A stretch of DNA of 64,000 bases from an uncultured Chloroflexia bacterium (GCA_963833225.1 CAWHXD010000006.1:32001-96000), one strand, 5' to 3'; numbered from the stretch's first letter, positions 1 through 64,000 are shown. The notes: a model not told the origin generated them from the sequence alone. Program-made: numbers and translations.

Positions 1-259
1 GGAGGACGGGCGCCTTGAGACGATGAGCCCCGGCTCGGGATCGGCGCTCACCTTCGACGGGCGCCGGGTCCTGCTCAACCCCGGCAGCGTGGGCCAGCCC
101 CGGGACGGGATCCCGACATCGGGCTGGATGCTGCTCGATACCGGGTCCGGGACCGCCACCTGGCGGCGGACCGCGTACGACATCGCGGAGGTCCAGGCCG
201 CCATGACCAGGCTCTCACTCCCCGAGCGCCTCGTGGCCCGCCTGGCGTACGGGTTGTGA
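1..259 (+). CDS. Metallophosphoesterase (YfcE/calcineurin-like family), 5'-truncated
   Basis: C-terminal motif LNPGSVGQPRDG...R.AYD typical of this family; the gene runs off the window start. Confidence 0.8.
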   Translation, partial: EDGRLETMSPGSGSALTFDGRRVLLNPGSVGQPRDGIPTSGWMLLDTGSGTATWRRTAYDIAEVQAAMTRLSLPERLVARLAYGL

Positions 260-263
260 CCCG

Positions 264-2328
264 GTGATTCCCGGCAGGCGTCCCCATCTCCGGCCGCAAG
301 CCCGGCGACAAGCGGGTCCGGGTGGAGCGGCACCATGCGCCGTACTTCCGGTACACGGGTCCCGGGCAGCTCACCGCCAAGGCCGCGGCCAACGCCCCGA
401 CCACGGCGACGGGCCGCTTCAACATGCGCCTCAAGCACGCCCTCCTTGGCCGGCCCCTCGCCAACGAGGAGGAGATCGGCGAGCGCCTGTCGAAGAAGAA
501 GGCCCTCGCGATCTTCAGCTCGGACGCGATCTCGTCCTCGGCCTACGCGACCGAGGAGATCATCCTCGCGTTCCTGCTCGCCGGGGTCGGCGGGGCCGCG
601 TTCTTCCTGTCGCTCGAGGTGGCGATCGCGATCGCGGTCCTGCTCGGGATCGTCGCCTTCAGCTACCGGCAGGTCTGCATCGCCTACCCAACGGAGGCGG
701 CTCCTATTCGGTCTCGAAGGCGAACTTCGGACGGCTCGCCTCGCTGGTGGCGGCGTCCGCCCTGCTGGTCGACTACACGCTCACGGTCGCCGTGTCGACC
801 TCGTCGGCCGTCGAGCAGATCGCGTCGGCGGCCCCGGCGCTCCACGATGGGAGGTCATCATCGGGGTCACGGCGATCGGCCTGATCACGCTGGGCAACCT
901 GCGCGGCATGCGTGAGGCCGGCAACATCTTCGCCATCCCCACCTACCTGTTCCTGGGCAGCGCCTTCCTGATGATCGCGATGGGCGTGTTCCGGATCGTG
1001 GTCCAGGGCGACACGGGACCGGCGCCCACGCCCGAGGTCATCCGGGCGACCCAGGACACGGCGGAGAACGTCGGCTTCCTCATCCTGCTGCGCGCCTTCG
1101 CGTCGGGCGCGGTGGCCCTGACCGGCACCGAGGCGATCGCCACGGGCGTGCCGGCCTTCCAGCCTCCGGAGGCCAGGAACGCCGCGCGGACGCTGATGGC
1201 CATGGCCGTCATCCTTGCCACGCTGTTCATCGGGATCACGTTCATGGCGACCAACTTCCACATCCTGCCGATCGACACGCCCAAGGTGACCGTCATCGCG
1301 CAGATCGCCAGCCACGTCTACGGCGACAACGTCCTGTTCTACCTGTTCCAGGCGTTCACCGCCCTGCTGCTGTTCCTCGCCGCCAACACCTCGTTCGCGG
1401 CCTTCCCGCGGCTGGCGGCCGTGCTCGCCGAGGACGGGTTCATCCCGCGCCAGTTCGCGTTCCGCGGCGACCGGCTGGCGTTCTCGACCGGGATCCTGCT
1501 GCTGGGCGGCGTCGCGGCCCTGGTCGTGATCGCGGCGGGCGGCTCGACGCATGCGCTGATCCCGCTGTACGCCGTGGGCGTGTTCATCGACTTCACGATC
1601 AGCCAGTCGGGCATGGTCAGGCACTGGATCAGCACCAAGGACCAGGGCTGGCGCTACCGCCTGACGATCAACGCGACCGGCGCGGTGCTCACCGCGGTGA
1701 TCGCGGTGGTGGTGACGTCGGTCAAGTTCACCTCGGGCGCATGGTTCGTCGTGATCCTGATCCCGACGCTGGTGGGGATCATGCTGTTCATCCATCGCCA
1801 GTACGACGGGCAGGCAGCGAGCTGGCGGTCCGCGACGACCTCGTGTTCGACCGCCCGCACCGCGAGCAGCGAGTGGTGATCCCGGTCAACGGGATCAACC
1901 GCTCGGTCGTCCAGGCGGTGATGTTCGGCAAGCCACTCGCGTCCAATCCATCGATGCTCCAGGCGGTGTTCGTGACGACCGACGCTCGAGGAGGCCGAGC
2001 GCATGCGCGAGCGCTGGGAGCGCCAGCTGCCGGGCGTGCCGCTGGTCGTCGTCGAGTCGCCCTACCGGGCGCTCGTGGGGCCGATGGTGACCTACCTGGA
2101 CGTGCTGGAGCGAGCGTGGCCGCCCGACACGGAGACGCCCACCACGATCGTCGTGCTGCCCGAATACGTCGCCCGCCACTGGTGGGACCGCCTCCTCTAC
2201 AACCAGGCGGCGAAGCGCCTCAAGGCGGCGCTCGTCGGTCGGGAGCACACGGTGATCGCGGATGTCCCCTACCGCCGCAGCGAGGTCCACCTGGACGAGG
2301 AGCCACCGGAGCCCGGGCCGCGGCGTAG
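264..2328 (+). CDS. APC-family transporter, KimA/YdaO-like K+ transporter (frameshifted in this sequence)
   Basis: Pieces in ORFs 322-915, 335-1879, 1741-2328 and 2003-2761: LAIFSSDAISSSAYATEE, GGGSY, ALTGTEAIA, ANTSFAAFPRL, LIPLYAVGVF, SPYR...PEYV...WW..LLYNQ; about 5-6 indels. Confidence 0.85.
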
Positions 2329-2435
2329 CGCCCGGGCGAGCCGCGACCCGGTGGGTATCGTGACCGGCGCGACGACGCGGCCGGGAGCGTCCCGGTGGCC
2401 CGCCGTCGTCGCCGGACTCGGAGGTCCTCACGACC

Positions 2436-2897
2436 GTGGCCGACACGTCGGCATCCCAATTCCAACGCGCGGTGGTCGCGCTGTCAGGTGGTCGGACGGA
2501 CCGCAAGATCGTCTCGCTCGCGGCGGACAATGCCCGCGCCAGCCGTGGCGAGCTGGTGGGCGTCCACGTCGTCGAGATCGACTGGACGCTTCCCCTCGAT
2601 GCCGACGTCGCGGGCCACGACGAGGGCGCGCAGCGCGTCCTCGACATCGCCGAGGCGACGGCGGAGGCGGCGCAGCTACAAGCTGGAGACCGTCCTGCTC
2701 CAGGCCCGCGACGTGGGGGCGGCGATCGTTGACGAGGCGATCGAGCGCGGGGCCGACATGATCATCTGCGGGCCTGCCGTTCCGGCGCGCGGTTCGGCGG
2801 CGACTTCGCCGTGGGCCGCACCATCCCGTACATCCTGAGGAACGCCCCTGCGCGGTCGTGGGTCATCCGAGAGGCGATGCCCGAGGAGCAACCATGA
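2436..2897 (+). CDS. Universal stress protein (UspA family), frameshifted
   Basis: RAVVALSG...VHVVE...AIVDEAIERGADMII.G...GRTIPYILRNAP spread over several frames; stop overlaps the next ATG (ATGA). Confidence 0.75.
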
Positions 2898-3396
2898 AAG
2901 CCGTGATCGTCGGCTGCGGCCGGGTCGGTGCCGGGCATCGCCGACGAGCTGGACCGTGCCGGCTGGCACGTCCTCATCATGGACCTGACGACGGCGGCGT
3001 TCGACCGCCTGCCGTCCACGTTCGGCGGGACCGCCCTCCGCGGCGACGGGACGGACGAGGATATCCTGCGACGCGCCGGCGCGGAGGGTGCGGACGTGTT
3101 CCTGGCCATGACGGAGGGCGACAACCGCAACGTCATGGCGGCGCAGCTCGGGCTCGAGGCACTCGGTGCCCGGCAGACCGTCGCCAAGATCAACGATCCC
3201 GTTCGCGCCGAGGCCTACGCCCACCTGGGCATCGCGACCCTGTGCCGCACCAACCTGATGACGTCGGCGGTGCTGGCCTACATGGGCCAGGCCGTTCCCG
3301 GCCTGCCGGGCATGTACGCGCCGGTGGCTCATCACGTGCATGACGACGCGAGCGACCCCCCCGACCGCGCCGGTCGCGTCCACCCCGGAGGCCTAG
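2894..3396 (+). CDS. TrkA/KtrA-type RCK_N potassium uptake regulatory protein (short), frameshifted
   Basis: MKAVIVGCGRVG...GDGTDEDILRRAGAEGAD.FLAMT.GDNRN; indel near 2930. Confidence 0.8.
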
Positions 3397-3399
3397 GGC

Positions 3400-4070
3400 A
3401 TGTTCGTCATCGTGGTGGGCGGCGGCAAGGTCGGCTACTACCTCACCAAGGAGCTCATCGAGTCGGGCCACGAGGTGGCCCTGATGGAGAAGGACCGTCG
3501 GCGCGCGGACACCATCAAGGACGAGATCGGGTCGGTCGTCATCCCCCAGGACGGGTGCGAGGGCAAGTACCTCCACGAGGCCGGGGCGAACCGGGCGGAC
3601 ATCGTTGCCGCCGTCACCGGCGATGACGAGGACAACCTCGTGATCTGCCAGATGGCCAAGCACCACTTCGACGTGCCGCGGACCATCGCGCGGGTGAACA
3701 ACCCCAAGAACGAGCGCCTGTTCCGGCACCTGGGCGTGGACGAGATCATCAGCCCCACGCGGATGATCCTGGGCTCGATCGAGCAGGACATCCCGGTCCA
3801 CGAGCTGCTCCACCTCGCGGCGCTGGGCGTTGGCGAGCTCGAGATCATCGAGGCGCACCTCCAGCCGGGTTCGCCGGCGATCGGCAAGATCGCGCTCGAC
3901 CTCACGGTCCCCGGTGGCTGCTCGCTGTTCGGCGTCATCCGGGGGGCGTCCCGACGCCGCTGCGGGCGGACACCGTCCTGGCCGAGGGCGACAAGGTGAT
4001 CGCGATCGGGCGCCCGGACTGCGAGGACGAGCTCCGAGGCCAGCTGATCGGGGATCACGAGGAGGCGTAG
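3400..4070 (+). CDS. trkA: TrkA-family RCK_N+RCK_C protein, frameshifted near 3945
   Basis: MFVIVVGGGKVG...AVTGDDEDNLVICQ...ARVNNPKN; C-terminal TVLAEGDKVIAIG lies in a shifted frame. Confidence 0.85.
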
Positions 4071-4224
4071 GCCCGGCGCGCCGGCCGTGTTCCGAGGCAA
4101 CGGCCCGAGGACGTCTCGTCCACGCGCCCGCCGGGTCACCGTTCCATCGCCGGCGGACCCGGGCGCCGAGGTGCCGCAGGAGGGCCGTCAGCGGCAGGTT
4201 TCGATTCCCTAATCTCGCAAGTCT

Positions 4225-4255
4225 CTTGACAATCATGTTGTCAGGGTTCTACCTT
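4225..4255 (+). promoter_or_regulatory. Sigma70-type promoter overlapped by an inverted repeat (putative HspR operator)
   Basis: TTGACA(4226-4231)-N18-TACCTT(4250-4255); inverted repeat CTTGACA-N7-TGTCAGG at 4225-4245. Confidence 0.65.
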
Positions 4256-4354
4256 GATCGGTGTCCGGAAACCGACCACCGGCCGGTTCGGCAGCCACCT
4301 CAAACCCTGGGGCCGGCGGATGGACCGCCGGCACACAGCAGGAGGATCGATGTG

Positions 4355-4882
4355 ATGACGATCGCCCGTCGCCCGTCGCCCTTCAGCGAGCTCGTGACGC
4401 TTCGCCAGGCGATGGACCGTCTGTTTGATGACACCGTGTTCCGGCCCTACGGATCCGGCGGCGGGGAATACGCCCGCCTGCCTCTCGATGTCCGCACCTC
4501 GTCGGATGCCCTCCTCGTGGAGGCGTCCCTCCCCGGCTATCGGCCGGAGGACGTCGACATCACCGTGGAGAACGGCACCCTCACGATCCGTGCCGATGAC
4601 CGGACCGAGACGACCCGCGAGGAGGGCGACTGGGTCGTCCGCGAGATCGCGCGCGGCTCGGTGATGCGGACGGTGACCCTGCCCACCGGCCTGGAGGCCG
4701 ATCAGGCGGAGGCCACCTTTGAGCACGGGGTCCTGCGCCTCCGGATCCCGAAGGCCGAGCAGACCAAGCCCCGCCAGATCCGGATCCAGCCGGTGACGGC
4801 CGGCGAGGCCAAGCAGGTCGAGCATGGCCCGGCGGCCGCCGGCGCCGCCACCGGGCCGGACATGACCGGGGCGGGGGCGTAG
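4355..4882 (+). CDS. Small heat shock protein, Hsp20/alpha-crystallin family
   Basis: AGGAGG RBS; PFSELVTLRQAMDRLF...ASLPG..PEDVDITVENGTLTI...ATFEHGVLRLRIPK. Confidence 0.92.
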   Translation: MTIARRPSPFSELVTLRQAMDRLFDDTVFRPYGSGGGEYARLPLDVRTSSDALLVEASLPGYRPEDVDITVENGTLTIRADDRTETTREEGDWVVREIARGSVMRTVTLPTGLEADQAEATFEHGVLRLRIPKAEQTKPRQIRIQPVTAGEAKQVEHGPAAAGAATGPDMTGAGA

Positions 4883-4886
4883 CTCC

Positions 4887-5270
4887 ATGGCCGCTGCGCG
4901 CCGGCCCGATCGGGACCCGACCCGTCCGGTCTACGTCATCAGCGTCGCCGCGACACTCGTCTCGGCGCACCCGAGGACGCTTCGGATCTACGAGGACGAG
5001 GGCCTGGTCTGCCCGGCACGCACGCCCACCAACATCCGCCTCTACTCCGAGGAGGACATCCGCCGGATCCTGTGGATCCGGCACCTGACGCGGGACCGCG
5101 GCGTCAACCTCGCCGGGGTCCGCACCCTGTTCGAGCTCGAGGAACGCCTCGGCCAGAGGATCCTCGAAGCCCTCTACAACGAAGGAACCCGCGAAGGGGC
5201 GGCGGAACGCCGTACCGGGCGCTCTGCCGCCTCCGGGGGTCCCGCGCCGGACGACCGTCCGGACGGCTGA
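4887..5270 (+). CDS. hspR: HspR-like MerR-family heat-shock repressor
   Basis: [28 protein letters not shown]...RLYS...GVNLAGV; located in a heat-shock operon. Confidence 0.85.
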
Positions 5271-5352
5271 CCTGACCCGATCCATCACCCCCCGTCAACC
5301 CGATCGAACCGAACCGCCGCCGGCCCACCCGCCGGCACCCAAGGAGACCCTG

Positions 5353-7851
5353 ATGGCAAAGCGACCGTCCACCCCGGAGGAGGAGCAGCCCACGCCGGAC
5401 ACCCCGGAGATCCGTGAGCTGCCGCTCGTCGCGCTCCGGGAGACGGTCATCTTCCCGGAGATGATCGTCCCGCTCCAGGTCGGCCGTGAGAAGAGCGTGG
5501 CGGCCCTCAATGCGGCCACCGCGGCCGGTGGGCCGATCGCGCTGGTGACCCAGCGCCAGCCCGAGCAGGAGGACATCGGCGACCCGTCCGAGCTGTACAC
5601 GGTGGGCACGATCGCCAAGATCGCCCAGGTCGTGCAGCTCCAGGACGGGACCGTCCGCGCGATCGTGCAGGGCCAGGGGCGCATCCGCGTCCGTGGCTTC
5701 ACGCACACGTCGCCGTACCTGGCCGCCCGCGTGGAGGAGCTCCACGACGAGACCCCCGAGGGCGTCGAGATCGCGGCCCTGATCCGCAGCGTCCAGGCCC
5801 AGATCGAGCAGTACGTGGCCAACGGCGCGCCGGTGCCGCCCGAGGCCGCGGTCGCCGCGCGCAACATCACCGAGCCGGGCCTGCTCGCCGACATGGTGGC
5901 GTACAGCCCCGACATGTCGACCGAGCAGCGGCAGGAGCTCCTGGAGACGATCGACGTCGAGCAGCGCCTCAAGCTCGTCGCCGCCTTCCTCGCCCGGCAG
6001 ATCGAGATCCTCGAGCTCAAGGGGAAGATCCAGAGCGAGGTCAAGTCCGAGATGGACAAGACCCAGCGGGAGTACATCCTCCGGGAGCAGCTCAAGGCGA
6101 TCCAGCGCGAGCTGGGCGAGGATGATCCCCAGCAGGCCGAGATCAACGAGCTGCGCGAGAAGGTCGAGGCCTCCGGCATGCCCGAGGAGGTCATGGCGCG
6201 GGCGATCAAGGAGGTCGACCGCATGAGCCGGATCCCGTCCGCCTCACCCGAGGTCGGCGTGATCCGCACCTACGTGGACTGGCTGATCAGCCTGCCGTGG
6301 ACGACATCGACGGACGACCGCCTCGATATCAAGGAGGCCGCCGAGATCCTCGACGAGGACCACTACGGGCTCGAGAAGATCAAGGAGCGCATCCTCGAGT
6401 ACCTCGCGGTGCGCAGCCTGGCGGACACCATCCGCAGCCCAATCCTGCTGTTCGTGGGGCCGCCCGGCGTGGGCAAGACCAGCCTCGGCAAGAGCATCGC
6501 GAGGGCCATGGGCCGCAAGTTCGTGCGGATGAGCCTGGGCGGCATCCACGACGAGGCGGAGATCCGCGGCCACCGGCGCACGTACATCGGCGCGCTGCCC
6601 GGCCGCATCATCCAGAGCGTCAAGACCGCGGGCACCAACAACCCCGTGTTCATGCTCGACGAGGTCGACAAGATCGGCATGGACTTCCGGGGCGACCCGT
6701 CGTCCGCGCTGCTGGAGGTGCTGGACCCCGAGCAGAACTTCAGCTTCCAGGACAACTACCTCGAGGTGCCGTTCGACCTCAGCAAGGTCCTGTTCGTCGC
6801 CACGGCCAACCTGGCGGATCCCATCCCGGCCGCCCTGCGCGACCGGATGGAGATGATCCAGCTGCCGGGCTACACCCAGCGCGAGAAGGTGGAGATCGCG
6901 CGCCGGTTCCTGGTTCCCAAGCAGATGGAGAACCATGGCCTCAAGGCCAAGCACGTGGAGATCACGGACTCGGTCCTCACCGAGCTCGTCCAGGCCTACA
7001 CCAAGGAAGCCGGCGTCCGGAACCTCGAGCGCGAGCTCGCCAGCATCATGCGCAAGGTCGCCCGGAGCATTGCCGAGGGCCGCAAGCGCAAGACCATCGT
7101 CGACGTCCGGAAGCTCGAGGAATACCTGGGCCCGCCCCGGTTCGAGTACGGGGAGCTCGAGGCCGAGGACCAGACCGGGTCCGCCACCGGTCTCGTCGTG
7201 ACCGAGGTCGGCGGCGATGTCGTCGCGGTCGAGGTCACCAAGATGGAGGGCAAGGAGGACTTCATCCTCACCGGCCAGCTGGGCGACGTCATGCGCGAGT
7301 CCGCGCGGGCGGCGCTGTCCTGGATCCGGACGCACGCCGACGAGCTGGGCATCACCCGAGACCAGTTCGAGAAGCACACCCTCCACATCCACGTCCCGGC
7401 CGGCGCCATCCCCAAGGACGGCCCGTCCGCCGGCGTGACCATGGCCACGGCCATGGTCTCCGCGCTGGCCGGCATCCCCGTCCGGAAGGACGTGGCGATG
7501 ACGGGCGAGATCACGCTCCGCGGGCGCGTGCTGCCCATCGGCGGGCTCAAGTCCAAGATCCTGGCCGCGCACCTCGCCGGCGCCGGCATGGTCATCCTGC
7601 CCCGGAAGAACGAGAAGGACCTCCGGGACATCCCCGAGGAGATCCGCAAGCAGCTCAAGCTGGTGCTCGCGGACAACATGGACCAGGTGCTTGAGGCCGC
7701 GCTCCGGCGGCGCCCCAGGGCGCTCCGGGCCGCGCCGCCGACCGTCGTCGAGGGCGGTGGCGAGGCCCCCAAGCCGGAGGCGGCGTCCCGCGTCCGCCGC
7801 ACGTCCTTCCCGCCGGCCGACCAGCCGCCGGTCGTCGTGCAGGGCAGCTAG
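5353..7851 (+). CDS. lon: ATP-dependent Lon protease (LonA)
   Basis: LON N-domain, Walker [28 protein letters not shown], catalytic PKDGPSAG and downstream Lys. Confidence 0.97.
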
Positions 7852-7917
7852 GAGCCAGCCCGAGCCCGTGGAGGCGTCCCGGTGACGGGCGGCCTCCACG
7901 GGGATGGGGACCGGACG

Positions 7918-9003
7918 ATGGAGTACCGCGACTACTACGAGATCCTCGGAGTGCCCCGGTCGGCCAGCCAGGCCGATGTCAAGAAGGCATTCCGGAAGCT
8001 CGCGCGCCAGCATCACCCGGACCGGAACCCCGGCGACACCGCCGCCGAACGGCGGTTCAAGGACGTCAACGAGGCCAACGCCGTCCTCTCCGACCCCGCC
8101 AAGCGCCAGCAGTACGACACGCTGGGCGCAAGCTGGGACCAGTTCCAGCAGGCCGGTGGCGGCCGAGCCGGCGCGGATCCGTTCGGCCCCGGCGGTCCGT
8201 TCGCGGGCTGGACGGGCGGAGGCGGCCCGGCGGCCAGTGGCGGGCGGGCGGGCAACGTCCGCTACGAGTTCCGCACCGCGGGCGGCGGCGACGCCGGCTT
8301 CTCGGACTTCTTCCGCATGTTCTTCTCCGGCGCGGCGGCCGGTGGGAGTGCCGGAGGGGGCACGGACGGCGGGCAGCGCGGCGCCGGCGGCATCCGCTTC
8401 GAGGAGATCCTCGGCGACATGGGGCGCGGCCCTGGCCGCAGCGGGTCCGGAACGGCGCACCGGGGCGCCGGCGCCGGCCGGGTGAGCGCTGCGATGCGGG
8501 CGATCGAGGCGCCCACCGAGCTGACCCTCGAGGAGGCCTTTCATGGCACCCAGCGGCTGGTGCAGGTCGAGGGCAAGCGCTACGAGGTCCAGCTCCCGCG
8601 CGGGGTGGACACCGGGAGCCGCGTCAGGCTGAGCGGCAAGGGACCCGACGGGCGTGATTTGGTCGTGACCGTCCGCGTGCGACCCCACGACACCTTCACG
8701 CGCCGGGGCGCGGACCTGGAGCGGGAGCTGCCGGTCACGCTGCGCGAGGCGTTGCTCGGGGCGGAGGTCCCCGTCACGACCCTCAAGGGCCGAATCCTCC
8801 TCCACATCCCGGCCGGAACCCAAGGCGGCAAGACGTTCCGCCTGACCGGCCAGGGCATGCCGAAGATGAAGGATGGCGGTGTCGGCGACCTGTACGTGAA
8901 GGTTCGCGTGGTGCTGCCGAAGACCATGAGCGAGGAGGCCAGGGAGGCGGGAGCGGCGTTCCTCGACCTCGTCGACCAGGCCGACCCGCGGGCCACCACC
9001 TGA
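7918..9003 (+). CDS. Class B J-domain protein (DnaJ/CbpA-like, no Zn finger)
   Basis: [12 protein letters not shown]...HHPDRN, G/F-rich linker, DnaJ C-terminal domain; no CxxCxGxG repeats. Confidence 0.9.
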
Positions 9004-9049
9004 TCCCGGCCAATCTCCCGATCCAGTCGACCGCACGAGACCCACCACG

Positions 9050-11812
9050 ATGCAACTTGACCACTTCACCGAAAAGGCCCAGGAGGCCATCGTCACCGCC
9101 CAGCAGCTCGCCGAACGGCTGCAGAGCCCCGTGCTCGATGCCGAGCACCTGCTGGCCGCGCTCGTCGACCCCGATGACGGGGTCCCCGCCGAGACGCTCC
9201 GGCGCCTGGGCGTGGACCTGGGGGCGCTGCGGGGCGAGCTCGCCGCCACGCTGGCCGGGCGCGCCCGGATCCAGGGCGGCCAGATGGGTCTCGATCCGCG
9301 CGCCAAGCGCGTGATCGACCGTGCCCAGGACGAGGCACGGCGCATGAACGACGAGTACACGAGCACCGAGCACCTGCTGCTGGGCGTCGTCGAGGTGGGC
9401 GGTGAGTCGCAGCAGCTGCTGGAACGGCACGGGGCCGGGCGGGAGGCCATCCTCGGCGCGCTCCAGCAGGTCCGCGGCGGGCAGCGCGTGACCAGCGCCA
9501 CCCCCGAGACCACCTACCAGGCCCTCGAGAAGTACGGGCGCGACCTCACGGCCGAGGCCCGTGCCGGCAAGCTGGACCCGGTCATCGGCCGCGACGAGGA
9601 GATCCGGCGGGTGATCCAGGTCCTGTCGCGCCGGACCAAGAACAACCCGGTGCTCATCGGCGAGCCGGGCGTCGGCAAGACCGCGATCGCGGAAGGCCTC
9701 GCCCAGCGGATCGTTCGTGGTGACGTCCCGGAGACGCTCAAGGACAAGCGGGTCATCTCGCTCGATCTCGGCGCGATCATCGCCGGCTCCAAGTTCCGCG
9801 GCGAGTTCGAGGAGCGCCTCAAGGCCGTCCTCAAGGAGATCAAGGACTCCGAGGGCGCCGTCATCCTGTTCATCGACGAGCTGCACACCGTGGTGGGTGC
9901 CGGCGCGGCCGAGGGCGCGATGGACGCCTCCAACCTGCTCAAGCCGATGCTCGCCCGCGGCGAGCTGCACACCATCGGGGCCACCACGCTCGACGAGTAC
10001 CGCAAGCACATCGAGAAGGACGCGGCGCTCGAGCGCCGCTTCCAGCCGGTGATGGTGGACCAGCCGACGGTCGAGGAGACGATCTCGATCCTGCGCGGCC
10101 TGCGCGAGCGCTACGAGGTGCATCACGGCGTCCGGATCACCGACTCCGCCCTCGTCGCCGCGGCCACCCTGTCCAACCGCTACATCACCGAACGGTTCCT
10201 GCCGGACAAGGCGATCGACCTCGTGGACGAGGCGGCGAGCCGGCTCCGGATGGAGATTGACTCGATGCCGATCGAGCTCGATGAGCTGGAGCGCCGGCGA
10301 ATCCAGCTGGAGATCGAGCGCGAGGCCCTGCGCAAGGAGTCCGATGACGCCTCCAAGGCTCGCCTCGACACCCTCGAGCGAGAGCTCGCCGAGATCGGCG
10401 AGGAGGCCGGCGCGATGAAGCAGCGCTGGGAGGCCGAGAAGTCGGCCATCAGCGGGCTGCGCGAGACCAAGGCCGAGGTCGAGCAGCTGGCGGTGCGCGT
10501 CGAGCAGGCCGAGCGCGAGGCCGATTACGGCACCGCGGCGGAGCTCAAGTACGGCCGCGCCCGCGAGCTCGCCGACCGGATGACGCAGCAGGAGGCGGCG
10601 ATCGCCGCGCTCCAGGGACCCGGCGCCCTGCTCAAGGAGGAGGTCTCGGCCGATGACGTGGCCGAGATCGTGGCGGCCTGGACCGGGATCCCCGTCACGC
10701 GCCTGATGGAGGGCGAGCTGGAGAAGCTGGTCCACATGGAGGAGCGGCTCCACGATCGGGTCGTCGGCCAGGACGAGGCCATCGCCGCCGTCTCCGACGC
10801 GGTCCGCCGGGCGCGGGCGGGGCTCAAGGACCCGCGACGGCCCATCGGCTCGTTCCTGTTCCTGGGCCCGACCGGCGTCGGCAAGACGGAGCTCGCCCGG
10901 GCGGTCGCCCAGTTCCTGTTCGACGACGAGCAGGCGATGGTCCGCATCGACATGAGCGAGTACATGGAGAAGTTTGCGGTGTCGCGGCTGGTCGGGGCGC
11001 CCCCCGGCTACGTGGGCTACGAGGAGGGCGGCCAGCTGACCGAGGCCGTCCGCCGGCGGCCATACCAGGTGATCCTGCTCGACGAGATCGAGAAGGCCCA
11101 CCCGGACGTGTTCAACGTGCTGCTCCAGGTGCTCGACGACGGGCGCCTGACCGACTCCCAGGGCCGGACCGTCGACTTCAAGAACACGGTCGTGATCATG
11201 ACCTCCAACGTGGGTTCGCAGCAGATCCAGGCCTTCGCCGGGCGACCCGGTGGCCAGGACTACGAGTCCATGAAGCGGGGGGTCATGGACCAGCTGCATG
11301 GCACGTTCCGGCCCGAGTTCCTCAACCGCATCGACGAGGTCATCGTGTTCCACGCGCTGACCGATGCCGAGCTGGTGGCGATCGCGGACCTGCTGCTGGC
11401 CGAGCTCCAGGGGCGGATCGCGGGCAACGACCTCACCCTCGACGTCACGCCGGCGGCCCGGACGCTGATCGTGCGCGAGGGGACCGATCCGTCCTTTGGG
11501 GCCCGGCCGCTCAAGCGGACGATCCAGCGTCTGGTCGAGAACCCGTTCGCCCGCGCGCTGCTGTCGGGCACGTTCAAGCCCGGCGACACCGTGACGGCCG
11601 ACGCCGACCCGGTGTCCGGGACGCTCGTGTTCGCGTCCGAGTCGTCGTCCGTTGCCACCGATGCCTCGGAGCGGCGCGACGCGCGGGGCACCGCGGCCGA
11701 TCGCGAGGCCGCGGGGGCCGGGACCGGCTCGCCCGGGCGGCGAAGCGCGTTCGACCTGCCGCCCCTCGAGAAGGAGCCCGACAAGGGTGACGGCGGCGGG
11801 CTGGTCAACTAG
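9050..11812 (+). CDS. clpB: ATP-dependent disaggregase ClpB
   Basis: Clp N-domain, two AAA modules ([16 protein letters not shown]), coiled-coil M-domain, RIDMSEYME. Confidence 0.96.
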
Positions 11813-11824
11813 GCCCGGGCGGCG

Positions 11825-12478
11825 ATGCGCTTCGACGCGGTCGTGCGTGGGCTGCTGACGCTGCCCGACGTCCTGCCAGACGGTCCGCACGAGCTGATGC
11901 CGGTCGTGGTCGACAGCGGCGAGCCGAGGGTCCGGCCACCGTGGGACGCAGCGGCCGAGACGTCGTCACGGCCGGCCGCGGTGCTGGTCCTCGTCTACCC
12001 GGGCGTCGAGGGCGACGCCCGGATCCTGCTCACCGAGCGAGCCGATCGCGGCGGGCACCACTCGGGCGAGGTGTCGTTCCCCGGGGGACGGGCGGAACCC
12101 GGCGACGCCGATGCTGCCGCCACCGCGCTCCGGGAGGCGGCCGAAGAGGTCGGGCTGGATCCCGTCACTGCCGGGCTGCGCGTGCTTGGCGCGCTACCGG
12201 TGCACTGGATCCCCGTGAGCAACTTCGCGGTCACGCCGGTGATCGCCGTGGCGGACCATCGCCCCGAGCTGGTCGCCCAGCCCACCGAGGTGGCCGCCAT
12301 CCTCGAGCCGTCCGTGTCATCGTTCCTGCCCGGGGCGCCGCTGCAGCTCATCGAGCGCGACATGCGCGGCATCCGCATCCGCTACGCGGCCTACCCGGTC
12401 AACGGCCTGGCCGTGTGGGGGATGACCGCGCGGGTACTGGGCGGGCTGGGGGCGTGGCTGGGACGCGAGGATTCGTAG
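11825..12478 (+). CDS. Nudix hydrolase, CoA pyrophosphatase (NudL-like)
   Basis: AAVLVL...LLTER...HSGEVSFPGG...ALREAAEEVG...VWGMTA. Confidence 0.88.
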   Translation: MRFDAVVRGLLTLPDVLPDGPHELMPVVVDSGEPRVRPPWDAAAETSSRPAAVLVLVYPGVEGDARILLTERADRGGHHSGEVSFPGGRAEPGDADAAATALREAAEEVGLDPVTAGLRVLGALPVHWIPVSNFAVTPVIAVADHRPELVAQPTEVAAILEPSVSSFLPGAPLQLIERDMRGIRIRYAAYPVNGLAVWGMTARVLGGLGAWLGREDS

Positions 12479-12653
12479 GCAGCGGCCCGGACGAATACGG
12501 CCGGTTGCCTGGGCGTCGGCGGCGTTGACCGCCTGCTCCAGCGTGATCCAGCCCGGCCGGTCCCAGCAGCTGGCCGCCGTTCCAGACGGCGACGAACGCG
12601 GACGCGAAGACGATGAGCGCAGCGATGCCCACGACGCACAGTCCCGCCGCACC

Positions 12654-12943
12654 TGGCCAGATTCAGGTGGTGTGCACGCTACTGGGTCGCTGCGCGCTCG
12701 GAATTGGCCAGATTCAGGTGGTGTGCACGGCATCGCCCGCGATGGCCGCTTACGCCGGCCAGGTTCATGTGGAGTGCCCACAAGGCCGGGTATTTCCGGC
12801 CCAACGCGCGTGGCTTCTGAATATGGCCGAGATCGCGGATCGTTCACTCGGGGATCCCGGCGTGGGTCGGCGGTCCGGACGGGCGGGCGCGTCGGCCGGG
12901 TGGCCAACTTGTCCGATGGTGCGCACCGGGTCTGAATCTGGCC
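12654..12943. repeat. Three direct 25-bp repeats at 51-bp period plus two inverted partial copies
   Basis: TGGCCAGATTCAGGTGGTGTGCACG at 12654-12678 and 12705-12729 (identical); 19/25 copy at 12756-12780; inverted core CTGAAT(A/C)TGGCC at 12817-12828 and 12932-12943. Confidence 0.85.
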
Positions 12944-12977
12944 GGGTCGCGGGTCGGGTCGCGGGTCGGGTCGCGGG
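12944..12977. repeat. Short tandem repeat (GGGTCGCGGGTC), about 2.8 copies
   Basis: Read directly from the sequence. Confidence 0.7.
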
Positions 12978-13017
12978 CGCGCGCCGCGGCGGGCCCGAAT
13001 AGCAGCCGGGAGCCGCC

Positions 13018-13497
13018 TCAGAGCGGCTCGCCCCCCAGGTCCTCGTCTGGAGGTCGCGGGACGGGCGCACGCCGTCCCGCCAGTCGCCCCTCCCCCCTGG
13101 TGACCGGCCGCGCGCCTCTACCCGGCCCCACCCGCGCCGCCTCACCCTCCACCACGCCAGGGAGTGCCAGGCGGGGAGCGGCGAACTCGACCACGATCGC
13201 CCGCATCTGGGTCCCGTCGGTCCACGCGGCGTGCAGCACGTCCGGTGGCCACACGACGGTCTCGCCGGCCAGGACACGCGCCCGCTCGTCGCCCACGCCG
13301 ACCCAGCCGCCGCCCTCGATCACGACGAAGTAGCTCGGGTTCGGGTTCGTGTGCGGCGCGATCCGCGCATTCCGCGAGAAGGCGAGCTCCGAGATGACGC
13401 CGGCGGGCCCGCTCTCGATGACCTGTGCCTCGATCCCGGTGGTGCCGGGCGGCCCCTCCGGCCGACGATGCCCGACCCCGAACCGCCGGATGTCCAT
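13018..13497 (-). CDS. Cupin-domain protein
   Basis: IAPHTNPNPSYFVVIEGGGWVGVGDE...AGETVVWPPDVLHAAW; C-terminal part of ORF 13018-15027. Confidence 0.8.
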   Translation of the reverse strand: MDIRRFGVGHRRPEGPPGTTGIEAQVIESGPAGVISELAFSRNARIAPHTNPNPSYFVVIEGGGWVGVGDERARVLAGETVVWPPDVLHAAWTDGTQMRAIVVEFAAPRLALPGVVEGEAARVGPGRGARPVTRGEGRLAGRRAPVPRPPDEDLGGEPL

Positions 13498-13517
13498 CGT
13501 CACGCGGCGGCGCGCGG

Positions 13518-13949
13518 CTAGCGGCGACGCCGGCGGCGCGACGACTTGGAGCGGATGGTGGTCTCGGGGCGCGCGTACTTCTGGCGGGAGAAGTAGCGGG
13601 CCTTCGCGAGCTGGCGCTCGTACGCGTGGAGGTACGGCGGGAAGCGGACGAACCGGATCCAGACCAGGACCGCGAGCCCGCCGACGATCGTGCTGAGCAC
13701 GATGATGAAGTCGAACCGGAACACCCAGTAGACGGGGATGAGCCCGAACGTGACCACGTTGGTCCACAGCATCCACTCGTACATCTGGACGTAGACCCCA
13801 TGCCGGTGCAGCTGTCGCGTCCGGACGTTGTAGACGATCACCGTCGCAAGCAGCAGGCCGATCCCCGCATACAGGATGGGCATGTAGAGGTCGGGGAAGT
13901 TGGCGTCGTCGAAGGACGCGAAGAGGTACTGCCAGGGCCAGCAATTCAC
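13518..13949 (-). CDS. Small membrane protein, about 3 TM helices with a basic C-terminal tail (start uncertain)
   Basis: Hydrophobic segments, strong GC3-type codon use, C-terminal SRRRRRR. Confidence 0.7.
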   Translation of the reverse strand: MNCWPWQYLFASFDDANFPDLYMPILYAGIGLLLATVIVYNVRTRQLHRHGVYVQMYEWMLWTNVVTFGLIPVYWVFRFDFIIVLSTIVGGLAVLVWIRFVRFPPYLHAYERQLAKARYFSRQKYARPETTIRSKSSRRRRRR

Positions 13950-14157
13950 GCGCGATCTCTCCGGATGCGGCCGACGTCATGCCGGCCACGCTGATGGGCC
14001 GTCCGAGTATGCCACGGGGGCCACGGTATACTCGGCGCAACGTCGCGCGTCCGACGGTTTCCGGCCCCGGAGCCCACTCCCGGAGCCCACGCTGGACCCC
14101 GGACGCCACCCAGCAGTACGGCTCGGCCGCTGAACCGCCGGAGGAGGAACCGCACCG

Positions 14158-15705
14158 GTGCGTGCGCTGCTCTCGGTCGCGAACCGCGACGGTCTGTCCG
14201 CGTTCGCGCGTGACCTCCAGGCACTGGGCTGCGAGCTGGTCGCGACCGACGGGACCCGCGAGCACCTGGCGGCGGACGGCATCGATGCCGCGTCGGTCTC
14301 GGACCTGACGCATGTGCCGCCCCTTGTCGGTGCCCAGGTCCGCACCTTCCACCCGGAGATCTACGCGGGTATCCTCGCGCGCCGCGACCGGCCTGAGCAG
14401 CTCGACCAGCTCGTGGAGCGTGGCATCGGGCTGATCGACCTGGTCGTCGTGAACGTCAAGCCCTTCGCCCCCGAGGTTGGACGCCACCATATCGGCATCG
14501 ACGAGGCGATCGAGCTGATTGATGTCGCCGGCGCGGCGCTCCTGGGCGCGGCCGCCCGCAACGGCGCCGGGGTCGTCGCCGTGTCCTCGCCCGCCCATTA
14601 CCCCGTTGTGCTCGATGAGCTTCGAACGCTGGGCCAGGTCTCCGCCGACACTCGCTACCGGCTCGCGGCGGACGCGTTCGGCACCGTGGCCGCGTACTTC
14701 GCCGAGATCGCCGCCTACCTCAACCAGATCAGCAACAACCTGTACCCGAACCGGCTGGCGCTCGTCCTCGAGAAGGTGGCTGACCTGTCCTACGGCGAGA
14801 ACCCGCACCAGCGCGCGGCCTTCTACCGCGAGACGACCCACCGGTCCGGCTCGCTGGCGGATGCGGCGCAGCTCCACGGGTCTCCGCCGACCTTCAACAA
14901 CCTGCTCGATCTCGACGCCGCCTACCGGATCGCGTCCGATTACACGGCCCCCACCGTGGTCATCGCCAAGCACACGGATCCGGTGGGTCTCGCATCGGCC
15001 GAGGAGCTGGTCGAGGCCTACCGGCACGCGCTGGAGACGGATCCCGTCGCCTCGTTCGGCGGCATCGTCGGGGTCAACCGGGAGCTGGACGGAGCCACGG
15101 CGCGCGCGATCGCGGCAAACTCGTACGAGGCCGTCATCGCGCCCGGGTTCAGCGAAGCTGCGCTCGGCATGCTCAAGGCCAAGCCCGGTCTTGAGCTCCT
15201 GTCGGTGCCCGCGTCACCGTCCGAGGGCATGCGGGACTACGGCATCGCCAACCTGGACTTCAAGCGCGTGGGTGGCGGCCTGCTCGTCGAGGGGCTCGAC
15301 GCCGTCGACCTGGACCGCGGCCAGCTCCAGGTCGTGACCCGACGCCATCCGACCCTCGGTGAGCTCACCGATCTGCTGTTCGCCTGGCGCGCCGTGCGCC
15401 ACGTCCGGTCCAACGCGATCGTGCTGGCCCGCAACGGCGCCACGGTCGGGATCGGCGCGGCCCAGGCGTCGCGCAACACCTCGGTGGACATCGCGCTCCG
15501 TCGCGCCGGTGACCGCGCCAAGCTCTCGGTCATGGCGTCGGATGCCTACTTCCCATTCCCCGACGGCATCCAGGTGGCCGCCAACGCGGGGGTCACGGCC
15601 ATCATCCAGCCGGGTGGGTCGATCCGTGACGAGATGGCGATCGAGGTCGCCAATCGCCACCACCTCGCCATGGTGTTCACCGGCCGCCGCCACTTCCGGC
15701 ACTAG
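14158..15705 (+). CDS. purH: PurH (AICAR transformylase/IMP cyclohydrolase) with divergent N-terminal domain
   Basis: [39 protein letters not shown]-terminal RHFRH; GGAGGAGG RBS. Confidence 0.93.
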
Positions 15706-15739
15706 GCGTCGCCGCGTCCCCCACGCCCCGGAGGCATCG

Positions 15740-16720
15740 ATGGAGCAACTCCTCGCGCTCGAGATGATCCGCGTGACCGAGGCGGCCGCCATCGCGTCCG
15801 CCCGGTTCATGGGCAAGGGCGCCCGCGACGAGGCTGACCTCGCCGCGACCGAGGCGATGCGCCGGGCGATGGACGAGACCGACCTCGCCGGCACGATCGT
15901 CATCGGCGAGGGCGAGCGTGACGAGGCCCCGATGCTCTACATCGGCGAGCAGGTGGGCCGCCACGACGAAGGCGCCGCGGCCGCCGTGGACATCGCGGTC
16001 GACCCGCTCGAGGGCACGAACCTCGTGGCCACCGGCCAGGCCGGCGCGCTCACCGTCCTCGCGGCCTCCGAGACCGGCGGTCTTACCCACGCCCCGGACA
16101 CCTATCTCGAGAAGCTGGCCGTGGGGCCGGTCGTCGCGGGCTGCGTCGACATCACGGCGCCGGCGGCCCAGAACTGCCACCGGATCGCCGAGGCGCTGCG
16201 GCGCAAGGTGTCGGACATCACGATCGTCATCCTCGACCGGCCTCGCCACGAGCAGCTCATCGCCGAGGTGCGCGGGACCGGCGCCCGGATCAAGCTCATC
16301 ACCGACGGTGACGTGTCGGCCGCGATCTCGTGCGCGGTCCAGGGCACCGGCGTCCACGCGGTGATGGGCATCGGCGGGGCTCCGGAAGGGGTGATCACGG
16401 CCGCCGCGCTGCGCTGCCTGGGCGGGGAGATCCAGGCGCGGTTCCGGTTCCGCAACGACGAGGAACGGGAGCGCGCGGTCGGGATGCTGGGGCACGCGGA
16501 CGAGACCAAGGTGTTTCGCACCGAGGACCTCGCGAGCGGCGACAACCTGGTGTTCGCCGCCACGGGTGTCACGGGCGGGGAGCTCCTGCAGGGCGTGCGG
16601 TTCTTCGGCGGCGGCGCGCGGACCCATTCGCTGGTCATGGCCTACCAGACCAAGCAGGTGCGGTTCGTGGACACCGTCCACATGTTCGCCCGCGATCGGC
16701 CGCCGGCCGTCCGCCTGTAG
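15740..16720 (+). CDS. glpX: Class II fructose-1,6-bisphosphatase
   Basis: [50 protein letters not shown]. Confidence 0.95.
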
Positions 16721-16729
16721 GGCGCCGGC

Positions 16730-17329
16730 TCAGCCGTCGATCGGCGCCCAGCCCTCCCCCGTCCAGCGGGCGATCGGGCGCGCGGCGGCGGCTCCCTCGA
16801 CACGCCGCCGCCGGGTGGCCGCTGTCGCGACCGTCTCGCCCCAGCCGGGCGGCACCAGCCCGGGAACCAGGTCCGAGAGCGGGGCGAGCACGAACAGCCG
16901 GCGCCGCGCCTCCACGTGCGGCACCACGAGGGGCATCGCCGCCTTCGCCGGATCCTCGCTCCGGCCATCGGGCGGCCTCTCCACGTGCACCCGGTGTCGC
17001 CCGAACACGAGCAGGTCGAGGTCAACCTCACGCGGCCCCCACCGCGCGCGCGGCTGTCGCCCGAATGCCCGCTCGAGACCCTTGAGCGCGACCAGCAGCG
17101 CCGAGGCGTCCGCAGCCGGGTCCCGCCCGGCGGGCACATCGAGCGCGACGACTGCGTTGCGGAACTCGGGTTGGTCCAGCACGCCAACGGGCTCCGTCGC
17201 GTAGAGTTGCGAAACCCCCCGGAGCCGGACGCCCGGCAGGGCTGCCAGGGCCCCGACGGCGGCGGCCAGGGTGCCGGCCGCGTCGCCGACGTTGGCACCG
17301 AGCCCGACGTACGCCCGCACCCGCGCCAC
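16730..17329 (-). CDS. folK: 2-amino-4-hydroxy-6-hydroxymethyldihydropteridine pyrophosphokinase
   Basis: AYVGLGANVGD, YATEPVG..DQPEF.N, RWGPREVDLDLL, VPH....RLFVLAPL. Confidence 0.92.
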   Translation of the reverse strand: MARVRAYVGLGANVGDAAGTLAAAVGALAALPGVRLRGVSQLYATEPVGVLDQPEFRNAVVALDVPAGRDPAADASALLVALKGLERAFGRQPRARWGPREVDLDLLVFGRHRVHVERPPDGRSEDPAKAAMPLVVPHVEARRRLFVLAPLSDLVPGLVPPGWGETVATAATRRRRVEGAAAARPIARWTGEGWAPIDG

Positions 17330-17363
17330 GGCGCTCCACCTCCAGATCGCTAGACTCGGGCCG

Positions 17364-18452
17364 ATGCCGCCCGTCGCCGTCCTCATCCTCGCGCCCGCGC
17401 TCTCGCCCGGTGCGGGCCTGCTCGCGCGCGGCCTCGACGAGGCCCACACGACCCTCGCCGAGCATCACCGGCGGGGGTTCCGCGCGGCCGGCGCGGCCGA
17501 GGTCGTGGTCCGCCGCGAGCCGCCCGACGATACCCCATTCGGGGCACGCCTCCGGCGGCTGGCCGGCGGGCTTCGCCCGGGCGGGCTGGTGGTCCTGGGA
17601 GCCGGGTCGATCCCACTGGCAACGGCGGCCGACCGGCGTGGCCTCGTCGAAGCTGCGGCAGCCGATGCGCCCGGGGCGCTGGTCAACCACCGCTACTCCG
17701 CCGATGTCCTGGCCATCGCCCTGGCACAGACCGCGCTCCGGGACGTGCCGCCGGACCTGCGTTCCGACAACGCCCTTCCCCGCTGGCTCGCCGAGGTGGC
17801 CGGCGTGCCGGTGAGGGACCTGCGAGCGCGGCGCCGACTGGCGATGGACGTGGACTCGCCGCTTGACCTGCTGCTGCTCGAAGGGGCGCGGGGAGCCCCG
17901 GACCTGCCGCTCCCCGGTGACCTCGAGGCGGATCCGGTGCGGGCGCAGCTCGCCCGGCTGCGCGCGCTGGCCCGCGACCCGGGCGCCGAGCTCCTGATCG
18001 CCGGCCGGTCGTCGGCGGCGGACCTGCGCTGGGCGGAGCGCTACACCCGCTGCCGGACCCGGGCCCTGCTCGAGGAGCGGGGGATGCGCACGGCGTCGGC
18101 AGGCGTGGCCGTGGGGCGTCCCAACCGACGTCCGGCGAGAAGCGCTCTTGGGCTGCTCCTGGACACCTCCGAGCCGGGATCGCTGGGGAGAATCGTTGGG
18201 GAGCTGTGCGACGGGGCGCTCATCGACAGCCGCGTCCTCATCGCCCACCGGTACGGCGCCGACGAGGCGGGCTGGCCGGTGCCGGAGGACCGGTTCGCGA
18301 GCGACCTCCTGCTGCCCGATCGGATCCGCGACCCGTGGCTGCGCGACCTCACCACCGCCGCCGCCGAGGCCCAGGTCCCCATCCTGCTCGGCGGGCACAG
18401 CCTCGTGGGGCCGGGGCTGCGGCTCGCGCTCGGGCCACGGGCGCATGGATAG
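17364..18452 (+). CDS. Hypothetical protein with weak CofC/MobA-like nucleotidyltransferase features
   Basis: Coherent ORF with N..YSAD, DN.LP, MDVDSPLDL, EERGMR, DSRVL.AH, EDRFASDL, LGGHSLV; the family call rests mainly on the DVDSP.DL motif. Confidence 0.6.
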   Translation: MPPVAVLILAPALSPGAGLLARGLDEAHTTLAEHHRRGFRAAGAAEVVVRREPPDDTPFGARLRRLAGGLRPGGLVVLGAGSIPLATAADRRGLVEAAAADAPGALVNHRYSADVLAIALAQTALRDVPPDLRSDNALPRWLAEVAGVPVRDLRARRRLAMDVDSPLDLLLLEGARGAPDLPLPGDLEADPVRAQLARLRALARDPGAELLIAGRSSAADLRWAERYTRCRTRALLEERGMRTASAGVAVGRPNRRPARSALGLLLDTSEPGSLGRIVGELCDGALIDSRVLIAHRYGADEAGWPVPEDRFASDLLLPDRIRDPWLRDLTTAAAEAQVPILLGGHSLVGPGLRLALGPRAHG

Positions 18453-19680
18453 GGACCCGGCGATCGATCCCGCCGAGCCGCCTCTCGCCGTCGCCGGGCA
18501 CCGTCGCCACAGCCTGCCCGATCCCGAGGCCGTCGGCGAGGACGCCGAGCTGCTGGCAGCGATCCGGGCGGAGATCGCCGAGCACGGGCCGATCACCTTC
18601 GCCCGGTTCATGGAGCGGGCCCTCTACGACCCGGGACACGGCTACTACCGCCGTCCGCTGGCCGGCCCCGGGCTGGCCGGCGGCGACTTCCTGACCGCCC
18701 CCGAATCCCATCCGATCTTCGGGGCCGCCCTCGGTCGGCTGGTCGAGGAGGCGTGGCGGGCGATGGGCCGCCCGGCGCCGTTCACGATCACGGAACCGGG
18801 AGCCGGCTCGGGAGCGCTGGCGGCCGGGCTCCTGCGCGGGTTGCGGGACCTGGGCTCGCCGCTGTTCCCAGTCGTTCGCTACCGGCCGGTCGAGGTGGAG
18901 ACGGCGCGTCTCGACACGCTCCGCGAACAGCTCGCGGCCGAAGGCCTCGACGACCACCTGGTGGCCGACCCCGATGAGGCGCCACGCACCGCCGGAGCCG
19001 TGATCGCCAACGAGGTCCTTGATGCGCTGCCCGTCCACCGGGTCGTCACGCGCGGCGGCAGCCTGCACGAGCTGCTGGTCGCGGCCGACACGGACGGGAA
19101 CCTCGTGTGGCACGAGGCGGAGCCCACCACGCCGGCCCTTGCGCGGCGCCTCGCGGCCGAGCAGGTGACGCTCGCCGACGGCGAGGTCACGGAGGTCTGC
19201 CTGGCGCTCGACCGCTGGCTCGCCGAGACAACGGCGCTCGTTTGGCGCGGCGTCGTGATCGTGGTCGACTACGCGGCCGAGCCCGGCGAGCTCCACGGGG
19301 CGTCGCACCCCACGGGGACGCTCCGCACGTTCGCGCGGCACGCCGTTGGCGCCGACCCGTTCCGGCATCTCGGGCGGCAGGACCTCACCGCAACCGTGGA
19401 TCTCGCGGCTGTCAGGCTTGCCGCGGCGGCCGCCGGCCTGACCCCGATCGGCGAGACGACCCAGGCGGAGCTGCTGGCACGGGTCGCCACGAGCGACCTC
19501 ACGGACACCTACGTCCGCCGCCCGGGCGCCACGCTCCAGGACGCGCTCGATCTCCGCTCGGCGGTCGCCCGGCTGATGGACCCACGCGGGATGGGGGGGT
19601 TCCGGGTCATGGTGTTCGGCGAGGGGCTGGACGAGCCGCTGTCGCTGCCGTCGCTCTCCCCGGTCCGCCGCCCGGGCTGA
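18445..19680 (+). CDS. SAM-dependent methyltransferase, MidA/NDUFAF7 family
   Basis: GPITFARFMERALY.P..GYY, GDFLTAPE, EPGAGSG.LA, ANEVLDALP, DY, QDLTA.VD, LMDP.GMG..F. Confidence 0.9.
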   Translation: MDRDPAIDPAEPPLAVAGHRRHSLPDPEAVGEDAELLAAIRAEIAEHGPITFARFMERALYDPGHGYYRRPLAGPGLAGGDFLTAPESHPIFGAALGRLVEEAWRAMGRPAPFTITEPGAGSGALAAGLLRGLRDLGSPLFPVVRYRPVEVETARLDTLREQLAAEGLDDHLVADPDEAPRTAGAVIANEVLDALPVHRVVTRGGSLHELLVAADTDGNLVWHEAEPTTPALARRLAAEQVTLADGEVTEVCLALDRWLAETTALVWRGVVIVVDYAAEPGELHGASHPTGTLRTFARHAVGADPFRHLGRQDLTATVDLAAVRLAAAAAGLTPIGETTQAELLARVATSDLTDTYVRRPGATLQDALDLRSAVARLMDPRGMGGFRVMVFGEGLDEPLSLPSLSPVRRPG

Positions 19681-19842
19681 CCGGGGAATGACCGACGGGA
19701 CGGCAAACGGGGCCGCCAACCGGTCCGAAGACGGGCCGTCCGGCCCGGCTCGACAGGCCGTCCGCTCCCGGCCGCGCTGCTAGAATGGCCTCCTCGTGTC
19801 GCGTGCTGCGGCCGGGATCAACGCCACGCCCACGAGGACCTC

Positions 19843-20214
19843 GTGACCGGGATCTGGTACGTCGTCGGGTTCGTTTTCGCCGGCACCCTGTTCGTCTTCG
19901 GGACGATCGGGCTCGCTTGGCTGATCTCCCACCGCACCCGTGGAGACGAGCACAAGGGCTACCCCTACGAGTCGGGCATCGACACCTACGGTGACACCCA
20001 CGCCCGCTTCGGCATCAGCTTCTACATCTACGCCCTGATGTTCGTCGCCTTCGACATCGAGGTGATCTTCATCTTCCTGTGGGCCTTGATCTTCACGAAC
20101 CCTGACCTGCCGCTCACCCCGGCCGCCCTGTTCATCACGATGCTGATCTTCGTGGGCATCCTGCTGTTCGGGCTCGCGTATGCCTGGCGCAAGGGGGTCC
20201 TGACGTGGCGATGA
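19843..20214 (+). CDS. nuoA: NADH-quinone oxidoreductase subunit A
   Basis: [29 protein letters not shown]. Confidence 0.95.
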
Positions 20215-20969
20215 CCCCCGACGGACCGGAGACGGTCGGGGGCCTGGGCGTCGAGCCGGGCGACGGCACCCAGGCTCGGTCGGACCAGCCCGGGCGGGAT
20301 TCCGCGGCGCTGGTCACCCCGGCCGCCAGGGACGTGATGGCCCCCATCGTCGTGGCCAACACGCTGTGGACGTCGGACAGCCCCGGCGCGTATGCGAGCA
20401 CGGCCCCCGCCTACACGCACCTGGAGGCATTCCACAAGGGCGACCTCGAGCTCGCGGACACCGCGCGCTGGGGTGCGCTCGAGGTGATCCCGACCAAGGC
20501 GGACCTGATCGTCGACCTGATCCGGATGAACAGCCTGTGGCCGCTGCTCTCGGGCCTGGCCTGCTGCGCCATCGAGATGATGTCCGCGGCCACCTCCAAG
20601 AACGACATGGACCGCTGGGGCATGTTCCCGTTCCGCGCCAGCCCCCGCCAGGCCGATGTGCTGATCGTGGCCGGCACGCTCACCACCAAGATGGCCGGGC
20701 CGCTGGTCCGCCTCTGGGAGCAGATGCCGGAGCCCAAGTGGTGCGTCGCGATGGGCGACTGCACCTGCTCGGGCGGCCGCTACAAGCGCAGCTACTCCAC
20801 CATCGAGGGCATCGACCGGGTGATGCCCGTCGACGTCTACGTGCCGGGCTGCCCGCCCCGTCCCGAGGGTCTCATCTACGGGATGATGAAGCTGGGCCAG
20901 CTGGTCAAGGAACGCCGCGGCCACTGGCCGGACCGGCCCATCGGGCCCAACGTGCCGACGGACGTCTAG
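20211..20969 (+). CDS. nuoB: Complex I subunit B (N-terminally extended)
   Basis: [42 protein letters not shown]. Confidence 0.95.
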
Positions 20970-20971
20970 CC

Positions 20972-21520
20972 ATGGACCGATCGCTGCGTGCACGCCTCGA
21001 GAAGCGCTTTGCGGACAAGGTCACGGGACCCGTCCGGCAGCGCCACGACGAGACCGAGCTCCGGATCGGCGCCGCGGACCTGACCGAGGTCATGACGGCC
21101 CTCCACGACGAGCCGGACCTGGACTTCGGGGTCCTCGCCGACCTCGCGGGCGTGGACACAGGCGCCCACATGCAGGTCGTGTACCACGTGTGGTCCGCGA
21201 AGACGCCGGACTGGCTGCGCGTGATCGCGGACGGCCTGCCGCGCGACAACCCGCGGATCGCGACCCTCACCGGCCTGTGGCCGGGCGCGGAGTGGATGGA
21301 GCGCGAGACCTACGACATGTTCGGGATCATCTTCGAGGGCAACCGCGACCTGCGGCGGATCTACATGCCCCCCGATTACACGAGCTTCCCGCTGCGCAAG
21401 GACTTCCTCCTGCCGGACGACGCGGCGCGGTCACCGGGGGGTGGCGTCCGGCACGTGGAGCGGGCGCCTGCCTCCACGCAGGCAACCGATCCCGCCGCCC
21501 ATCGCACGGTGAAGGCGTAG
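20972..21520 (+). CDS. nuoC: Complex I subunit C
   Basis: L.DLAGVD, LWPGAEWMERETYDMFGI.FEG..DLRRI, PLRKDF. Confidence 0.95.
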   Translation: MDRSLRARLEKRFADKVTGPVRQRHDETELRIGAADLTEVMTALHDEPDLDFGVLADLAGVDTGAHMQVVYHVWSAKTPDWLRVIADGLPRDNPRIATLTGLWPGAEWMERETYDMFGIIFEGNRDLRRIYMPPDYTSFPLRKDFLLPDDAARSPGGGVRHVERAPASTQATDPAAHRTVKA

Positions 21521-21522
21521 CC

Positions 21523-22767
21523 GTGACCACCTTTGGCGAGCCCATCGGCCAGCACGCGTCGGCGGACGACCCACGGATCATGCTGGACAACCAGATCGGG
21601 GCGTTCGAGCAGGTCCCGCCCTACCCGCCGCGCACCGAGCGCGAGGCCGAGTTCTACTCGCTCCGCGACGGCGAGATGTTCGTCAACATGGGCCCCCAGC
21701 ACCCGTCGACCCACGGCGTGCTCCGCGTCGTGCTCAAGATCAACGGCGAGCAGGTGGTGGACCTGGACCCGGTGCTGGGCTATCTCCACCGGGGCGTGGA
21801 GAAGCTGTGCGAGAACAGCGACTACCACCACATCATCAGCCAGGTCGACCCCCTCGAGTACGTGAGCTCGCTGTTCAACGAGTGGGCGCCAGTGATGGCG
21901 TTCGAGAAGCTGCTCGACGTGGAGGTCCCGCGGCGGGCCGAGTACATCCGCGTGCTCACGGGCGAGCTCCTCCGGGTCAGCAGCCACGCCCTGTTCCAGG
22001 GCTGGATGGCGCTCGACCTCGGCGGCCTCACGCCGATCCTGTACAGCTTCATCGAGCGCGACGAGATCGTGGAGATGCTGGCGGCGATCACCGGCCAGCG
22101 GATGCTGTTCAACTACTTCCGGATCGGCGGCGTGAACGGCGACCTCAACCACGAGTTCATGTCCCGCCTCGGTGACTGGATGAGCCGGGCCGCCGTGCAG
22201 CACGAGGCGAACATCGGGCTGCTCAACGAGAACGAGATCTTCGTCCGGCGCATGCGCGGCATCGGCCGGGTGGACGGCGACACCGCGCTGCGGATGGTCG
22301 TCACCGGACCCAACCTGCGCGCCTCCGGCGTGCCATACGACGTCCGCCGCGCGCATCCGTACAGCGTGTACCCGGAGCTGGACTTCGACATTCCGGTCCG
22401 GGGCACCGGCCCCGAGGGCGGCGATTCGCTGGACCGCTACCTGCTCCGGCTCGACGAGGTCAAGCAGAGCCTGCGGATCATCGACCAGTGCCTCCACAAC
22501 ATGCCCGACGGGCCGATCATGGCCCGCCTGCCGCGCCTGCTCCGCCCTCGACCGGGTCGCGCCTGGGCGGCCGTCGAGGCTCCGCGTGGCCTGTACGGCA
22601 CCTACGCGATCAGTGACGGCACGGACCAGCCGTTCCGGATGAAGATCCACGACCCGTCGTTCGTCAACCTGCAGCTCGTCGGGATGCTCATGAAGGGCAA
22701 CCTGCTCGCGGACACGATGGCCGTGATGGCGAGCCTGGACCCGGTCATGGGCGGGATCGACAAGTGA
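21523..22767 (+). CDS. nuoD: Complex I subunit D
   Basis: NMGPQHPSTHGVLR, GYLHRGVEK, YFRIGGV, EAPRG, SLDPVMGGIDK; no NiFe CxxC ligands. Confidence 0.95.
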   Translation: MTTFGEPIGQHASADDPRIMLDNQIGAFEQVPPYPPRTEREAEFYSLRDGEMFVNMGPQHPSTHGVLRVVLKINGEQVVDLDPVLGYLHRGVEKLCENSDYHHIISQVDPLEYVSSLFNEWAPVMAFEKLLDVEVPRRAEYIRVLTGELLRVSSHALFQGWMALDLGGLTPILYSFIERDEIVEMLAAITGQRMLFNYFRIGGVNGDLNHEFMSRLGDWMSRAAVQHEANIGLLNENEIFVRRMRGIGRVDGDTALRMVVTGPNLRASGVPYDVRRAHPYSVYPELDFDIPVRGTGPEGGDSLDRYLLRLDEVKQSLRIIDQCLHNMPDGPIMARLPRLLRPRPGRAWAAVEAPRGLYGTYAISDGTDQPFRMKIHDPSFVNLQLVGMLMKGNLLADTMAVMASLDPVMGGIDK

Positions 22768-24197
22768 CCGCGCTCAACCGCTCGCTGGGCAGCCTGACGA
22801 CCGTCGGCAAGGTCGTCATCCCGCTGCTGCTGCTGGTGTTCGTGGTCGGGCCGATCCTGACCGTGCTCGGCGCGATCTACGTGCTGCCGGTCGTGGTCGA
22901 CATCGTGGGCTCGAACCTGGGCATCGTCCGGTTCGTGGTCGCGATCACGGCGATCCTGCTGTTCAGCATCCCGGCCGCGTTCATCATCATCTACATGGAG
23001 CTGAAGGTCATCGCCTTCATGAACCTCCGCGTCGGCCCGGACCGGGTTGGCCCCAAGGGTGCCGCCCATTCGCTGGTCGCGGGCCTCAAGGTGCTGACCA
23101 AGGAGGACTTCAGCCCGGCCAACGCGGACCGCCTGGTGTTCACCTGGGCGCCCGTGATCGTGTTCCTGACCGCGGTGATGACGTTCATGGTCATCCCGTT
23201 CGGACCGGGGCTCGTGAACCCCGAGACGGGCCGCATGGAGGGCCTGGTCGGCCAGGACTTCAACATCGGGCTGCTGTACCTGTTCGCGGTGGGCGGCATG
23301 ACCGTGATCGGCCTGCTGCTCGCCGGCTGGTCCAGCTTCAACAAGTACTCGCTCCTCGGGGGCCTCCGCTCGGCGGCGCAGGCGGTCTCGTACGAGATCC
23401 CGCTCACGCTGTCCGTGGTCGGGCTGATCCTGCTGGCGGGCACGATGAGCGTCACCGGGATCGCCCAGCAGCAGGGAGGCTGGTTCGCCAACTGGTTCGT
23501 CTTCCGGCAGCCGCTGGGTGCGCTGATCTTCTTCATCGCCGCCACCGCTGAGGCGAACCGGACCCCGTTCGACCTGACCGAGGCGGACTCCGAGATCGTC
23601 GCCGGGTTCGCGACCGAGTACTCCGGGATGCGCTTCGGCTTCCTGTTCTTCGCCGAGTACGTGAACGTGTTCATCGTCTCGGCCCTGATCGTGACCCTGT
23701 TCTTCGGGTCGTGGAACGCCCCGGTGGACCTCAACTCGCTGCTCGCCTGGATCAACCCGTCACTGCAGAGCTGGTTCGGCTTCACGCTGCTGCCACCCAC
23801 GGTGGCCCTCGACCCGGGCAGCCTGGGGATGGGCCTGCTGCTGCTGGCCCTGGCCGCCCCGGTGGTCCTGACGCTGGTGTTCGCCGTGCCGTTCTACCTG
23901 CTTCGCACCTCGCGGCCCGGGTGGCAGGCGCTGCTGTTCGGGTTCGTCCTGTTCAACGTCGTCGCCGGCGGGGCGGCGTTCACCCTGGCCTGGATCGGCT
24001 GGGACTGGGTCGCCGGCCTGGTGTGGTTCATGATCAAGTCGTTCATCTTCGTGTTCGTGTTCGTGTGGATGCGCGGCACGTTCCCGCGAGTCAGGATCGA
24101 TCACCTGATGGGCTTTGCGTGGAAGTGGCTGCTGCCGGCCGCGCTCCTCAACCTGTTCCTGACCGCCGCGGCGATCGTCGTGGTGAAGAGCCTGTGA
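22764..24197 (+). CDS. nuoH: Complex I subunit H, extended (477 aa)
   Basis: RVGPDRVG, KVLTKED, NKYSLLGGLRSAAQ.VSYE, AEANRTPFDL.EA.SEIVAG..TEYSG, RGTFPRVR.D. Confidence 0.93.
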   Translation: MTALNRSLGSLTTVGKVVIPLLLLVFVVGPILTVLGAIYVLPVVVDIVGSNLGIVRFVVAITAILLFSIPAAFIIIYMELKVIAFMNLRVGPDRVGPKGAAHSLVAGLKVLTKEDFSPANADRLVFTWAPVIVFLTAVMTFMVIPFGPGLVNPETGRMEGLVGQDFNIGLLYLFAVGGMTVIGLLLAGWSSFNKYSLLGGLRSAAQAVSYEIPLTLSVVGLILLAGTMSVTGIAQQQGGWFANWFVFRQPLGALIFFIAATAEANRTPFDLTEADSEIVAGFATEYSGMRFGFLFFAEYVNVFIVSALIVTLFFGSWNAPVDLNSLLAWINPSLQSWFGFTLLPPTVALDPGSLGMGLLLLALAAPVVLTLVFAVPFYLLRTSRPGWQALLFGFVLFNVVAGGAAFTLAWIGWDWVAGLVWFMIKSFIFVFVFVWMRGTFPRVRIDHLMGFAWKWLLPAALLNLFLTAAAIVVVKSL

Positions 24198-24204
24198 GCA
24201 TTCG

Positions 24205-24864
24205 ATGACAGCCATCCCCGGCATGGGCCTCGTGCGCGGCATGGGACTGACCCTGCGGCGGTTCTTTGCCCCCAAGGCCACCATCAAGTGGCCCGAGCAG
24301 CACGCCGATGTCGCCCCCAAGTTCCGCGGCCGGCTGCAGCTGCTCTACGACGAGCACGGCACGCTCAAGTGCGAGACGTGCTTCCAGTGCGCGCAGGCCT
24401 GCCCCATCGAGTGCATCGACATGGGCGGGGTGGACACCAAGGGCCGGTTCCACGTCCACTGGGGCCCCCCCGAGACCTACGGCGAGCGCCGCGAGGAGTC
24501 CGCGATCCGCCGCTCCGGGCGCCCGGTGGCCGACACGGCGTACGAGCGCTTCGAGGGCATCGACCTCCAGCCGCTGGACGTGATCCTGGAGGCACACGAC
24601 TACGACCCCAGGGCGATGCTGGCGATCCTGGAGGAGACCCAGGCCGAGTACGGCTACCTGCCCGTCGCCGCCCTCAAGCACATCTCCCGGGTCACGGGCG
24701 CGTGGTACGCGATGATTTACGGGACCGCGACCTACTACCGACACCTGCGGTTCGAGCCGCCCGCGGTGGAGGCGCCCGCCGCCGGCACCGCACAGGTCGC
24801 CGCCGAGGCCGCCTTCCGCTCCGCGCTCGACGCCTCCCTTGGCTACGGGGGGCACGCGAACTAG
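24205..24864 (+). CDS. Fusion of NuoI N-terminal half (one CxxCxxCxxxCP) and NuoE N-terminal helical domain
   Basis: G..LTLRRFF...ATIKWPE......KFRGRL.L......KCETCFQCAQACPIECI, then MLAILEETQAEYGYLP..AL..IS......IYGTATYY..LR; no 2Fe-2S cysteines. Confidence 0.85.
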   Translation: MTAIPGMGLVRGMGLTLRRFFAPKATIKWPEQHADVAPKFRGRLQLLYDEHGTLKCETCFQCAQACPIECIDMGGVDTKGRFHVHWGPPETYGERREESAIRRSGRPVADTAYERFEGIDLQPLDVILEAHDYDPRAMLAILEETQAEYGYLPVAALKHISRVTGAWYAMIYGTATYYRHLRFEPPAVEAPAAGTAQVAAEAAFRSALDASLGYGGHAN

Positions 24865-24865
24865 G

Positions 24866-26206
24866 ATGACCGACTTCCTCACGACTCCCGCGGGCTGGCC
24901 GAGCGTCCTCCTGGCACGCGCGGCGCAGCTGGCCGCGGATCCGATGGACCTCGACGCCGCGGTGCGAGCCGGCGCGTTCGAGGGCCTCCGGAAGGCCGTG
25001 CGCGATCTGGGTGGAACCGGCACCATCGCGACGCTCGCCGCCGCCGGGCTCCGGGGTCACGGCGGCGCCGGCTTCCCCACCGCCGAGAAGTGGCGTGCGG
25101 CCGCCGGGCAGCCCGCGGCCCAGCGCTACGTCATCGCCAACGGCTACGGGGCGGATCCCGCCGTTCACACCGACCAGGCGCTGCTCGCCGCGGACCCGTG
25201 GAGCGTCATCGAGGGCCTCGCGATCGCCGCCTTCTCGATCGGCGCGACGGAGGCGATCCTCGCGGTCCGTGCCGACGATCCGTCGCTCGTGACGATGCTC
25301 GAGGGGGCTGTCCTCGCGGCCGAGGAGGCGGGCTTCCTGGGCGAGGATGCCGCGGGCTCCGGCCACCCGATCAGGATGACCGTGCGGCCCGTCCAGGGTG
25401 CCTACATGCTGGGCGAGGAGACGGTCCTGATCAAGGCGCTCGAGGGCAGGCGCGGCCAGCCGGACCAGCGGCCGCCGTACCCCACCGAGAAGGGCCTGTT
25501 CGACAAGCCGACTGTCGTCAACAACGTCGGGACGCTGGCCGCGGTCCCGTGGATCGTGGTCAACGGCGGCGAGGCGTACGCGGCCATCGGGTCGGCATCC
25601 AACGCCGGCACCGCGCTCGTCCAGCTCCGCGGCCCGGCCGGCGCGGGCATCGCCGAGATCCCGTTCGGGACTCCGCTCCGTGCCCTCGTTGATCTCGTCG
25701 GGGGCGCCGGCAAACGGACGCTCAAGGCGATCCTCGTGGGTGGACCGACGGGGGGCCTCCTGCCAGCCGACCTCCTGGACACGCCCTACGAGTTCGACGC
25801 GCTGCGGGAGGCCGGCGCCCACGTTGGCTCCGGGTCCGTGGTCATCGCCGACGACCGGGCCTGCATCGTGGACCTCGCCCGGCTGCTCACGCAGTTCTCC
25901 GCCGACGCCGCCTGCGGCAAGTCCATCCCGTGCCGCATCGGCCTGCGCCGCCTGTACGAGATCGGCGACCGGATGACGAGCGGCGTGGCCAGGCCCACCG
26001 ACCCGGCGCTCCTGGTGGACCTCGCCCACGACATCACCGCGTCCGCCCTGTGCGACCACGAGCGCCTGGCCACCCGGCCGTTCGCCAGCGCGATGCGATA
26101 CTTCCGTCCCGAGCTCGATGACCACCTCCTTCGCTCCATCTGCCCGGCCGGCGTGTGCACGCCGATCGCGGTGGGTGCCGGTGCGACCGCAGCAGGATCC
26201 CGCTGA
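24866..26206 (+). CDS. NuoF/HydB-like flavoprotein subunit, divergent
   Basis: GLRGHGGAGFPTAEKW, GAYMLGEET.LI.ALEG.RGQP...PPYP, PTVVNNV.TL, GGPTGG, CGKSIPCRIG, H....CPAGVC. Confidence 0.88.
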   Translation: MTDFLTTPAGWPSVLLARAAQLAADPMDLDAAVRAGAFEGLRKAVRDLGGTGTIATLAAAGLRGHGGAGFPTAEKWRAAAGQPAAQRYVIANGYGADPAVHTDQALLAADPWSVIEGLAIAAFSIGATEAILAVRADDPSLVTMLEGAVLAAEEAGFLGEDAAGSGHPIRMTVRPVQGAYMLGEETVLIKALEGRRGQPDQRPPYPTEKGLFDKPTVVNNVGTLAAVPWIVVNGGEAYAAIGSASNAGTALVQLRGPAGAGIAEIPFGTPLRALVDLVGGAGKRTLKAILVGGPTGGLLPADLLDTPYEFDALREAGAHVGSGSVVIADDRACIVDLARLLTQFSADAACGKSIPCRIGLRRLYEIGDRMTSGVARPTDPALLVDLAHDITASALCDHERLATRPFASAMRYFRPELDDHLLRSICPAGVCTPIAVGAGATAAGSR

Positions 26207-28917
26207 TGGCCGACCTCATCATCCGCCCCGAGGACGCCGAGACCCCGGACAGCGCGCCCGTGCCCGAGAACAGCCCGGCCGCCTACGAGCGCCTTCGCGA
26301 GGTCCGCCCGGACGCAAAGCTGCCCGCCGGCTGGGACACGATCACGCCTCGCGAGGACACCCTCGCCGAGCGCCTGATCACGACCCAGAGCCCGCAGCGG
26401 CCGCAGAGCACGCCGCGGATCCGGCTGGAGGTCGACGGCCGCGTCGTCGAGGGCTTCGAGGGCCAGACGATCCTCGAGGTCTGTCGCGACAACGGGATCG
26501 AGATCCCCACCCTGTGCTACGAGCCCAAGCTCCCGGGCTTCGGTGCCTGCCGGATGTGCGTGGTCGAGGTGGAGGGCGAGGAGCAGCCGCCGATCTCCTG
26601 CTCCCGCGTCGCCGAGCCGGAGATGAAGGTCCAGACGCAGACCGACGAGCTGCGCCGGCTCCGGAAGACCAGCCTCGAGCTGATCTTCTCGGACCACAAC
26701 GCCTACTGCCTGCCGCCATGCCAGAACAAGTGCCCCAGCCACATCGACATCCCGGGCTTCCTCAAGGCCAACGCCGAGGCCAGCTGGACGGAGTCGGTGC
26801 GGATCTTCAAGCGCACGATCCCGTTCCCCAGCGTGCTCGGCCGCGTCTGCCCCGCCCCGTGCGAGGAGCACTGCCGGCGGGACGAGGTGGACGAGGCGAT
26901 CGCCATCCGCGACAGCCACCGCTACGCGGGCGACCAGGTCATCAAGGCGATGCTCGACGATGGCGTCGATCCGCCGCTGCCGTTCGAGAAGCAGGCTCCG
27001 TCCGGCCGCCGCGCCGCCGTGATCGGGTCCGGCCCGGCCGGCATGAGCGCCGCGTACTACCTGCTGCTCGCCGGCCACGACGTGACCGTGTTCGAGCGCG
27101 ACCCGGCCCCGGGCGGCATGCTCCGCTACGGCATCCCGCAGTACCGCCTGCCCAAGGTCGAGGTCCTCGAGGCGGAGTACGAGTCCGTCACCCGGCTCGG
27201 CGGCAAGATGCGCTGCAACATGGAGCTGGGCAAGGACTTCACGCTCGACGACCTCCAGCACCAGGGGTTCGACAGCGTCGTCATCGCCATCGGCTGCTAC
27301 GACACCAACAAGCTGGGCATCCCCGGACGAGGACGCCGACGGCGTCATCGACGGCCTGGAGTACCTGCGCACGGCCACGCTGGGCCTGCCGTACCCGGGC
27401 CACGAGGGCACCCGGGTGGTCGTCGTGGGCGGCGGCTTCACCGCGATGGACTGCGTCCGCACCTCGGTCCGCCAGGGCGCAGGCGAGGTCACGCTCGTCT
27501 ACCGCCGCGACATGAAGGACATGCCGGCGGCCTCGGAGGTTCACGAGGCGATCGAGGAGGGCGTCACCGCCATCTTCCAGGCCGGGCCGACGCGCGTCAT
27601 CAAGGACGAGGAGACCGGCAAGACCACGGGCGTCGAGTTCATCCGGATGAAGCTCGGCGAGCCCGACGCGTCCGGCCGGCGCCGCCCCGAGCCGGCGGCC
27701 GGCACCGAGTTCACGATCCCCTGCGACCGCGTCCTGCTGGCCATCGGCCAGGGACCGGACCTGCGCCTGGTTCGGCCCCGGCAACGAGGGCCTGAGCGCC
27801 ACCCGGAACCGCCGGCTCCAGGCCGATGCGGTCACGTTCGAGACCGGCCGCCCGGGCGTGTTCGCGACCGGCGACGTCCGGATCGGCGCCGCGACCGTGG
27901 TCCAGGCCATCGCGGAGGGACGGCGGGCCGCCTACGCCGTGGATGCCTACCTGAAAGGCAACGACCTGTCGGCGATCCGGACCCGCCAGACCCTCGCCGA
28001 GCCGCAGCCGGAGTTCCTCTCCATCGTGCCGTTCACGGGCGAGATCAAGGAGCCCCGCTACCGGCTGAAGGCGCTGGAGGCGGAGGAGCGCAACCACAGC
28101 TACACCGAGTACGAGATCCCGTACACCCGCGACGAGGCCGTCGCGGAGTCCACCCGCTGCCTCCAGTGCACCTGCGAGGCGATCGGGTTCTGCGACCTGC
28201 GCCGGCTGGGGATCGAGTACGGGACGACGCTCAAGACCCTGGAGAAGACCTTCCACCAGGGGGCCGGGTACCGCTCGGTGACCGAGAACCGGTTCACCGG
28301 CGTCAACCACGACTACGTCCGGGACGACTCGCACGCGTTCATCCTGCGCGAGCCCTCCCGGTGCATCGACTGCGGCCGCTGCGCCAACGTCTGCGCGGAG
28401 GTCGTGGGTGCCGCCTGCTACGACTTCATGCGGATCGGCTTCGACACCCTGGTGACGACGCCGCTCGACATGAGCCTCAACGACACGCCCTGCGTGTCCT
28501 GCGGCCGCTGCGCGGAGACGTGCCCCACGGGCGCGCTGATGCCCAAGCCGCGCGTCCTCCAGAAGTACGAGGTCGACGAGAGCCGCTGCATCCTGTGCGG
28601 CATCTGCGTCGACGCCTGCCCCTATGACGCCGTCCGCGACAGCGACCAGTTCGAGCTCAGCCACACGTCCCGCGAGGAGCCAGAAATCGACCTCCTCGCG
28701 CTGGCCTCGATCGAGCGCGAGACGGAGATGAGCTACATCCGCCGCGAGCGGGACTGGGCGGAGCGTGCACGGGCCGAGGGCCGGATCCTCGACGATGCCC
28801 GGCTGCTCCCCGTCCTTCCCGCCTCGCTCGCGGGCGGACGCGGGGAATGGGAACGGGAACGGGAACGGCGCCCGGCTGGGTGCCGGGAACGGGGCCGGCC
28901 ACGCCAACGACGGCTGA
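26206..28917 (+). CDS. NuoG-like Fe-S protein with inserted GltD/NfnB-type FAD/NAD(P)H module and C-terminal NuoI-like half (frameshifted in this sequence)
   Basis: Joined from ORFs 26155-27795, 27416-28627 and 27858-28973: IPTLC...GACRMC...SC (2Fe-2S), PPCQNKCP, GRVCPAPCE..C, GSGPAG, GGGFTAMD..YRR, FATGD, RCLQC.C, three CxxCxxCxxxC motifs; indels near 27325, 27765 and 28832. Confidence 0.85.
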
Positions 28918-28926
28918 GAGGGACGC

Positions 28927-29473
28927 GTGACGCTGCCAGAGACGATCCCGCTGCTCGGGCTCGGATGGAATGACCTGCTGTTCCTGACCTTCGCGGGCAT
29001 CATGGTCGGGTCGGCGCTGCTGGTCGTCCTGATGCGGGACATCATCCGCTGCGGCCTGGCCATGATCATCTGCTTCGCCGCGCTGGCCGGGCTGTACGTG
29101 TTCGCCGGTGCCACGGTCGTCGCCGCGGCCCAGGTGCTGGTCTACATCGGCGCGATCAGCGTGCTCGTCCTGTTCGCGATCATGCTGACCCAGACCAAGT
29201 CCGGCCCCGCCTCGCTGGTGTTCCAGACCCAGGCCTTCCCGGCAGCGATCGCGGCCGCGGTGCTCGCGATGCTGATCGCGGTCGTGGTCGCGGCGACCGA
29301 CTGGCCGGGCTGGCCATCGCTCGGCAGGCTGGTCGAGAGCTCCGCCGCGGACGTGGCCAACAGGCTGTTCGCCAAGTTCATGCTCCCGTTCGAGGTGGTC
29401 AGCGTCCTGCTCCTCGCGGCGGTCATCGGCGGGGTGTTCATCGCCAAGCGCGAGCGGGGAGGTGAGCGACTGA
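28927..29473 (+). CDS. nuoJ: Complex I subunit J
   Basis: AAAQVLVYIGAISVLVLFAIML, LPFEVVSVLLL.A.IG; read in frame with nuoK here, probably because of an indel. Confidence 0.88.
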
Positions 29474-29805
29474 TGCTCGCCTTCCTCGACAACATCTCCG
29501 CGAGCCTCGACGCGTACCTCGTCCTGTCGGGCCTGCTGTTCGCGATCGGGTCGTTCGGGTTCCTCGCCCGCCGGAACGCGATCTCGATGCTGATGTCCAT
29601 CGAGCTCATGCTCAACGCGGTCAACCTCGCGGTCATCTCGTTCGGCGCGTTCACCCTCAAGCTCAACGTGGACGCATCCGTCATCGCGCTCATCGTCATG
29701 GCGTCCGCGGCCGCGGAGGCGACGGTTGGCCTGGCGCTCGTGATCGCGATCTTCCGCAACAAGAAGACGCCGCTCGTCGACGAGTACGACGCGATGAGCC
29801 AGTAG
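29473..29805 (+). CDS. nuoK: Complex I subunit K
   Basis: RRNAI.MLMSIELMLNAVNL, AAAEA.VGLALVI; own GGAGGTGA RBS and TGATG junction. Confidence 0.9.
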   Translation: MLAFLDNISASLDAYLVLSGLLFAIGSFGFLARRNAISMLMSIELMLNAVNLAVISFGAFTLKLNVDASVIALIVMASAAAEATVGLALVIAIFRNKKTPLVDEYDAMSQ

Positions 29806-29817
29806 GCGGGGATCGAG

Positions 29818-31816
29818 ATGTACGAGACGCTGATCCCGCTCATCCCGCTGCTCCCCATCCTGGGCTTCGCCTTCACGGCCCTGTTCGGGCGACGGCTGCA
29901 GCTCCGCTTCGGGCGCACCGCGGCGGAGATCGTGCCCCTGGCGCTCGTCGCGGCGTCATGGGTGATCGCGATGGTCGTCGTGGTGCCGGCGCTCACCCAC
30001 GCCGAGCCGTTCGGCGAGCACGGCCTGGACGTCAATCTCTGGACCTGGATCCCGGCCGGCGACTTCACGGTCCAGATGGGCTTCCACGTCGACGCCCTCA
30101 CCGCCGCCCTGCTGATCGTGGTGACCACGATCGGGATGCTGGTCCACCTGTACTCGGTCGGGTACATGGCCCACGACAAGGGCACCTGGCGGTTCTTCGC
30201 CTACCTCAACCTGTTCATGTTCTCGATGCTCCTGCTGGTGCTGGCCAACAACTGGCTGCTCGTGTTCGCCGGCTGGGAGCTGGTCGGCCTGTCCTCGTAC
30301 AGCCTGATCGGGTTCTGGTACCACAAGCGCTCGGCCGCCCTGGCCGCCAAGAAGGCGTTCATCGTCAACCGCGTGGGCGACGTGGGCTTCGCGCTCGGGA
30401 TCATGGCCATCTTCGTCAACACCGGGACGATGAACATCCAGGACTCGCTGGCGAAGCTGACCACGTGAGGGCGCCTCGTTCCCGATCCCGGTCACGATCG
30501 TCGCGCTGCTGGTGTTCGCGGGCGCCATGGGCAAGAGCGCCCAGTTCCCGCTCCACGTCTGGCTGCCGGACGCGATGGAGGGCCCCACCCCGGTGTCCGC
30601 CCTCATCCACGCGGCGACGATGGTCAACGCCGGCGTCTACCTCGTCGCCCGCGCCAACCCGCTGTTCGCCCACGCGTCGGACGCGATGGTCGTGGTGGCG
30701 GCGATCGGGATCTTCACCGCGATCCTCGCCGCCTCGATCGCGTTCACGCAGACCGACATCAAGCGCGTGCTCGCGTACTCGACGCTGTCCCAGCTGGGCT
30801 ACATGTTCGCCGCCCTCGGCGTGGGCGCCTACACGGCGGCGATCTTCCACCTCATGACCCACGGCTTCTTCAAGGGCCTGCTGTTCCTGGGGTCCGGCTC
30901 GGTGATCCACGCGGTCCACGAGGAGCAGGACATGAACCGGATGGGCGGCCTGTGGCGGAAGATCCCGATCACCCACTGGACGATGCTCGTCGGCTCGATC
31001 GCCATCGCGGGCATCCCGCCCCTGGCGGGCTTCTTCTCCAAGGACGAGATCCTGGGCGAGGCGTTCAAGTTCGGCTTCACCTGGGTCTGGCTCATCGGCC
31101 TCGTGGTCGCGGGCATGACGGCGTTCTACATGTGGCGCCTGATGGGCAAGACGTTCTACGGCGAGTCCCGCGTGGACCCGCACACCGAGCCCAAGGTCCA
31201 CGAGTCGGCCTGGCAGATGACGGTGCCGCTGATCCTGCTGGCGATCCCGGCCGCCCTGCTGGGTCTGGCGCTCACCTGGGGTGGTCTGCCGCTCACCCGG
31301 AGGGCACGGGGCTGCTGACCGGCTGGCTCGAGCCCGTGTTCGCGGCGTCCGAGGAACATCTGCACGGCGCCAAGGAGGCCTACCAGCTGTTCGGCGCCAT
31401 CGACGGCGTCCTGATCATCGCCAGCGTGGCGGTGGCCACCATCGGGCTGGTCGTCGGCTGGGCCCTGTTCGGCTTCTTCAACCGACGCGGCCGACAGGCG
31501 ACCGTGGACGGCATCGTCGCCTCCAACGGGGCCACCCGGTTCCTGTACCGCGCCACCCTCAACAAGTGGTGGTTCGACGAGATCAACGACCTGCTGTTCA
31601 TCCGGATCGGCGGACGCGTCGCCGCCGATCCTGTGGTGGTTCGACCGCACCATCGTCGATGGCACCGTCAACGGGGTGGGCACCGTCGTCCGCGGCGCGG
31701 GCGGCGGGCTGCGGCAGATCCAGACCGGCCGCGTCCAGAACTACGCGCTGGGCATCGCGATCGGCCTGCTGGTGATGGCCGGCTCGTTCCTGCTGATCGT
31801 GGGGCAGTCCCGATGA
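29818..31816 (+). CDS. nuoL: Complex I subunit L (frameshifted in this sequence)
   Basis: [70 protein letters not shown]; indels near 30465, 31300 and 31628. Confidence 0.92.
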
Positions 31817-33411
31817 CCGGCCTCGACGGGCTGCCGCTCGTGACCCTGGTGACCTTCCTGCCGGCGCTCGGCGCGCTCGCCGTCGCCATCACGCCGACGT
31901 CCCGGCCGAACGTCGCGCGCTACACGGCGCTGGGGTTCGCGCTGGCGGCATGGGTCGTCTCGCTGGTGATGCTGGCCGGGTTTGACGCCACTGCGGCCGC
32001 GACCAATCCCGATGCGGCCTTCCAGTTCAAGGAGTCGTTGGCCTGGATCCCGGCGTTCGGGATCAACTACGCGATGGGCGTCGATGGGCTGTCGATGGCC
32101 CTGGTGGTCCTGACCACGACCCTGACCTGGATCAGCATCCTCGCCTCGTTCAGCCCCATCGGACACCGCGTGAAGGAGTACATGGTCTCCTTCCTGGTGC
32201 TCGAGGTGGGCATGATCGGCGTGTTCGTCGCCCGGGACCTGTTCCTGTTCTACATCTTCTGGGAGCTGGTCCTGGTCCCGATGTACCTGATCATCGGCAT
32301 CTGGGGTGGCAAGAACCGCATCTACGCCACGATCAAGTTCGTCCTGTACACCCTGGTCGGCTCGCTGCTGATGCTGGTCGCGATCCTGGCGACCGCGTTC
32401 ACCTACCAGGCCGCACAGGCGGCCGCCGGCTCGGCCACGCCCTGGGCGAACGCGTTCGACGTCGCGACGCTCACCGACGCTGCCGCGGGTGGCCTGTTCG
32501 GAGGCACGTTCGGCTTCCTCGCCTTCGGCGCCTTCTTCCTCGCGTTCGCGATCAAGGTCCCGATGTTCCCGTTCCACACCTGGCTCCCCGACGCCCACGT
32601 CGAGGCGCCCACCGCCGGCTCGGTGATCCTGGCCGGCGTCCTGCTCAAGCTGGGCGGCTACGGGTTCATCCGGTTCGCGCTGCCGCTGTTCCCCGAGGCC
32701 GCGCACACGTGGGCCCCGCTGATCATCGTCCTGAGCCTGATCGGGATCATCTACGGCGCGATCGTGGCGCTCGTCCAGCCGGATCTCAAGAAGCTGGTCG
32801 CGTACTCGTCGGTCAGCCACATGGGCTTCGTGACCCTGGGCATCTTCGTGTTCCAGCAGCAGGGCATGCAGGGCGCGATCCTGCAGATGATCAGCCACGG
32901 CCTCATCACGGGCGCGCTGTTCCTGCTCGTGGGCATCATCTACGAGCGGACCCACGACCGGACGATCGCCAAGATGGGCGGCCTGGGCAGCGCGACGCCC
33001 GTGTACGCCGCCGCGTTCGGGTTCTTCGTGTTCGCGTCGGTTGGCCTGCCCGGCCTGTCAGGGTTCGTGGGCGAGTTCCTGACCCTGGTCGGCACCTTCG
33101 TCGCGATCCCGGCCGCCGCCGTCGTGGCCACGTTCGTGATGATCCTTGCCGCCGGCTACCTGCTGTGGATGTTCCAGCGGGTGGCGTTTGGCGAGCTCAG
33201 CGAGTTCCTCAAGGGCCTGGGCAGCCACCTGACCGACATGAAGCCGGTCGAGGCGCTCACGCTCGTCCCGCTGGGCGCGCTGGTGGTGGTGTTCGGCCTG
33301 TGGCCGGGCCTCATCCTCGACCTGATCGCCGGCTCCGTGAGCGCGGCCCTGGCCCCCGTCCAGGCGTTCGTCCAGAATGCCGGGCCCATCGCCCTCGGCC
33401 TGTGGCGGTAG
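31813..33411 (+). CDS. nuoM: Complex I subunit M
   Basis: GVDGLS, FYIFWE..LVPMY, AIKVPMFPFHTWLPDAHVEAPTAGS, AYSSVSHMG, GLPGLSGFVGE. Confidence 0.95.
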   Translation: MTGLDGLPLVTLVTFLPALGALAVAITPTSRPNVARYTALGFALAAWVVSLVMLAGFDATAAATNPDAAFQFKESLAWIPAFGINYAMGVDGLSMALVVLTTTLTWISILASFSPIGHRVKEYMVSFLVLEVGMIGVFVARDLFLFYIFWELVLVPMYLIIGIWGGKNRIYATIKFVLYTLVGSLLMLVAILATAFTYQAAQAAAGSATPWANAFDVATLTDAAAGGLFGGTFGFLAFGAFFLAFAIKVPMFPFHTWLPDAHVEAPTAGSVILAGVLLKLGGYGFIRFALPLFPEAAHTWAPLIIVLSLIGIIYGAIVALVQPDLKKLVAYSSVSHMGFVTLGIFVFQQQGMQGAILQMISHGLITGALFLLVGIIYERTHDRTIAKMGGLGSATPVYAAAFGFFVFASVGLPGLSGFVGEFLTLVGTFVAIPAAAVVATFVMILAAGYLLWMFQRVAFGELSEFLKGLGSHLTDMKPVEALTLVPLGALVVVFGLWPGLILDLIAGSVSAALAPVQAFVQNAGPIALGLWR

Positions 33412-33421
33412 GAGTGCACCG

Positions 33422-34927
33422 GTGACCTTCCCCGACATCGTCACGATCGCGCCGTTCATCGCCGCGATCCTGCTCGCGATCGCGATCCTGGTCGTCGACT
33501 TCGTGTTCCCCGGCAGCAAGTGGCCGGCCCTGGTCACGACGTTCGCGGGCCTCGCCGTGGTCGCGGTGCTGGTGGTCATCACGGGCCAGACGGTCTCCGG
33601 GGCCTTCCCCGCGGGTGCCCAGGGCGCGTATGTCGTGGACCCGCTGACCACGTTCCTCCAGCTGCTGTTCATCTCGATCGTGGCGCTCACCATGGCGTTC
33701 GCGCCGGACTATCTCGAGGAGCGCGGCCTCCCGGTGCCCGAGTTCGCGGCGACGATCGTGTTCGCGATGTCGGGCGCGATGCTGCTCGCCGCCTCGGGCG
33801 ACCTGCTGGTCCTGTTCCTGGGCCTGGAGCTCATGGTCCTGCCCGGCTACGTGCTGGCCGGGTACCACAAGAGCGACGGGTACAGCACCGAGGGCGCGAT
33901 CAAGTACTTCCTGCTCGGCTCCTTCTCGAGCGCCATCTTCCTGTTCGGGCTCGCGTTCGTGTGGGGGATCACCGGCGAGACCAACATCGGGGCGGTGGGC
34001 GCGATCCTGACCCAGATCACCGCCGGCACGGCGCCGCTGTCCCCGGCGCTGGGCCTGGGGCTCGCGTTCATGACCACCGGGGTGGCGTTCAAGATCGCGG
34101 CGGTCCCGTTCCACTACTGGACACCCGACGCCTACCAGGGCTCGCCGACCCCGGTCACGGGCTACCTGTCGGTCGGCCCCAAGGTCGGGGCGTTCGCGCT
34201 GATCATCCGCCTGTTCGCCGACGGGCTCGGCAGCCTGGCCGTGGACTGGACCATCGTGATCATCGTCCTGGCCGCGCTCACGATGACCCTGGGCAACCTC
34301 GTGGCGCTGACGCAGGACAACGTGAAGCGGATGCTCGCGTACTCGTCGATCGCCCACACCGGGTACATGCTGGTCGGCTTCGCGGCATTCGGCGCCGGGC
34401 AGCTGAGCGGCATGGAGGGGCTGCTGTACTACGGCGCGGCGTACGCGTTCATGAACCTCGGCGCGTTCGGCGTCATCGCCGCGCTCCAGCGGCGGACGGG
34501 CATCACCTCCAACCTCTCGACGTTCGCCGGCCTGGTCCGGCGCGAGCCGGCGCTCACCTGGCTGATGTTCCTGTTCCTGCTGTCGCTGACCGGCATCCCG
34601 CCCACCGCCGGCTTCTTCGGCAAGCTGACCATCATCGTGGCCGCGGTCGACGCCGGCGCCCCGGTTGCCGGGGTCGCGGGCAACCCGTGGATGTACGGCC
34701 TCGCGGTGCTGATGATGCTCAACGCGGCCGTCGCGGCGTTCTACTACCTGCGGGTGGCGGTCTACATGTTCATGCGCGAGCCGGACGGCGAGCTGGAGCG
34801 GCTCCCGCACAGTCGCCTGGTGTGGACCGGTCTTGCGGTGAGCACCGTGCTCACGCTCGCGCTGGGCGCCTTCCCGGGTCTGCTGCTCGGGTTCGTGGGG
34901 ACCGCCGCGGCGGCAGTCATCCACTAG
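33422..34927 (+). CDS. nuoN: Complex I subunit N
   Basis: EGAIKYFLLGS, FKIAAVPFH.WTPDAYQG.P, KRMLAYSSIAH.GY, GIPPTAGF.GK, FYYLR. Confidence 0.95.
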   Translation: MTFPDIVTIAPFIAAILLAIAILVVDFVFPGSKWPALVTTFAGLAVVAVLVVITGQTVSGAFPAGAQGAYVVDPLTTFLQLLFISIVALTMAFAPDYLEERGLPVPEFAATIVFAMSGAMLLAASGDLLVLFLGLELMVLPGYVLAGYHKSDGYSTEGAIKYFLLGSFSSAIFLFGLAFVWGITGETNIGAVGAILTQITAGTAPLSPALGLGLAFMTTGVAFKIAAVPFHYWTPDAYQGSPTPVTGYLSVGPKVGAFALIIRLFADGLGSLAVDWTIVIIVLAALTMTLGNLVALTQDNVKRMLAYSSIAHTGYMLVGFAAFGAGQLSGMEGLLYYGAAYAFMNLGAFGVIAALQRRTGITSNLSTFAGLVRREPALTWLMFLFLLSLTGIPPTAGFFGKLTIIVAAVDAGAPVAGVAGNPWMYGLAVLMMLNAAVAAFYYLRVAVYMFMREPDGELERLPHSRLVWTGLAVSTVLTLALGAFPGLLLGFVGTAAAAVIH

Positions 34928-34930
34928 ACC

Positions 34931-34952
34931 AGCCGCGCGGCGCTGCGCGGCT
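34931..34952 (+). terminator. GC-rich hairpin just after nuoN (possible terminator, no U-tract)
   Basis: AGCCGCGC-ggcgct-GCGCGGCT. Confidence 0.35.
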
Positions 34953-35041
34953 GCGCGGCTGCGAGCGGCGCGCGGGGTGGGTGCCTGCGGCACGCCGGGA
35001 GCGACTCGAGCGGCTCACCCGGTTCGCCTGGCCCCGCGTTT

Positions 35042-35177
35042 GCACCAGATATCGGTCCCCACCGTTCCACCAACGGCTCCGGGGCGCTGGAGCGTCCGAA
35101 TATCGATCAGGAGTGATGCAGCTGGCGCCACGGACGGTTTGGCCGCCGCAATGCCGGTCACCATCAATATCTGGTGC
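35042..35177. repeat. 136-bp segment bounded by an 11-bp perfect inverted repeat
   Basis: GCACCAGATAT (35042-35052) ... ATATCTGGTGC (35167-35177) in a convergent intergenic region. Confidence 0.6.
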
Positions 35178-35229
35178 CGGAGGCCGTGACGCCGACGTCG
35201 TCGCGCGGGCCCGGGCACGTCGCGGCATC

Positions 35230-35904
35230 CTACGGCGTGACCGTCACCCCCGGCAGGATCGTCTGCAGGCCCGCCGCCATCACGTCGGGGCCGATCCCGC
35301 CCAGCGCCCCGTCACGCACGATCCCGGTCTCGTCGATCCAGAAGTGGACCGGAAGCGCGACCGCGCCCCACTCGGCCTGGGCGGTGCCACCAGCATCGAG
35401 CCCGACCGGGAAGTCGATGCCCAGGTCGGCGAAGAACGCCTGGACGGTGGGCTCATCCTCCCGGACGTCCACCGCGATGACCACCAGCCCGGTGTCGACG
35501 TAGCGCGCCTGGAACCCGGCCATCAGCGGAAGCTCGTCCTGGCACGGCGGGCACCACGTCGCCATGAAGTTGACCCACACGGGCCGGCCGCGATAGTCGG
35601 CGAGGCTGACGGGCTCGCCGCCGACACCAGGCAGCTCCAGGGCGGGCGCGGGCTCTCCGACGCCGAACGCGTCCGCCAGCGAGGATGAGGATGGGGCGGG
35701 CGATCCGTCCGACGCCGCGGGGCGTTCGGAAGCCGTGCCGGAGGGCGCGACGGAAGCCGTGGACGCCGGCACGCTCGGGGATGGGGACGCCACGAGAACC
35801 GGGGCTGGTGGTCCCGGCGTGAGCGCGAGGAGGGCACCAACGGCCAGCCCGCCGGCAAGCACGCCCGATGCGAGCCCCAGTCCGATCGCCATCTTCCCAC
35901 CCAT
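35230..35904 (-). CDS. TlpA/ResA-like membrane-anchored thiol-disulfide oxidoreductase
   Basis: N-terminal TM, S/P/A-rich linker, G.PAP...L, VWVNFMATWCPPCQDELP, ALP.HFWID. Confidence 0.9.
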   Translation of the reverse strand: MGGKMAIGLGLASGVLAGGLAVGALLALTPGPPAPVLVASPSPSVPASTASVAPSGTASERPAASDGSPAPSSSSLADAFGVGEPAPALELPGVGGEPVSLADYRGRPVWVNFMATWCPPCQDELPLMAGFQARYVDTGLVVIAVDVREDEPTVQAFFADLGIDFPVGLDAGGTAQAEWGAVALPVHFWIDETGIVRDGALGGIGPDVMAAGLQTILPGVTVTP

Positions 35905-35972
35905 ACGGCCGAGCGTACCAGCACGAACGGGGGACAGCAGCCTTGGTTGGGCTCCACTAGGATGCACCGGCC

Positions 35973-36776
35973 ATGATCTCGACCCTCGATGCCATTCGCA
36001 GGCGCGTCTTCCCGGCGCTGCTCACCGCCGCCGGGGTGGTGCTGATCACGGCTGGCCTGCTGTCGTACGCGAACCCCACCGAGGCCGGCCTGCAGCCGAT
36101 CGAGAGCGAGGTCATCGGGACGCTCGATCCGTCGACGCCGTCCGCGACCCTCGCGCCGGCCACCACCCCAGGCGCCGGATCCGCGTCGCCGTCGTCGTCC
36201 CCGACCGAGACTCCCGGCGTGTCGCCGGACGGAACCGCGCCGGCGTCGATCATCCCGGATCCGACGGCGAAGCCGGGGCGCGCGGTCGCCACACGGGTCG
36301 TCGTCCCGGCGCTCAACATCGACCTCCCGGTCGTCAAGGGCAACAACGGCTACCCGTACTGCAACGTGGCGATGTACCTCCATTCGGGCACCGGCAACAA
36401 TGCCGCAAAGGACGGATTCGGGCAGCCCGGCGAGGGCCGGGCCACGTACCTCTACGCCCACGCGCGAGATGGGATGTTCGGTCCGATCTACGAGCTGGCG
36501 ATCGTCCGGAAGAACGCCAGGAAGATGCTGGGGATGGTCGTCCAGGTCTACACGAGCGACTTCAAGCTCTACCTCTACGAGATCCGCGAGTACCGGCTGC
36601 ACGTGACCAACCTCGATGGCCCGCTTGGCGCCACCGAAGAGGAGCTGTGGCTCCAGACGTCGGAAGGCCCCAAGGGAACGCCTGGCAAGACCCAGCTGAT
36701 CGCGTACCCCATCTCCGTGTCCGACGCGGACCCCAAGGACGCCGTCCCGAAGGCAAAGCCCGTCAACTGCGGGTAG
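35973..36776 (+). CDS. Sortase-fold exported protein with Ser at the catalytic Cys position
   Basis: N-terminal TM, P/T/S linker, RVVVPALNIDLPVV.G, G.PG.G..TYLYAHAR.GMFG, LWLQTS. Confidence 0.72.
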   Translation: MISTLDAIRRRVFPALLTAAGVVLITAGLLSYANPTEAGLQPIESEVIGTLDPSTPSATLAPATTPGAGSASPSSSPTETPGVSPDGTAPASIIPDPTAKPGRAVATRVVVPALNIDLPVVKGNNGYPYCNVAMYLHSGTGNNAAKDGFGQPGEGRATYLYAHARDGMFGPIYELAIVRKNARKMLGMVVQVYTSDFKLYLYEIREYRLHVTNLDGPLGATEEELWLQTSEGPKGTPGKTQLIAYPISVSDADPKDAVPKAKPVNCG

Positions 36777-36809
36777 GCGTGCGCGCGTCCCGTCCGCGCG
36801 GCCGGCCCG

Positions 36810-37838
36810 TCAGATCCAGTCGATGCGGCGGAGGACCAGCGCCGTGATCGCCGCCCCCATCAGGACGAACCCGGTGACGACCCAGAACCCGCTGGCCTCG
36901 CCGCCGGCCAACGCGACCCCCGCCTCGCTCATCCCGAAGATGCCGGCCACCGCTGCGATCCCGGCCAGGATCACGGTGACGCCGGTCAGCCGCTTCATGA
37001 TCGTCGACAGGTTGTTGTTGATCGTCGAGAGGTACACCTCGAGCGTGCCGGCCACGAGCTCGCGGTCGTTGTCGAGCTCGTCCGTGACCCGGATCAGGTG
37101 GTCGTACACGTCGCGGAAGTACACGACGTGCTCCGGAGCCACGAGGGCGAGATCACGGTTTGTGAGCTGGTTGAAGATCTCCCGGGCCGGCGACATCGCC
37201 CGCCGCAGGGCGATGAGCTGGCGCTTGAGCGCGAACAATCGTTCCAGGGTCTCGCTGTCCGGCTTCGCGATGACATCGTCCTGGAGCGCGTCGATCTCGT
37301 CCTCGATGGCGTCGAGGACCGGGAAGTAGCCATCCACGATGCCGTCGGTGAGCGCGTAGAGCAGGAAGTCGGGGCCGCGCCGGAGCACCGCACCGACGTC
37401 CCCGCGGAGCTGGGGCAGCGCGAACGGGTCCCAGCCCGGCTCGTGGACCGTGAGCAGCGAGCGGTGGTCAAGCACGAGGTCGATCTCGACCTCGCGGATC
37501 TCACGCTCGTAGGTGATCGCGAACAGCACGATGTGGACGGATCCCTCGATCTCCTCCACCTTCGCCCGCTGGTTCTTCTCGGCGATGTCCTCCGCGATCA
37601 GCGGGTGGAGCGTGAGCAGGTCGGCGACGTCGCCGACCTGGATGTGGGACGGCGCGGTCACGTCCACCCACAGGCGGGCGTCGGGATCATCGAGCGCCGT
37701 CGCCAGGTCGTCGCGGGAGGCGATGGACCGCGAGCCGTCACCGGTCCACGCGACACCGCGGATCCGCGGCCAGCCGTCGTCAGGCACCGATGACGTCGTT
37801 GGTCGGGGTGTCGCCTGGGTCGGGTTCGCCGCGTCCAT
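36810..37838 (-). CDS. corA: CorA-family divalent cation transporter
   Basis: LHPLIAED, RAKVE, D.IVDGYFPVL, YFRDVYDHL, N..MKRLT, GIFGMS, two C-terminal TMs. Confidence 0.9.
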   Translation of the reverse strand: MDAANPTQATPRPTTSSVPDDGWPRIRGVAWTGDGSRSIASRDDLATALDDPDARLWVDVTAPSHIQVGDVADLLTLHPLIAEDIAEKNQRAKVEEIEGSVHIVLFAITYEREIREVEIDLVLDHRSLLTVHEPGWDPFALPQLRGDVGAVLRRGPDFLLYALTDGIVDGYFPVLDAIEDEIDALQDDVIAKPDSETLERLFALKRQLIALRRAMSPAREIFNQLTNRDLALVAPEHVVYFRDVYDHLIRVTDELDNDRELVAGTLEVYLSTINNNLSTIMKRLTGVTVILAGIAAVAGIFGMSEAGVALAGGEASGFWVVTGFVLMGAAITALVLRRIDWI

Positions 37839-39423
37839 CGGCGGCGAGTCTACGCCGACGGCGGTCGAGGAGGAGCGACGGCGGGACGGCGACCGCGGTC
37901 ACCACGCCCGCGACAAGGAAGATGCCGACCATGATCCGCGCCGCCTCCCCGGCGGCCCACTGCTCCAGGGCCTCCACCACGAGGCCGTCGCGCAGCGGCC
38001 GGTCCCGCAATGACTCGGGGATGTACTCGAGATAGGCGTCGGGCGTGGCGTACACCTGGTCGTACAGGCGGTCGATGGTCGTTGAGCCGTACGCGGTCAG
38101 GATGGCGAGCCCAACCGACATCCCGACCATGCGGGCGACGACCACCGTCGACGACGCCGTGCCGTATGCCTCGATCGCGACGGCCTCGACCGCCGCCGTG
38201 GACCTGGGCGTCACCGTGAGCCCAAACCCGGCACCGAACAGGGCCAGCGACGCGGCCGCGCTCTCGATGGTCGTGGTCGGCGTCCAGCCCGCCATCAGGA
38301 CCAGGCCGGCGATGCCCGCCGCCAGGCCCGCGAGGGTCACGATCCGGAGCGAGAGCACGCGCACGGCGAACCCCGACACCAGGGCCCCCAGCGCCGTGGC
38401 ACCGGCGAGCGCTCCCAACGCCAGCCGCTGATCGTCCGGACCGCCGTAGAGCACGCGGTCCACGAACACCGCGCCGCCCACGATCGCGGTGGCGAAGCCG
38501 TACCCCGTGAGCATCGAGACCACGGCGGCCGATGAGAACGGCGGCGAACGGAACAGCCGCGGGTCGAGGAACGGGTCCGGGACGCGCAGCCCGCGCAGGA
38601 TCGTCAGCGGCCCGGCCACCAGCGCCAGGCCCGCGAGGACGAGCATCACGGTCACGGGATCCACGCCCTCCGTCCCGGCCCGCGACCCGAGGAGCGTCAG
38701 CGCACCGAGCGAGCCCACGAGGAACGCGGAGAACAGGATTGCCCCGGCGAGATCCACCCGGCCCTGCCGCCGCGGCGTCTCCCAGCCGGTGCTGGCGGCC
38801 CAGGCGATGACCAGGGCCACCAGCCCCACCGGCACATTGACGTAGAAGATCCAGCGCCAGGCCGGTGCCAGCAGCGTCGCCGGCATGGCACCCGGTTCCA
38901 GGCCCAGCCGGGAGATCCCGGCCTCAGGGTGGAACGCACCGAGGATGGCGGCCCCCAGGACCGGCCCGGCGGCCATGCCCAGGAACGTCAGCGCTCCCAC
39001 CACGCCCAGGGCCCGCGGTCGCGAGGCGCCGGAGAACAGGTGGGAGGCTGCCGACGTCGCCACGGGCACCAGCGCCCCGCCGCCAACCGCCTGCACCAGG
39101 CGCGCGGCGATCAGCAGCTCGAGCGTGGGAGCCGCGCCGGCCAGCAGTGACCCCAGCGTGAACGCCACCAGCGCCCACAGGAACAGGCTCCGGGCGCCGT
39201 ACAGGTCCGCCAGCCGCCCCGCGACCGGCATGGTGACCACGTAGACCAGCAGGTACCCGTTGATGATCCAGGAGGCCTCGCGCAGGCGCGTCCAGGTCGC
39301 GAGGTCGGCGACGATGGCCGGCAGGGCCACCGCCGTGATCATCAGCTCGAGACCGGCGAGGAAGACCCCGATCCCGAGAACGGCGAGGAGAGCGAGGGCA
39401 TCACGCCGCGAGAGCCGGTCCAC
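37780..39423 (-). CDS. MFS transporter, DHA2-like (about 14 TM)
   Basis: ALPAI, WIINGYLL, GRLADLYG.R, AR.VQAVGGG, GP.LG, WRWIFYVNVPVG. Confidence 0.9.
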   Translation of the reverse strand: MDRLSRRDALALLAVLGIGVFLAGLELMITAVALPAIVADLATWTRLREASWIINGYLLVYVVTMPVAGRLADLYGARSLFLWALVAFTLGSLLAGAAPTLELLIAARLVQAVGGGALVPVATSAASHLFSGASRPRALGVVGALTFLGMAAGPVLGAAILGAFHPEAGISRLGLEPGAMPATLLAPAWRWIFYVNVPVGLVALVIAWAASTGWETPRRQGRVDLAGAILFSAFLVGSLGALTLLGSRAGTEGVDPVTVMLVLAGLALVAGPLTILRGLRVPDPFLDPRLFRSPPFSSAAVVSMLTGYGFATAIVGGAVFVDRVLYGGPDDQRLALGALAGATALGALVSGFAVRVLSLRIVTLAGLAAGIAGLVLMAGWTPTTTIESAAASLALFGAGFGLTVTPRSTAAVEAVAIEAYGTASSTVVVARMVGMSVGLAILTAYGSTTIDRLYDQVYATPDAYLEYIPESLRDRPLRDGLVVEALEQWAAGEAARIMVGIFLVAGVVTAVAVPPSLLLDRRRRRLAADGRGEPDPGDTPTNDVIGA

Positions 39424-39583
39424 CCCGGGAGTGTAGGGGGTGGCGCCATGACGGCCTCACGGCACCGCGACGCCTACGCGCGACGCCCGCGGATCAGGTG
39501 CGAACGGTGGGCTCCGTTCGGCGGTCGTACCAGGCCGCGTAGAGCATGGGGCCGGTGAGGATGACCTGGGTTCAGCCAGGGGC

Positions 39584-39642
39584 TTGACAGGTGCCTCCCG
39601 GGTCAATAGCATCAACGCCCGTTGATATAAACCGATGTTGAT
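39584..39642 (+). promoter_or_regulatory. Sigma70 promoter with tandem palindromic operators (putative ArsR sites)
   Basis: TTGACA(39584-39589)-N17-TAGCAT(39607-39612); ATCAAC-N4-GTTGAT (39611-39626) directly followed by ATAAAC-N4-GTTGAT (39627-39642). Confidence 0.7.
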
Positions 39643-39685
39643 GCATCGGGACGTCAACCCCACAACCCGCAGGTCGCCCCGCCTC

Positions 39686-40048
39686 ATGTCCCCATCCCCC
39701 GCGCGGATCCGGAGCACCCTCGCAGCGGCCGTCGACCAGCCCGACGACCTCCGTGAGCTGCGCCGCTTCCACAAGGTGCTGGCGGATGTGAACCGGTTGC
39801 GGATCTGCCGCGTGCTTGTGCAGGGTCCCGCCACGGTCACCGAGCTCATCGACCGGGTCGGCCTGTCGCAACCGCTGGTCTCCTGGCACCTGTCGAAGCT
39901 GCGCGAGGTCGGGCTGGTCTCGGCGCGTCGGAATGGCCGGGAAACCGTCCACACGATCGAGCCCGGGGCGTTCGCGATGTTCGCCACCCGCCAGGCCCAG
40001 GCGCTCGGGTTCGAGTCCACCCGGGCCCCCAGGGCAGCCGACGAGTGA
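39686..40048 (+). CDS. ArsR/SmtB-family transcriptional regulator (start uncertain)
   Basis: KVLADVNRLRI...L..GPATVTEL....GLSQPLVSWHL.KLRE.GLV...R.GRE. Confidence 0.88.
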   Translation: MSPSPARIRSTLAAAVDQPDDLRELRRFHKVLADVNRLRICRVLVQGPATVTELIDRVGLSQPLVSWHLSKLREVGLVSARRNGRETVHTIEPGAFAMFATRQAQALGFESTRAPRAADE

Positions 40049-40749
40049 GCGGGTCCATCGTCTCCCCGGGGCTGCGGGCCAAGGTCCGCGGCCTCGCGGA
40101 ACCCGTCGGGCTCGCGATCGCGCGGACCGGGCTATCGCCCAACGCACTCACCGTGATCGGCTTCCTGATCGCCTGCGTCGCGGCCGTCGCCGCGGCGACC
40201 GGCGCGTGGCTCCCCGCCGGGCTGCTCGTGATCTTCGGCGGGATCTTCGACATGTTCGACGGCATGGTCGCGCGGGCCACGGGCAGGGTCAGCAAGGCCG
40301 GTGCCTTCCTCGACTCGGTCTTCGACCGCTGGGGGGAAGGTGTCGTCTACGCCGGGATCATCCTGGGCTGCATGGTCGAGCACTTTGACCTCGGGATCCT
40401 GCTTGCGGCTGTCGCCATGTCGAGCGCGTTCATGGTCAGCTACACGCGGGCCCGGGCCGAGAGCCTGGGCTTCGCGCCGCCGTCGGGCATGGCGGCCGTC
40501 GGTCTCGCGCCGCGCGAGGTCCGCCTGGTGATCCTCACCCTCGGCCTCGTGCTGGCCGGCCTCGTCGGCACGACGAACCCGCTCCTCCGCCTCGAGACCT
40601 TCGACCTTCCCTTTGGCATCGCCATCGCCAAGCCCTGGGCCGGCCAGATCTGGCTGTTCTGGAGCCTGGCCGCGATCGCCATCCTCGCGACCATCACCAC
40701 CATCCAGCGCATCGTCGTCACCCTGCGGCAAGCGTCCCGACAGGGCTAG
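40045..40749 (+). CDS. pgsA: CDP-alcohol phosphatidyltransferase, PI/PIP synthase-like
   Basis: [15 protein letters not shown]....[20 protein letters not shown]; next to ino1. Confidence 0.85.
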
Positions 40750-40768
40750 GCGACCCACGGAGATCCTC

Positions 40769-41958
<1,190 letters not shown>

Positions 41959-41962
<4 letters not shown>

Positions 41963-42990
41963 CCCAGCGCAAGGGCCTCGAGGCGCCGCACAAGCGCCTC
42001 GAGTCCACCCCACCGCGGATCGTGGAGAAGGCGGCGGTCATCGGCTACAAGTCGATGTCCGCCGTCCTCGCATTCACGCCGCCGGCGATCTCCCGCGTCG
42101 CCATCGGCGGCGGCTCGCAGCTCTCGTACCTGATCTGGCCGGCCAAGCGCCGGTTCTCCAACGTCAACTTCGGCCACGTGCTGGGCCTGCCTCCGTCCGA
42201 TCCACGGGTGACCCGCCTGGCGCTCCGTGCGTACCGGGAATACGCCCGCTACATGGTCGAGCTGATGCGGCTGCCGTCGCGCCCGCTCGAGGAGCTTGCC
42301 AACGGGCTCGAAGGCGACGGAGCCGACCGCATCGGCGCGCTCTGGCAGGATGGCGGGCACCCGGTGATCGTGGTCGCCGGCCACATCGGCAACAACGAGG
42401 CGGTGGCGGCGGCCCTCGCCCGGCGCGGCTACGCGGCCAATGTCGTCGCCGACGACTCCGCCTTCCCCGAGATCTTCGAGATCCTCCGCCAGCAGCGCGA
42501 GTCATGGGGCGTCCACGTCATCCCGTGGCGGAACCTGCGCGAGCTGTTCACGGTCCTGCGGCGCAAGGAGATCGTGGCCCTGCTCGTGGACTGGGGCTAC
42601 CGCAGCGACGGCATCCCGGTGAAGCTGTTCGACGCCTGGACGACGCTGCCGGCCGGCCCCGCCGTGCTCGCGGCCAAGACCGGCGCCCTGATCGCCCCGA
42701 TGGCGGTGCGCCGGACACCGGGCGGCAAGTTCCGCGTGGAGTCCGAGGAGGCGTTCGAGGTGCCGTCCTCCAATCCCGCCGACATCCAGCGGGCAACCCA
42801 GCGGATCGCGACCGCGCTGGAGGCAGCCATCCGCGCAGCGCCATCCCAGTGGTACAGCTTCAAGCCGGTGTGGCCGACCGATCCGGACGAGGCGGCCGAC
42901 CTGGAGGTGCGGGCCGCGGCGATGCTCGACGGCCGGCCGGACCCGGGCCCGTCGCTGGCCGCCCCCGTGGACGAGGCCGCACCGACGTGA
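41959..42990 (+). CDS. Acyltransferase, LpxL/PatA family, copy 1
   Basis: GHIGNNE, LRR.E.VALLVD, V.LF...TTLP.GPA.LA.KTGA, P.QW. Confidence 0.85.
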
Positions 42991-43946
42991 GCGTCCGGGG
43001 GTCGGCCATCCTCGTGGCGGCGCGGATCCTGTCCGGCCTCCCCGAGGCCCCGCTGGTCGCCGCTGCCGAGAGCCTGGGTGAGGTGTGGTACCGGGCGGCC
43101 CCGGATCGCGCCGCGCAGGCCAGGGCGAACCTGCAGCGCGTCTGCGAGGGGCTGGCCGCGCAGGGGAGGGGGACGAGCCTCGCCCAGCGGGCCGCCACGG
43201 ACCCCGATGCCCTCGAGCTGATGGTCCGGCGCTGCTTCCGGCACGCCGTCCGCTACTACCTCGAGGTCGCCCGGACGGGCAGCGTGGAGCCGTCCCGGGA
43301 GCTCGCCCGGATCGACGTGGAGACGCCGGACGCGGTGCGCGACGCGTTGCTGTCGGGCGCGCCGATCGTGCTCGTCGGCATGCACTTCGGCGCGATCGAG
43401 ATGCCGGCGGCCGTGGTGTCCAGCCTGGTCGGCCACCGGATCACGGCCCCCATGGAGGCCGTCGACGACCCGGCGCTCCGCCACTGGTTCGAGACCTCCC
43501 GGGGCCGCATGGGCGTGACCATCGTGCCGGTCAAGGACGCCAGGCGGGCGCTGGTGGCGGCGCTGCGCCGGCACGAGTCGATCGGGATCGTCAACGACCG
43601 TGACGTCTCCGGGACGGGCATCCCCGTCCCGTTCTTCGGGGCGCCGGCGCCGGTCTCCCCCGCACCCGCGCTGCTGGCGCTCGAGGGCGGCACGCCCGTG
43701 TACGTCGGCTCCGCCCGCCGGCTCAAGGGCGGACGCTACGCGGGCAAGCTGGTGCCGGTCCCGCTGCCTGCCGACGGCACCCGGCGCGAGAAGGTCACGG
43801 CCCTGACCGCGGGCATCGCCGGCGCCTTCGAGACGATCCTCGCCGACGCGCCGGAGCAGTGGTGGGGGGCGATGCACCCGATCTGGCCGGACCTCGCGAT
43901 CGGCGGAGCCCACCCCGCACCCGCCGGCGACGAGGCCTCGACGTGA
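42987..43946 (+). CDS. Acyltransferase, LpxL/PatA family, copy 2
   Basis: MHFGAIE, DRD.SG.G.PV.FFG, PALLA, PEQW....PIWPD. Confidence 0.85.
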   Translation: MSVRGSAILVAARILSGLPEAPLVAAAESLGEVWYRAAPDRAAQARANLQRVCEGLAAQGRGTSLAQRAATDPDALELMVRRCFRHAVRYYLEVARTGSVEPSRELARIDVETPDAVRDALLSGAPIVLVGMHFGAIEMPAAVVSSLVGHRITAPMEAVDDPALRHWFETSRGRMGVTIVPVKDARRALVAALRRHESIGIVNDRDVSGTGIPVPFFGAPAPVSPAPALLALEGGTPVYVGSARRLKGGRYAGKLVPVPLPADGTRREKVTALTAGIAGAFETILADAPEQWWGAMHPIWPDLAIGGAHPAPAGDEAST

Positions 43947-44773
43947 TCGACGAGCCGATCGTCCGCCTGGGGCGCGCGGACATGCACATCCACACCCTCG
44001 CCTCGGACGGCGTCTCGTCCGTGACCGAGGTCCTCGAGCGCGTCGAGGGTGAGGGCGTCCTCGATGTCATCGCCATCGCCGACCACGAGCGGATCGATGC
44101 CGCCGTTGCCGGGCGGCAGCTCGCCCGTGACCGGGGCCTGCGCGTGGAGGTGGTGGTGGGCGAGGAGATCTCCACCCGTGGCGGCCACCTCGTCGGGCTG
44201 TTCCTGGAGCGCCCCGTGCCACCGATGCGAAGCCTCCAGTGGTCGATCGAGGCGGTCCACGACCAGGGCGGCATCGCCATCCCGGCCCATCCGATGGTGC
44301 CCTACCCGATGTGCGCCCAGGCGTCGGCGCTGCGGCGGCTGCTGGCGTCGGACAACCCGGCCGTCCGACCCGACACGATCGAGACGTTCAATCCCACCGC
44401 GCTCGGCCGCTACCGCCACGATGCGGTCGTCCGGTTCGCGCGCGAGCACCACCTCCCGCTCGTGGGCAACAGCGATGCCCATATCGTGTCGGCCGTGGGC
44501 ACCTGCTGGACGACGTTCCCGGGTCGCACGGGCGAGGACTACCGCCGTGCCGTCGCCTCGGGGCTGACACGCCACCACGGCGCCTTCCACGGCTCGCTGG
44601 ACCAGCTCGGCGTGTACCGCTCCCAGCTCCGCAAGTACGCGGTGGGCTGGAAGGCGACCATCGGCGGCAAGGTCCGCCGCGACGGGACCGGGCGTGATCT
44701 CGGGTATCCGGGTGGCACGTTACGGCCGCCGCGCTACGATCCGCACGCAGACCAGGAGGACCGCGGCGCGTGA
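43943..44773 (+). CDS. PHP-domain metal-dependent phosphoesterase
   Basis: DMHIHT.ASDG, AIADHE, GEEI....GH, PAHP, GNSDAH. Confidence 0.88.
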   Translation: MIDEPIVRLGRADMHIHTLASDGVSSVTEVLERVEGEGVLDVIAIADHERIDAAVAGRQLARDRGLRVEVVVGEEISTRGGHLVGLFLERPVPPMRSLQWSIEAVHDQGGIAIPAHPMVPYPMCAQASALRRLLASDNPAVRPDTIETFNPTALGRYRHDAVVRFAREHHLPLVGNSDAHIVSAVGTCWTTFPGRTGEDYRRAVASGLTRHHGAFHGSLDQLGVYRSQLRKYAVGWKATIGGKVRRDGTGRDLGYPGGTLRPPRYDPHADQEDRGA

Positions 44774-45990
44774 AGATCGGGCTCGTCTCCCCGTACGTGT
44801 ACCCGCTCCCCGGCGGGGTGACCCAGCACGTCGGGTTCCTGTACGAGAACCTGCGCCTTCGCGGGCACGATGTCCGGATCCTGTCCGCGTCCCACGGTCT
44901 CCAGCGAGCCTCCGAGGGTGACGTGATCCGCCTCGGCAAGGGCTTCTCGATGCCCTCCAACGGGTCGGTCGGGACGATCACCCTCTCCCCTCGCTACGTG
45001 TCGCAGGCCAAGGAGCTCCTGGACCAGGAGCGCTTCGACGTCCTCCACTTCCACGAGCCGTTCGTGCCGTTCCTGTCCCTGGTGCTCCTGCGCGAGAGCC
45101 GGAGCGTGAACGTCGGCACCTTCCACGCCTACGGCGGCTGGTCACCCGCGTACGAGTTCGGCTCGCGGGCGCTCGAGGGATATGCGAAGCGCCTCCACGG
45201 CCGGATCGCGGTCTCGGCGGCCGCCCGCCACTTCATCGACCGCTACTTTCCCGGTGACTACAAGGTCATCCCCAACGGGGTCGACGTCACCCGCTTCCAG
45301 CGCGCGGTTCCCCTCACGCGCTGGCAGGACGGCACCCGGAACATCCTGTTCGTCGGGCGCTTCGAACCGCGCAAGGGCCTGCTGGAGCTCCTCAAGGCGT
45401 ACCGGGTCCTGCGCAAGCAGGGCTTCGACAACACCCGGCTGCTGCTCGTCGGCACCGGGCCCCAGGAGCGCGAGGCACGCCGGTACGTGGCCACGCGGCG
45501 GCTGGGTGGCGTGGAGTTCCTGGGCCGGGTGAGCGACGACGAGCGCAACCAGCTGTTCCGGACCGCGGACGTCTACGTCTCGCCCGCCACCGGGCGCGAG
45601 TCGTTCGGGATCGTCCTGCTCGAGGCCATGGCCGCGGGCGCCCCGATCGTCGCCTCGGACATCCACGGCTACAAGGGCGTCGTGCGCCGCGGCCAGGAGG
45701 CCCTGCTCGTCCCGCCCAAGGAGCCGGAGGCCCTGGCCGAGGCCATCGGGAGGCTGCTGACGGACCGCGACCTGGCCGCATCGATGACCGAGGCCGGCCC
45801 GCTTCGTGCCGAGGAGTTCAGCTGGCCCCGGGTGACCGCGAAGGTGGACGACTACTACGGGTTCGTGATCCGCCGGCTGGAGGCCGCGGGGGCGCTGCCC
45901 GCGCACTTCTCCGCCGAGGTGCCGCCCTCGCCGCGCGCCGCCGGCGCCGGCGAAGCTCCGGACCCATCGGCGGCCCAGCCGTCAGGGTGA
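44770..45990 (+). CDS. GT4 glycosyltransferase, PimA-like
   Basis: MKIGLVSPY...PGGV..HV, NGS, DVLHFHEP..P.LS, RIAVS.AA, IPNGVD, EPRKG, ESFGIVLLEAMAAG. Confidence 0.85.
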   Translation: MKIGLVSPYVYPLPGGVTQHVGFLYENLRLRGHDVRILSASHGLQRASEGDVIRLGKGFSMPSNGSVGTITLSPRYVSQAKELLDQERFDVLHFHEPFVPFLSLVLLRESRSVNVGTFHAYGGWSPAYEFGSRALEGYAKRLHGRIAVSAAARHFIDRYFPGDYKVIPNGVDVTRFQRAVPLTRWQDGTRNILFVGRFEPRKGLLELLKAYRVLRKQGFDNTRLLLVGTGPQEREARRYVATRRLGGVEFLGRVSDDERNQLFRTADVYVSPATGRESFGIVLLEAMAAGAPIVASDIHGYKGVVRRGQEALLVPPKEPEALAEAIGRLLTDRDLAASMTEAGPLRAEEFSWPRVTAKVDDYYGFVIRRLEAAGALPAHFSAEVPPSPRAAGAGEAPDPSAAQPSG

Positions 45991-48900
45991 GCCCGCCTCA
46001 CCGGCCTCACCGGCCGGGCCGGCGTCGTCCTCGTCACCCTCGATGAGCGCCTGGCGCCACGCCCACGCGGAGTAGGCGATGACGGCGCAGGCCACCGCCA
46101 GGAACGCGACCAGGACCAGGAACTTCGGGTCAGAGAAGGTCGTCTCCGGGCGCGGCGTGGTGTTCACGCTGAACTGGAAGGCGTACAGGTAGGTCGGCAG
46201 CAGCCCCTGGTACGCGTTCACGATCGTCGACGGCATCGCGAGCGCGGAGATGTTCGGGTAGAGGATCACGAACCAGGCGGCTGCGGCGGCAACGAGCCCG
46301 GCCACGAACCGCCGGGCATCCCGGGCCGTGAGCACCTGGAGCGCGATGAGCCCCAGGGGCACCGCCGCGACGAGCGCGATGATCTCGGGCACCACGCCGT
46401 TCACGGTGAACAGCGGATCGGCGTCGGGGAGGAGGCGGGCGATGGCGAGCGCCGTGCCCCCGACCGCCGCCGTGGCAACGATCGGCAGCAGGTCGCGGCC
46501 GGTGAAGGGCCGCTCGTCGGTCCTCGGCCGCCCGAGACCAACCAGCTGCCAGACAAGCACGATCACCGTGATGATGGCGATGACCGCCATCGCCCCGGTG
46601 GCCGGCGTCACCACGAGATTGCCGGGGTTCCCGTTGCAGGCCTGGGAGCCCGGGTTGACCGACTCCACGCCGGCGATCGCGCACAGCGGGTAGCGCAGGA
46701 GCCACAGGATCACTGGCCCCATGAGCGCGACGGCCGCCGCGACGCGGGCCAGCAGCCACGTCCGCCGCGAGGGCCCGTTCCAGATCTCGGCCACGAAGTA
46801 GCCCAGCGCCAGGACCACGAACGGCAGGCTCGTGTAGTAGTGGTACTCGAAGGCGGCGCGGTCGATGCGGGCCCAGCTGACCCATTGGGCCAGGAACGCG
46901 ACCAGGATCAGCGCGAGACCGAGGCTGCGGCGCCGGAACGCCTGGTAGGCAACGAACAGCATGGCCGGGATCCCCAGCCACCAGATCACCAGGTTGCCCG
47001 CGTCGTAGATCGAGGCCGCCGTGCCGCCGGCATAGCCGCCCTGGTAGAACCAGACGGGCTTGAGGTTGAGCGGCCAGGCCCACCACGGGGAGCTTGCCGC
47101 GTGCGCGGCGGTCAGGCCATTGTGATAGTCGTACATGCGCCCCGTCAGGCCCAGCAGCGTCTCGCCCGTGTGGCCCGGCGGCCAGCCCTCGACGATCTGC
47201 TGGTTGACGCCGTTGAACGCCCAGGGCAGGTACGAGACCACGTACACCGCGAGCGGGATGACCAGCAGCGACACGGCGAGCCAGATCGTCGGCAGGCCGA
47301 GACCCCAGCCGATGCGCACCCAGCCGCCCGGCGCCGGCGATGCGGGCGGCGGGACCCCGGCCCGGTCGCTCGCCTCGGCCGGGACGGGGTCGGCAGCCAT
47401 CGGCCCCACGCCAAGGCGGCCCCCGAGGGCGAACGCCGCGTAGGCAGCGATGCCCACGACGACCAGCGCGAAGCCGGCCTCCAGCGCGGTGAACTGCGCC
47501 GGGCCGATCGCCAGCGTGTCCCCGGCCTTGCCCATCGCGATCGCGGTCAGCGCGACCAGGAGGCCGACGACCGCGGGCGCGCCGATGGCGAACCTGACCT
47601 CGTCGCCCGACCAGGCGACCGGCCGGTAGACGGTGATCACGACGGCGGCGAGGGTCAGGCCGATCATGATCAGCACGAACGGCAGGTTCCCGGCCCCGCC
47701 CGTCGCGGCCGGGACGGCCAGGGCGATCCAGCCCAGCAGCGCGGTGATGCTCAGCATGCCCAGGATCAGCAGCATCCGTCCCAGCGCGGTGCGCATCAGG
47801 ACCAGGATCCCCAGAGCCCCGATCGCGTACGCGGCCACCCACTTGGACGCCAGGGCCAGCCCGAGCAGGACCCCCATCGCCGGCGCGACCACCCAGAACG
47901 CGCGCTTGACGCGTTCGGGTTCCAGCCACAGCCACGCGAACAACAGGTAGGCGGCGAGGATGAAGAAGCCGGTGTAGACGTCGTTCATCGCGATCCGGCT
48001 CTGGACGAAGAACATGCCGTCGAGCAGGACGAACAGCCCCACGAGCACGGCCACGGCCCGCCGCGCGAACAGCACCCGGCCCAGCAGGTAGAGCACCGCC
48101 AGCGTGAGCGCCCCGAGGATCACCCCCGGCAGCCGCCAGGCGAACTGGTAGGAGCCGACGTCCATCGACGCGGTCTCGCCGCCTCCGCCCAGCGCGAGCA
48201 GGTCCCCGTGGCTGGTGGACGGCCACTCCTTGTTGTGGTCAAGGACGAGCGCCGCCGGCAGGAAGGGCAGCGGGTGGTCCGCGAACACGCTCTTGCCGTG
48301 CGGCTCGATCACGTACACGGTTGTGCCCGAGTCGTCCGGCATTCGGCCCAGGATCTCGACCATCTCCGCGGCATCGTCGTAGATCACCGCTGTCCCGGCC
48401 CCCGGCAGCGGGTTGGAGCCACACCAGCCGCAGCCCGCCGTGGGCCCCGTCGCGGCGGCATCGCCGGTGATCTGGATGACCGTGTAGCCGGGATCGCCGG
48501 TCTGCGCATCGACCGTGGTGGCGTAGACCTGTGAGCCCTCGTCGACCCCGGTGACCTGGGCGAGCCCCCTGGCTCCACCGGGGAGGTCCTGCTCCGCGAA
48601 GACCCGCCCCTCGGCGTCGATGAAGGTCACGCCCCCGGAGCCGGCGACGGCCATCGTGGGGACGGGCTGGAACTCGATGCCGGGCAGGTCGCCGGCGTCC
48701 ATGGCGCTCTTGAGGTCGCTCCGCTCCTGCGACGTGGGGTTCGCGTCGATCCGGACGGTGTCCGCGTCCGTGGCGGTGAGCGCAGCGAGATAGACCGCCT
48801 CGTCGCCCCCGATCAGCTCAGCGAGCCGCGCGGCAGCGGCTGGCGGGTCCTCCACCAGCGCCGGCACGGCCATCAGCGCCCGGACATCGTCCACTCCGGC

Positions 48901-51351
48901 GAGGTCGGACGCGCCCGGGATGGACACGGTGCCCACGACCTCGCCCGACTCGATCCCCAACACGTCGACCGCGCCGTCGGCGGTGATCGCGACCGCGAGC
49001 GCCCCGCCCTGGAACGGCTCGAGACGGACGACCGGTGAGCCGAGCGTGCCCACCGGGAGCGGGTCGACCACGGGCGAGGACGGGTCCGCGGACCGGTCGA
49101 GGTCCAGCGCGGTCGTGTCCAAGGCCAGCACCTCGCCACCGTCGGTGCCGACCAGGAGCCGAAGGCTGTTGTCGTCGAAGGCGACGACACTGGCGCCAGG
49201 CACCGACCAGCGGGCGGCCACGTCACGCGTGGCGAGGTCGTAGGCGATCAGCTCGGTCCCGGTGGCGACCCACACCCGCCCCCCGGCCATCGCGCCGGTC
49301 CCGGCGGGGTCCTCGCGGCGCGGTTCGATCAACGCGTCGCGGACCGGGACGCCGAGATCACCCGTGGCCTTCAGGTCCTGGCCGGCGAACGCCACGATGC
49401 CGGCGGCCATCGCGTACTTGGCGAGATGCGGGTGGGTCCACTCGTAGATGTCGTGCGGGATCCCATAGCGCCAGTCCTGGAGGAACTCCGCCGCCGTGCG
49501 CGCGTGGTACACCTCGTCGAAGTGCATTCGCGACGGGTCCTCGAGCCGGTACGTCCGGAGCACGAGCGCGGCGACCACGAGCACCAGCACCAGGAACAGG
49601 TCCCGCCGGTCCACCCGGCCGCGTCCCTCGCCGGCCAGCAACCACGAGCGGTCCGGGCGGATGGGCGTCTCGGCGATGCGGGCGCGAAGCCACGCGATCG
49701 GACCCATCTCGGTCCAGGACGGACGGTCGTACCAGGCCGGGACCAGGCCGGAGGCGTCAGCCGGTCCCGCGCTGGCGCCGGCGGCGCCCAACGCCCGGGC
49801 GGCGGCGGCCCGCCCACCCGCCCGGGACACACCCGGATCAGCGCCGGCCGGCGCCGTTGGTTCGTCCTCGGCATGCGCGACCGCCAGCTCGCCCGCCAGC
49901 CGGCGCCGAGCAGCCGGCCGGAGCTGGAGCAATGCCCACAGGAACACCAGCGAATGGGCGACGGCGATCGCCACGATCCCCGGCGTGGTCGTGATCAGCC
50001 CGGCGATCCCCAGCCAGTCGGTGACCTGTGGCGTGCCGTACTGGTAGGCGACCAGGATCGCGTACATGTTGAGGAAGGTCGCGGTCGCGGCGACGACGTA
50101 GGCCAGCTTCCAGCGCATCGAGACCGCGAACAGCACCCCAGCCAGGCCGAAGAACGGGAACAGGTACCGCTCGTGGACCCGTGTCGGGGCGGCGAAGAAG
50201 GCGATCGCAAGCACCGTGACGCCGACCAGGATCGTCAGCCGGTCCGGCCGCCGGGCGACCAGCCAGGCAACGAGCGCGGCGGTGCCCAGCAGCAGGGCCG
50301 CGCCGACCAGCGCCGCCGGGACGGGCCCGATGGCCCCCCACGCGGACGCGTCCGGAACCGGTGAATCCGGGATCCACAGAATGAACGCCTTGGACGCCAC
50401 ACTTTCACCCCCGACCGGGAACAACGCCCACCAGTTGAACGCGTTGACGGTCAGGTACGGATAGGTCGCGGCGGTGCTGAAGATCAGCCGGATCAGCGAC
50501 GAATCGATGAATGGGGCCGTCGCCGACGGCCACAGCACGCTCAGGCCGAACGGCGTCGCCAGGGCCAGGGCCGTGAGGTATCCCGCCAGCCCGGTGGTCA
50601 GGATGCGCCGCCAGCCGATCTGACGGAACTCCCAGGCAAATCCACGCCGAGGCGGGTCGGCCTCGCCTCCGTAGCCCCCCGCCGGCCACAGCGCGCGCCG
50701 GATCGCAACCACCGCGACGATCGGCACCAGGATCGCGAGCTGCGGCTTGATCAGGCCCGCGATGACGGCGAGGATCGCCGCCCGCTCGTGACGCCCCCGC
50801 CACAGCTCGCGCACGCCGAGGAGCAGGAACACGGTTCCGAAGCTGTCCACCTGGCCCCAGATGACCGAGTCGAACCAGGTCAGCGGGTTGAAGGCGACGA
50901 CGGCTGCCGCGATCAGCGCCCGGCGGCGCGAGACGCCGAGCTCCAGCGCCATGGACGCCACCAGCCAGGCCAGCAGGACGTCGGTGATGATCGCCGGCAG
51001 CTTGATGAAGCTGTCCACGATGTCGGCCGGCAGGCCGGTCGCGAAGCCGATGTCCCGCAGGGCGCCGACGATCCACAGCACGTAGAGGTAGCCCGGGGTG
51101 TAGTCCGCGTACGAGGCATTGGCGTAGAAGCCCCAGGGCGCGTGTTCCGCGAGGACGTCCGCCCAGTACCGGAACAGGCCGAGGTCGGCACCGAACCCGG
51201 ACCCGCGAAGTCCGTCGATGCCGTATGCCAGAATCAACCGGAAGATCAGGGCGGTCGCGAGAATGACCGCGATCTGCCGGCCGATGCCTCGCCGGGGGGC
51301 CTCGTCCGTCGTCGACTCCCGGTCGGGCGCACCCGAACCCGAAGCGGTCAC
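45982..51351 (-). CDS. Giant (~1,790 aa) membrane protein: N-terminal GT-C domain plus PMT/GT39-like domain with a large soluble insertion
   Basis: DYTPGY, IKLP.I..D, WGQVDS, KPQ, HERYLFP; then FDEVYH, EWTHPHLAK, WRLP, QSRIAMND, ASKW, H...SPWW.WP, GN..IWW, F.YHY; GTG start chosen by eye. Confidence 0.85.
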   Translation of the reverse strand: MTASGSGAPDRESTTDEAPRRGIGRQIAVILATALIFRLILAYGIDGLRGSGFGADLGLFRYWADVLAEHAPWGFYANASYADYTPGYLYVLWIVGALRDIGFATGLPADIVDSFIKLPAIITDVLLAWLVASMALELGVSRRRALIAAAVVAFNPLTWFDSVIWGQVDSFGTVFLLLGVRELWRGRHERAAILAVIAGLIKPQLAILVPIVAVVAIRRALWPAGGYGGEADPPRRGFAWEFRQIGWRRILTTGLAGYLTALALATPFGLSVLWPSATAPFIDSSLIRLIFSTAATYPYLTVNAFNWWALFPVGGESVASKAFILWIPDSPVPDASAWGAIGPVPAALVGAALLLGTAALVAWLVARRPDRLTILVGVTVLAIAFFAAPTRVHERYLFPFFGLAGVLFAVSMRWKLAYVVAATATFLNMYAILVAYQYGTPQVTDWLGIAGLITTTPGIVAIAVAHSLVFLWALLQLRPAARRRLAGELAVAHAEDEPTAPAGADPGVSRAGGRAAAARALGAAGASAGPADASGLVPAWYDRPSWTEMGPIAWLRARIAETPIRPDRSWLLAGEGRGRVDRRDLFLVLVLVVAALVLRTYRLEDPSRMHFDEVYHARTAAEFLQDWRYGIPHDIYEWTHPHLAKYAMAAGIVAFAGQDLKATGDLGVPVRDALIEPRREDPAGTGAMAGGRVWVATGTELIAYDLATRDVAARWSVPGASVVAFDDNSLRLLVGTDGGEVLALDTTALDLDRSADPSSPVVDPLPVGTLGSPVVRLEPFQGGALAVAITADGAVDVLGIESGEVVGTVSIPGASDLAGVDDVRALMAVPALVEDPPAAAARLAELIGGDEAVYLAALTATDADTVRIDANPTSQERSDLKSAMDAGDLPGIEFQPVPTMAVAGSGGVTFIDAEGRVFAEQDLPGGARGLAQVTGVDEGSQVYATTVDAQTGDPGYTVIQITGDAAATGPTAGCGWCGSNPLPGAGTAVIYDDAAEMVEILGRMPDDSGTTVYVIEPHGKSVFADHPLPFLPAALVLDHNKEWPSTSHGDLLALGGGGETASMDVGSYQFAWRLPGVILGALTLAVLYLLGRVLFARRAVAVLVGLFVLLDGMFFVQSRIAMNDVYTGFFILAAYLLFAWLWLEPERVKRAFWVVAPAMGVLLGLALASKWVAAYAIGALGILVLMRTALGRMLLILGMLSITALLGWIALAVPAATGGAGNLPFVLIMIGLTLAAVVITVYRPVAWSGDEVRFAIGAPAVVGLLVALTAIAMGKAGDTLAIGPAQFTALEAGFALVVVGIAAYAAFALGGRLGVGPMAADPVPAEASDRAGVPPPASPAPGGWVRIGWGLGLPTIWLAVSLLVIPLAVYVVSYLPWAFNGVNQQIVEGWPPGHTGETLLGLTGRMYDYHNGLTAAHAASSPWWAWPLNLKPVWFYQGGYAGGTAASIYDAGNLVIWWLGIPAMLFVAYQAFRRRSLGLALILVAFLAQWVSWARIDRAAFEYHYYTSLPFVVLALGYFVAEIWNGPSRRTWLLARVAAAVALMGPVILWLLRYPLCAIAGVESVNPGSQACNGNPGNLVVTPATGAMAVIAIITVIVLVWQLVGLGRPRTDERPFTGRDLLPIVATAAVGGTALAIARLLPDADPLFTVNGVVPEIIALVAAVPLGLIALQVLTARDARRFVAGLVAAAAAWFVILYPNISALAMPSTIVNAYQGLLPTYLYAFQFSVNTTPRPETTFSDPKFLVLVAFLAVACAVIAYSAWAWRQALIEGDEDDAGPAGEAGEAGSP

Positions 51352-51376
51352 GGGAAAGCCTCGTACGAGCGTTGAA

Positions 51377-52882
51377 GTGCCGCCGAGTATAGCCGAGGGG
51401 CCTGTCTGGGCCCCGATTGCCGAGCCTGTTCGCCACCGGCCGCCGACGTGGCTGGTCGGGCTGCTGCTCGTGCTCGGCGCGCTCGTCGTGTACGCGGTGT
51501 CCAACCCGGTCCACTCCAACGTCTACAACCACTTCGTGTGGCAGGCCGACGCCTTCCTCCACGGGCGGGCCTGGTTCCCCTACCCGGTCTACCCGGGCGG
51601 CCCGCTGCCGGAGAACTGGTATTTCCAGGACGTCTACCCGCTCATCGGGGCGGACGGCTCGTTCGACGGCCGGGCGCTGCTCCCGTTCCCGCCGCTGCCG
51701 GCGCTGGTCCTGATGCCGTTCGTCGCCCTGTGGGGTCTCGCCACCGACCAGGAGACCGTGGCGATCGTGCTGGGCGTGGCCGGTGTGGGGCTCGCGTGGT
51801 GGATGCTGGGCGGCCTGCGACTGCGGACCACCGTGCGCGCCCTGACCGTCGGCGTGCTGGCAACGGGGACGGTCTGGTGGTGGGCCGTGGCGGTCGGCAG
51901 CACCTGGTATCTCGCCCACCTCGTCGCGACCGATCTCGCGCTGCTGGCGGTCGGCGTGGCCCTGCGCCACGATCCCGGGGCCGCCGGCCGGCGATCCGAA
52001 GAGGATCGGCCCGGGGTCCGCGATCCGTCGGACGGGGCGACCCCGATGGCGACCGACCGGTCATGGCCTGCCCGGCTGCGAGCCGCCACCTGGCCGCTCA
52101 ACCGTTCGCAGGTCCTCGCCGGCTTCCTCCTCGGGCTCGCCGTGACCGCCCGCCTGCCGCTCATCCTCGCGGCCCCGTTCCTGATCCTGGTGGGCGGTGG
52201 AGGCACCCCGCTCCGACGACTGGCCTCCGCCGGCGTGGGCGGGGTGGTGCCGGTGGTTGCGCTCCTCGCGTACACGTTCCTGACCACGGGATCGCTGATC
52301 CACCCGGGATATGACTACCAGTACCGGCTCGAGGTGCAGGGCTATCCGGCGCTGGGCTACAGCGCGGACTGGTCGGTCGAGGACCCGCGCTATATCCCGC
52401 GCAACCTGGGGATCATGTTCGGGACCTACCCGGCGGTGGCTCCAGACGTGCTTCCCAACACGCTCGGGATCTACGAGGACGTGCCGGTGTGCACCCAGCC
52501 GGACGCCCGCCGTTCGCTGTTCAACGTGGACTGCCCGCTCGCCGTGCCGATCGACCTCGGGACGAGCCTGCCACTGTCCGCGCCAGGGCTGTTCCTCGCG
52601 CTGCTGGCGTTCCGGTCGCGCGGCCGGTCCCGGCTTGCCCTCGGGGGGGCGCTCGCCGTCGTCATGATCGCCACCTTCAACCTCGCCCACTTCTCCCAGG
52701 GCTGGGTCCAGTGGGGATACCGGTTCTCGCTGGACTTCCTGCCGTTCCTGCTGCCGCTGGTCGCGCTGGGGGCCGCTCGCCCCCTCGACGGGCGGCCGAG
52801 GCTGCTGGCGTTCCTGCTGCTGGTCGTGGGGGCGCTGGTCAACTTGTGGGGCGTGACCTGGGGCCAGATCCTTGCCTGGTAG
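51377..52882 (+). CDS. Polytopic membrane protein, probable GT-C glycosyltransferase (start uncertain)
   Basis: YNHF.WQADAFLHGR, PFPPLPALVLMP, G.TWY.AH, G.VQWGYRFSLD; many TMs; glycosylation gene context. Confidence 0.65.
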   Translation: MPPSIAEGPVWAPIAEPVRHRPPTWLVGLLLVLGALVVYAVSNPVHSNVYNHFVWQADAFLHGRAWFPYPVYPGGPLPENWYFQDVYPLIGADGSFDGRALLPFPPLPALVLMPFVALWGLATDQETVAIVLGVAGVGLAWWMLGGLRLRTTVRALTVGVLATGTVWWWAVAVGSTWYLAHLVATDLALLAVGVALRHDPGAAGRRSEEDRPGVRDPSDGATPMATDRSWPARLRAATWPLNRSQVLAGFLLGLAVTARLPLILAAPFLILVGGGGTPLRRLASAGVGGVVPVVALLAYTFLTTGSLIHPGYDYQYRLEVQGYPALGYSADWSVEDPRYIPRNLGIMFGTYPAVAPDVLPNTLGIYEDVPVCTQPDARRSLFNVDCPLAVPIDLGTSLPLSAPGLFLALLAFRSRGRSRLALGGALAVVMIATFNLAHFSQGWVQWGYRFSLDFLPFLLPLVALGAARPLDGRPRLLAFLLLVVGALVNLWGVTWGQILAW

Positions 52883-54461
52883 GCGAGCGACGGCGTTGAC
52901 CGCCACCGCGGTCGCGGTCGCCGCGCTGGCGGTCTACCGGACCACCCTGCTACCCGGCGTCAGCTCCTGGGACACGGCGGAGGCCCAGACCGCGCTGCCA
53001 CTGCTGGGGACGATGCACCCGACCGGCTTCCCCGCGTACACGATCCTCGGCTGGCTCGCTTCCGTCGCGCTCCAGCCGCTCGGGGAGCCCGCGTTCCGGG
53101 TGAACCTCCTCTCGGCCATCCTCGTGGCGGGGGCGGTGGGCGCCATGGTGCCCCTCCTGCGCCGGTTCGACGTCCCGCTCCCGGTGGCGGCCGCGGGGGC
53201 AGTGGGCCTTGCCCTGACGCCCATCACGTGGGCGATCGCCTCGGCAGCGGACGCCCACGCGCTCCACCTGGCGCTGGTCGCCCTGCTCACGGTCGCGCTG
53301 GTCCGCTGGGGCCGGCTGGTCGACGAACGGCGGGCTCACCCGGGCGACGCGGCTGCGGCCTCGCGAGCGGATCGGGGGATCGTGCTGGCCGGCGTCGTGT
53401 TCGGGGTGGCGCTCGCGAACCACGGCCTGACGCTCCTGCTGGTTCCGGCCGTTGGCCTGTACGTGCTCGCGACGGACCCGGGCGTGCTGCGCCGGCCGCG
53501 GCTCGTTGCGGCAGCCGGCGGGGCGTGCGTCCTGGTCGCCGCCCTGCTGTACCTCGAGCTCCCACTGCGTGCCGGGCCGTTCCCGGCGCGCCTCGTCTAC
53601 GGCCATCCCGAGACCTGGAACGGGTTCTGGGACATCGTGCTCGCCCGCCAGTTCCAGGGGGACGTCGGTGCGGCGCTGGGCGATGTCGCCGGCCGGCTGG
53701 CGGACCTGGCCGATCTCGTGACCCTGCAGCTGGGCGCCCTGGCGGCGCTCGTGGTGCCCGCGTTCATCGTGACGGCGGTGCGCTTCCCCAGGTACGCGCT
53801 GCTCAGCGGGGTCGCCACCGGCGTGACCTGCGTGTTCGCGGCGTCGTACCTCAACGCGGACATCGGCCGCTACTACCTCGGTCCGGCGCTGTTCGCCTGG
53901 ACCTGGCTCGCGATCGCTGCCGGCACCGTCGTGCGGCTGGTGCTCCGCCGGGCGAGTGCCGGCGGCCGCGACCCGGCCGCGGCCGAAGAGGCCCTGGCGC
54001 GACCCGTGGCACCCGGCCGCCTGGCCGCGAGGACGTCCGTGGCGCTGGCGCTGAGCGTGGCGCTGCTCGTGCCCACCGGCCTTGGGCTGTCCGTGCGCTG
54101 GCATGCCGCCGACCGCTCCGGCGACACCGCGCTGTCCGCCTGGCTGGACGACGCCATGACCGACATGGATCCCGACGCCGTCGTCGTCTCCTGGTGGTCC
54201 TACTCCACGACGCTCTGGTACGGCACGCTCGTCGAGGCACGGCGCCCGGACCTGCTGATCGTGGACGACAGCGATCTCGTCTACGAGAAGCTCGGATCCG
54301 CGGAGGACGTCATCGCCCGCTATCTCGGCCGCCGGCCGGTGCTCGTCATCCGATCGTCATCCGCGGACATCGATGCTCTGGCCGTACGCTATGTGCTCGA
54401 GCCACTCGTCCGACCCGCCGGCGTGTACCGGGTCACGGGACCAAGGGAGACCGCCCCATGA
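52872..54461 (+). CDS. DUF2723/TMEM260-like GT-C membrane protein
   Basis: TLLPGV..WDTAE.QT...LG..HPTGFP.Y..LG, RVNLLSA, LANH. Confidence 0.8.
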   Translation: MPGRRATALTATAVAVAALAVYRTTLLPGVSSWDTAEAQTALPLLGTMHPTGFPAYTILGWLASVALQPLGEPAFRVNLLSAILVAGAVGAMVPLLRRFDVPLPVAAAGAVGLALTPITWAIASAADAHALHLALVALLTVALVRWGRLVDERRAHPGDAAAASRADRGIVLAGVVFGVALANHGLTLLLVPAVGLYVLATDPGVLRRPRLVAAAGGACVLVAALLYLELPLRAGPFPARLVYGHPETWNGFWDIVLARQFQGDVGAALGDVAGRLADLADLVTLQLGALAALVVPAFIVTAVRFPRYALLSGVATGVTCVFAASYLNADIGRYYLGPALFAWTWLAIAAGTVVRLVLRRASAGGRDPAAAEEALARPVAPGRLAARTSVALALSVALLVPTGLGLSVRWHAADRSGDTALSAWLDDAMTDMDPDAVVVSWWSYSTTLWYGTLVEARRPDLLIVDDSDLVYEKLGSAEDVIARYLGRRPVLVIRSSSADIDALAVRYVLEPLVRPAGVYRVTGPRETAP

Positions 54462-55249
54462 CCGCACCCGCAAGCGCCGAGGGCGCCCGGAATCCCCAGC
54501 GGGTCGCGCGCCTGTCCTACTTCTTCCCGGCCCACAACGAGGAGGCCAACCTCGAGGGGCTCGTCGCCGAGGCCCTGGAGACGCTGCCGTCGATCGCCGA
54601 GACCTTCGAGATCATCGCCGTGGACGACGGCTCGAGGGATCGCACCGGCGAGATCGCGGACCGCCTCGCCGCCGAGCACCCGGGCGTCGTCCGGGTCGTC
54701 CACCACCCGGTCAACCGCGGGTACGGGGGAGCCCTGCGCTCCGGGTTCGAGGCGGCGCGCTACGAGCTGCTCGCGTTCACCGACGGCGACCGCCAGTTCC
54801 GGATCGCCGACCTCGCGCGGCTTACGGCCCGCCTCGCTGAGCCCGACCAGCCCGATGTCGTGGCGGGCTTCCGGATCAAGCGCGCCGACCCCATGATCCG
54901 GATCGTCTACGCGCGGACCTACAAGCTTGCCAACCGGATCTTCTTCGGGCTGCGGGTGCGCGACGTTGACTGCGCGTGCAAGCTCTTCCGCCGGGAGGCG
55001 CTCGAGGGCGTCCGCGTCGAGTCGGGCGGTGCGTTCTTCTCCGCCGAGCTGCTGATCAAGATCGACGAGCAGGGCCGGTCGATCGTCGAGGTCGGGGTGC
55101 CGCACTACGCGCGGACGGCCGGGTCACCCACAGGCGCCCGGCCCTCGGTCATCTGGCGGGCCGTCAAGGACTTCTGGAGCCTTCGCCTTCGCCTGTGGGC
55201 GAACGCCGCCGCCGCCCGCCGGCGCGGCCGTCCGATCCTGGGCGACTGA
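54458..55249 (+). CDS. GT2 glycosyltransferase, polyprenol-phosphate sugar synthase (Dpm1/Ppm1-like)
   Basis: FPAHNEE.NL, VDDGS.DRT, N.GYGGALRSG, FTDGD.QF, RDVDCA.KLFRR. Confidence 0.85.
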   Translation: MTAPASAEGARNPQRVARLSYFFPAHNEEANLEGLVAEALETLPSIAETFEIIAVDDGSRDRTGEIADRLAAEHPGVVRVVHHPVNRGYGGALRSGFEAARYELLAFTDGDRQFRIADLARLTARLAEPDQPDVVAGFRIKRADPMIRIVYARTYKLANRIFFGLRVRDVDCACKLFRREALEGVRVESGGAFFSAELLIKIDEQGRSIVEVGVPHYARTAGSPTGARPSVIWRAVKDFWSLRLRLWANAAAARRRGRPILGD

Positions 55250-55294
55250 GCCTCCAGGACAACCCCCGGTGCCGCGCGCGTGTGGCGGCGCGGA

Positions 55295-55915
55295 TCAGCC
55301 CGCGGTGCCGGTGCCGCCCCCGCGGGGGTCCCCGCCCTCCGGGTCAAGGCTGTTGACGAACTCGCGGAAGATGTCGAGCTTGGTCGGGTCGAGGCTCTCG
55401 CCCGTCGCCTCGAGCGAGCCCGCGGCCAGCCTGGTCCGCCGCTCCTCGCGGGCCTCGTCGCGGGTCACCTCGTCCTGGTCCTCGTCCTCGGCGTCGTCCG
55501 GCATCGCCGCCGCGCGATCGAGCACGTCGGCCGAGGCGAAGATCGGGCACTCGAGACGCACGGCCAGGGCGATCGCGTCGGAAGGACGAGCGTCGACGTC
55601 GTGACGGCTGTCGGCCGTGACGAGCTCCAGTCGCGCGTGGAACGTCTCCTCCGCCAGCGACGAGATGACCACCCGGTGCACGCTGACGCCCAGCTCACCG
55701 AGCGTCGCGGCGAACAGGTCGTGGGTCAGTGGCCGCTCCGCCGTGATGCCCTGGAGGCGCATCGCGATCGCCTGCGCCTCCCACGGCCCGATCCACACCG
55801 GCAGGATCCGCCCGAGACCCACCTCCTTGAGCAGCAGGACGTGGCGCCCGGTCCGCATGTGGACCCGGACGCTCTCCACGATCATCTCGACCTGGGGGAC
55901 GCCTTCGTCAGCCAT
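55295..55915 (-). CDS. Bifunctional nuclease domain protein (DUF151)
   Basis: LPVWIGPWEA.AIA, RPLTHDL, DARPSDAIALAVR...PIF. Confidence 0.92.
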   Translation of the reverse strand: MADEGVPQVEMIVESVRVHMRTGRHVLLLKEVGLGRILPVWIGPWEAQAIAMRLQGITAERPLTHDLFAATLGELGVSVHRVVISSLAEETFHARLELVTADSRHDVDARPSDAIALAVRLECPIFASADVLDRAAAMPDDAEDEDQDEVTRDEAREERRTRLAAGSLEATGESLDPTKLDIFREFVNSLDPEGGDPRGGGTGTAG

Positions 55916-55939
55916 GGGACGATTATCCCACGCGTGGCT

Positions 55940-56734
55940 TCACCGGCGGGTCGGCGGTGGCGGTGGCGGGAGTGGTGGCCGGGGTACGGGGGGCCCTGTC
56001 ATGGGAGCGGCAGCGGGCGCCGCCGTGGCGTCCGCGACCAGCGGGTGGGGCCGGCGGAGCCGCAGCAGGAGCGCCATCGCCACGCCGGCGATGAAGCCAC
56101 CCACATGTGCCCAGAACGCGACCCCGCCGGACGCCTCGGCGGTCAGCCCAAGGGACGCGAACCCGTCGATCAGCTGGAGCACGAACCAGAAGCCGAGCAC
56201 CACGACCGATGGCACGGCGATCAACTCGTAGAAGAAGACCAGGAACACCAGCGACTGGATCCGCGCCCGGGGGAACAGGACGACATAGCCGCCGAGCACG
56301 GCCGAGATGGCCCCGGACGCGCCAATCATGGGCGCGTCGCTGGCGGGATCGGAGAGGATGTGGCCCGTGGCCGCCACGAGACCACCCAGCAGGTAGAACG
56401 CGAGGAACAGGGGCCGCCCCAGCCGGTTCTCGACCCGGGGCGCAAAGATCCACAGGAACAGGGCATTGCCCATCAGGTGGAGCCAGCTGGCGTGCAGGAA
56501 CATGTGGGTCAGGAGGCCGGGCACCGCACGGGTCACGAGGTCGCCGGTCCCGATCGCGGCGACGATGTCGGCGGGCACCAGCCCGCGCCGCAGGATGAAC
56601 CGGTTCAGGGCCGGGTCGCCGCCCTGGACCAGGAGCAGCAGCTCGTAGCCGAAGGCGAGGGCGCAGGCCGCGAGGATGCCCAGCGTGACGACCGGCGTCC
56701 GCGTCGTCGGGGTGGCGTCGCGCAGCGGCAGCAT
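55940..56734 (-). CDS. Rhomboid-family intramembrane serine protease
   Basis: MLPLRD, MFLHA.WLHL.GN.LFLWIF, GASGAI, VAFWAHVGGF. Confidence 0.92.
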   Translation of the reverse strand: MLPLRDATPTTRTPVVTLGILAACALAFGYELLLLVQGGDPALNRFILRRGLVPADIVAAIGTGDLVTRAVPGLLTHMFLHASWLHLMGNALFLWIFAPRVENRLGRPLFLAFYLLGGLVAATGHILSDPASDAPMIGASGAISAVLGGYVVLFPRARIQSLVFLVFFYELIAVPSVVVLGFWFVLQLIDGFASLGLTAEASGGVAFWAHVGGFIAGVAMALLLRLRRPHPLVADATAAPAAAPMTGPPVPRPPLPPPPPPTRR

Positions 56735-56747
56735 GCCCTTGGTGGCG

Positions 56748-59054
56748 TCAGGCGCCTGCGGGCGTCTTCTTGGGCTTGGGCTTCTTGGTCGGCTTGGGCG
56801 TCTTGGTCGGCTTGGGCGTCGGCGCCGCGGTCGCGGACGGGGCCGGCGACGGGGTCGCGGACGGGGACTCGGTCGCGACGAGGATCGCGGTGTGGAGCGC
56901 GTTCCCGGAGATCCACCACAGCGTGGCGGGGCTGTCCGCGTCGGCGCCCGGCAGGACCACCATGTCCTTGAGGCCTGCCCACGCGCCGTCACCGTCCGCG
57001 AGAACGTACTGCTCGACGAAGTCGCCGTTGCGCTTGCTGAACGCCACGATCCGCCGGTTGGTCTGGTCGAACGCGTACAGGAGCCCCACGCCCCTGCTGG
57101 TCTTGCCACTGGGCAGGTCCGGCGACGAGAGGATCGTGTAGCGCGGGTTGGGTCGCAGCTGGGCGTCACGCGGCTCTTGCGGGCTCCAGCCGCTCGCGGG
57201 GATCACCCGCGCAACGGCGCCGTTCTCGGCCACGAAGATGTCGCCATCGAGCATCAGGTCGGTGATGCCGTCCACCGGCCGGTCGGTGGGCAGGCGGTCG
57301 ATGGGCTTGACCGGGTAGCCGGTGCCATCGTTGGCGGGCGACATGACCAGGATGTTCTGGGCCGAGGGATCCACGATGTACAGCTTGTAGAACGCGGCGT
57401 CGAAGTTGGCGACGAAGGTCGCCATCGCGGTGACGTCGTCGCCCCACGATGTCGAGTCTGGGATCCGGATCTTGACCAAGGAGCCGTCGCCCTTCGTACC
57501 GACGGGCCGCCACCGCCACAGGCTGTTCTTGGTGTCCAGGACCAGCACGTCGGGGCCGCCCGTCGCCAGCAGCTTGGGATCCGCGACCCTGGCGCCCGAC
57601 GCACGCTCACCGGTGGCGGCGATGGGCTTGGCGATCTCCCGCGCAAGGTCGATCCGCCACACCGTCTTGCCGGCCGTGTCCAGGACGTACGGCGCGCCGT
57701 CCGAGCCCCGGACCAGGGACGTGAGAGCGACCGGGGTGTCGGCAGGGAACGTGAACACCGTGTTGGAGTGGACGGCGACGACGTGGTACAGGCGATCGAG
57801 CCCCGCGGACACCTGATCACGCAGCGTCGCGACTTCGGTTGACGGGTAGCCTGCCCGCTGCGCCTCGTCGAGCTTGGCGTAGGCGGCGGTGAGCAGCTCG
57901 AGGGCCTTGCGGGGGTCCTCGTTGATGAGGTCGATGCCCGGCCCGGAGACAAGGGCGAGGTCGTCCTGCGCCTCCTGGAAGGCCTTCTGGGCGATCGACA
58001 GCGACCGGAGGGGCTCGGTGGGCGACTGCTGGCCCGCGACCGCGTACACGCCGAGCGCCAGCCCGCCGGCCACGACGATGAACGCGAGCAGCGCCACCGC
58101 CGCCCGTCGCTGGGTCTCCATGCGGCTGGTGGCCGCGGTCACCCGACGCGAACCGGGCGTCCGGCGGGGCAGCGCATCCTGGATGCGCCACACGGCCCGC
58201 TGGAACCCGTTGCCGGCCGCGTCACGGGCCTTCGCGGCTCCCGCACCCACGGCGGCAGCCGCGCCGAGCGCGGAATCGGCCAGCGGGAGGGGTCCCTTGT
58301 CCGGCGCCCCGGCCAGCGGCTCGGCGGGTCGCACCGGGACCAGCGCCTTTGACTTGAAGGTGGCCCCCACCTCGCCTGCCTCGAACGCGAAGGCACCGTC
58401 CGATCCCTTGCCGTCGGCCGCGACGAAGCGCGCGTGCAGGTGCTCGATCGCGGACTGCGGGTGCAGGGTGACCAGCGCGTCCTTGAGGGCGTCCGTGCCG
58501 ACGCTCGAGACGACGTTCGCGGATACGAGGCTCAGCGAGTCGCCGACCTGGAGCTCGCCCCGCCAGACCTCGGGCTCAAGGTCGGCCGCCGGCAGGCCAC
58601 GCTCCCGGTTCGGGTCCGGGAGGGTCGACAGGCGCGCCTGGCGGATCAGGAAGGCGTCGGCCGGGCCGACGGTCGCCACGTACAGCTCCCGGCCTCGCAC
58701 CACCGCGACCGCGACACCCACCGGCCCTGCCGCATCCGAGCCGTGCCCGAGGCCGTACCGGTCCCGCTGGTGGGCGAGGCGCTTGTTCGCGACGCCGAGG
58801 ACCTTGGCCAGGCACTGCTTGATGCCTGCCGACTCGTCGTAGTAGTACTCGTTGCGGATCGTGTCCGCGATCATCCGCGTGGCTTCACGGGCCTTGCCGC
58901 TGGAGACCTTGCTGGTCACGAGCAGGTAGAGGTTTCCCTTGGTCCGCCCGACGGAACCCACGGACGGCTCGACCACAACGATGGTGTCGGGCGAGTCGGG
59001 GAGTCGGTCCTGCTCGGTGACGGCACCGAGCTTCAGCTGGAGACGGACGGCCAA
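56748..59054 (-). CDS. Bitopic protein: degenerate PP2C/SpoIIE-like N-domain, TM, beta-rich extracytoplasmic domain, PT/PK-rich tail
   Basis: GNLYLLV, ANKRL, AVAVVRGRELYVATVG...AFLIR, ELQVGDSL.LVS; TM AAVALLAFIVVAGGLALGVYAV; repeated YVLD/YIVD/YAFD strands. Confidence 0.7.
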   Translation of the reverse strand: MAVRLQLKLGAVTEQDRLPDSPDTIVVVEPSVGSVGRTKGNLYLLVTSKVSSGKAREATRMIADTIRNEYYYDESAGIKQCLAKVLGVANKRLAHQRDRYGLGHGSDAAGPVGVAVAVVRGRELYVATVGPADAFLIRQARLSTLPDPNRERGLPAADLEPEVWRGELQVGDSLSLVSANVVSSVGTDALKDALVTLHPQSAIEHLHARFVAADGKGSDGAFAFEAGEVGATFKSKALVPVRPAEPLAGAPDKGPLPLADSALGAAAAVGAGAAKARDAAGNGFQRAVWRIQDALPRRTPGSRRVTAATSRMETQRRAAVALLAFIVVAGGLALGVYAVAGQQSPTEPLRSLSIAQKAFQEAQDDLALVSGPGIDLINEDPRKALELLTAAYAKLDEAQRAGYPSTEVATLRDQVSAGLDRLYHVVAVHSNTVFTFPADTPVALTSLVRGSDGAPYVLDTAGKTVWRIDLAREIAKPIAATGERASGARVADPKLLATGGPDVLVLDTKNSLWRWRPVGTKGDGSLVKIRIPDSTSWGDDVTAMATFVANFDAAFYKLYIVDPSAQNILVMSPANDGTGYPVKPIDRLPTDRPVDGITDLMLDGDIFVAENGAVARVIPASGWSPQEPRDAQLRPNPRYTILSSPDLPSGKTSRGVGLLYAFDQTNRRIVAFSKRNGDFVEQYVLADGDGAWAGLKDMVVLPGADADSPATLWWISGNALHTAILVATESPSATPSPAPSATAAPTPKPTKTPKPTKKPKPKKTPAGA

Positions 59055-59133
59055 GAAGCAAGCCTCATGGGGATGAGCGACGCGCTGGAGGGAGGGGGCG
59101 TGACACAGCGCCCCGGGCGGAAGTGGGAGGGAA

Positions 59134-59532
59134 TTATACGCGTGGCTCGGGGGACCCCCGGTTGTCGGAGCCGGGCTCCCGGCCCGTGCCACCGACCAGG
59201 CGCAGGAACCGCACCCGCGCCCCGCCCGGCGCCACGGCGAAGGCCGCGAGCAGCTCCATGGCCCGCATGCGCAGCTCGGCAGCCACGATGGGCTCGTCCA
59301 CGGCGACCACCAGGGCGTCCGGCTCCAGCCGCACCAGCCGGCAGGCCCCGACCGCAGGTGGTACCCGTTCGGCGACCAGGGCGTCCCAGGTGGCGCCCGC
59401 CCTCGCCATCCGAAGCGCATCCTCGAGACCCAGCGCGCGCGCGGCGTCGGGAAGCAGGTCGCCGATCCGATCAGGACGGCGGCGTCGGCCCGGGGCCTCC
59501 GCGTCGCTGCGAGGATCCCGGTCGCGGGTCAC
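59134..59532 (-). CDS. DciA/DUF721-family protein
   Basis: RIGDLL......LGL, W..LV......A...C......LVV.......AAELR; sits directly after recF. Confidence 0.7.
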   Translation of the reverse strand: MTRDRDPRSDAEAPGRRRRPDRIGDLLPDAARALGLEDALRMARAGATWDALVAERVPPAVGACRLVRLEPDALVVAVDEPIVAAELRMRAMELLAAFAVAPGGARVRFLRLVGGTGREPGSDNRGSPEPRV

Positions 59533-60717
59533 GTGCCGCCCCGGCTGAGGTGCGCCGTCCCGTCGGGGGTCGTTGTCACCGCCCAGGCCGAGCCCACGGA
59601 GCGCAGGCCCCGATCCAGGTCATCGAGCGTCGTCGTGGTCACGAACGCCTGCGGCAGCGCCGCGATCCGTCGAACCAGGTGCGACCGACGGGCCGGGTCC
59701 AGCTCCGAGAACACGTCGTCGAGCAGCAGCAGCGGCGGGTGTCCGTCCAGTGCCGTCAGGAGGTCGACCTCGGCCAGCTTGAAGGCGAGGATCGCCGTGC
59801 GCTGCTGGCCGCGCGACGCGAACGACGCAAGCGACCGGCCGGCCATCTCGAACACGAGATCGTCGCGGTGGGGGCCGACCAGGGTCGTCCCGTTCCAGAC
59901 CTCCTTCTCGGCCGTCTCTGACAGGCGCCGGGCAAGCGCGTCGCGGATGGATTCGCCGGGCTGCTGCGGGGCATTGGTGGCGTACACGAGGCCCAGCGGC
60001 CCAATGGTCGCCTCGTCCGGCGCGATCTCCGCGTGGGCGGCCGCGATGGGGGCCTCGAGCACCTCCAGCAGTCGCTGTCGCTCCACCCGGACCGCGGTCC
60101 CGCTCTCGAGCAGGGTCGCGTCCCAGAAGTGCAGCTCCGCCCGGGTCGCCTGCTCCTCGCGGATCATGCGCAGCAGGCCGTTGCGCTGCTGGAGCGCCCG
60201 GCCGTAGGTCGCCAGGTCACGGACGTAGGCCGGCGAGCGCTGGCCGGCAAGGCGGTCCAGGGCCTCGCGCCGAAGGGACGGCGACCCCGCGACGAGCAGC
60301 ATCTCCTCGGGCGCGAACATGACGGTCCGCAGGACGCCTGCGAGCGACGCCGCCCGCCGCGGGACCCCGTTGACGCGGATGCGCTTGCGGGCGCCGCCGG
60401 ACGGCGTCCGAACCATCGCGACCTCGAGCGAGTCGAGGCTCTCCGGTCCCGCACCCGGACGGCCGACGCGGGCCTCGACTCGCGCCAGCTCCTGGCCCCA
60501 GCGCACGAGCTCGCCGTCGGCGGAGGTCCGGTGGCTGCGACCCCACGCGAGCAGGACGACCGCCTCGAGGAGGCTCGTCTTGCCGGCCGCGTTGGGGCCC
60601 CAGACGAGCTGTGGTCCGGGATCAAAGATCGCATCGAGCTCGGCGTAGGCGCGGAGATCCCGAGCGCTGAGGCCCCGCAGGATCGGGGCGCCCTGGTCGG
60701 GGGAGGCGGGGTGGCAG
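59529..60717 (-). CDS. recF: DNA replication/repair protein RecF (start approximate)
   Basis: In frame upstream of ORF 60506: LSARDLRAY, GPNAAGKTSLLEA, SHRT; then GPHRDDL, ASRGQQR, LLLDDVFSELD. Confidence 0.93.
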
Positions 60718-60723
60718 GGTCCG

Positions 60724-61839
60724 TCAGGAGGTCGTCCGGACGGGCATCACGACGTGGACGTAGTCCGCGTCACCAACTGGCCGGAACACGCCCGGCGAGA
60801 GGGGCCCGTTGAGCTCGAGGCTGAACCGGTCCGCGCCCACGTTGCCCAGCACGTCGGCCAGGTAGCGGGCGTTGAACGCGATCGTCGTCGCGTCGCCCTC
60901 GACCGTCCCCTCGACATCGCCCGTGTAGTCGCCGACCTCGGCGGTCGCGCTGACCGTCAGCCCGGCCTCGTCGCCGCCCACCTGGAGCTTGACGATGTTG
61001 GCCGACGAGCTCGCGATCAGGGCCGCGGGGCGGACCGCCCGCAGCAGCTCCTCCCGGTCAAACTCCGCCCGGCTCGCGTGGCTCGCCGGCAGCACCTGCT
61101 GGTAGTTCGGGAACTGGCCGTCGATCAGGCGCGAGACGAGGTCGACCCCATCAAGGTGGAACAGGACCTGGTTGCGCGCCTGGGCCAGGACGAGCTCCAC
61201 CGGGTCATCGGTGTCGGACAGGACGCGGCTCAGCTCCGCCAGGGCGCGCGCCGGGATCACGACCGAGACGGCCTCGACCGGGTCGAGGACATCGATCGTG
61301 CGGACGGCGATCCGGTAGTTGTCCGCCGCGGCGAGCGTGAGACGGCTGCCCTCGAAGCGGGCGAGGATCCCGGTCAGGATCGGTCGTGCCTCGTCGCTGG
61401 CGGCCGCGAAGGTCGTCTCGTCGAGCGCTCGCTTGAGCACCTTCTGGCTGATCCTCGTGGTGGGACGCTCGCCCGCCGTCTGGATCGTCGGGAACTCATC
61501 GGCGTCGATGCCCTTGACATGGGTCGCGAATCGCCCGCAGCGCAGGTGCAGCGTGTCAGTGCCCTGGAGCTCGAGATCCACCTTCTCGGAGCCGGGGAGG
61601 CTCGAGACGAGATCGGACAGGAGGCGGGCGGGCACGGTGGTGGCCCCGTCCGTCTCGATCTTGCCCGGCACCCAGTACGTGATGCCGATCTCGAGGTTGG
61701 TCGCGGTCAGCTTGAGTCCTGCATCCTCGGTGCGGAGGAGGACGTTGGCAAGCACCGGCAGGGTGCTGCGGCTGGAGACGGCTCGCGAGACGACCGAGAG
61801 GCCGCGCGCCAGGTTCTCCTGCATGACCGAGAGTTTCAC
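60724..61839 (-). CDS. dnaN: DNA polymerase III beta sliding clamp
   Basis: STLPVLANVL, ATNLEI, RPILTG, D.YRIA, RLIDGQFPNY, FNARYL, VMPVR. Confidence 0.97.
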   Translation of the reverse strand: MKLSVMQENLARGLSVVSRAVSSRSTLPVLANVLLRTEDAGLKLTATNLEIGITYWVPGKIETDGATTVPARLLSDLVSSLPGSEKVDLELQGTDTLHLRCGRFATHVKGIDADEFPTIQTAGERPTTRISQKVLKRALDETTFAAASDEARPILTGILARFEGSRLTLAAADNYRIAVRTIDVLDPVEAVSVVIPARALAELSRVLSDTDDPVELVLAQARNQVLFHLDGVDLVSRLIDGQFPNYQQVLPASHASRAEFDREELLRAVRPAALIASSSANIVKLQVGGDEAGLTVSATAEVGDYTGDVEGTVEGDATTIAFNARYLADVLGNVGADRFSLELNGPLSPGVFRPVGDADYVHVVMPVRTTS

Positions 61840-62363
61840 GTCGAGTCGTCTCCGTTTCGAGGCGCGCATCCTGCGGGCGAATGGCCGTCGGTCGGCGCCA
61901 GGTGACCGGCGATCCGGGCCGCCTGCGCGTCGTGGATCCTTGGTGGAGTGATGGACCTATCTTCTCATCCCGTCATCACCGTCATATTGCCGTGGATACG
62001 GGGGATTGGCACGCTCCAGTGTGCGGGTGGGGGCTGTTGACAGAGGGGCCAAGGCCGTGGGTGGCCGTGTCCCGCACCGGGGACGCACCGGGGATGACTT
62101 GTTGATGAACCAGGGCCGCCCGGCCGACGGCTCAGGACCGCCTCCCTGAAGCGCCCTTCTGTCCACCACCACACCCCCACGCCCCGGGAGCGCCATCCAC
62201 GTGGACCCGGCGTTGTCCACCGGATTCGGGCATGGGTCCACAGCCAGGCGCAACGGGGGGACTGGGCAACGGGCGCCAGCAACGGGCGCCAGCAACGGGC
62301 GCCAAGGCGCCGATTGGCCGCCAGGGCGGGGGCTCGGTGCTGGCCACAGGGGGGCCACGGGCA
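61840..62363. other. Putative chromosomal replication origin (oriC)
   Basis: dnaA-dnaN intergenic region with several degenerate DnaA-box-like 9-mers: CGTGGATAC 61991, TGTTGACAG 62035, TGTTGATGA 62100, CTGTCCACC 62159, TTGTCCACC 62213, GGGTCCACA 62234. Confidence 0.75.
62266..62304. repeat. Three perfect tandem 13-mers GCAACGGGCGCCA
   Basis: Copies at 62266, 62279 and 62292; partial GCAACGGG at 62250. Confidence 0.85.
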
Positions 62364-63728
62364 CTAGTCGGAGTAGATCAGCTCCCGGACCGCCGAGACC
62401 TCGCGGCGCATCTCGTCGTTGACCTGCATCTCGCGGTTGATCTTGTCGCAGGCGTGCAGCACGGTCGAATGGTCCCGGCCACCGAGCTCAGCACCGATCC
62501 GCAGCAGCGAGACGTCTGTCTCCTCGCGCATCAGGAACATCGCGATCTGGCGGGGCACCACGATGCTCCGCTCACGCTTCTGTCCCCGCAGCGCGTCCAT
62601 GCCCACCCCGTAGTACTCGGAGACCGCGATCGCGATCCGCTCCGGCGTGACCTGGCGCTTCTTGGGGTTGTAGAGGACGTTCGAGAGGACGGCCTGGGCC
62701 AGCTCGATGGAGATGGGCATCGCGCCCATCGAGGAGTAGGCGACGATCCGGTTGAGCGCACCCTCGAGCTCGCGGATGTTGCTCACGACCTTGCGGGCGA
62801 TGAACTCCATCACGTCGCTCGTGATCGGCGTGCCCTGCTCCTCGGCCTTGGCGCGCAGGATGGCGATCCGGGTCTCGAGGTCGGGCGCGGTGAGGTCCGC
62901 GATGAGGCCCCACTCGAACCGCGACCGGAGCCGCTCTTCGAGGGTCAGGATCGCCTTGGGCGGCCGGTCTGAGCTCAGCACGATCTGCTTGCCGTCCTCG
63001 TGGATGGCGTTGAACGTGTGGAAGAACTCCTCCTGCGTCCGCTCCTTGTCCGCGATGAACTGGATGTCATCGATCAGCAGCAGGTCGATCCGGCGGTAGC
63101 GGGCCCGGAAGTCGTCGATCTTGCCCTGCTGGATGCTGGTGATGAACTCGTTGGTGAACTTCTCGCTGGTGGCGTAGGCCACGCGCTTGCGCGGGAACTT
63201 GGCGACGACCGCGTTGCCGATGGCGTGCATCAGGTGGGTCTTGCCCAGCCCCACGCCCCCGTACAGGAACAGCGGGTTGTACGCATGGCCGGGCCGCTCG
63301 GCAACGGATAGCGATGCCGCGTGGGCGAGCCGGTTGGCCGACCCCACGATGAAGTTGGAGAACGTGTACCGCGCGTTGAGGTTGGTCGCGCCAGCCGCGG
63401 ATCCCTCCGGGGCGCCGACCCGAGTGGGCTCCACCCGGACCGGCTGGGCGGCGACGGTGGCCGCCGGCGCCTGCACCTCGCCTGCGGCAGCCACCACGAA
63501 CTCGACCTGCACGCTGTAGCCGACGACCCTGGCCAGCGTCTGGGAGATGAGCGACCGGTAGCGCGTCTCGAGCCAGTCCTTGGCGAACCCGTTCGGCACG
63601 GCGATCCGGAACCGCTGGTCGTCGACGTCCACCAGGTGGGTATCCCGAAGCCACGTTTCGAAGTTGGCTGGCGACAGGGACACCTGCAACTCACCAAGGG
63701 CGGCGCGCCAGACCTGCTTCGCGTCCAT
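62364..63728 (-). CDS. dnaA: Chromosomal replication initiator DnaA
   Basis: LNARYTF.NF.VG, YNPLFLYGGVGLGKTHL, LLIDDIQF, RLRSRFEWGL, GGRDHSTV. Confidence 0.98.
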   Translation of the reverse strand: MDAKQVWRAALGELQVSLSPANFETWLRDTHLVDVDDQRFRIAVPNGFAKDWLETRYRSLISQTLARVVGYSVQVEFVVAAAGEVQAPAATVAAQPVRVEPTRVGAPEGSAAGATNLNARYTFSNFIVGSANRLAHAASLSVAERPGHAYNPLFLYGGVGLGKTHLMHAIGNAVVAKFPRKRVAYATSEKFTNEFITSIQQGKIDDFRARYRRIDLLLIDDIQFIADKERTQEEFFHTFNAIHEDGKQIVLSSDRPPKAILTLEERLRSRFEWGLIADLTAPDLETRIAILRAKAEEQGTPITSDVMEFIARKVVSNIRELEGALNRIVAYSSMGAMPISIELAQAVLSNVLYNPKKRQVTPERIAIAVSEYYGVGMDALRGQKRERSIVVPRQIAMFLMREETDVSLLRIGAELGGRDHSTVLHACDKINREMQVNDEMRREVSAVRELIYSD

Positions 63729-64000
63729 TCGGTCGATCGTGTTCCTGATGGCGGGGGCTGCTGATGGGTAACGCTGACCAGCGACGAGACCAGACTGGGT
63801 GCGCCGTGACGGGTCCCGGGGCACCGACCCGCAACCGTTGCGGGACCCCCGAAGGGGGCCTCCCACGGCGTCCCGGCACCTCAAGGCTCGGGAACAATAC
63901 ACCGCTGCAAGGAGGGGTCGCAAGGCGATTCGCGCATACCCCCATGGGGTATCGTGCAAGAGCCCGGACGTGATGGCCGAGGGCGGGCCGGATGGCCTTT

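Follow-up and report, generated by a model that had tools for sequence, protein, structure and literature searches.

NuoI encoded in two halves on separate polypeptides within a complex I operon of Ca. Limnocylindria

Described systems and layout of the locus

The closest described relatives of the module analyzed here are the transhydrogenases NfnABC of Caldicellulosiruptor saccharolyticus (PDB 9BOV/9BP5) and StnABC of Sporomusa ovata (PDB 8OH5), for which an FAD/NADPH site and a chain of clusters have been reported (PMC10482914, PMC11829005). Their three-subunit set (NuoE-like, NuoF-like, and [2Fe-2S]+GltD+HydA-like) was found here as X, Y, and Z. Unlike in these enzymes, X had no C1 [2Fe-2S] domain (in two related families, f2 and f4, two of its four cysteines are gone), Y lacked the N-terminal part and the B3/B4 ferredoxin domain of NfnB/StnB, Z carried the C-terminal half of NuoI where the FdhF-like C-terminal domain of NfnA/StnC stands, and the genes sat within a nuo operon. 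The original prediction had taken the cassette to be of the NuoE/NuoG type; this was revised, as the PDB matches of Y and Z placed it closest to NfnABC and StnABC, which belong to the Bfu family.

A complex I with a related module has been described as Nuo-Bfu (Schut et al. 2022, PMC9304861), a 14-subunit complex (A to N, including nuoI) whose input module is BfuABC and which was reported in Deferribacteres, Proteobacteria, Planctomycetes, and Nitrospirae. In that account, the complex is expected to confurcate NADH and ferredoxin, and the GltD/NADPH domain is absent. The present locus resembles it in having a Bfu-related module in the middle of a nuo cluster that is expected to supply a proton-pumping quinone reductase, but differs in its split and fused NuoI and in the loss of the bifurcation parts. 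NUO11, the 11-subunit complex I whose reported hosts include Chloroflexi and other phyla (Moparthi and Hagerhall 2011, PMC3144371), shares with the locus the A, B, C, D, H, J, K, L, M, N core without canonical nuoEFG in the operon; as described there, however, its nuoI is intact and its operon lacks a dedicated input module. In the mbx-like operons of Thermotoga and proteobacteria, a gltD-related flavoprotein replaces NuoI (Degli Esposti 2015, PMC4758237), the likeness being a GltD-type NAD(P)H flavoprotein at the NuoI position of a complex I-like core. That system belongs with the ferredoxin:NADP-type Mbx relatives rather than with quinone-reducing complex I, and its description, which does not include a split NuoI, sets it apart (PMC4758237). 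Compared with canonical NuoI/Nqo9/TYKY, the same elements were present here on two polypeptides rather than on one. No description of a split and fused NuoI was found in a literature search.

The window, meaning the whole stretch of 64,000 nucleotides analyzed, contained the gene order nuoA-B-C-D-H-X-Y-Z-J-K-L-M-N (Table 1), so that the core A, B, C, D, H, J, K, L, M, N lay in one cluster. Both the gene calls and the NuoI profile searches agreed with the predicted order H-[X-Y-Z]-J without an intact nuoI. The host lineage is soil Chloroflexota of the class Ca. Limnocylindria. Only one complex I operon, with one nuoH and one nuoD, was found by profile searches of the genome holding the window. 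The genes nuoA, nuoB, nuoC, and nuoD each occupied one frame (tblastn against the intact genes of a relative, G024), and the NuoB translation showed cysteines in the CC...C...CP pattern, which we take to define the N2-binding motif. The methyltransferase gene preceding nuoA belongs to what is presumably a complex I assembly-factor family (NDUFAF7/MidA).

Table 1. Features of the complex I operon, in window coordinates
Feature	Position	Strand	Assignment and basis
NDUFAF7/MidA-type SAM methyltransferase	18445..19680	+	PF02636, E 2.3e-46; directly 5' of nuoA
nuoA	19843-20214	+	PF00507 (Pfam); quinone module
nuoB	20205-20969	+	PF01058 (Pfam); ~100-aa extension at N terminus; quinone module
nuoC	20972-21520	+	tblastn against intact G024 gene; quinone module
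nuoD	21523-22767	+	sole PF00346 match in the genome; quinone module
nuoH	22764-24197	+	sole PF00146 match in the genome, E 2.5e-101
X	24205-24864	+	219 aa; NuoI N-half and NuoE/NfnC-like N-terminal domain
X CxxCxxCxxxCP motif (CETCFQCAQACP)	24370-24405	+	only such motif in X
Y	24866-26206	+	NuoF-like FMN subunit; PF01512 and PF10589
Z	26206-28917	+	[2Fe-2S], GltD-like, and HydA/HoxU-like parts and NuoI C-half; Pfam/NCBIfam on three frame pieces
Z motifs 1 and 2 (CIDCGRCANVC ... CVSCGRCAETCP)	28362..28526	+	HydA/NfnA-type two-cluster domain; motifs at 28362-28394 and 28491-28526
NuoI C-half in Z (KYEVDESRCILCGICVDACPYDAV....FELSHTSRE)	28542..28679	+	motif 3 at 28587-28622; TIGR01971 positions 71-113
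nuoJ	starts 28927	+	PF00499 (Pfam); membrane arm
nuoK	29473-29805	+	PF00420 (Pfam); membrane arm
nuoL	29818-~31810	+	tblastn frames against intact G024 gene; membrane arm
nuoM	31813-33411	+	tblastn against intact G024 gene; membrane arm
nuoN	33422-34927	+	tblastn against intact G024 gene; membrane arm

The two halves of NuoI

X had been described as a NuoI start with a single ferredoxin motif followed by a NuoE N-domain, and the family matches agreed. Residues 12 to 77 matched positions 1 to 65 of the 121 positions of the NuoI model TIGR01971, and residues 6 to 87 aligned with residues 2 to 83 of a canonical NuoI from the same phylum. A linker of ~45 residues connected this part to the NuoE/NfnC-like domain, where residues 126 to 186 matched only positions 3 to 63 of the 145 in PF01257 (NuoE family); the match stopped there, and no thioredoxin-like [2Fe-2S] domain was found in X by family search. 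Among solved chains, X aligned with TYKY (7ar7_I, 23-87) and NfnC (9n5u_C, 11-66; 9bov_C, 19-89). Exactly one CxxCxxCxxxCP motif was present in all X proteins compared (91/91), and C56, C59, C62, C66, and P67 were invariant in 16/16 sequences from four families.

Z consisted of a [2Fe-2S] domain, a GltD-like FAD/NADPH domain with two [4Fe-4S] clusters, a HydA/HoxU-like cluster domain, and the NuoI C-half. The first three occur in the same order as in NfnA/StnC, and residues 55 to 787 of a related Z (G006) corresponded to NfnA 9bov_A 4-699 (E 3.7e-157) and to StnC 4-701. The alignment stopped at residue 787, Z being 848 to 898 aa long versus 1172 to 1178 aa for StnC/NfnA, and no molybdopterin family and no FdhF-like (molybdopterin-fold) C-terminal domain was detected in Z by Pfam scan. 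Of the three cysteine motifs at the C terminus, the last was of the CxxCxxCxxxCP type, and its TIGR01971 match, which complemented the X match to positions 1 to 65, included the FELSHTSRE that follows it. The same end of Z aligned with solved TYKY/NuoI chains at residues 99 to 144 (TYKY 7ar7_I) and 93 to 141, which bore out the predicted likeness of this third motif to the second half of NuoI. Against the canonical NuoI of the same phylum, Z resumed at the ERYARIFDVNLLRC segment, next after the part aligned with X. All 16 cysteines of the Z C-terminal part were invariant in 76/76 sequences, as were C244, C247, C250, C254, P255, E266, and R272 in the NuoI C-half alignment; F265 was in the class of at least 90% conservation in this set and invariant in an alignment of 16 sequences (A2).

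The elements of NuoI (N-terminal segment, two motifs, hairpin, and FE...R tail) were thus all present across X and Z, on two polypeptides whose NuoI halves are encoded ~4 kb apart, and the two CxxCxxCxxxCP motifs together with the NuoI-specific N terminus were present only when X and Z were combined. In a six-frame search of the whole genome, the X and Z pieces were the best two NuoI matches (E 1.7e-12 and 9.3e-11), which excludes chance. The two ORFs scored 48.5 and 42.9 bits, the curated TIGR01971 cut-off for one protein being 113.05 bits. By this cut-off, which is strict and was passed by only 7/14 control genomes, a single-protein NuoI was found in 0/11 genomes (this genome and 10 relatives). 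Two lesser matches in this genome were a small NuoI-like one (C19:687685-687942) adjoining a 2-oxoacid:ferredoxin oxidoreductase alpha gene and one scoring slightly above it (C19:110518-110709) in a 481-aa open frame that covered only model positions 41 to 105. The same complementary split was seen in five f1/f2 relatives and in f3, f4, and f5 genomes. The alignments thus support the original interpretation of a split NuoI.

We consider it likely that NuoI is encoded as two half-domains on X and Z, which would form one N6a/N6b fold in a complex I bearing an input module. The pairing of the Z motifs bears directly on this. The NuoI model also fitted motifs 2 and 3 as one core, so that sequence alone leaves the pairing unfixed. 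These two motifs could form a complete, compact 2[4Fe-4S] NuoI-like domain, with X giving the NuoH-contacting N terminus and an extra cluster site that is paired with motif 1 or incomplete. In keeping with this, motifs 2 and 3 of one homologous Z (G607) matched TIGR01971 positions 40 to 111 in one stretch (60.5 bits), a canonical NuoI spanned the same motifs of the window Z by BLASTP (34% identity, 13-residue gap), the Pfam dicluster domain Fer4_7 covered them, and their spacing of 32 residues suits the spacing rule of clostridial-type ferredoxins. Such a pairing was nevertheless deemed unlikely. Motifs 1 and 2, with the 30 residues between them, were homologous over their full length to solved NfnA (9bov_A), which has the same two motifs and aligned motif by motif; PF22117 (Fer4_Nqo3) and the HoxU/[FeFe]-hydrogenase models likewise covered motifs 1 and 2; X would be left with a lone invariant four-cysteine motif; and the NuoI-specific hairpin is cleanly divided between X and Z. 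The pairing of motifs 1 and 2 as in NfnA would leave motif 3 to pair with X, and we infer one shared fold from the two halves.

Recurrence in relatives and frame shifts in the window

In a survey of 300 genomes of the class from five families, X was found at E<=1e-5 in 88/91 (f1), 12/12 (f2), 99/103 (f4), 82/92 (f3), and 2/2 (f5) genomes. The X/Z pair was present in 5/5 sampled families, including streamlined genomes (1.1 Mb; range 1.0 to 1.4 Mb at 84 to 93% completeness). This retention, the invariant cysteines of X and Z, and the single ORF of Z in most loci were taken as signs of selection. Among 80 public loci from many assemblers, the order X-Y-Z was kept in 65 of the 66 reaching far enough, the odd one (L081) having X and Y followed by unrelated genes. 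This recurrence, together with the full operons in f2 and f4, whose order is the same as in the window, indicated that the junctions are not misassembled. The outcomes that would have spoken against the original prediction (no alignment of the Z C terminus to NuoI, misassembled junctions, or an intact nuoI) were all looked for, and none came true. Its picture of a cassette inside nuoI held for f1, f2, and f4, where H-X-Y-Z-J was found, but not for f3 (nuoB-nuoD-X-Y-Z) or for other Chloroflexota (f29, f10, and f47), where nuoB'-X-Y-Z lay away from the membrane-subunit genes. In every layout, nuoB was adjacent to X-Y-Z or in the same cluster; X, Y, and Z are tied to the Q-module in three different layouts.

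Z had been presented as one gene, which holds for relatives (848 to 898 aa in G006, G024, G028, and G025; a single 875-aa frame in G018, open from stop to stop; a single ORF in 60/65 loci covering Z), but three frame breaks in the window had gone unmentioned. There, Z was divided into four frame segments by +1 breaks near 27327, 27766, and 28835-28845, and its end at 28917 was the true stop once the last break was allowed for. Three breaks also divided nuoL into four frame segments, and nuoJ and nuoK ran as one frame.

A decaying pseudogene cluster, with real shifts in Z, nuoJ/K, and nuoL and a nonfunctional complex I, would fit the clustering of all seven frame changes within 27.3 to 31.8 kb, with none in nuoA to Y or nuoM to nuoN. 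This is very improbable, since each segment was 75 to 91% identical to the intact G024 proteins and free of internal stops, and the genome holds no second nuoH or nuoD. The breaks were further compared with short-read contigs of close relatives, 98 to 99% identical and from other runs. The extra letter was missing at full depth from each of the 4 runs at 27766, at 30466 in run X10 (depth 5.98 of 5.98), and at 31628 in run X1 (3.9 of 3.9) and run X2 (9.88 of 16). At 31395, it was missing only in run X8 (5.3 of 5.3; run X1, 0 of 7.22). Less favorable were 27327, where most contig depth did not show the missing letter (one contig each in run X2, 18.6 of 137.2, and run X8, 3.56 of 7.95), and the search for the source reads among the read runs, which did not find them (the best run had 0.26 of words). 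The five loci with a split Z broke at differing places, and all were MFD MAGs, which we take to be nanopore assemblies. Given the intact relatives and the contigs lacking the extra base at most sites, the breaks in the window are probably consensus errors, and the shifts in Z and nuoL are most likely due to assembly.

The X-Y-Z module and its proposed attachment

The best PDB matches of Y were 8a6t_B, 8oh5_B, 9bov_B, and 9n5u_B (E 1e-98 to 1e-100), those to true NuoF chains being weaker (E 1e-66 to 1e-73), which places Y with the Bfu-type (HydB/NfnB/StnB) NuoF-like FMN subunits. Y aligned to residues 160 to 573 of the 630 in HydB and ended at CPAGVC; no cysteine motif beyond this, and neither the N- nor the C-terminal cluster domain of HydB/NfnB/StnB, was found in Y. 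The B1 [4Fe-4S] motif by the FMN read CGK[S/T/A]xPC in f1, f2, and f4, with Ser in place of the second Cys in the window, and the full CGxCxPC was seen in f3 and the G607 homologue. The missing Cys makes the NADH branch uncertain in f1, f2, and f4.

Electron bifurcation is said to be defined by the C1 [2Fe-2S] cluster and B3/B4 (PMC9304861, PMC11829005). The C-terminal domain of BfuC/NfnC with C1 was absent from X, this region being truncated in this genus, reduced in f2 and f4 to CxCxxC without the second Cys pair, and devoid of Cys in f3; the C-terminal ferredoxin domain of BfuB (B3/B4) and the further clusters were absent from Y. As judged from these comparisons, the module is a descendant of the bifurcating Nfn/Stn enzymes or has an ancestor in common with them and, having lost C1 and B3/B4, probably does not bifurcate. 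That X-Y-Z is a soluble Nfn/Stn-like transhydrogenase or NAD(P)H:acceptor oxidoreductase, merely housed in the nuo operon and not replacing NuoI, would suit the soluble solved relatives of Y and Z and the f29, f10, and f47 layouts but is scarcely credible given the NuoI-specific N terminus ahead of the first motif of X, the constant company of nuoB, the loss of the ferredoxin-reducing domain and C1, and the finding of no other NuoI to link NuoG-type clusters to N2 in the 11 genomes.

For the favored arrangement, a NuoI shared between X and Z, the following assembly is proposed. The start of X would supply the NuoH-contacting N terminus, the first Cys motif, and the first hairpin strand, and the remainder (return strand, second Cys motif, and FE...R tail) would come from the end of Z, behind the HydA-like cluster domain. 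The halves would combine into one 2[4Fe-4S] fold with clusters shared between the polypeptides, three Cys of each cluster coming from one chain and the fourth from its partner. In NfnABC, the NuoE/NfnC-like N-terminal domain and the NuoF-like subunit form a stable platform. Electrons from NADH would enter at the FMN in Y and those from NADPH at the FAD in the GltD-like part of Z, and both would pass along the Fe-S chain of Z to N6a/N6b, N2 in NuoB, and quinone. In this scheme, the cluster branch that runs to the FdhF-like domain and is a dead end in StnC/NfnA would serve as the way out to quinone. An arrangement in which each half of NuoI is joined to a subunit of a module that oxidises NADH/NADPH was found in no paper, and through the shared clusters the input module (X, Y, and Z) would be stapled to NuoB/NuoD/NuoH.

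Two halves of NuoI in one operon

The gene order obtained from the ORF listing and from the Pfam and NCBIfam matches was nuoA, B, C, D, H, X, Y, Z, nuoJ, K, L, M, N, as originally predicted for the window (G000:C6:32001-96000; G+C, 71%). The accompanying assignments, of X to the start of NuoI with one cluster motif followed by a NuoE N-domain and of the Z C terminus to the second half of NuoI, were upheld by alignment to the NuoI profile TIGR01971. Residues 12 to 77 of X (219 aa) matched positions 1 to 65 of the 121 in the model, while residues 232 to 274 of the last frame piece of Z matched positions 71 to 113, and the match of X to NuoE (PF01257) was confined to model positions 3 to 63 of 145. 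These assignments are supported by solved structures, where X 9-73 aligned with TYKY (7ar7_I 23-87) and the Z C terminus with 7ar7_I 99-144 and Paracoccus NuoI (8qby_I 93-141); polyferredoxins outscored NuoI for the Z C terminus only through the summing of many repeats. Against the canonical NuoI of another Chloroflexota genome (L123), X 6-87 aligned with residues 2 to 83, and Z resumed the alignment at the next segment, which is the return strand leading into the second motif. NuoI was therefore deduced to be cut within the hairpin that joins its two motifs, the halves meeting without overlap or gap.

The prediction that an intact nuoI is missing also stood. A six-frame TIGR01971 search of the window's genome (3.89 Mb, 20 contigs, 86% complete) gave nothing above the cut-off, X and Z being the two best matches, and the same search gave none in 10 relatives (G006, G024, G018, G028, G025, G044, G055, G041, G052, and G049). 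Since this cut-off is strict and was passed by only 7 of 14 control genomes, the case for an absent NuoI is carried by the layout of the matches. The X and Z pieces were the top two NuoI matches in nine of the relatives; in G018 (same genus, 8% contamination), they ranked second and below, and the first rank was held by a NuoI-like 137-aa frame (positions 9 to 118, 53.7 bits). In the window's genome, the next-best small NuoI-like match adjoins a 2-oxoacid:ferredoxin oxidoreductase alpha gene, a slightly better-scoring partial match lies in a 481-aa frame at C19:110518, and nuoD and nuoH are present in one copy each.

Features of the window, its genome (G000), and comparison loci
Feature	Location	Remark
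NDUFAF7/MidA-type methyltransferase	18445-19680	PF02636; same strand as nuoA, directly upstream of it
nuoB, N-terminal part	20205-20520	~100-residue N-terminal extension before conserved domain; PF01058 from residue 120
X	24205-24864	Stop at 24864, Y start at 24866
Y	24866-26206	Stop shares one base, 26206, with Z start
Y motif ACGKSIPCRIG	25900-25940	[4Fe-4S] motif beside FMN
Z	26206-28917	
Further NuoF-like genes of G000	C7:200040; C7:204308; C17:313456; C19:113632	C17 gene (at least) adjoins NuoE-like and ferredoxin-like frames
NuoI-like frame of G018	G018:C7:69027-69314	
L081	8020-12648	Limnocylindrales isolate record
L120 (G607)	7233-12277	nuoB'-X-Y-Z or nuoC'-nuoD'-nuoH' locus outside the class (also for the four rows below)
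L121		
L122		
L124	7812-11255	
L125	9616-13043	

Identity of the cassette and pairing of its cluster motifs

Residues 55 to 787 of the intact Z of G006 aligned with NfnA of C. saccharolyticus (9bov_A 4-699, E 3.7e-157) and likewise with StnC (8oh5_C 4-701) and NfnA 9n5u_A. The best matches of Y were HydB, 8oh5_B, 9bov_B, and NfnB (E about 1e-98 to 1e-100), compared to 1e-66 to 1e-73 for true NuoF, and the NuoE-like part of X matched 9bov_C and NfnC. The further NuoF-like genes of the genome are suggested to encode soluble NAD(P)H-linked enzymes.

As set out in two reports (PMC10482914 and PMC11829005), Nfn/Stn enzymes have a GltD-like FAD/NADPH site linked to FMN by a cluster chain, with B1-FMN-C1 as the bifurcation site and B3/B4 handing electrons to ferredoxin. 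In contrast, the C1 domain is here either absent or without two Cys, Y stops short of the B3/B4 domain, and Z carries the NuoI C-half in place of the FdhF-like domain of NfnA/StnC. The B1 motif of Y is likewise without its second Cys in three Limnocylindria families, the residue being Ser or Thr (f1), Thr (f2), or Ala (f4), whereas Cys is kept in family f3 and in the homologue from G607, a genome outside the class. The Y cluster beside FMN may use a ligand other than Cys, may be of the 3Fe type, or may have been lost. Taken together, these differences point to X-Y-Z as a putative non-bifurcating input module that would oxidise both NADH and NADPH. The idea that a proton-translocating transhydrogenase becomes dispensable with such an NADPH site was rejected, PntB (PF02233) being present in all five genomes tested.

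One CxxCxxCxxxCP motif is found in X and three are found in Z. Z motifs 1 and 2 and the residues that separate them aligned motif for motif with solved NfnA and also matched HoxU/[FeFe]-hydrogenase models, which leaves motif 3 as the partner of the X motif, as in NuoI. The sequence models also allow motifs 2 and 3 to pair within Z, an arrangement at odds with the NfnA alignment of motifs 1 and 2. Complex prediction for X 1-100, Z C-part 140-300, and four 4Fe-4S clusters, run without controls, scored 0.29, 0.32, and 0.28 (mark, 0.32), a result that favours neither pairing, and an AlphaFold2 model of the Z C-part (76 sequences) scored too low for use (mean pLDDT, 44; pTM, 0.28).

Conservation, layouts, and reading frames

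Exactly one Cys motif was counted in each of 91 X proteins, its four Cys and Pro did not vary among 16 sequences drawn from four families, and each of the 16 Cys in the C-part of Z was invariant across 76 sequences. Full-length X was present in 23 of the 24 genomes of the genus, the exception being G008 (72% complete), where the match was weak, and in 15 of 16 sister-family genomes of 1.0 to 1.4 Mb. At E<=1e-5, X was matched in families f1 (88/91), f2 (12/12), f3 (82/92), f4 (99/103), and f5 (2/2) of the 300 class genomes, 11 of them flagged as unpublished. Among 80 public loci, Z was a single ORF in 60, frame-split in 5, and cut by a contig end in 14. The remaining locus, L081, has X and Y, then a few residues resembling the start of Z, and then unrelated opposite-strand genes (ferredoxin, HesB-like, and ThyX-like, judged by eye), corresponding to either a rearrangement or a chimeric join.

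The placement of the cassette inside nuoI, between nuoH and nuoJ, held for the window and for f2 and f4, in which the order A-B-C-D-H-X-Y-Z-J-K-L-M(-N) recurs, but not for f3 (L117 to L119), where the cluster is nuoB-nuoD-X-Y-Z and X has a 12-residue insertion after the motif. Outside the class, at least 15 genomes, among the matches listed for a 401-genome sample of the phylum (6 unpublished, none of them among the 15), have an X-like protein spanning both parts. The arrangement in G607, G378, and G434 is nuoB'-X-Y-Z with no membrane subunit gene nearby, the NuoI-half matches in such genomes being confirmed for G607 only. G607 and G466 have a separate nuoC'-nuoD'-nuoH' cluster elsewhere in the genome, followed by valyl-tRNA synthetase, and G607 also has a canonical 14-subunit operon with an intact nuoI. 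Together, nuoB'-X-Y-Z and nuoC'-D'-H' could specify a small NAD(P)H:quinone oxidoreductase that resembles complex I but lacks antiporter-like subunits, or else an alternative peripheral arm. When NuoD, NuoH, and NuoF of the window were compared pairwise with those of the stand-alone C'D'H'/B'XYZ genes and of the canonical G607 operon, the identities were roughly equidistant and gave no lineage assignment.

Compared to the intact genes of G024, Z changes frame near 27327, 27766, and 28835-28845; at 29458-31630, nuoJ and nuoK form one 292-aa frame with a frame change at their junction, and nuoL has three frame changes giving four segments. All seven changes in the operon lie within 27.3-31.8 kb. 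They are read as consensus errors. Four public runs on other samples (X1, X2, X8, and X10) yielded contigs, some 98 to 99% identical, that have one letter fewer at several of the break sites: at 27766 in all four runs at full depth, at 30466 in X10, at 31628 in X1 and part of X2, at 27327 in one contig each of X2 and X8 (a minority of depth), and at 31395 in X8 only. A truly broken operon in this strain is a less likely alternative; among the public sequencing runs in which the source was sought, none contained half of the window's words (best, 0.26), and RNA runs had word shares of 0.07 to 0.11.

A proposed complex I wire built across subunits

In the literature searched, neither a split NuoI nor a GltD-bearing module in a nuo operon was found. 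The nearest systems described there were Nuo-Bfu (PMC9304861) and mbx-like operons in which a gltD-like gene replaces NuoI (PMC4758237); related gene clusters may also be listed in the PMC9304861 clade tables and in supplementary figure S2 of PMC4758237.

We tentatively propose, at somewhat less than even confidence, that Limnocylindria and other Chloroflexota with nuoB'-X-Y-Z have a complex I in which a domesticated Nfn/Stn transhydrogenase module oxidises both NADH and NADPH. In this proposal, the module is attached by a natural heterodimeric 2[4Fe-4S] ferredoxin fold, with two polypeptides contributing ligands to N6a and likewise to N6b, and the products of the stand-alone nuoB'-X-Y-Z and nuoC'-D'-H' genes may make up a small NAD(P)H:quinone oxidoreductase that lacks antiporter-like subunits. 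NuoI/TYKY belongs to the 14 core subunits, and from bacteria to mitochondria it is regarded as invariant. If the proposal is true, this would be the first split core Fe-S subunit of complex I and a living example of a ferredoxin fold from two separate half-domains. A lineage without a one-piece NuoI, in which both halves are strongly conserved, would indicate that complex I can have an Fe-S wire that crosses from one subunit to another, and would offer a natural system in which to study assembly of the 2[4Fe-4S] fold from two halves. The physical fusion ties respiratory complex I to the bifurcating Nfn/Stn (Bfu) family and bears on the origin of complex I input modules. Current pipelines name X "NAD(P)H-dependent oxidoreductase subunit E," "ferredoxin," or "hypothetical protein," so that nuoI would be scored as missing from these genomes in metabolic reconstructions. 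Limnocylindria are abundant in soil and freshwater, and the finding raises the question of direct NADPH respiration in this group.
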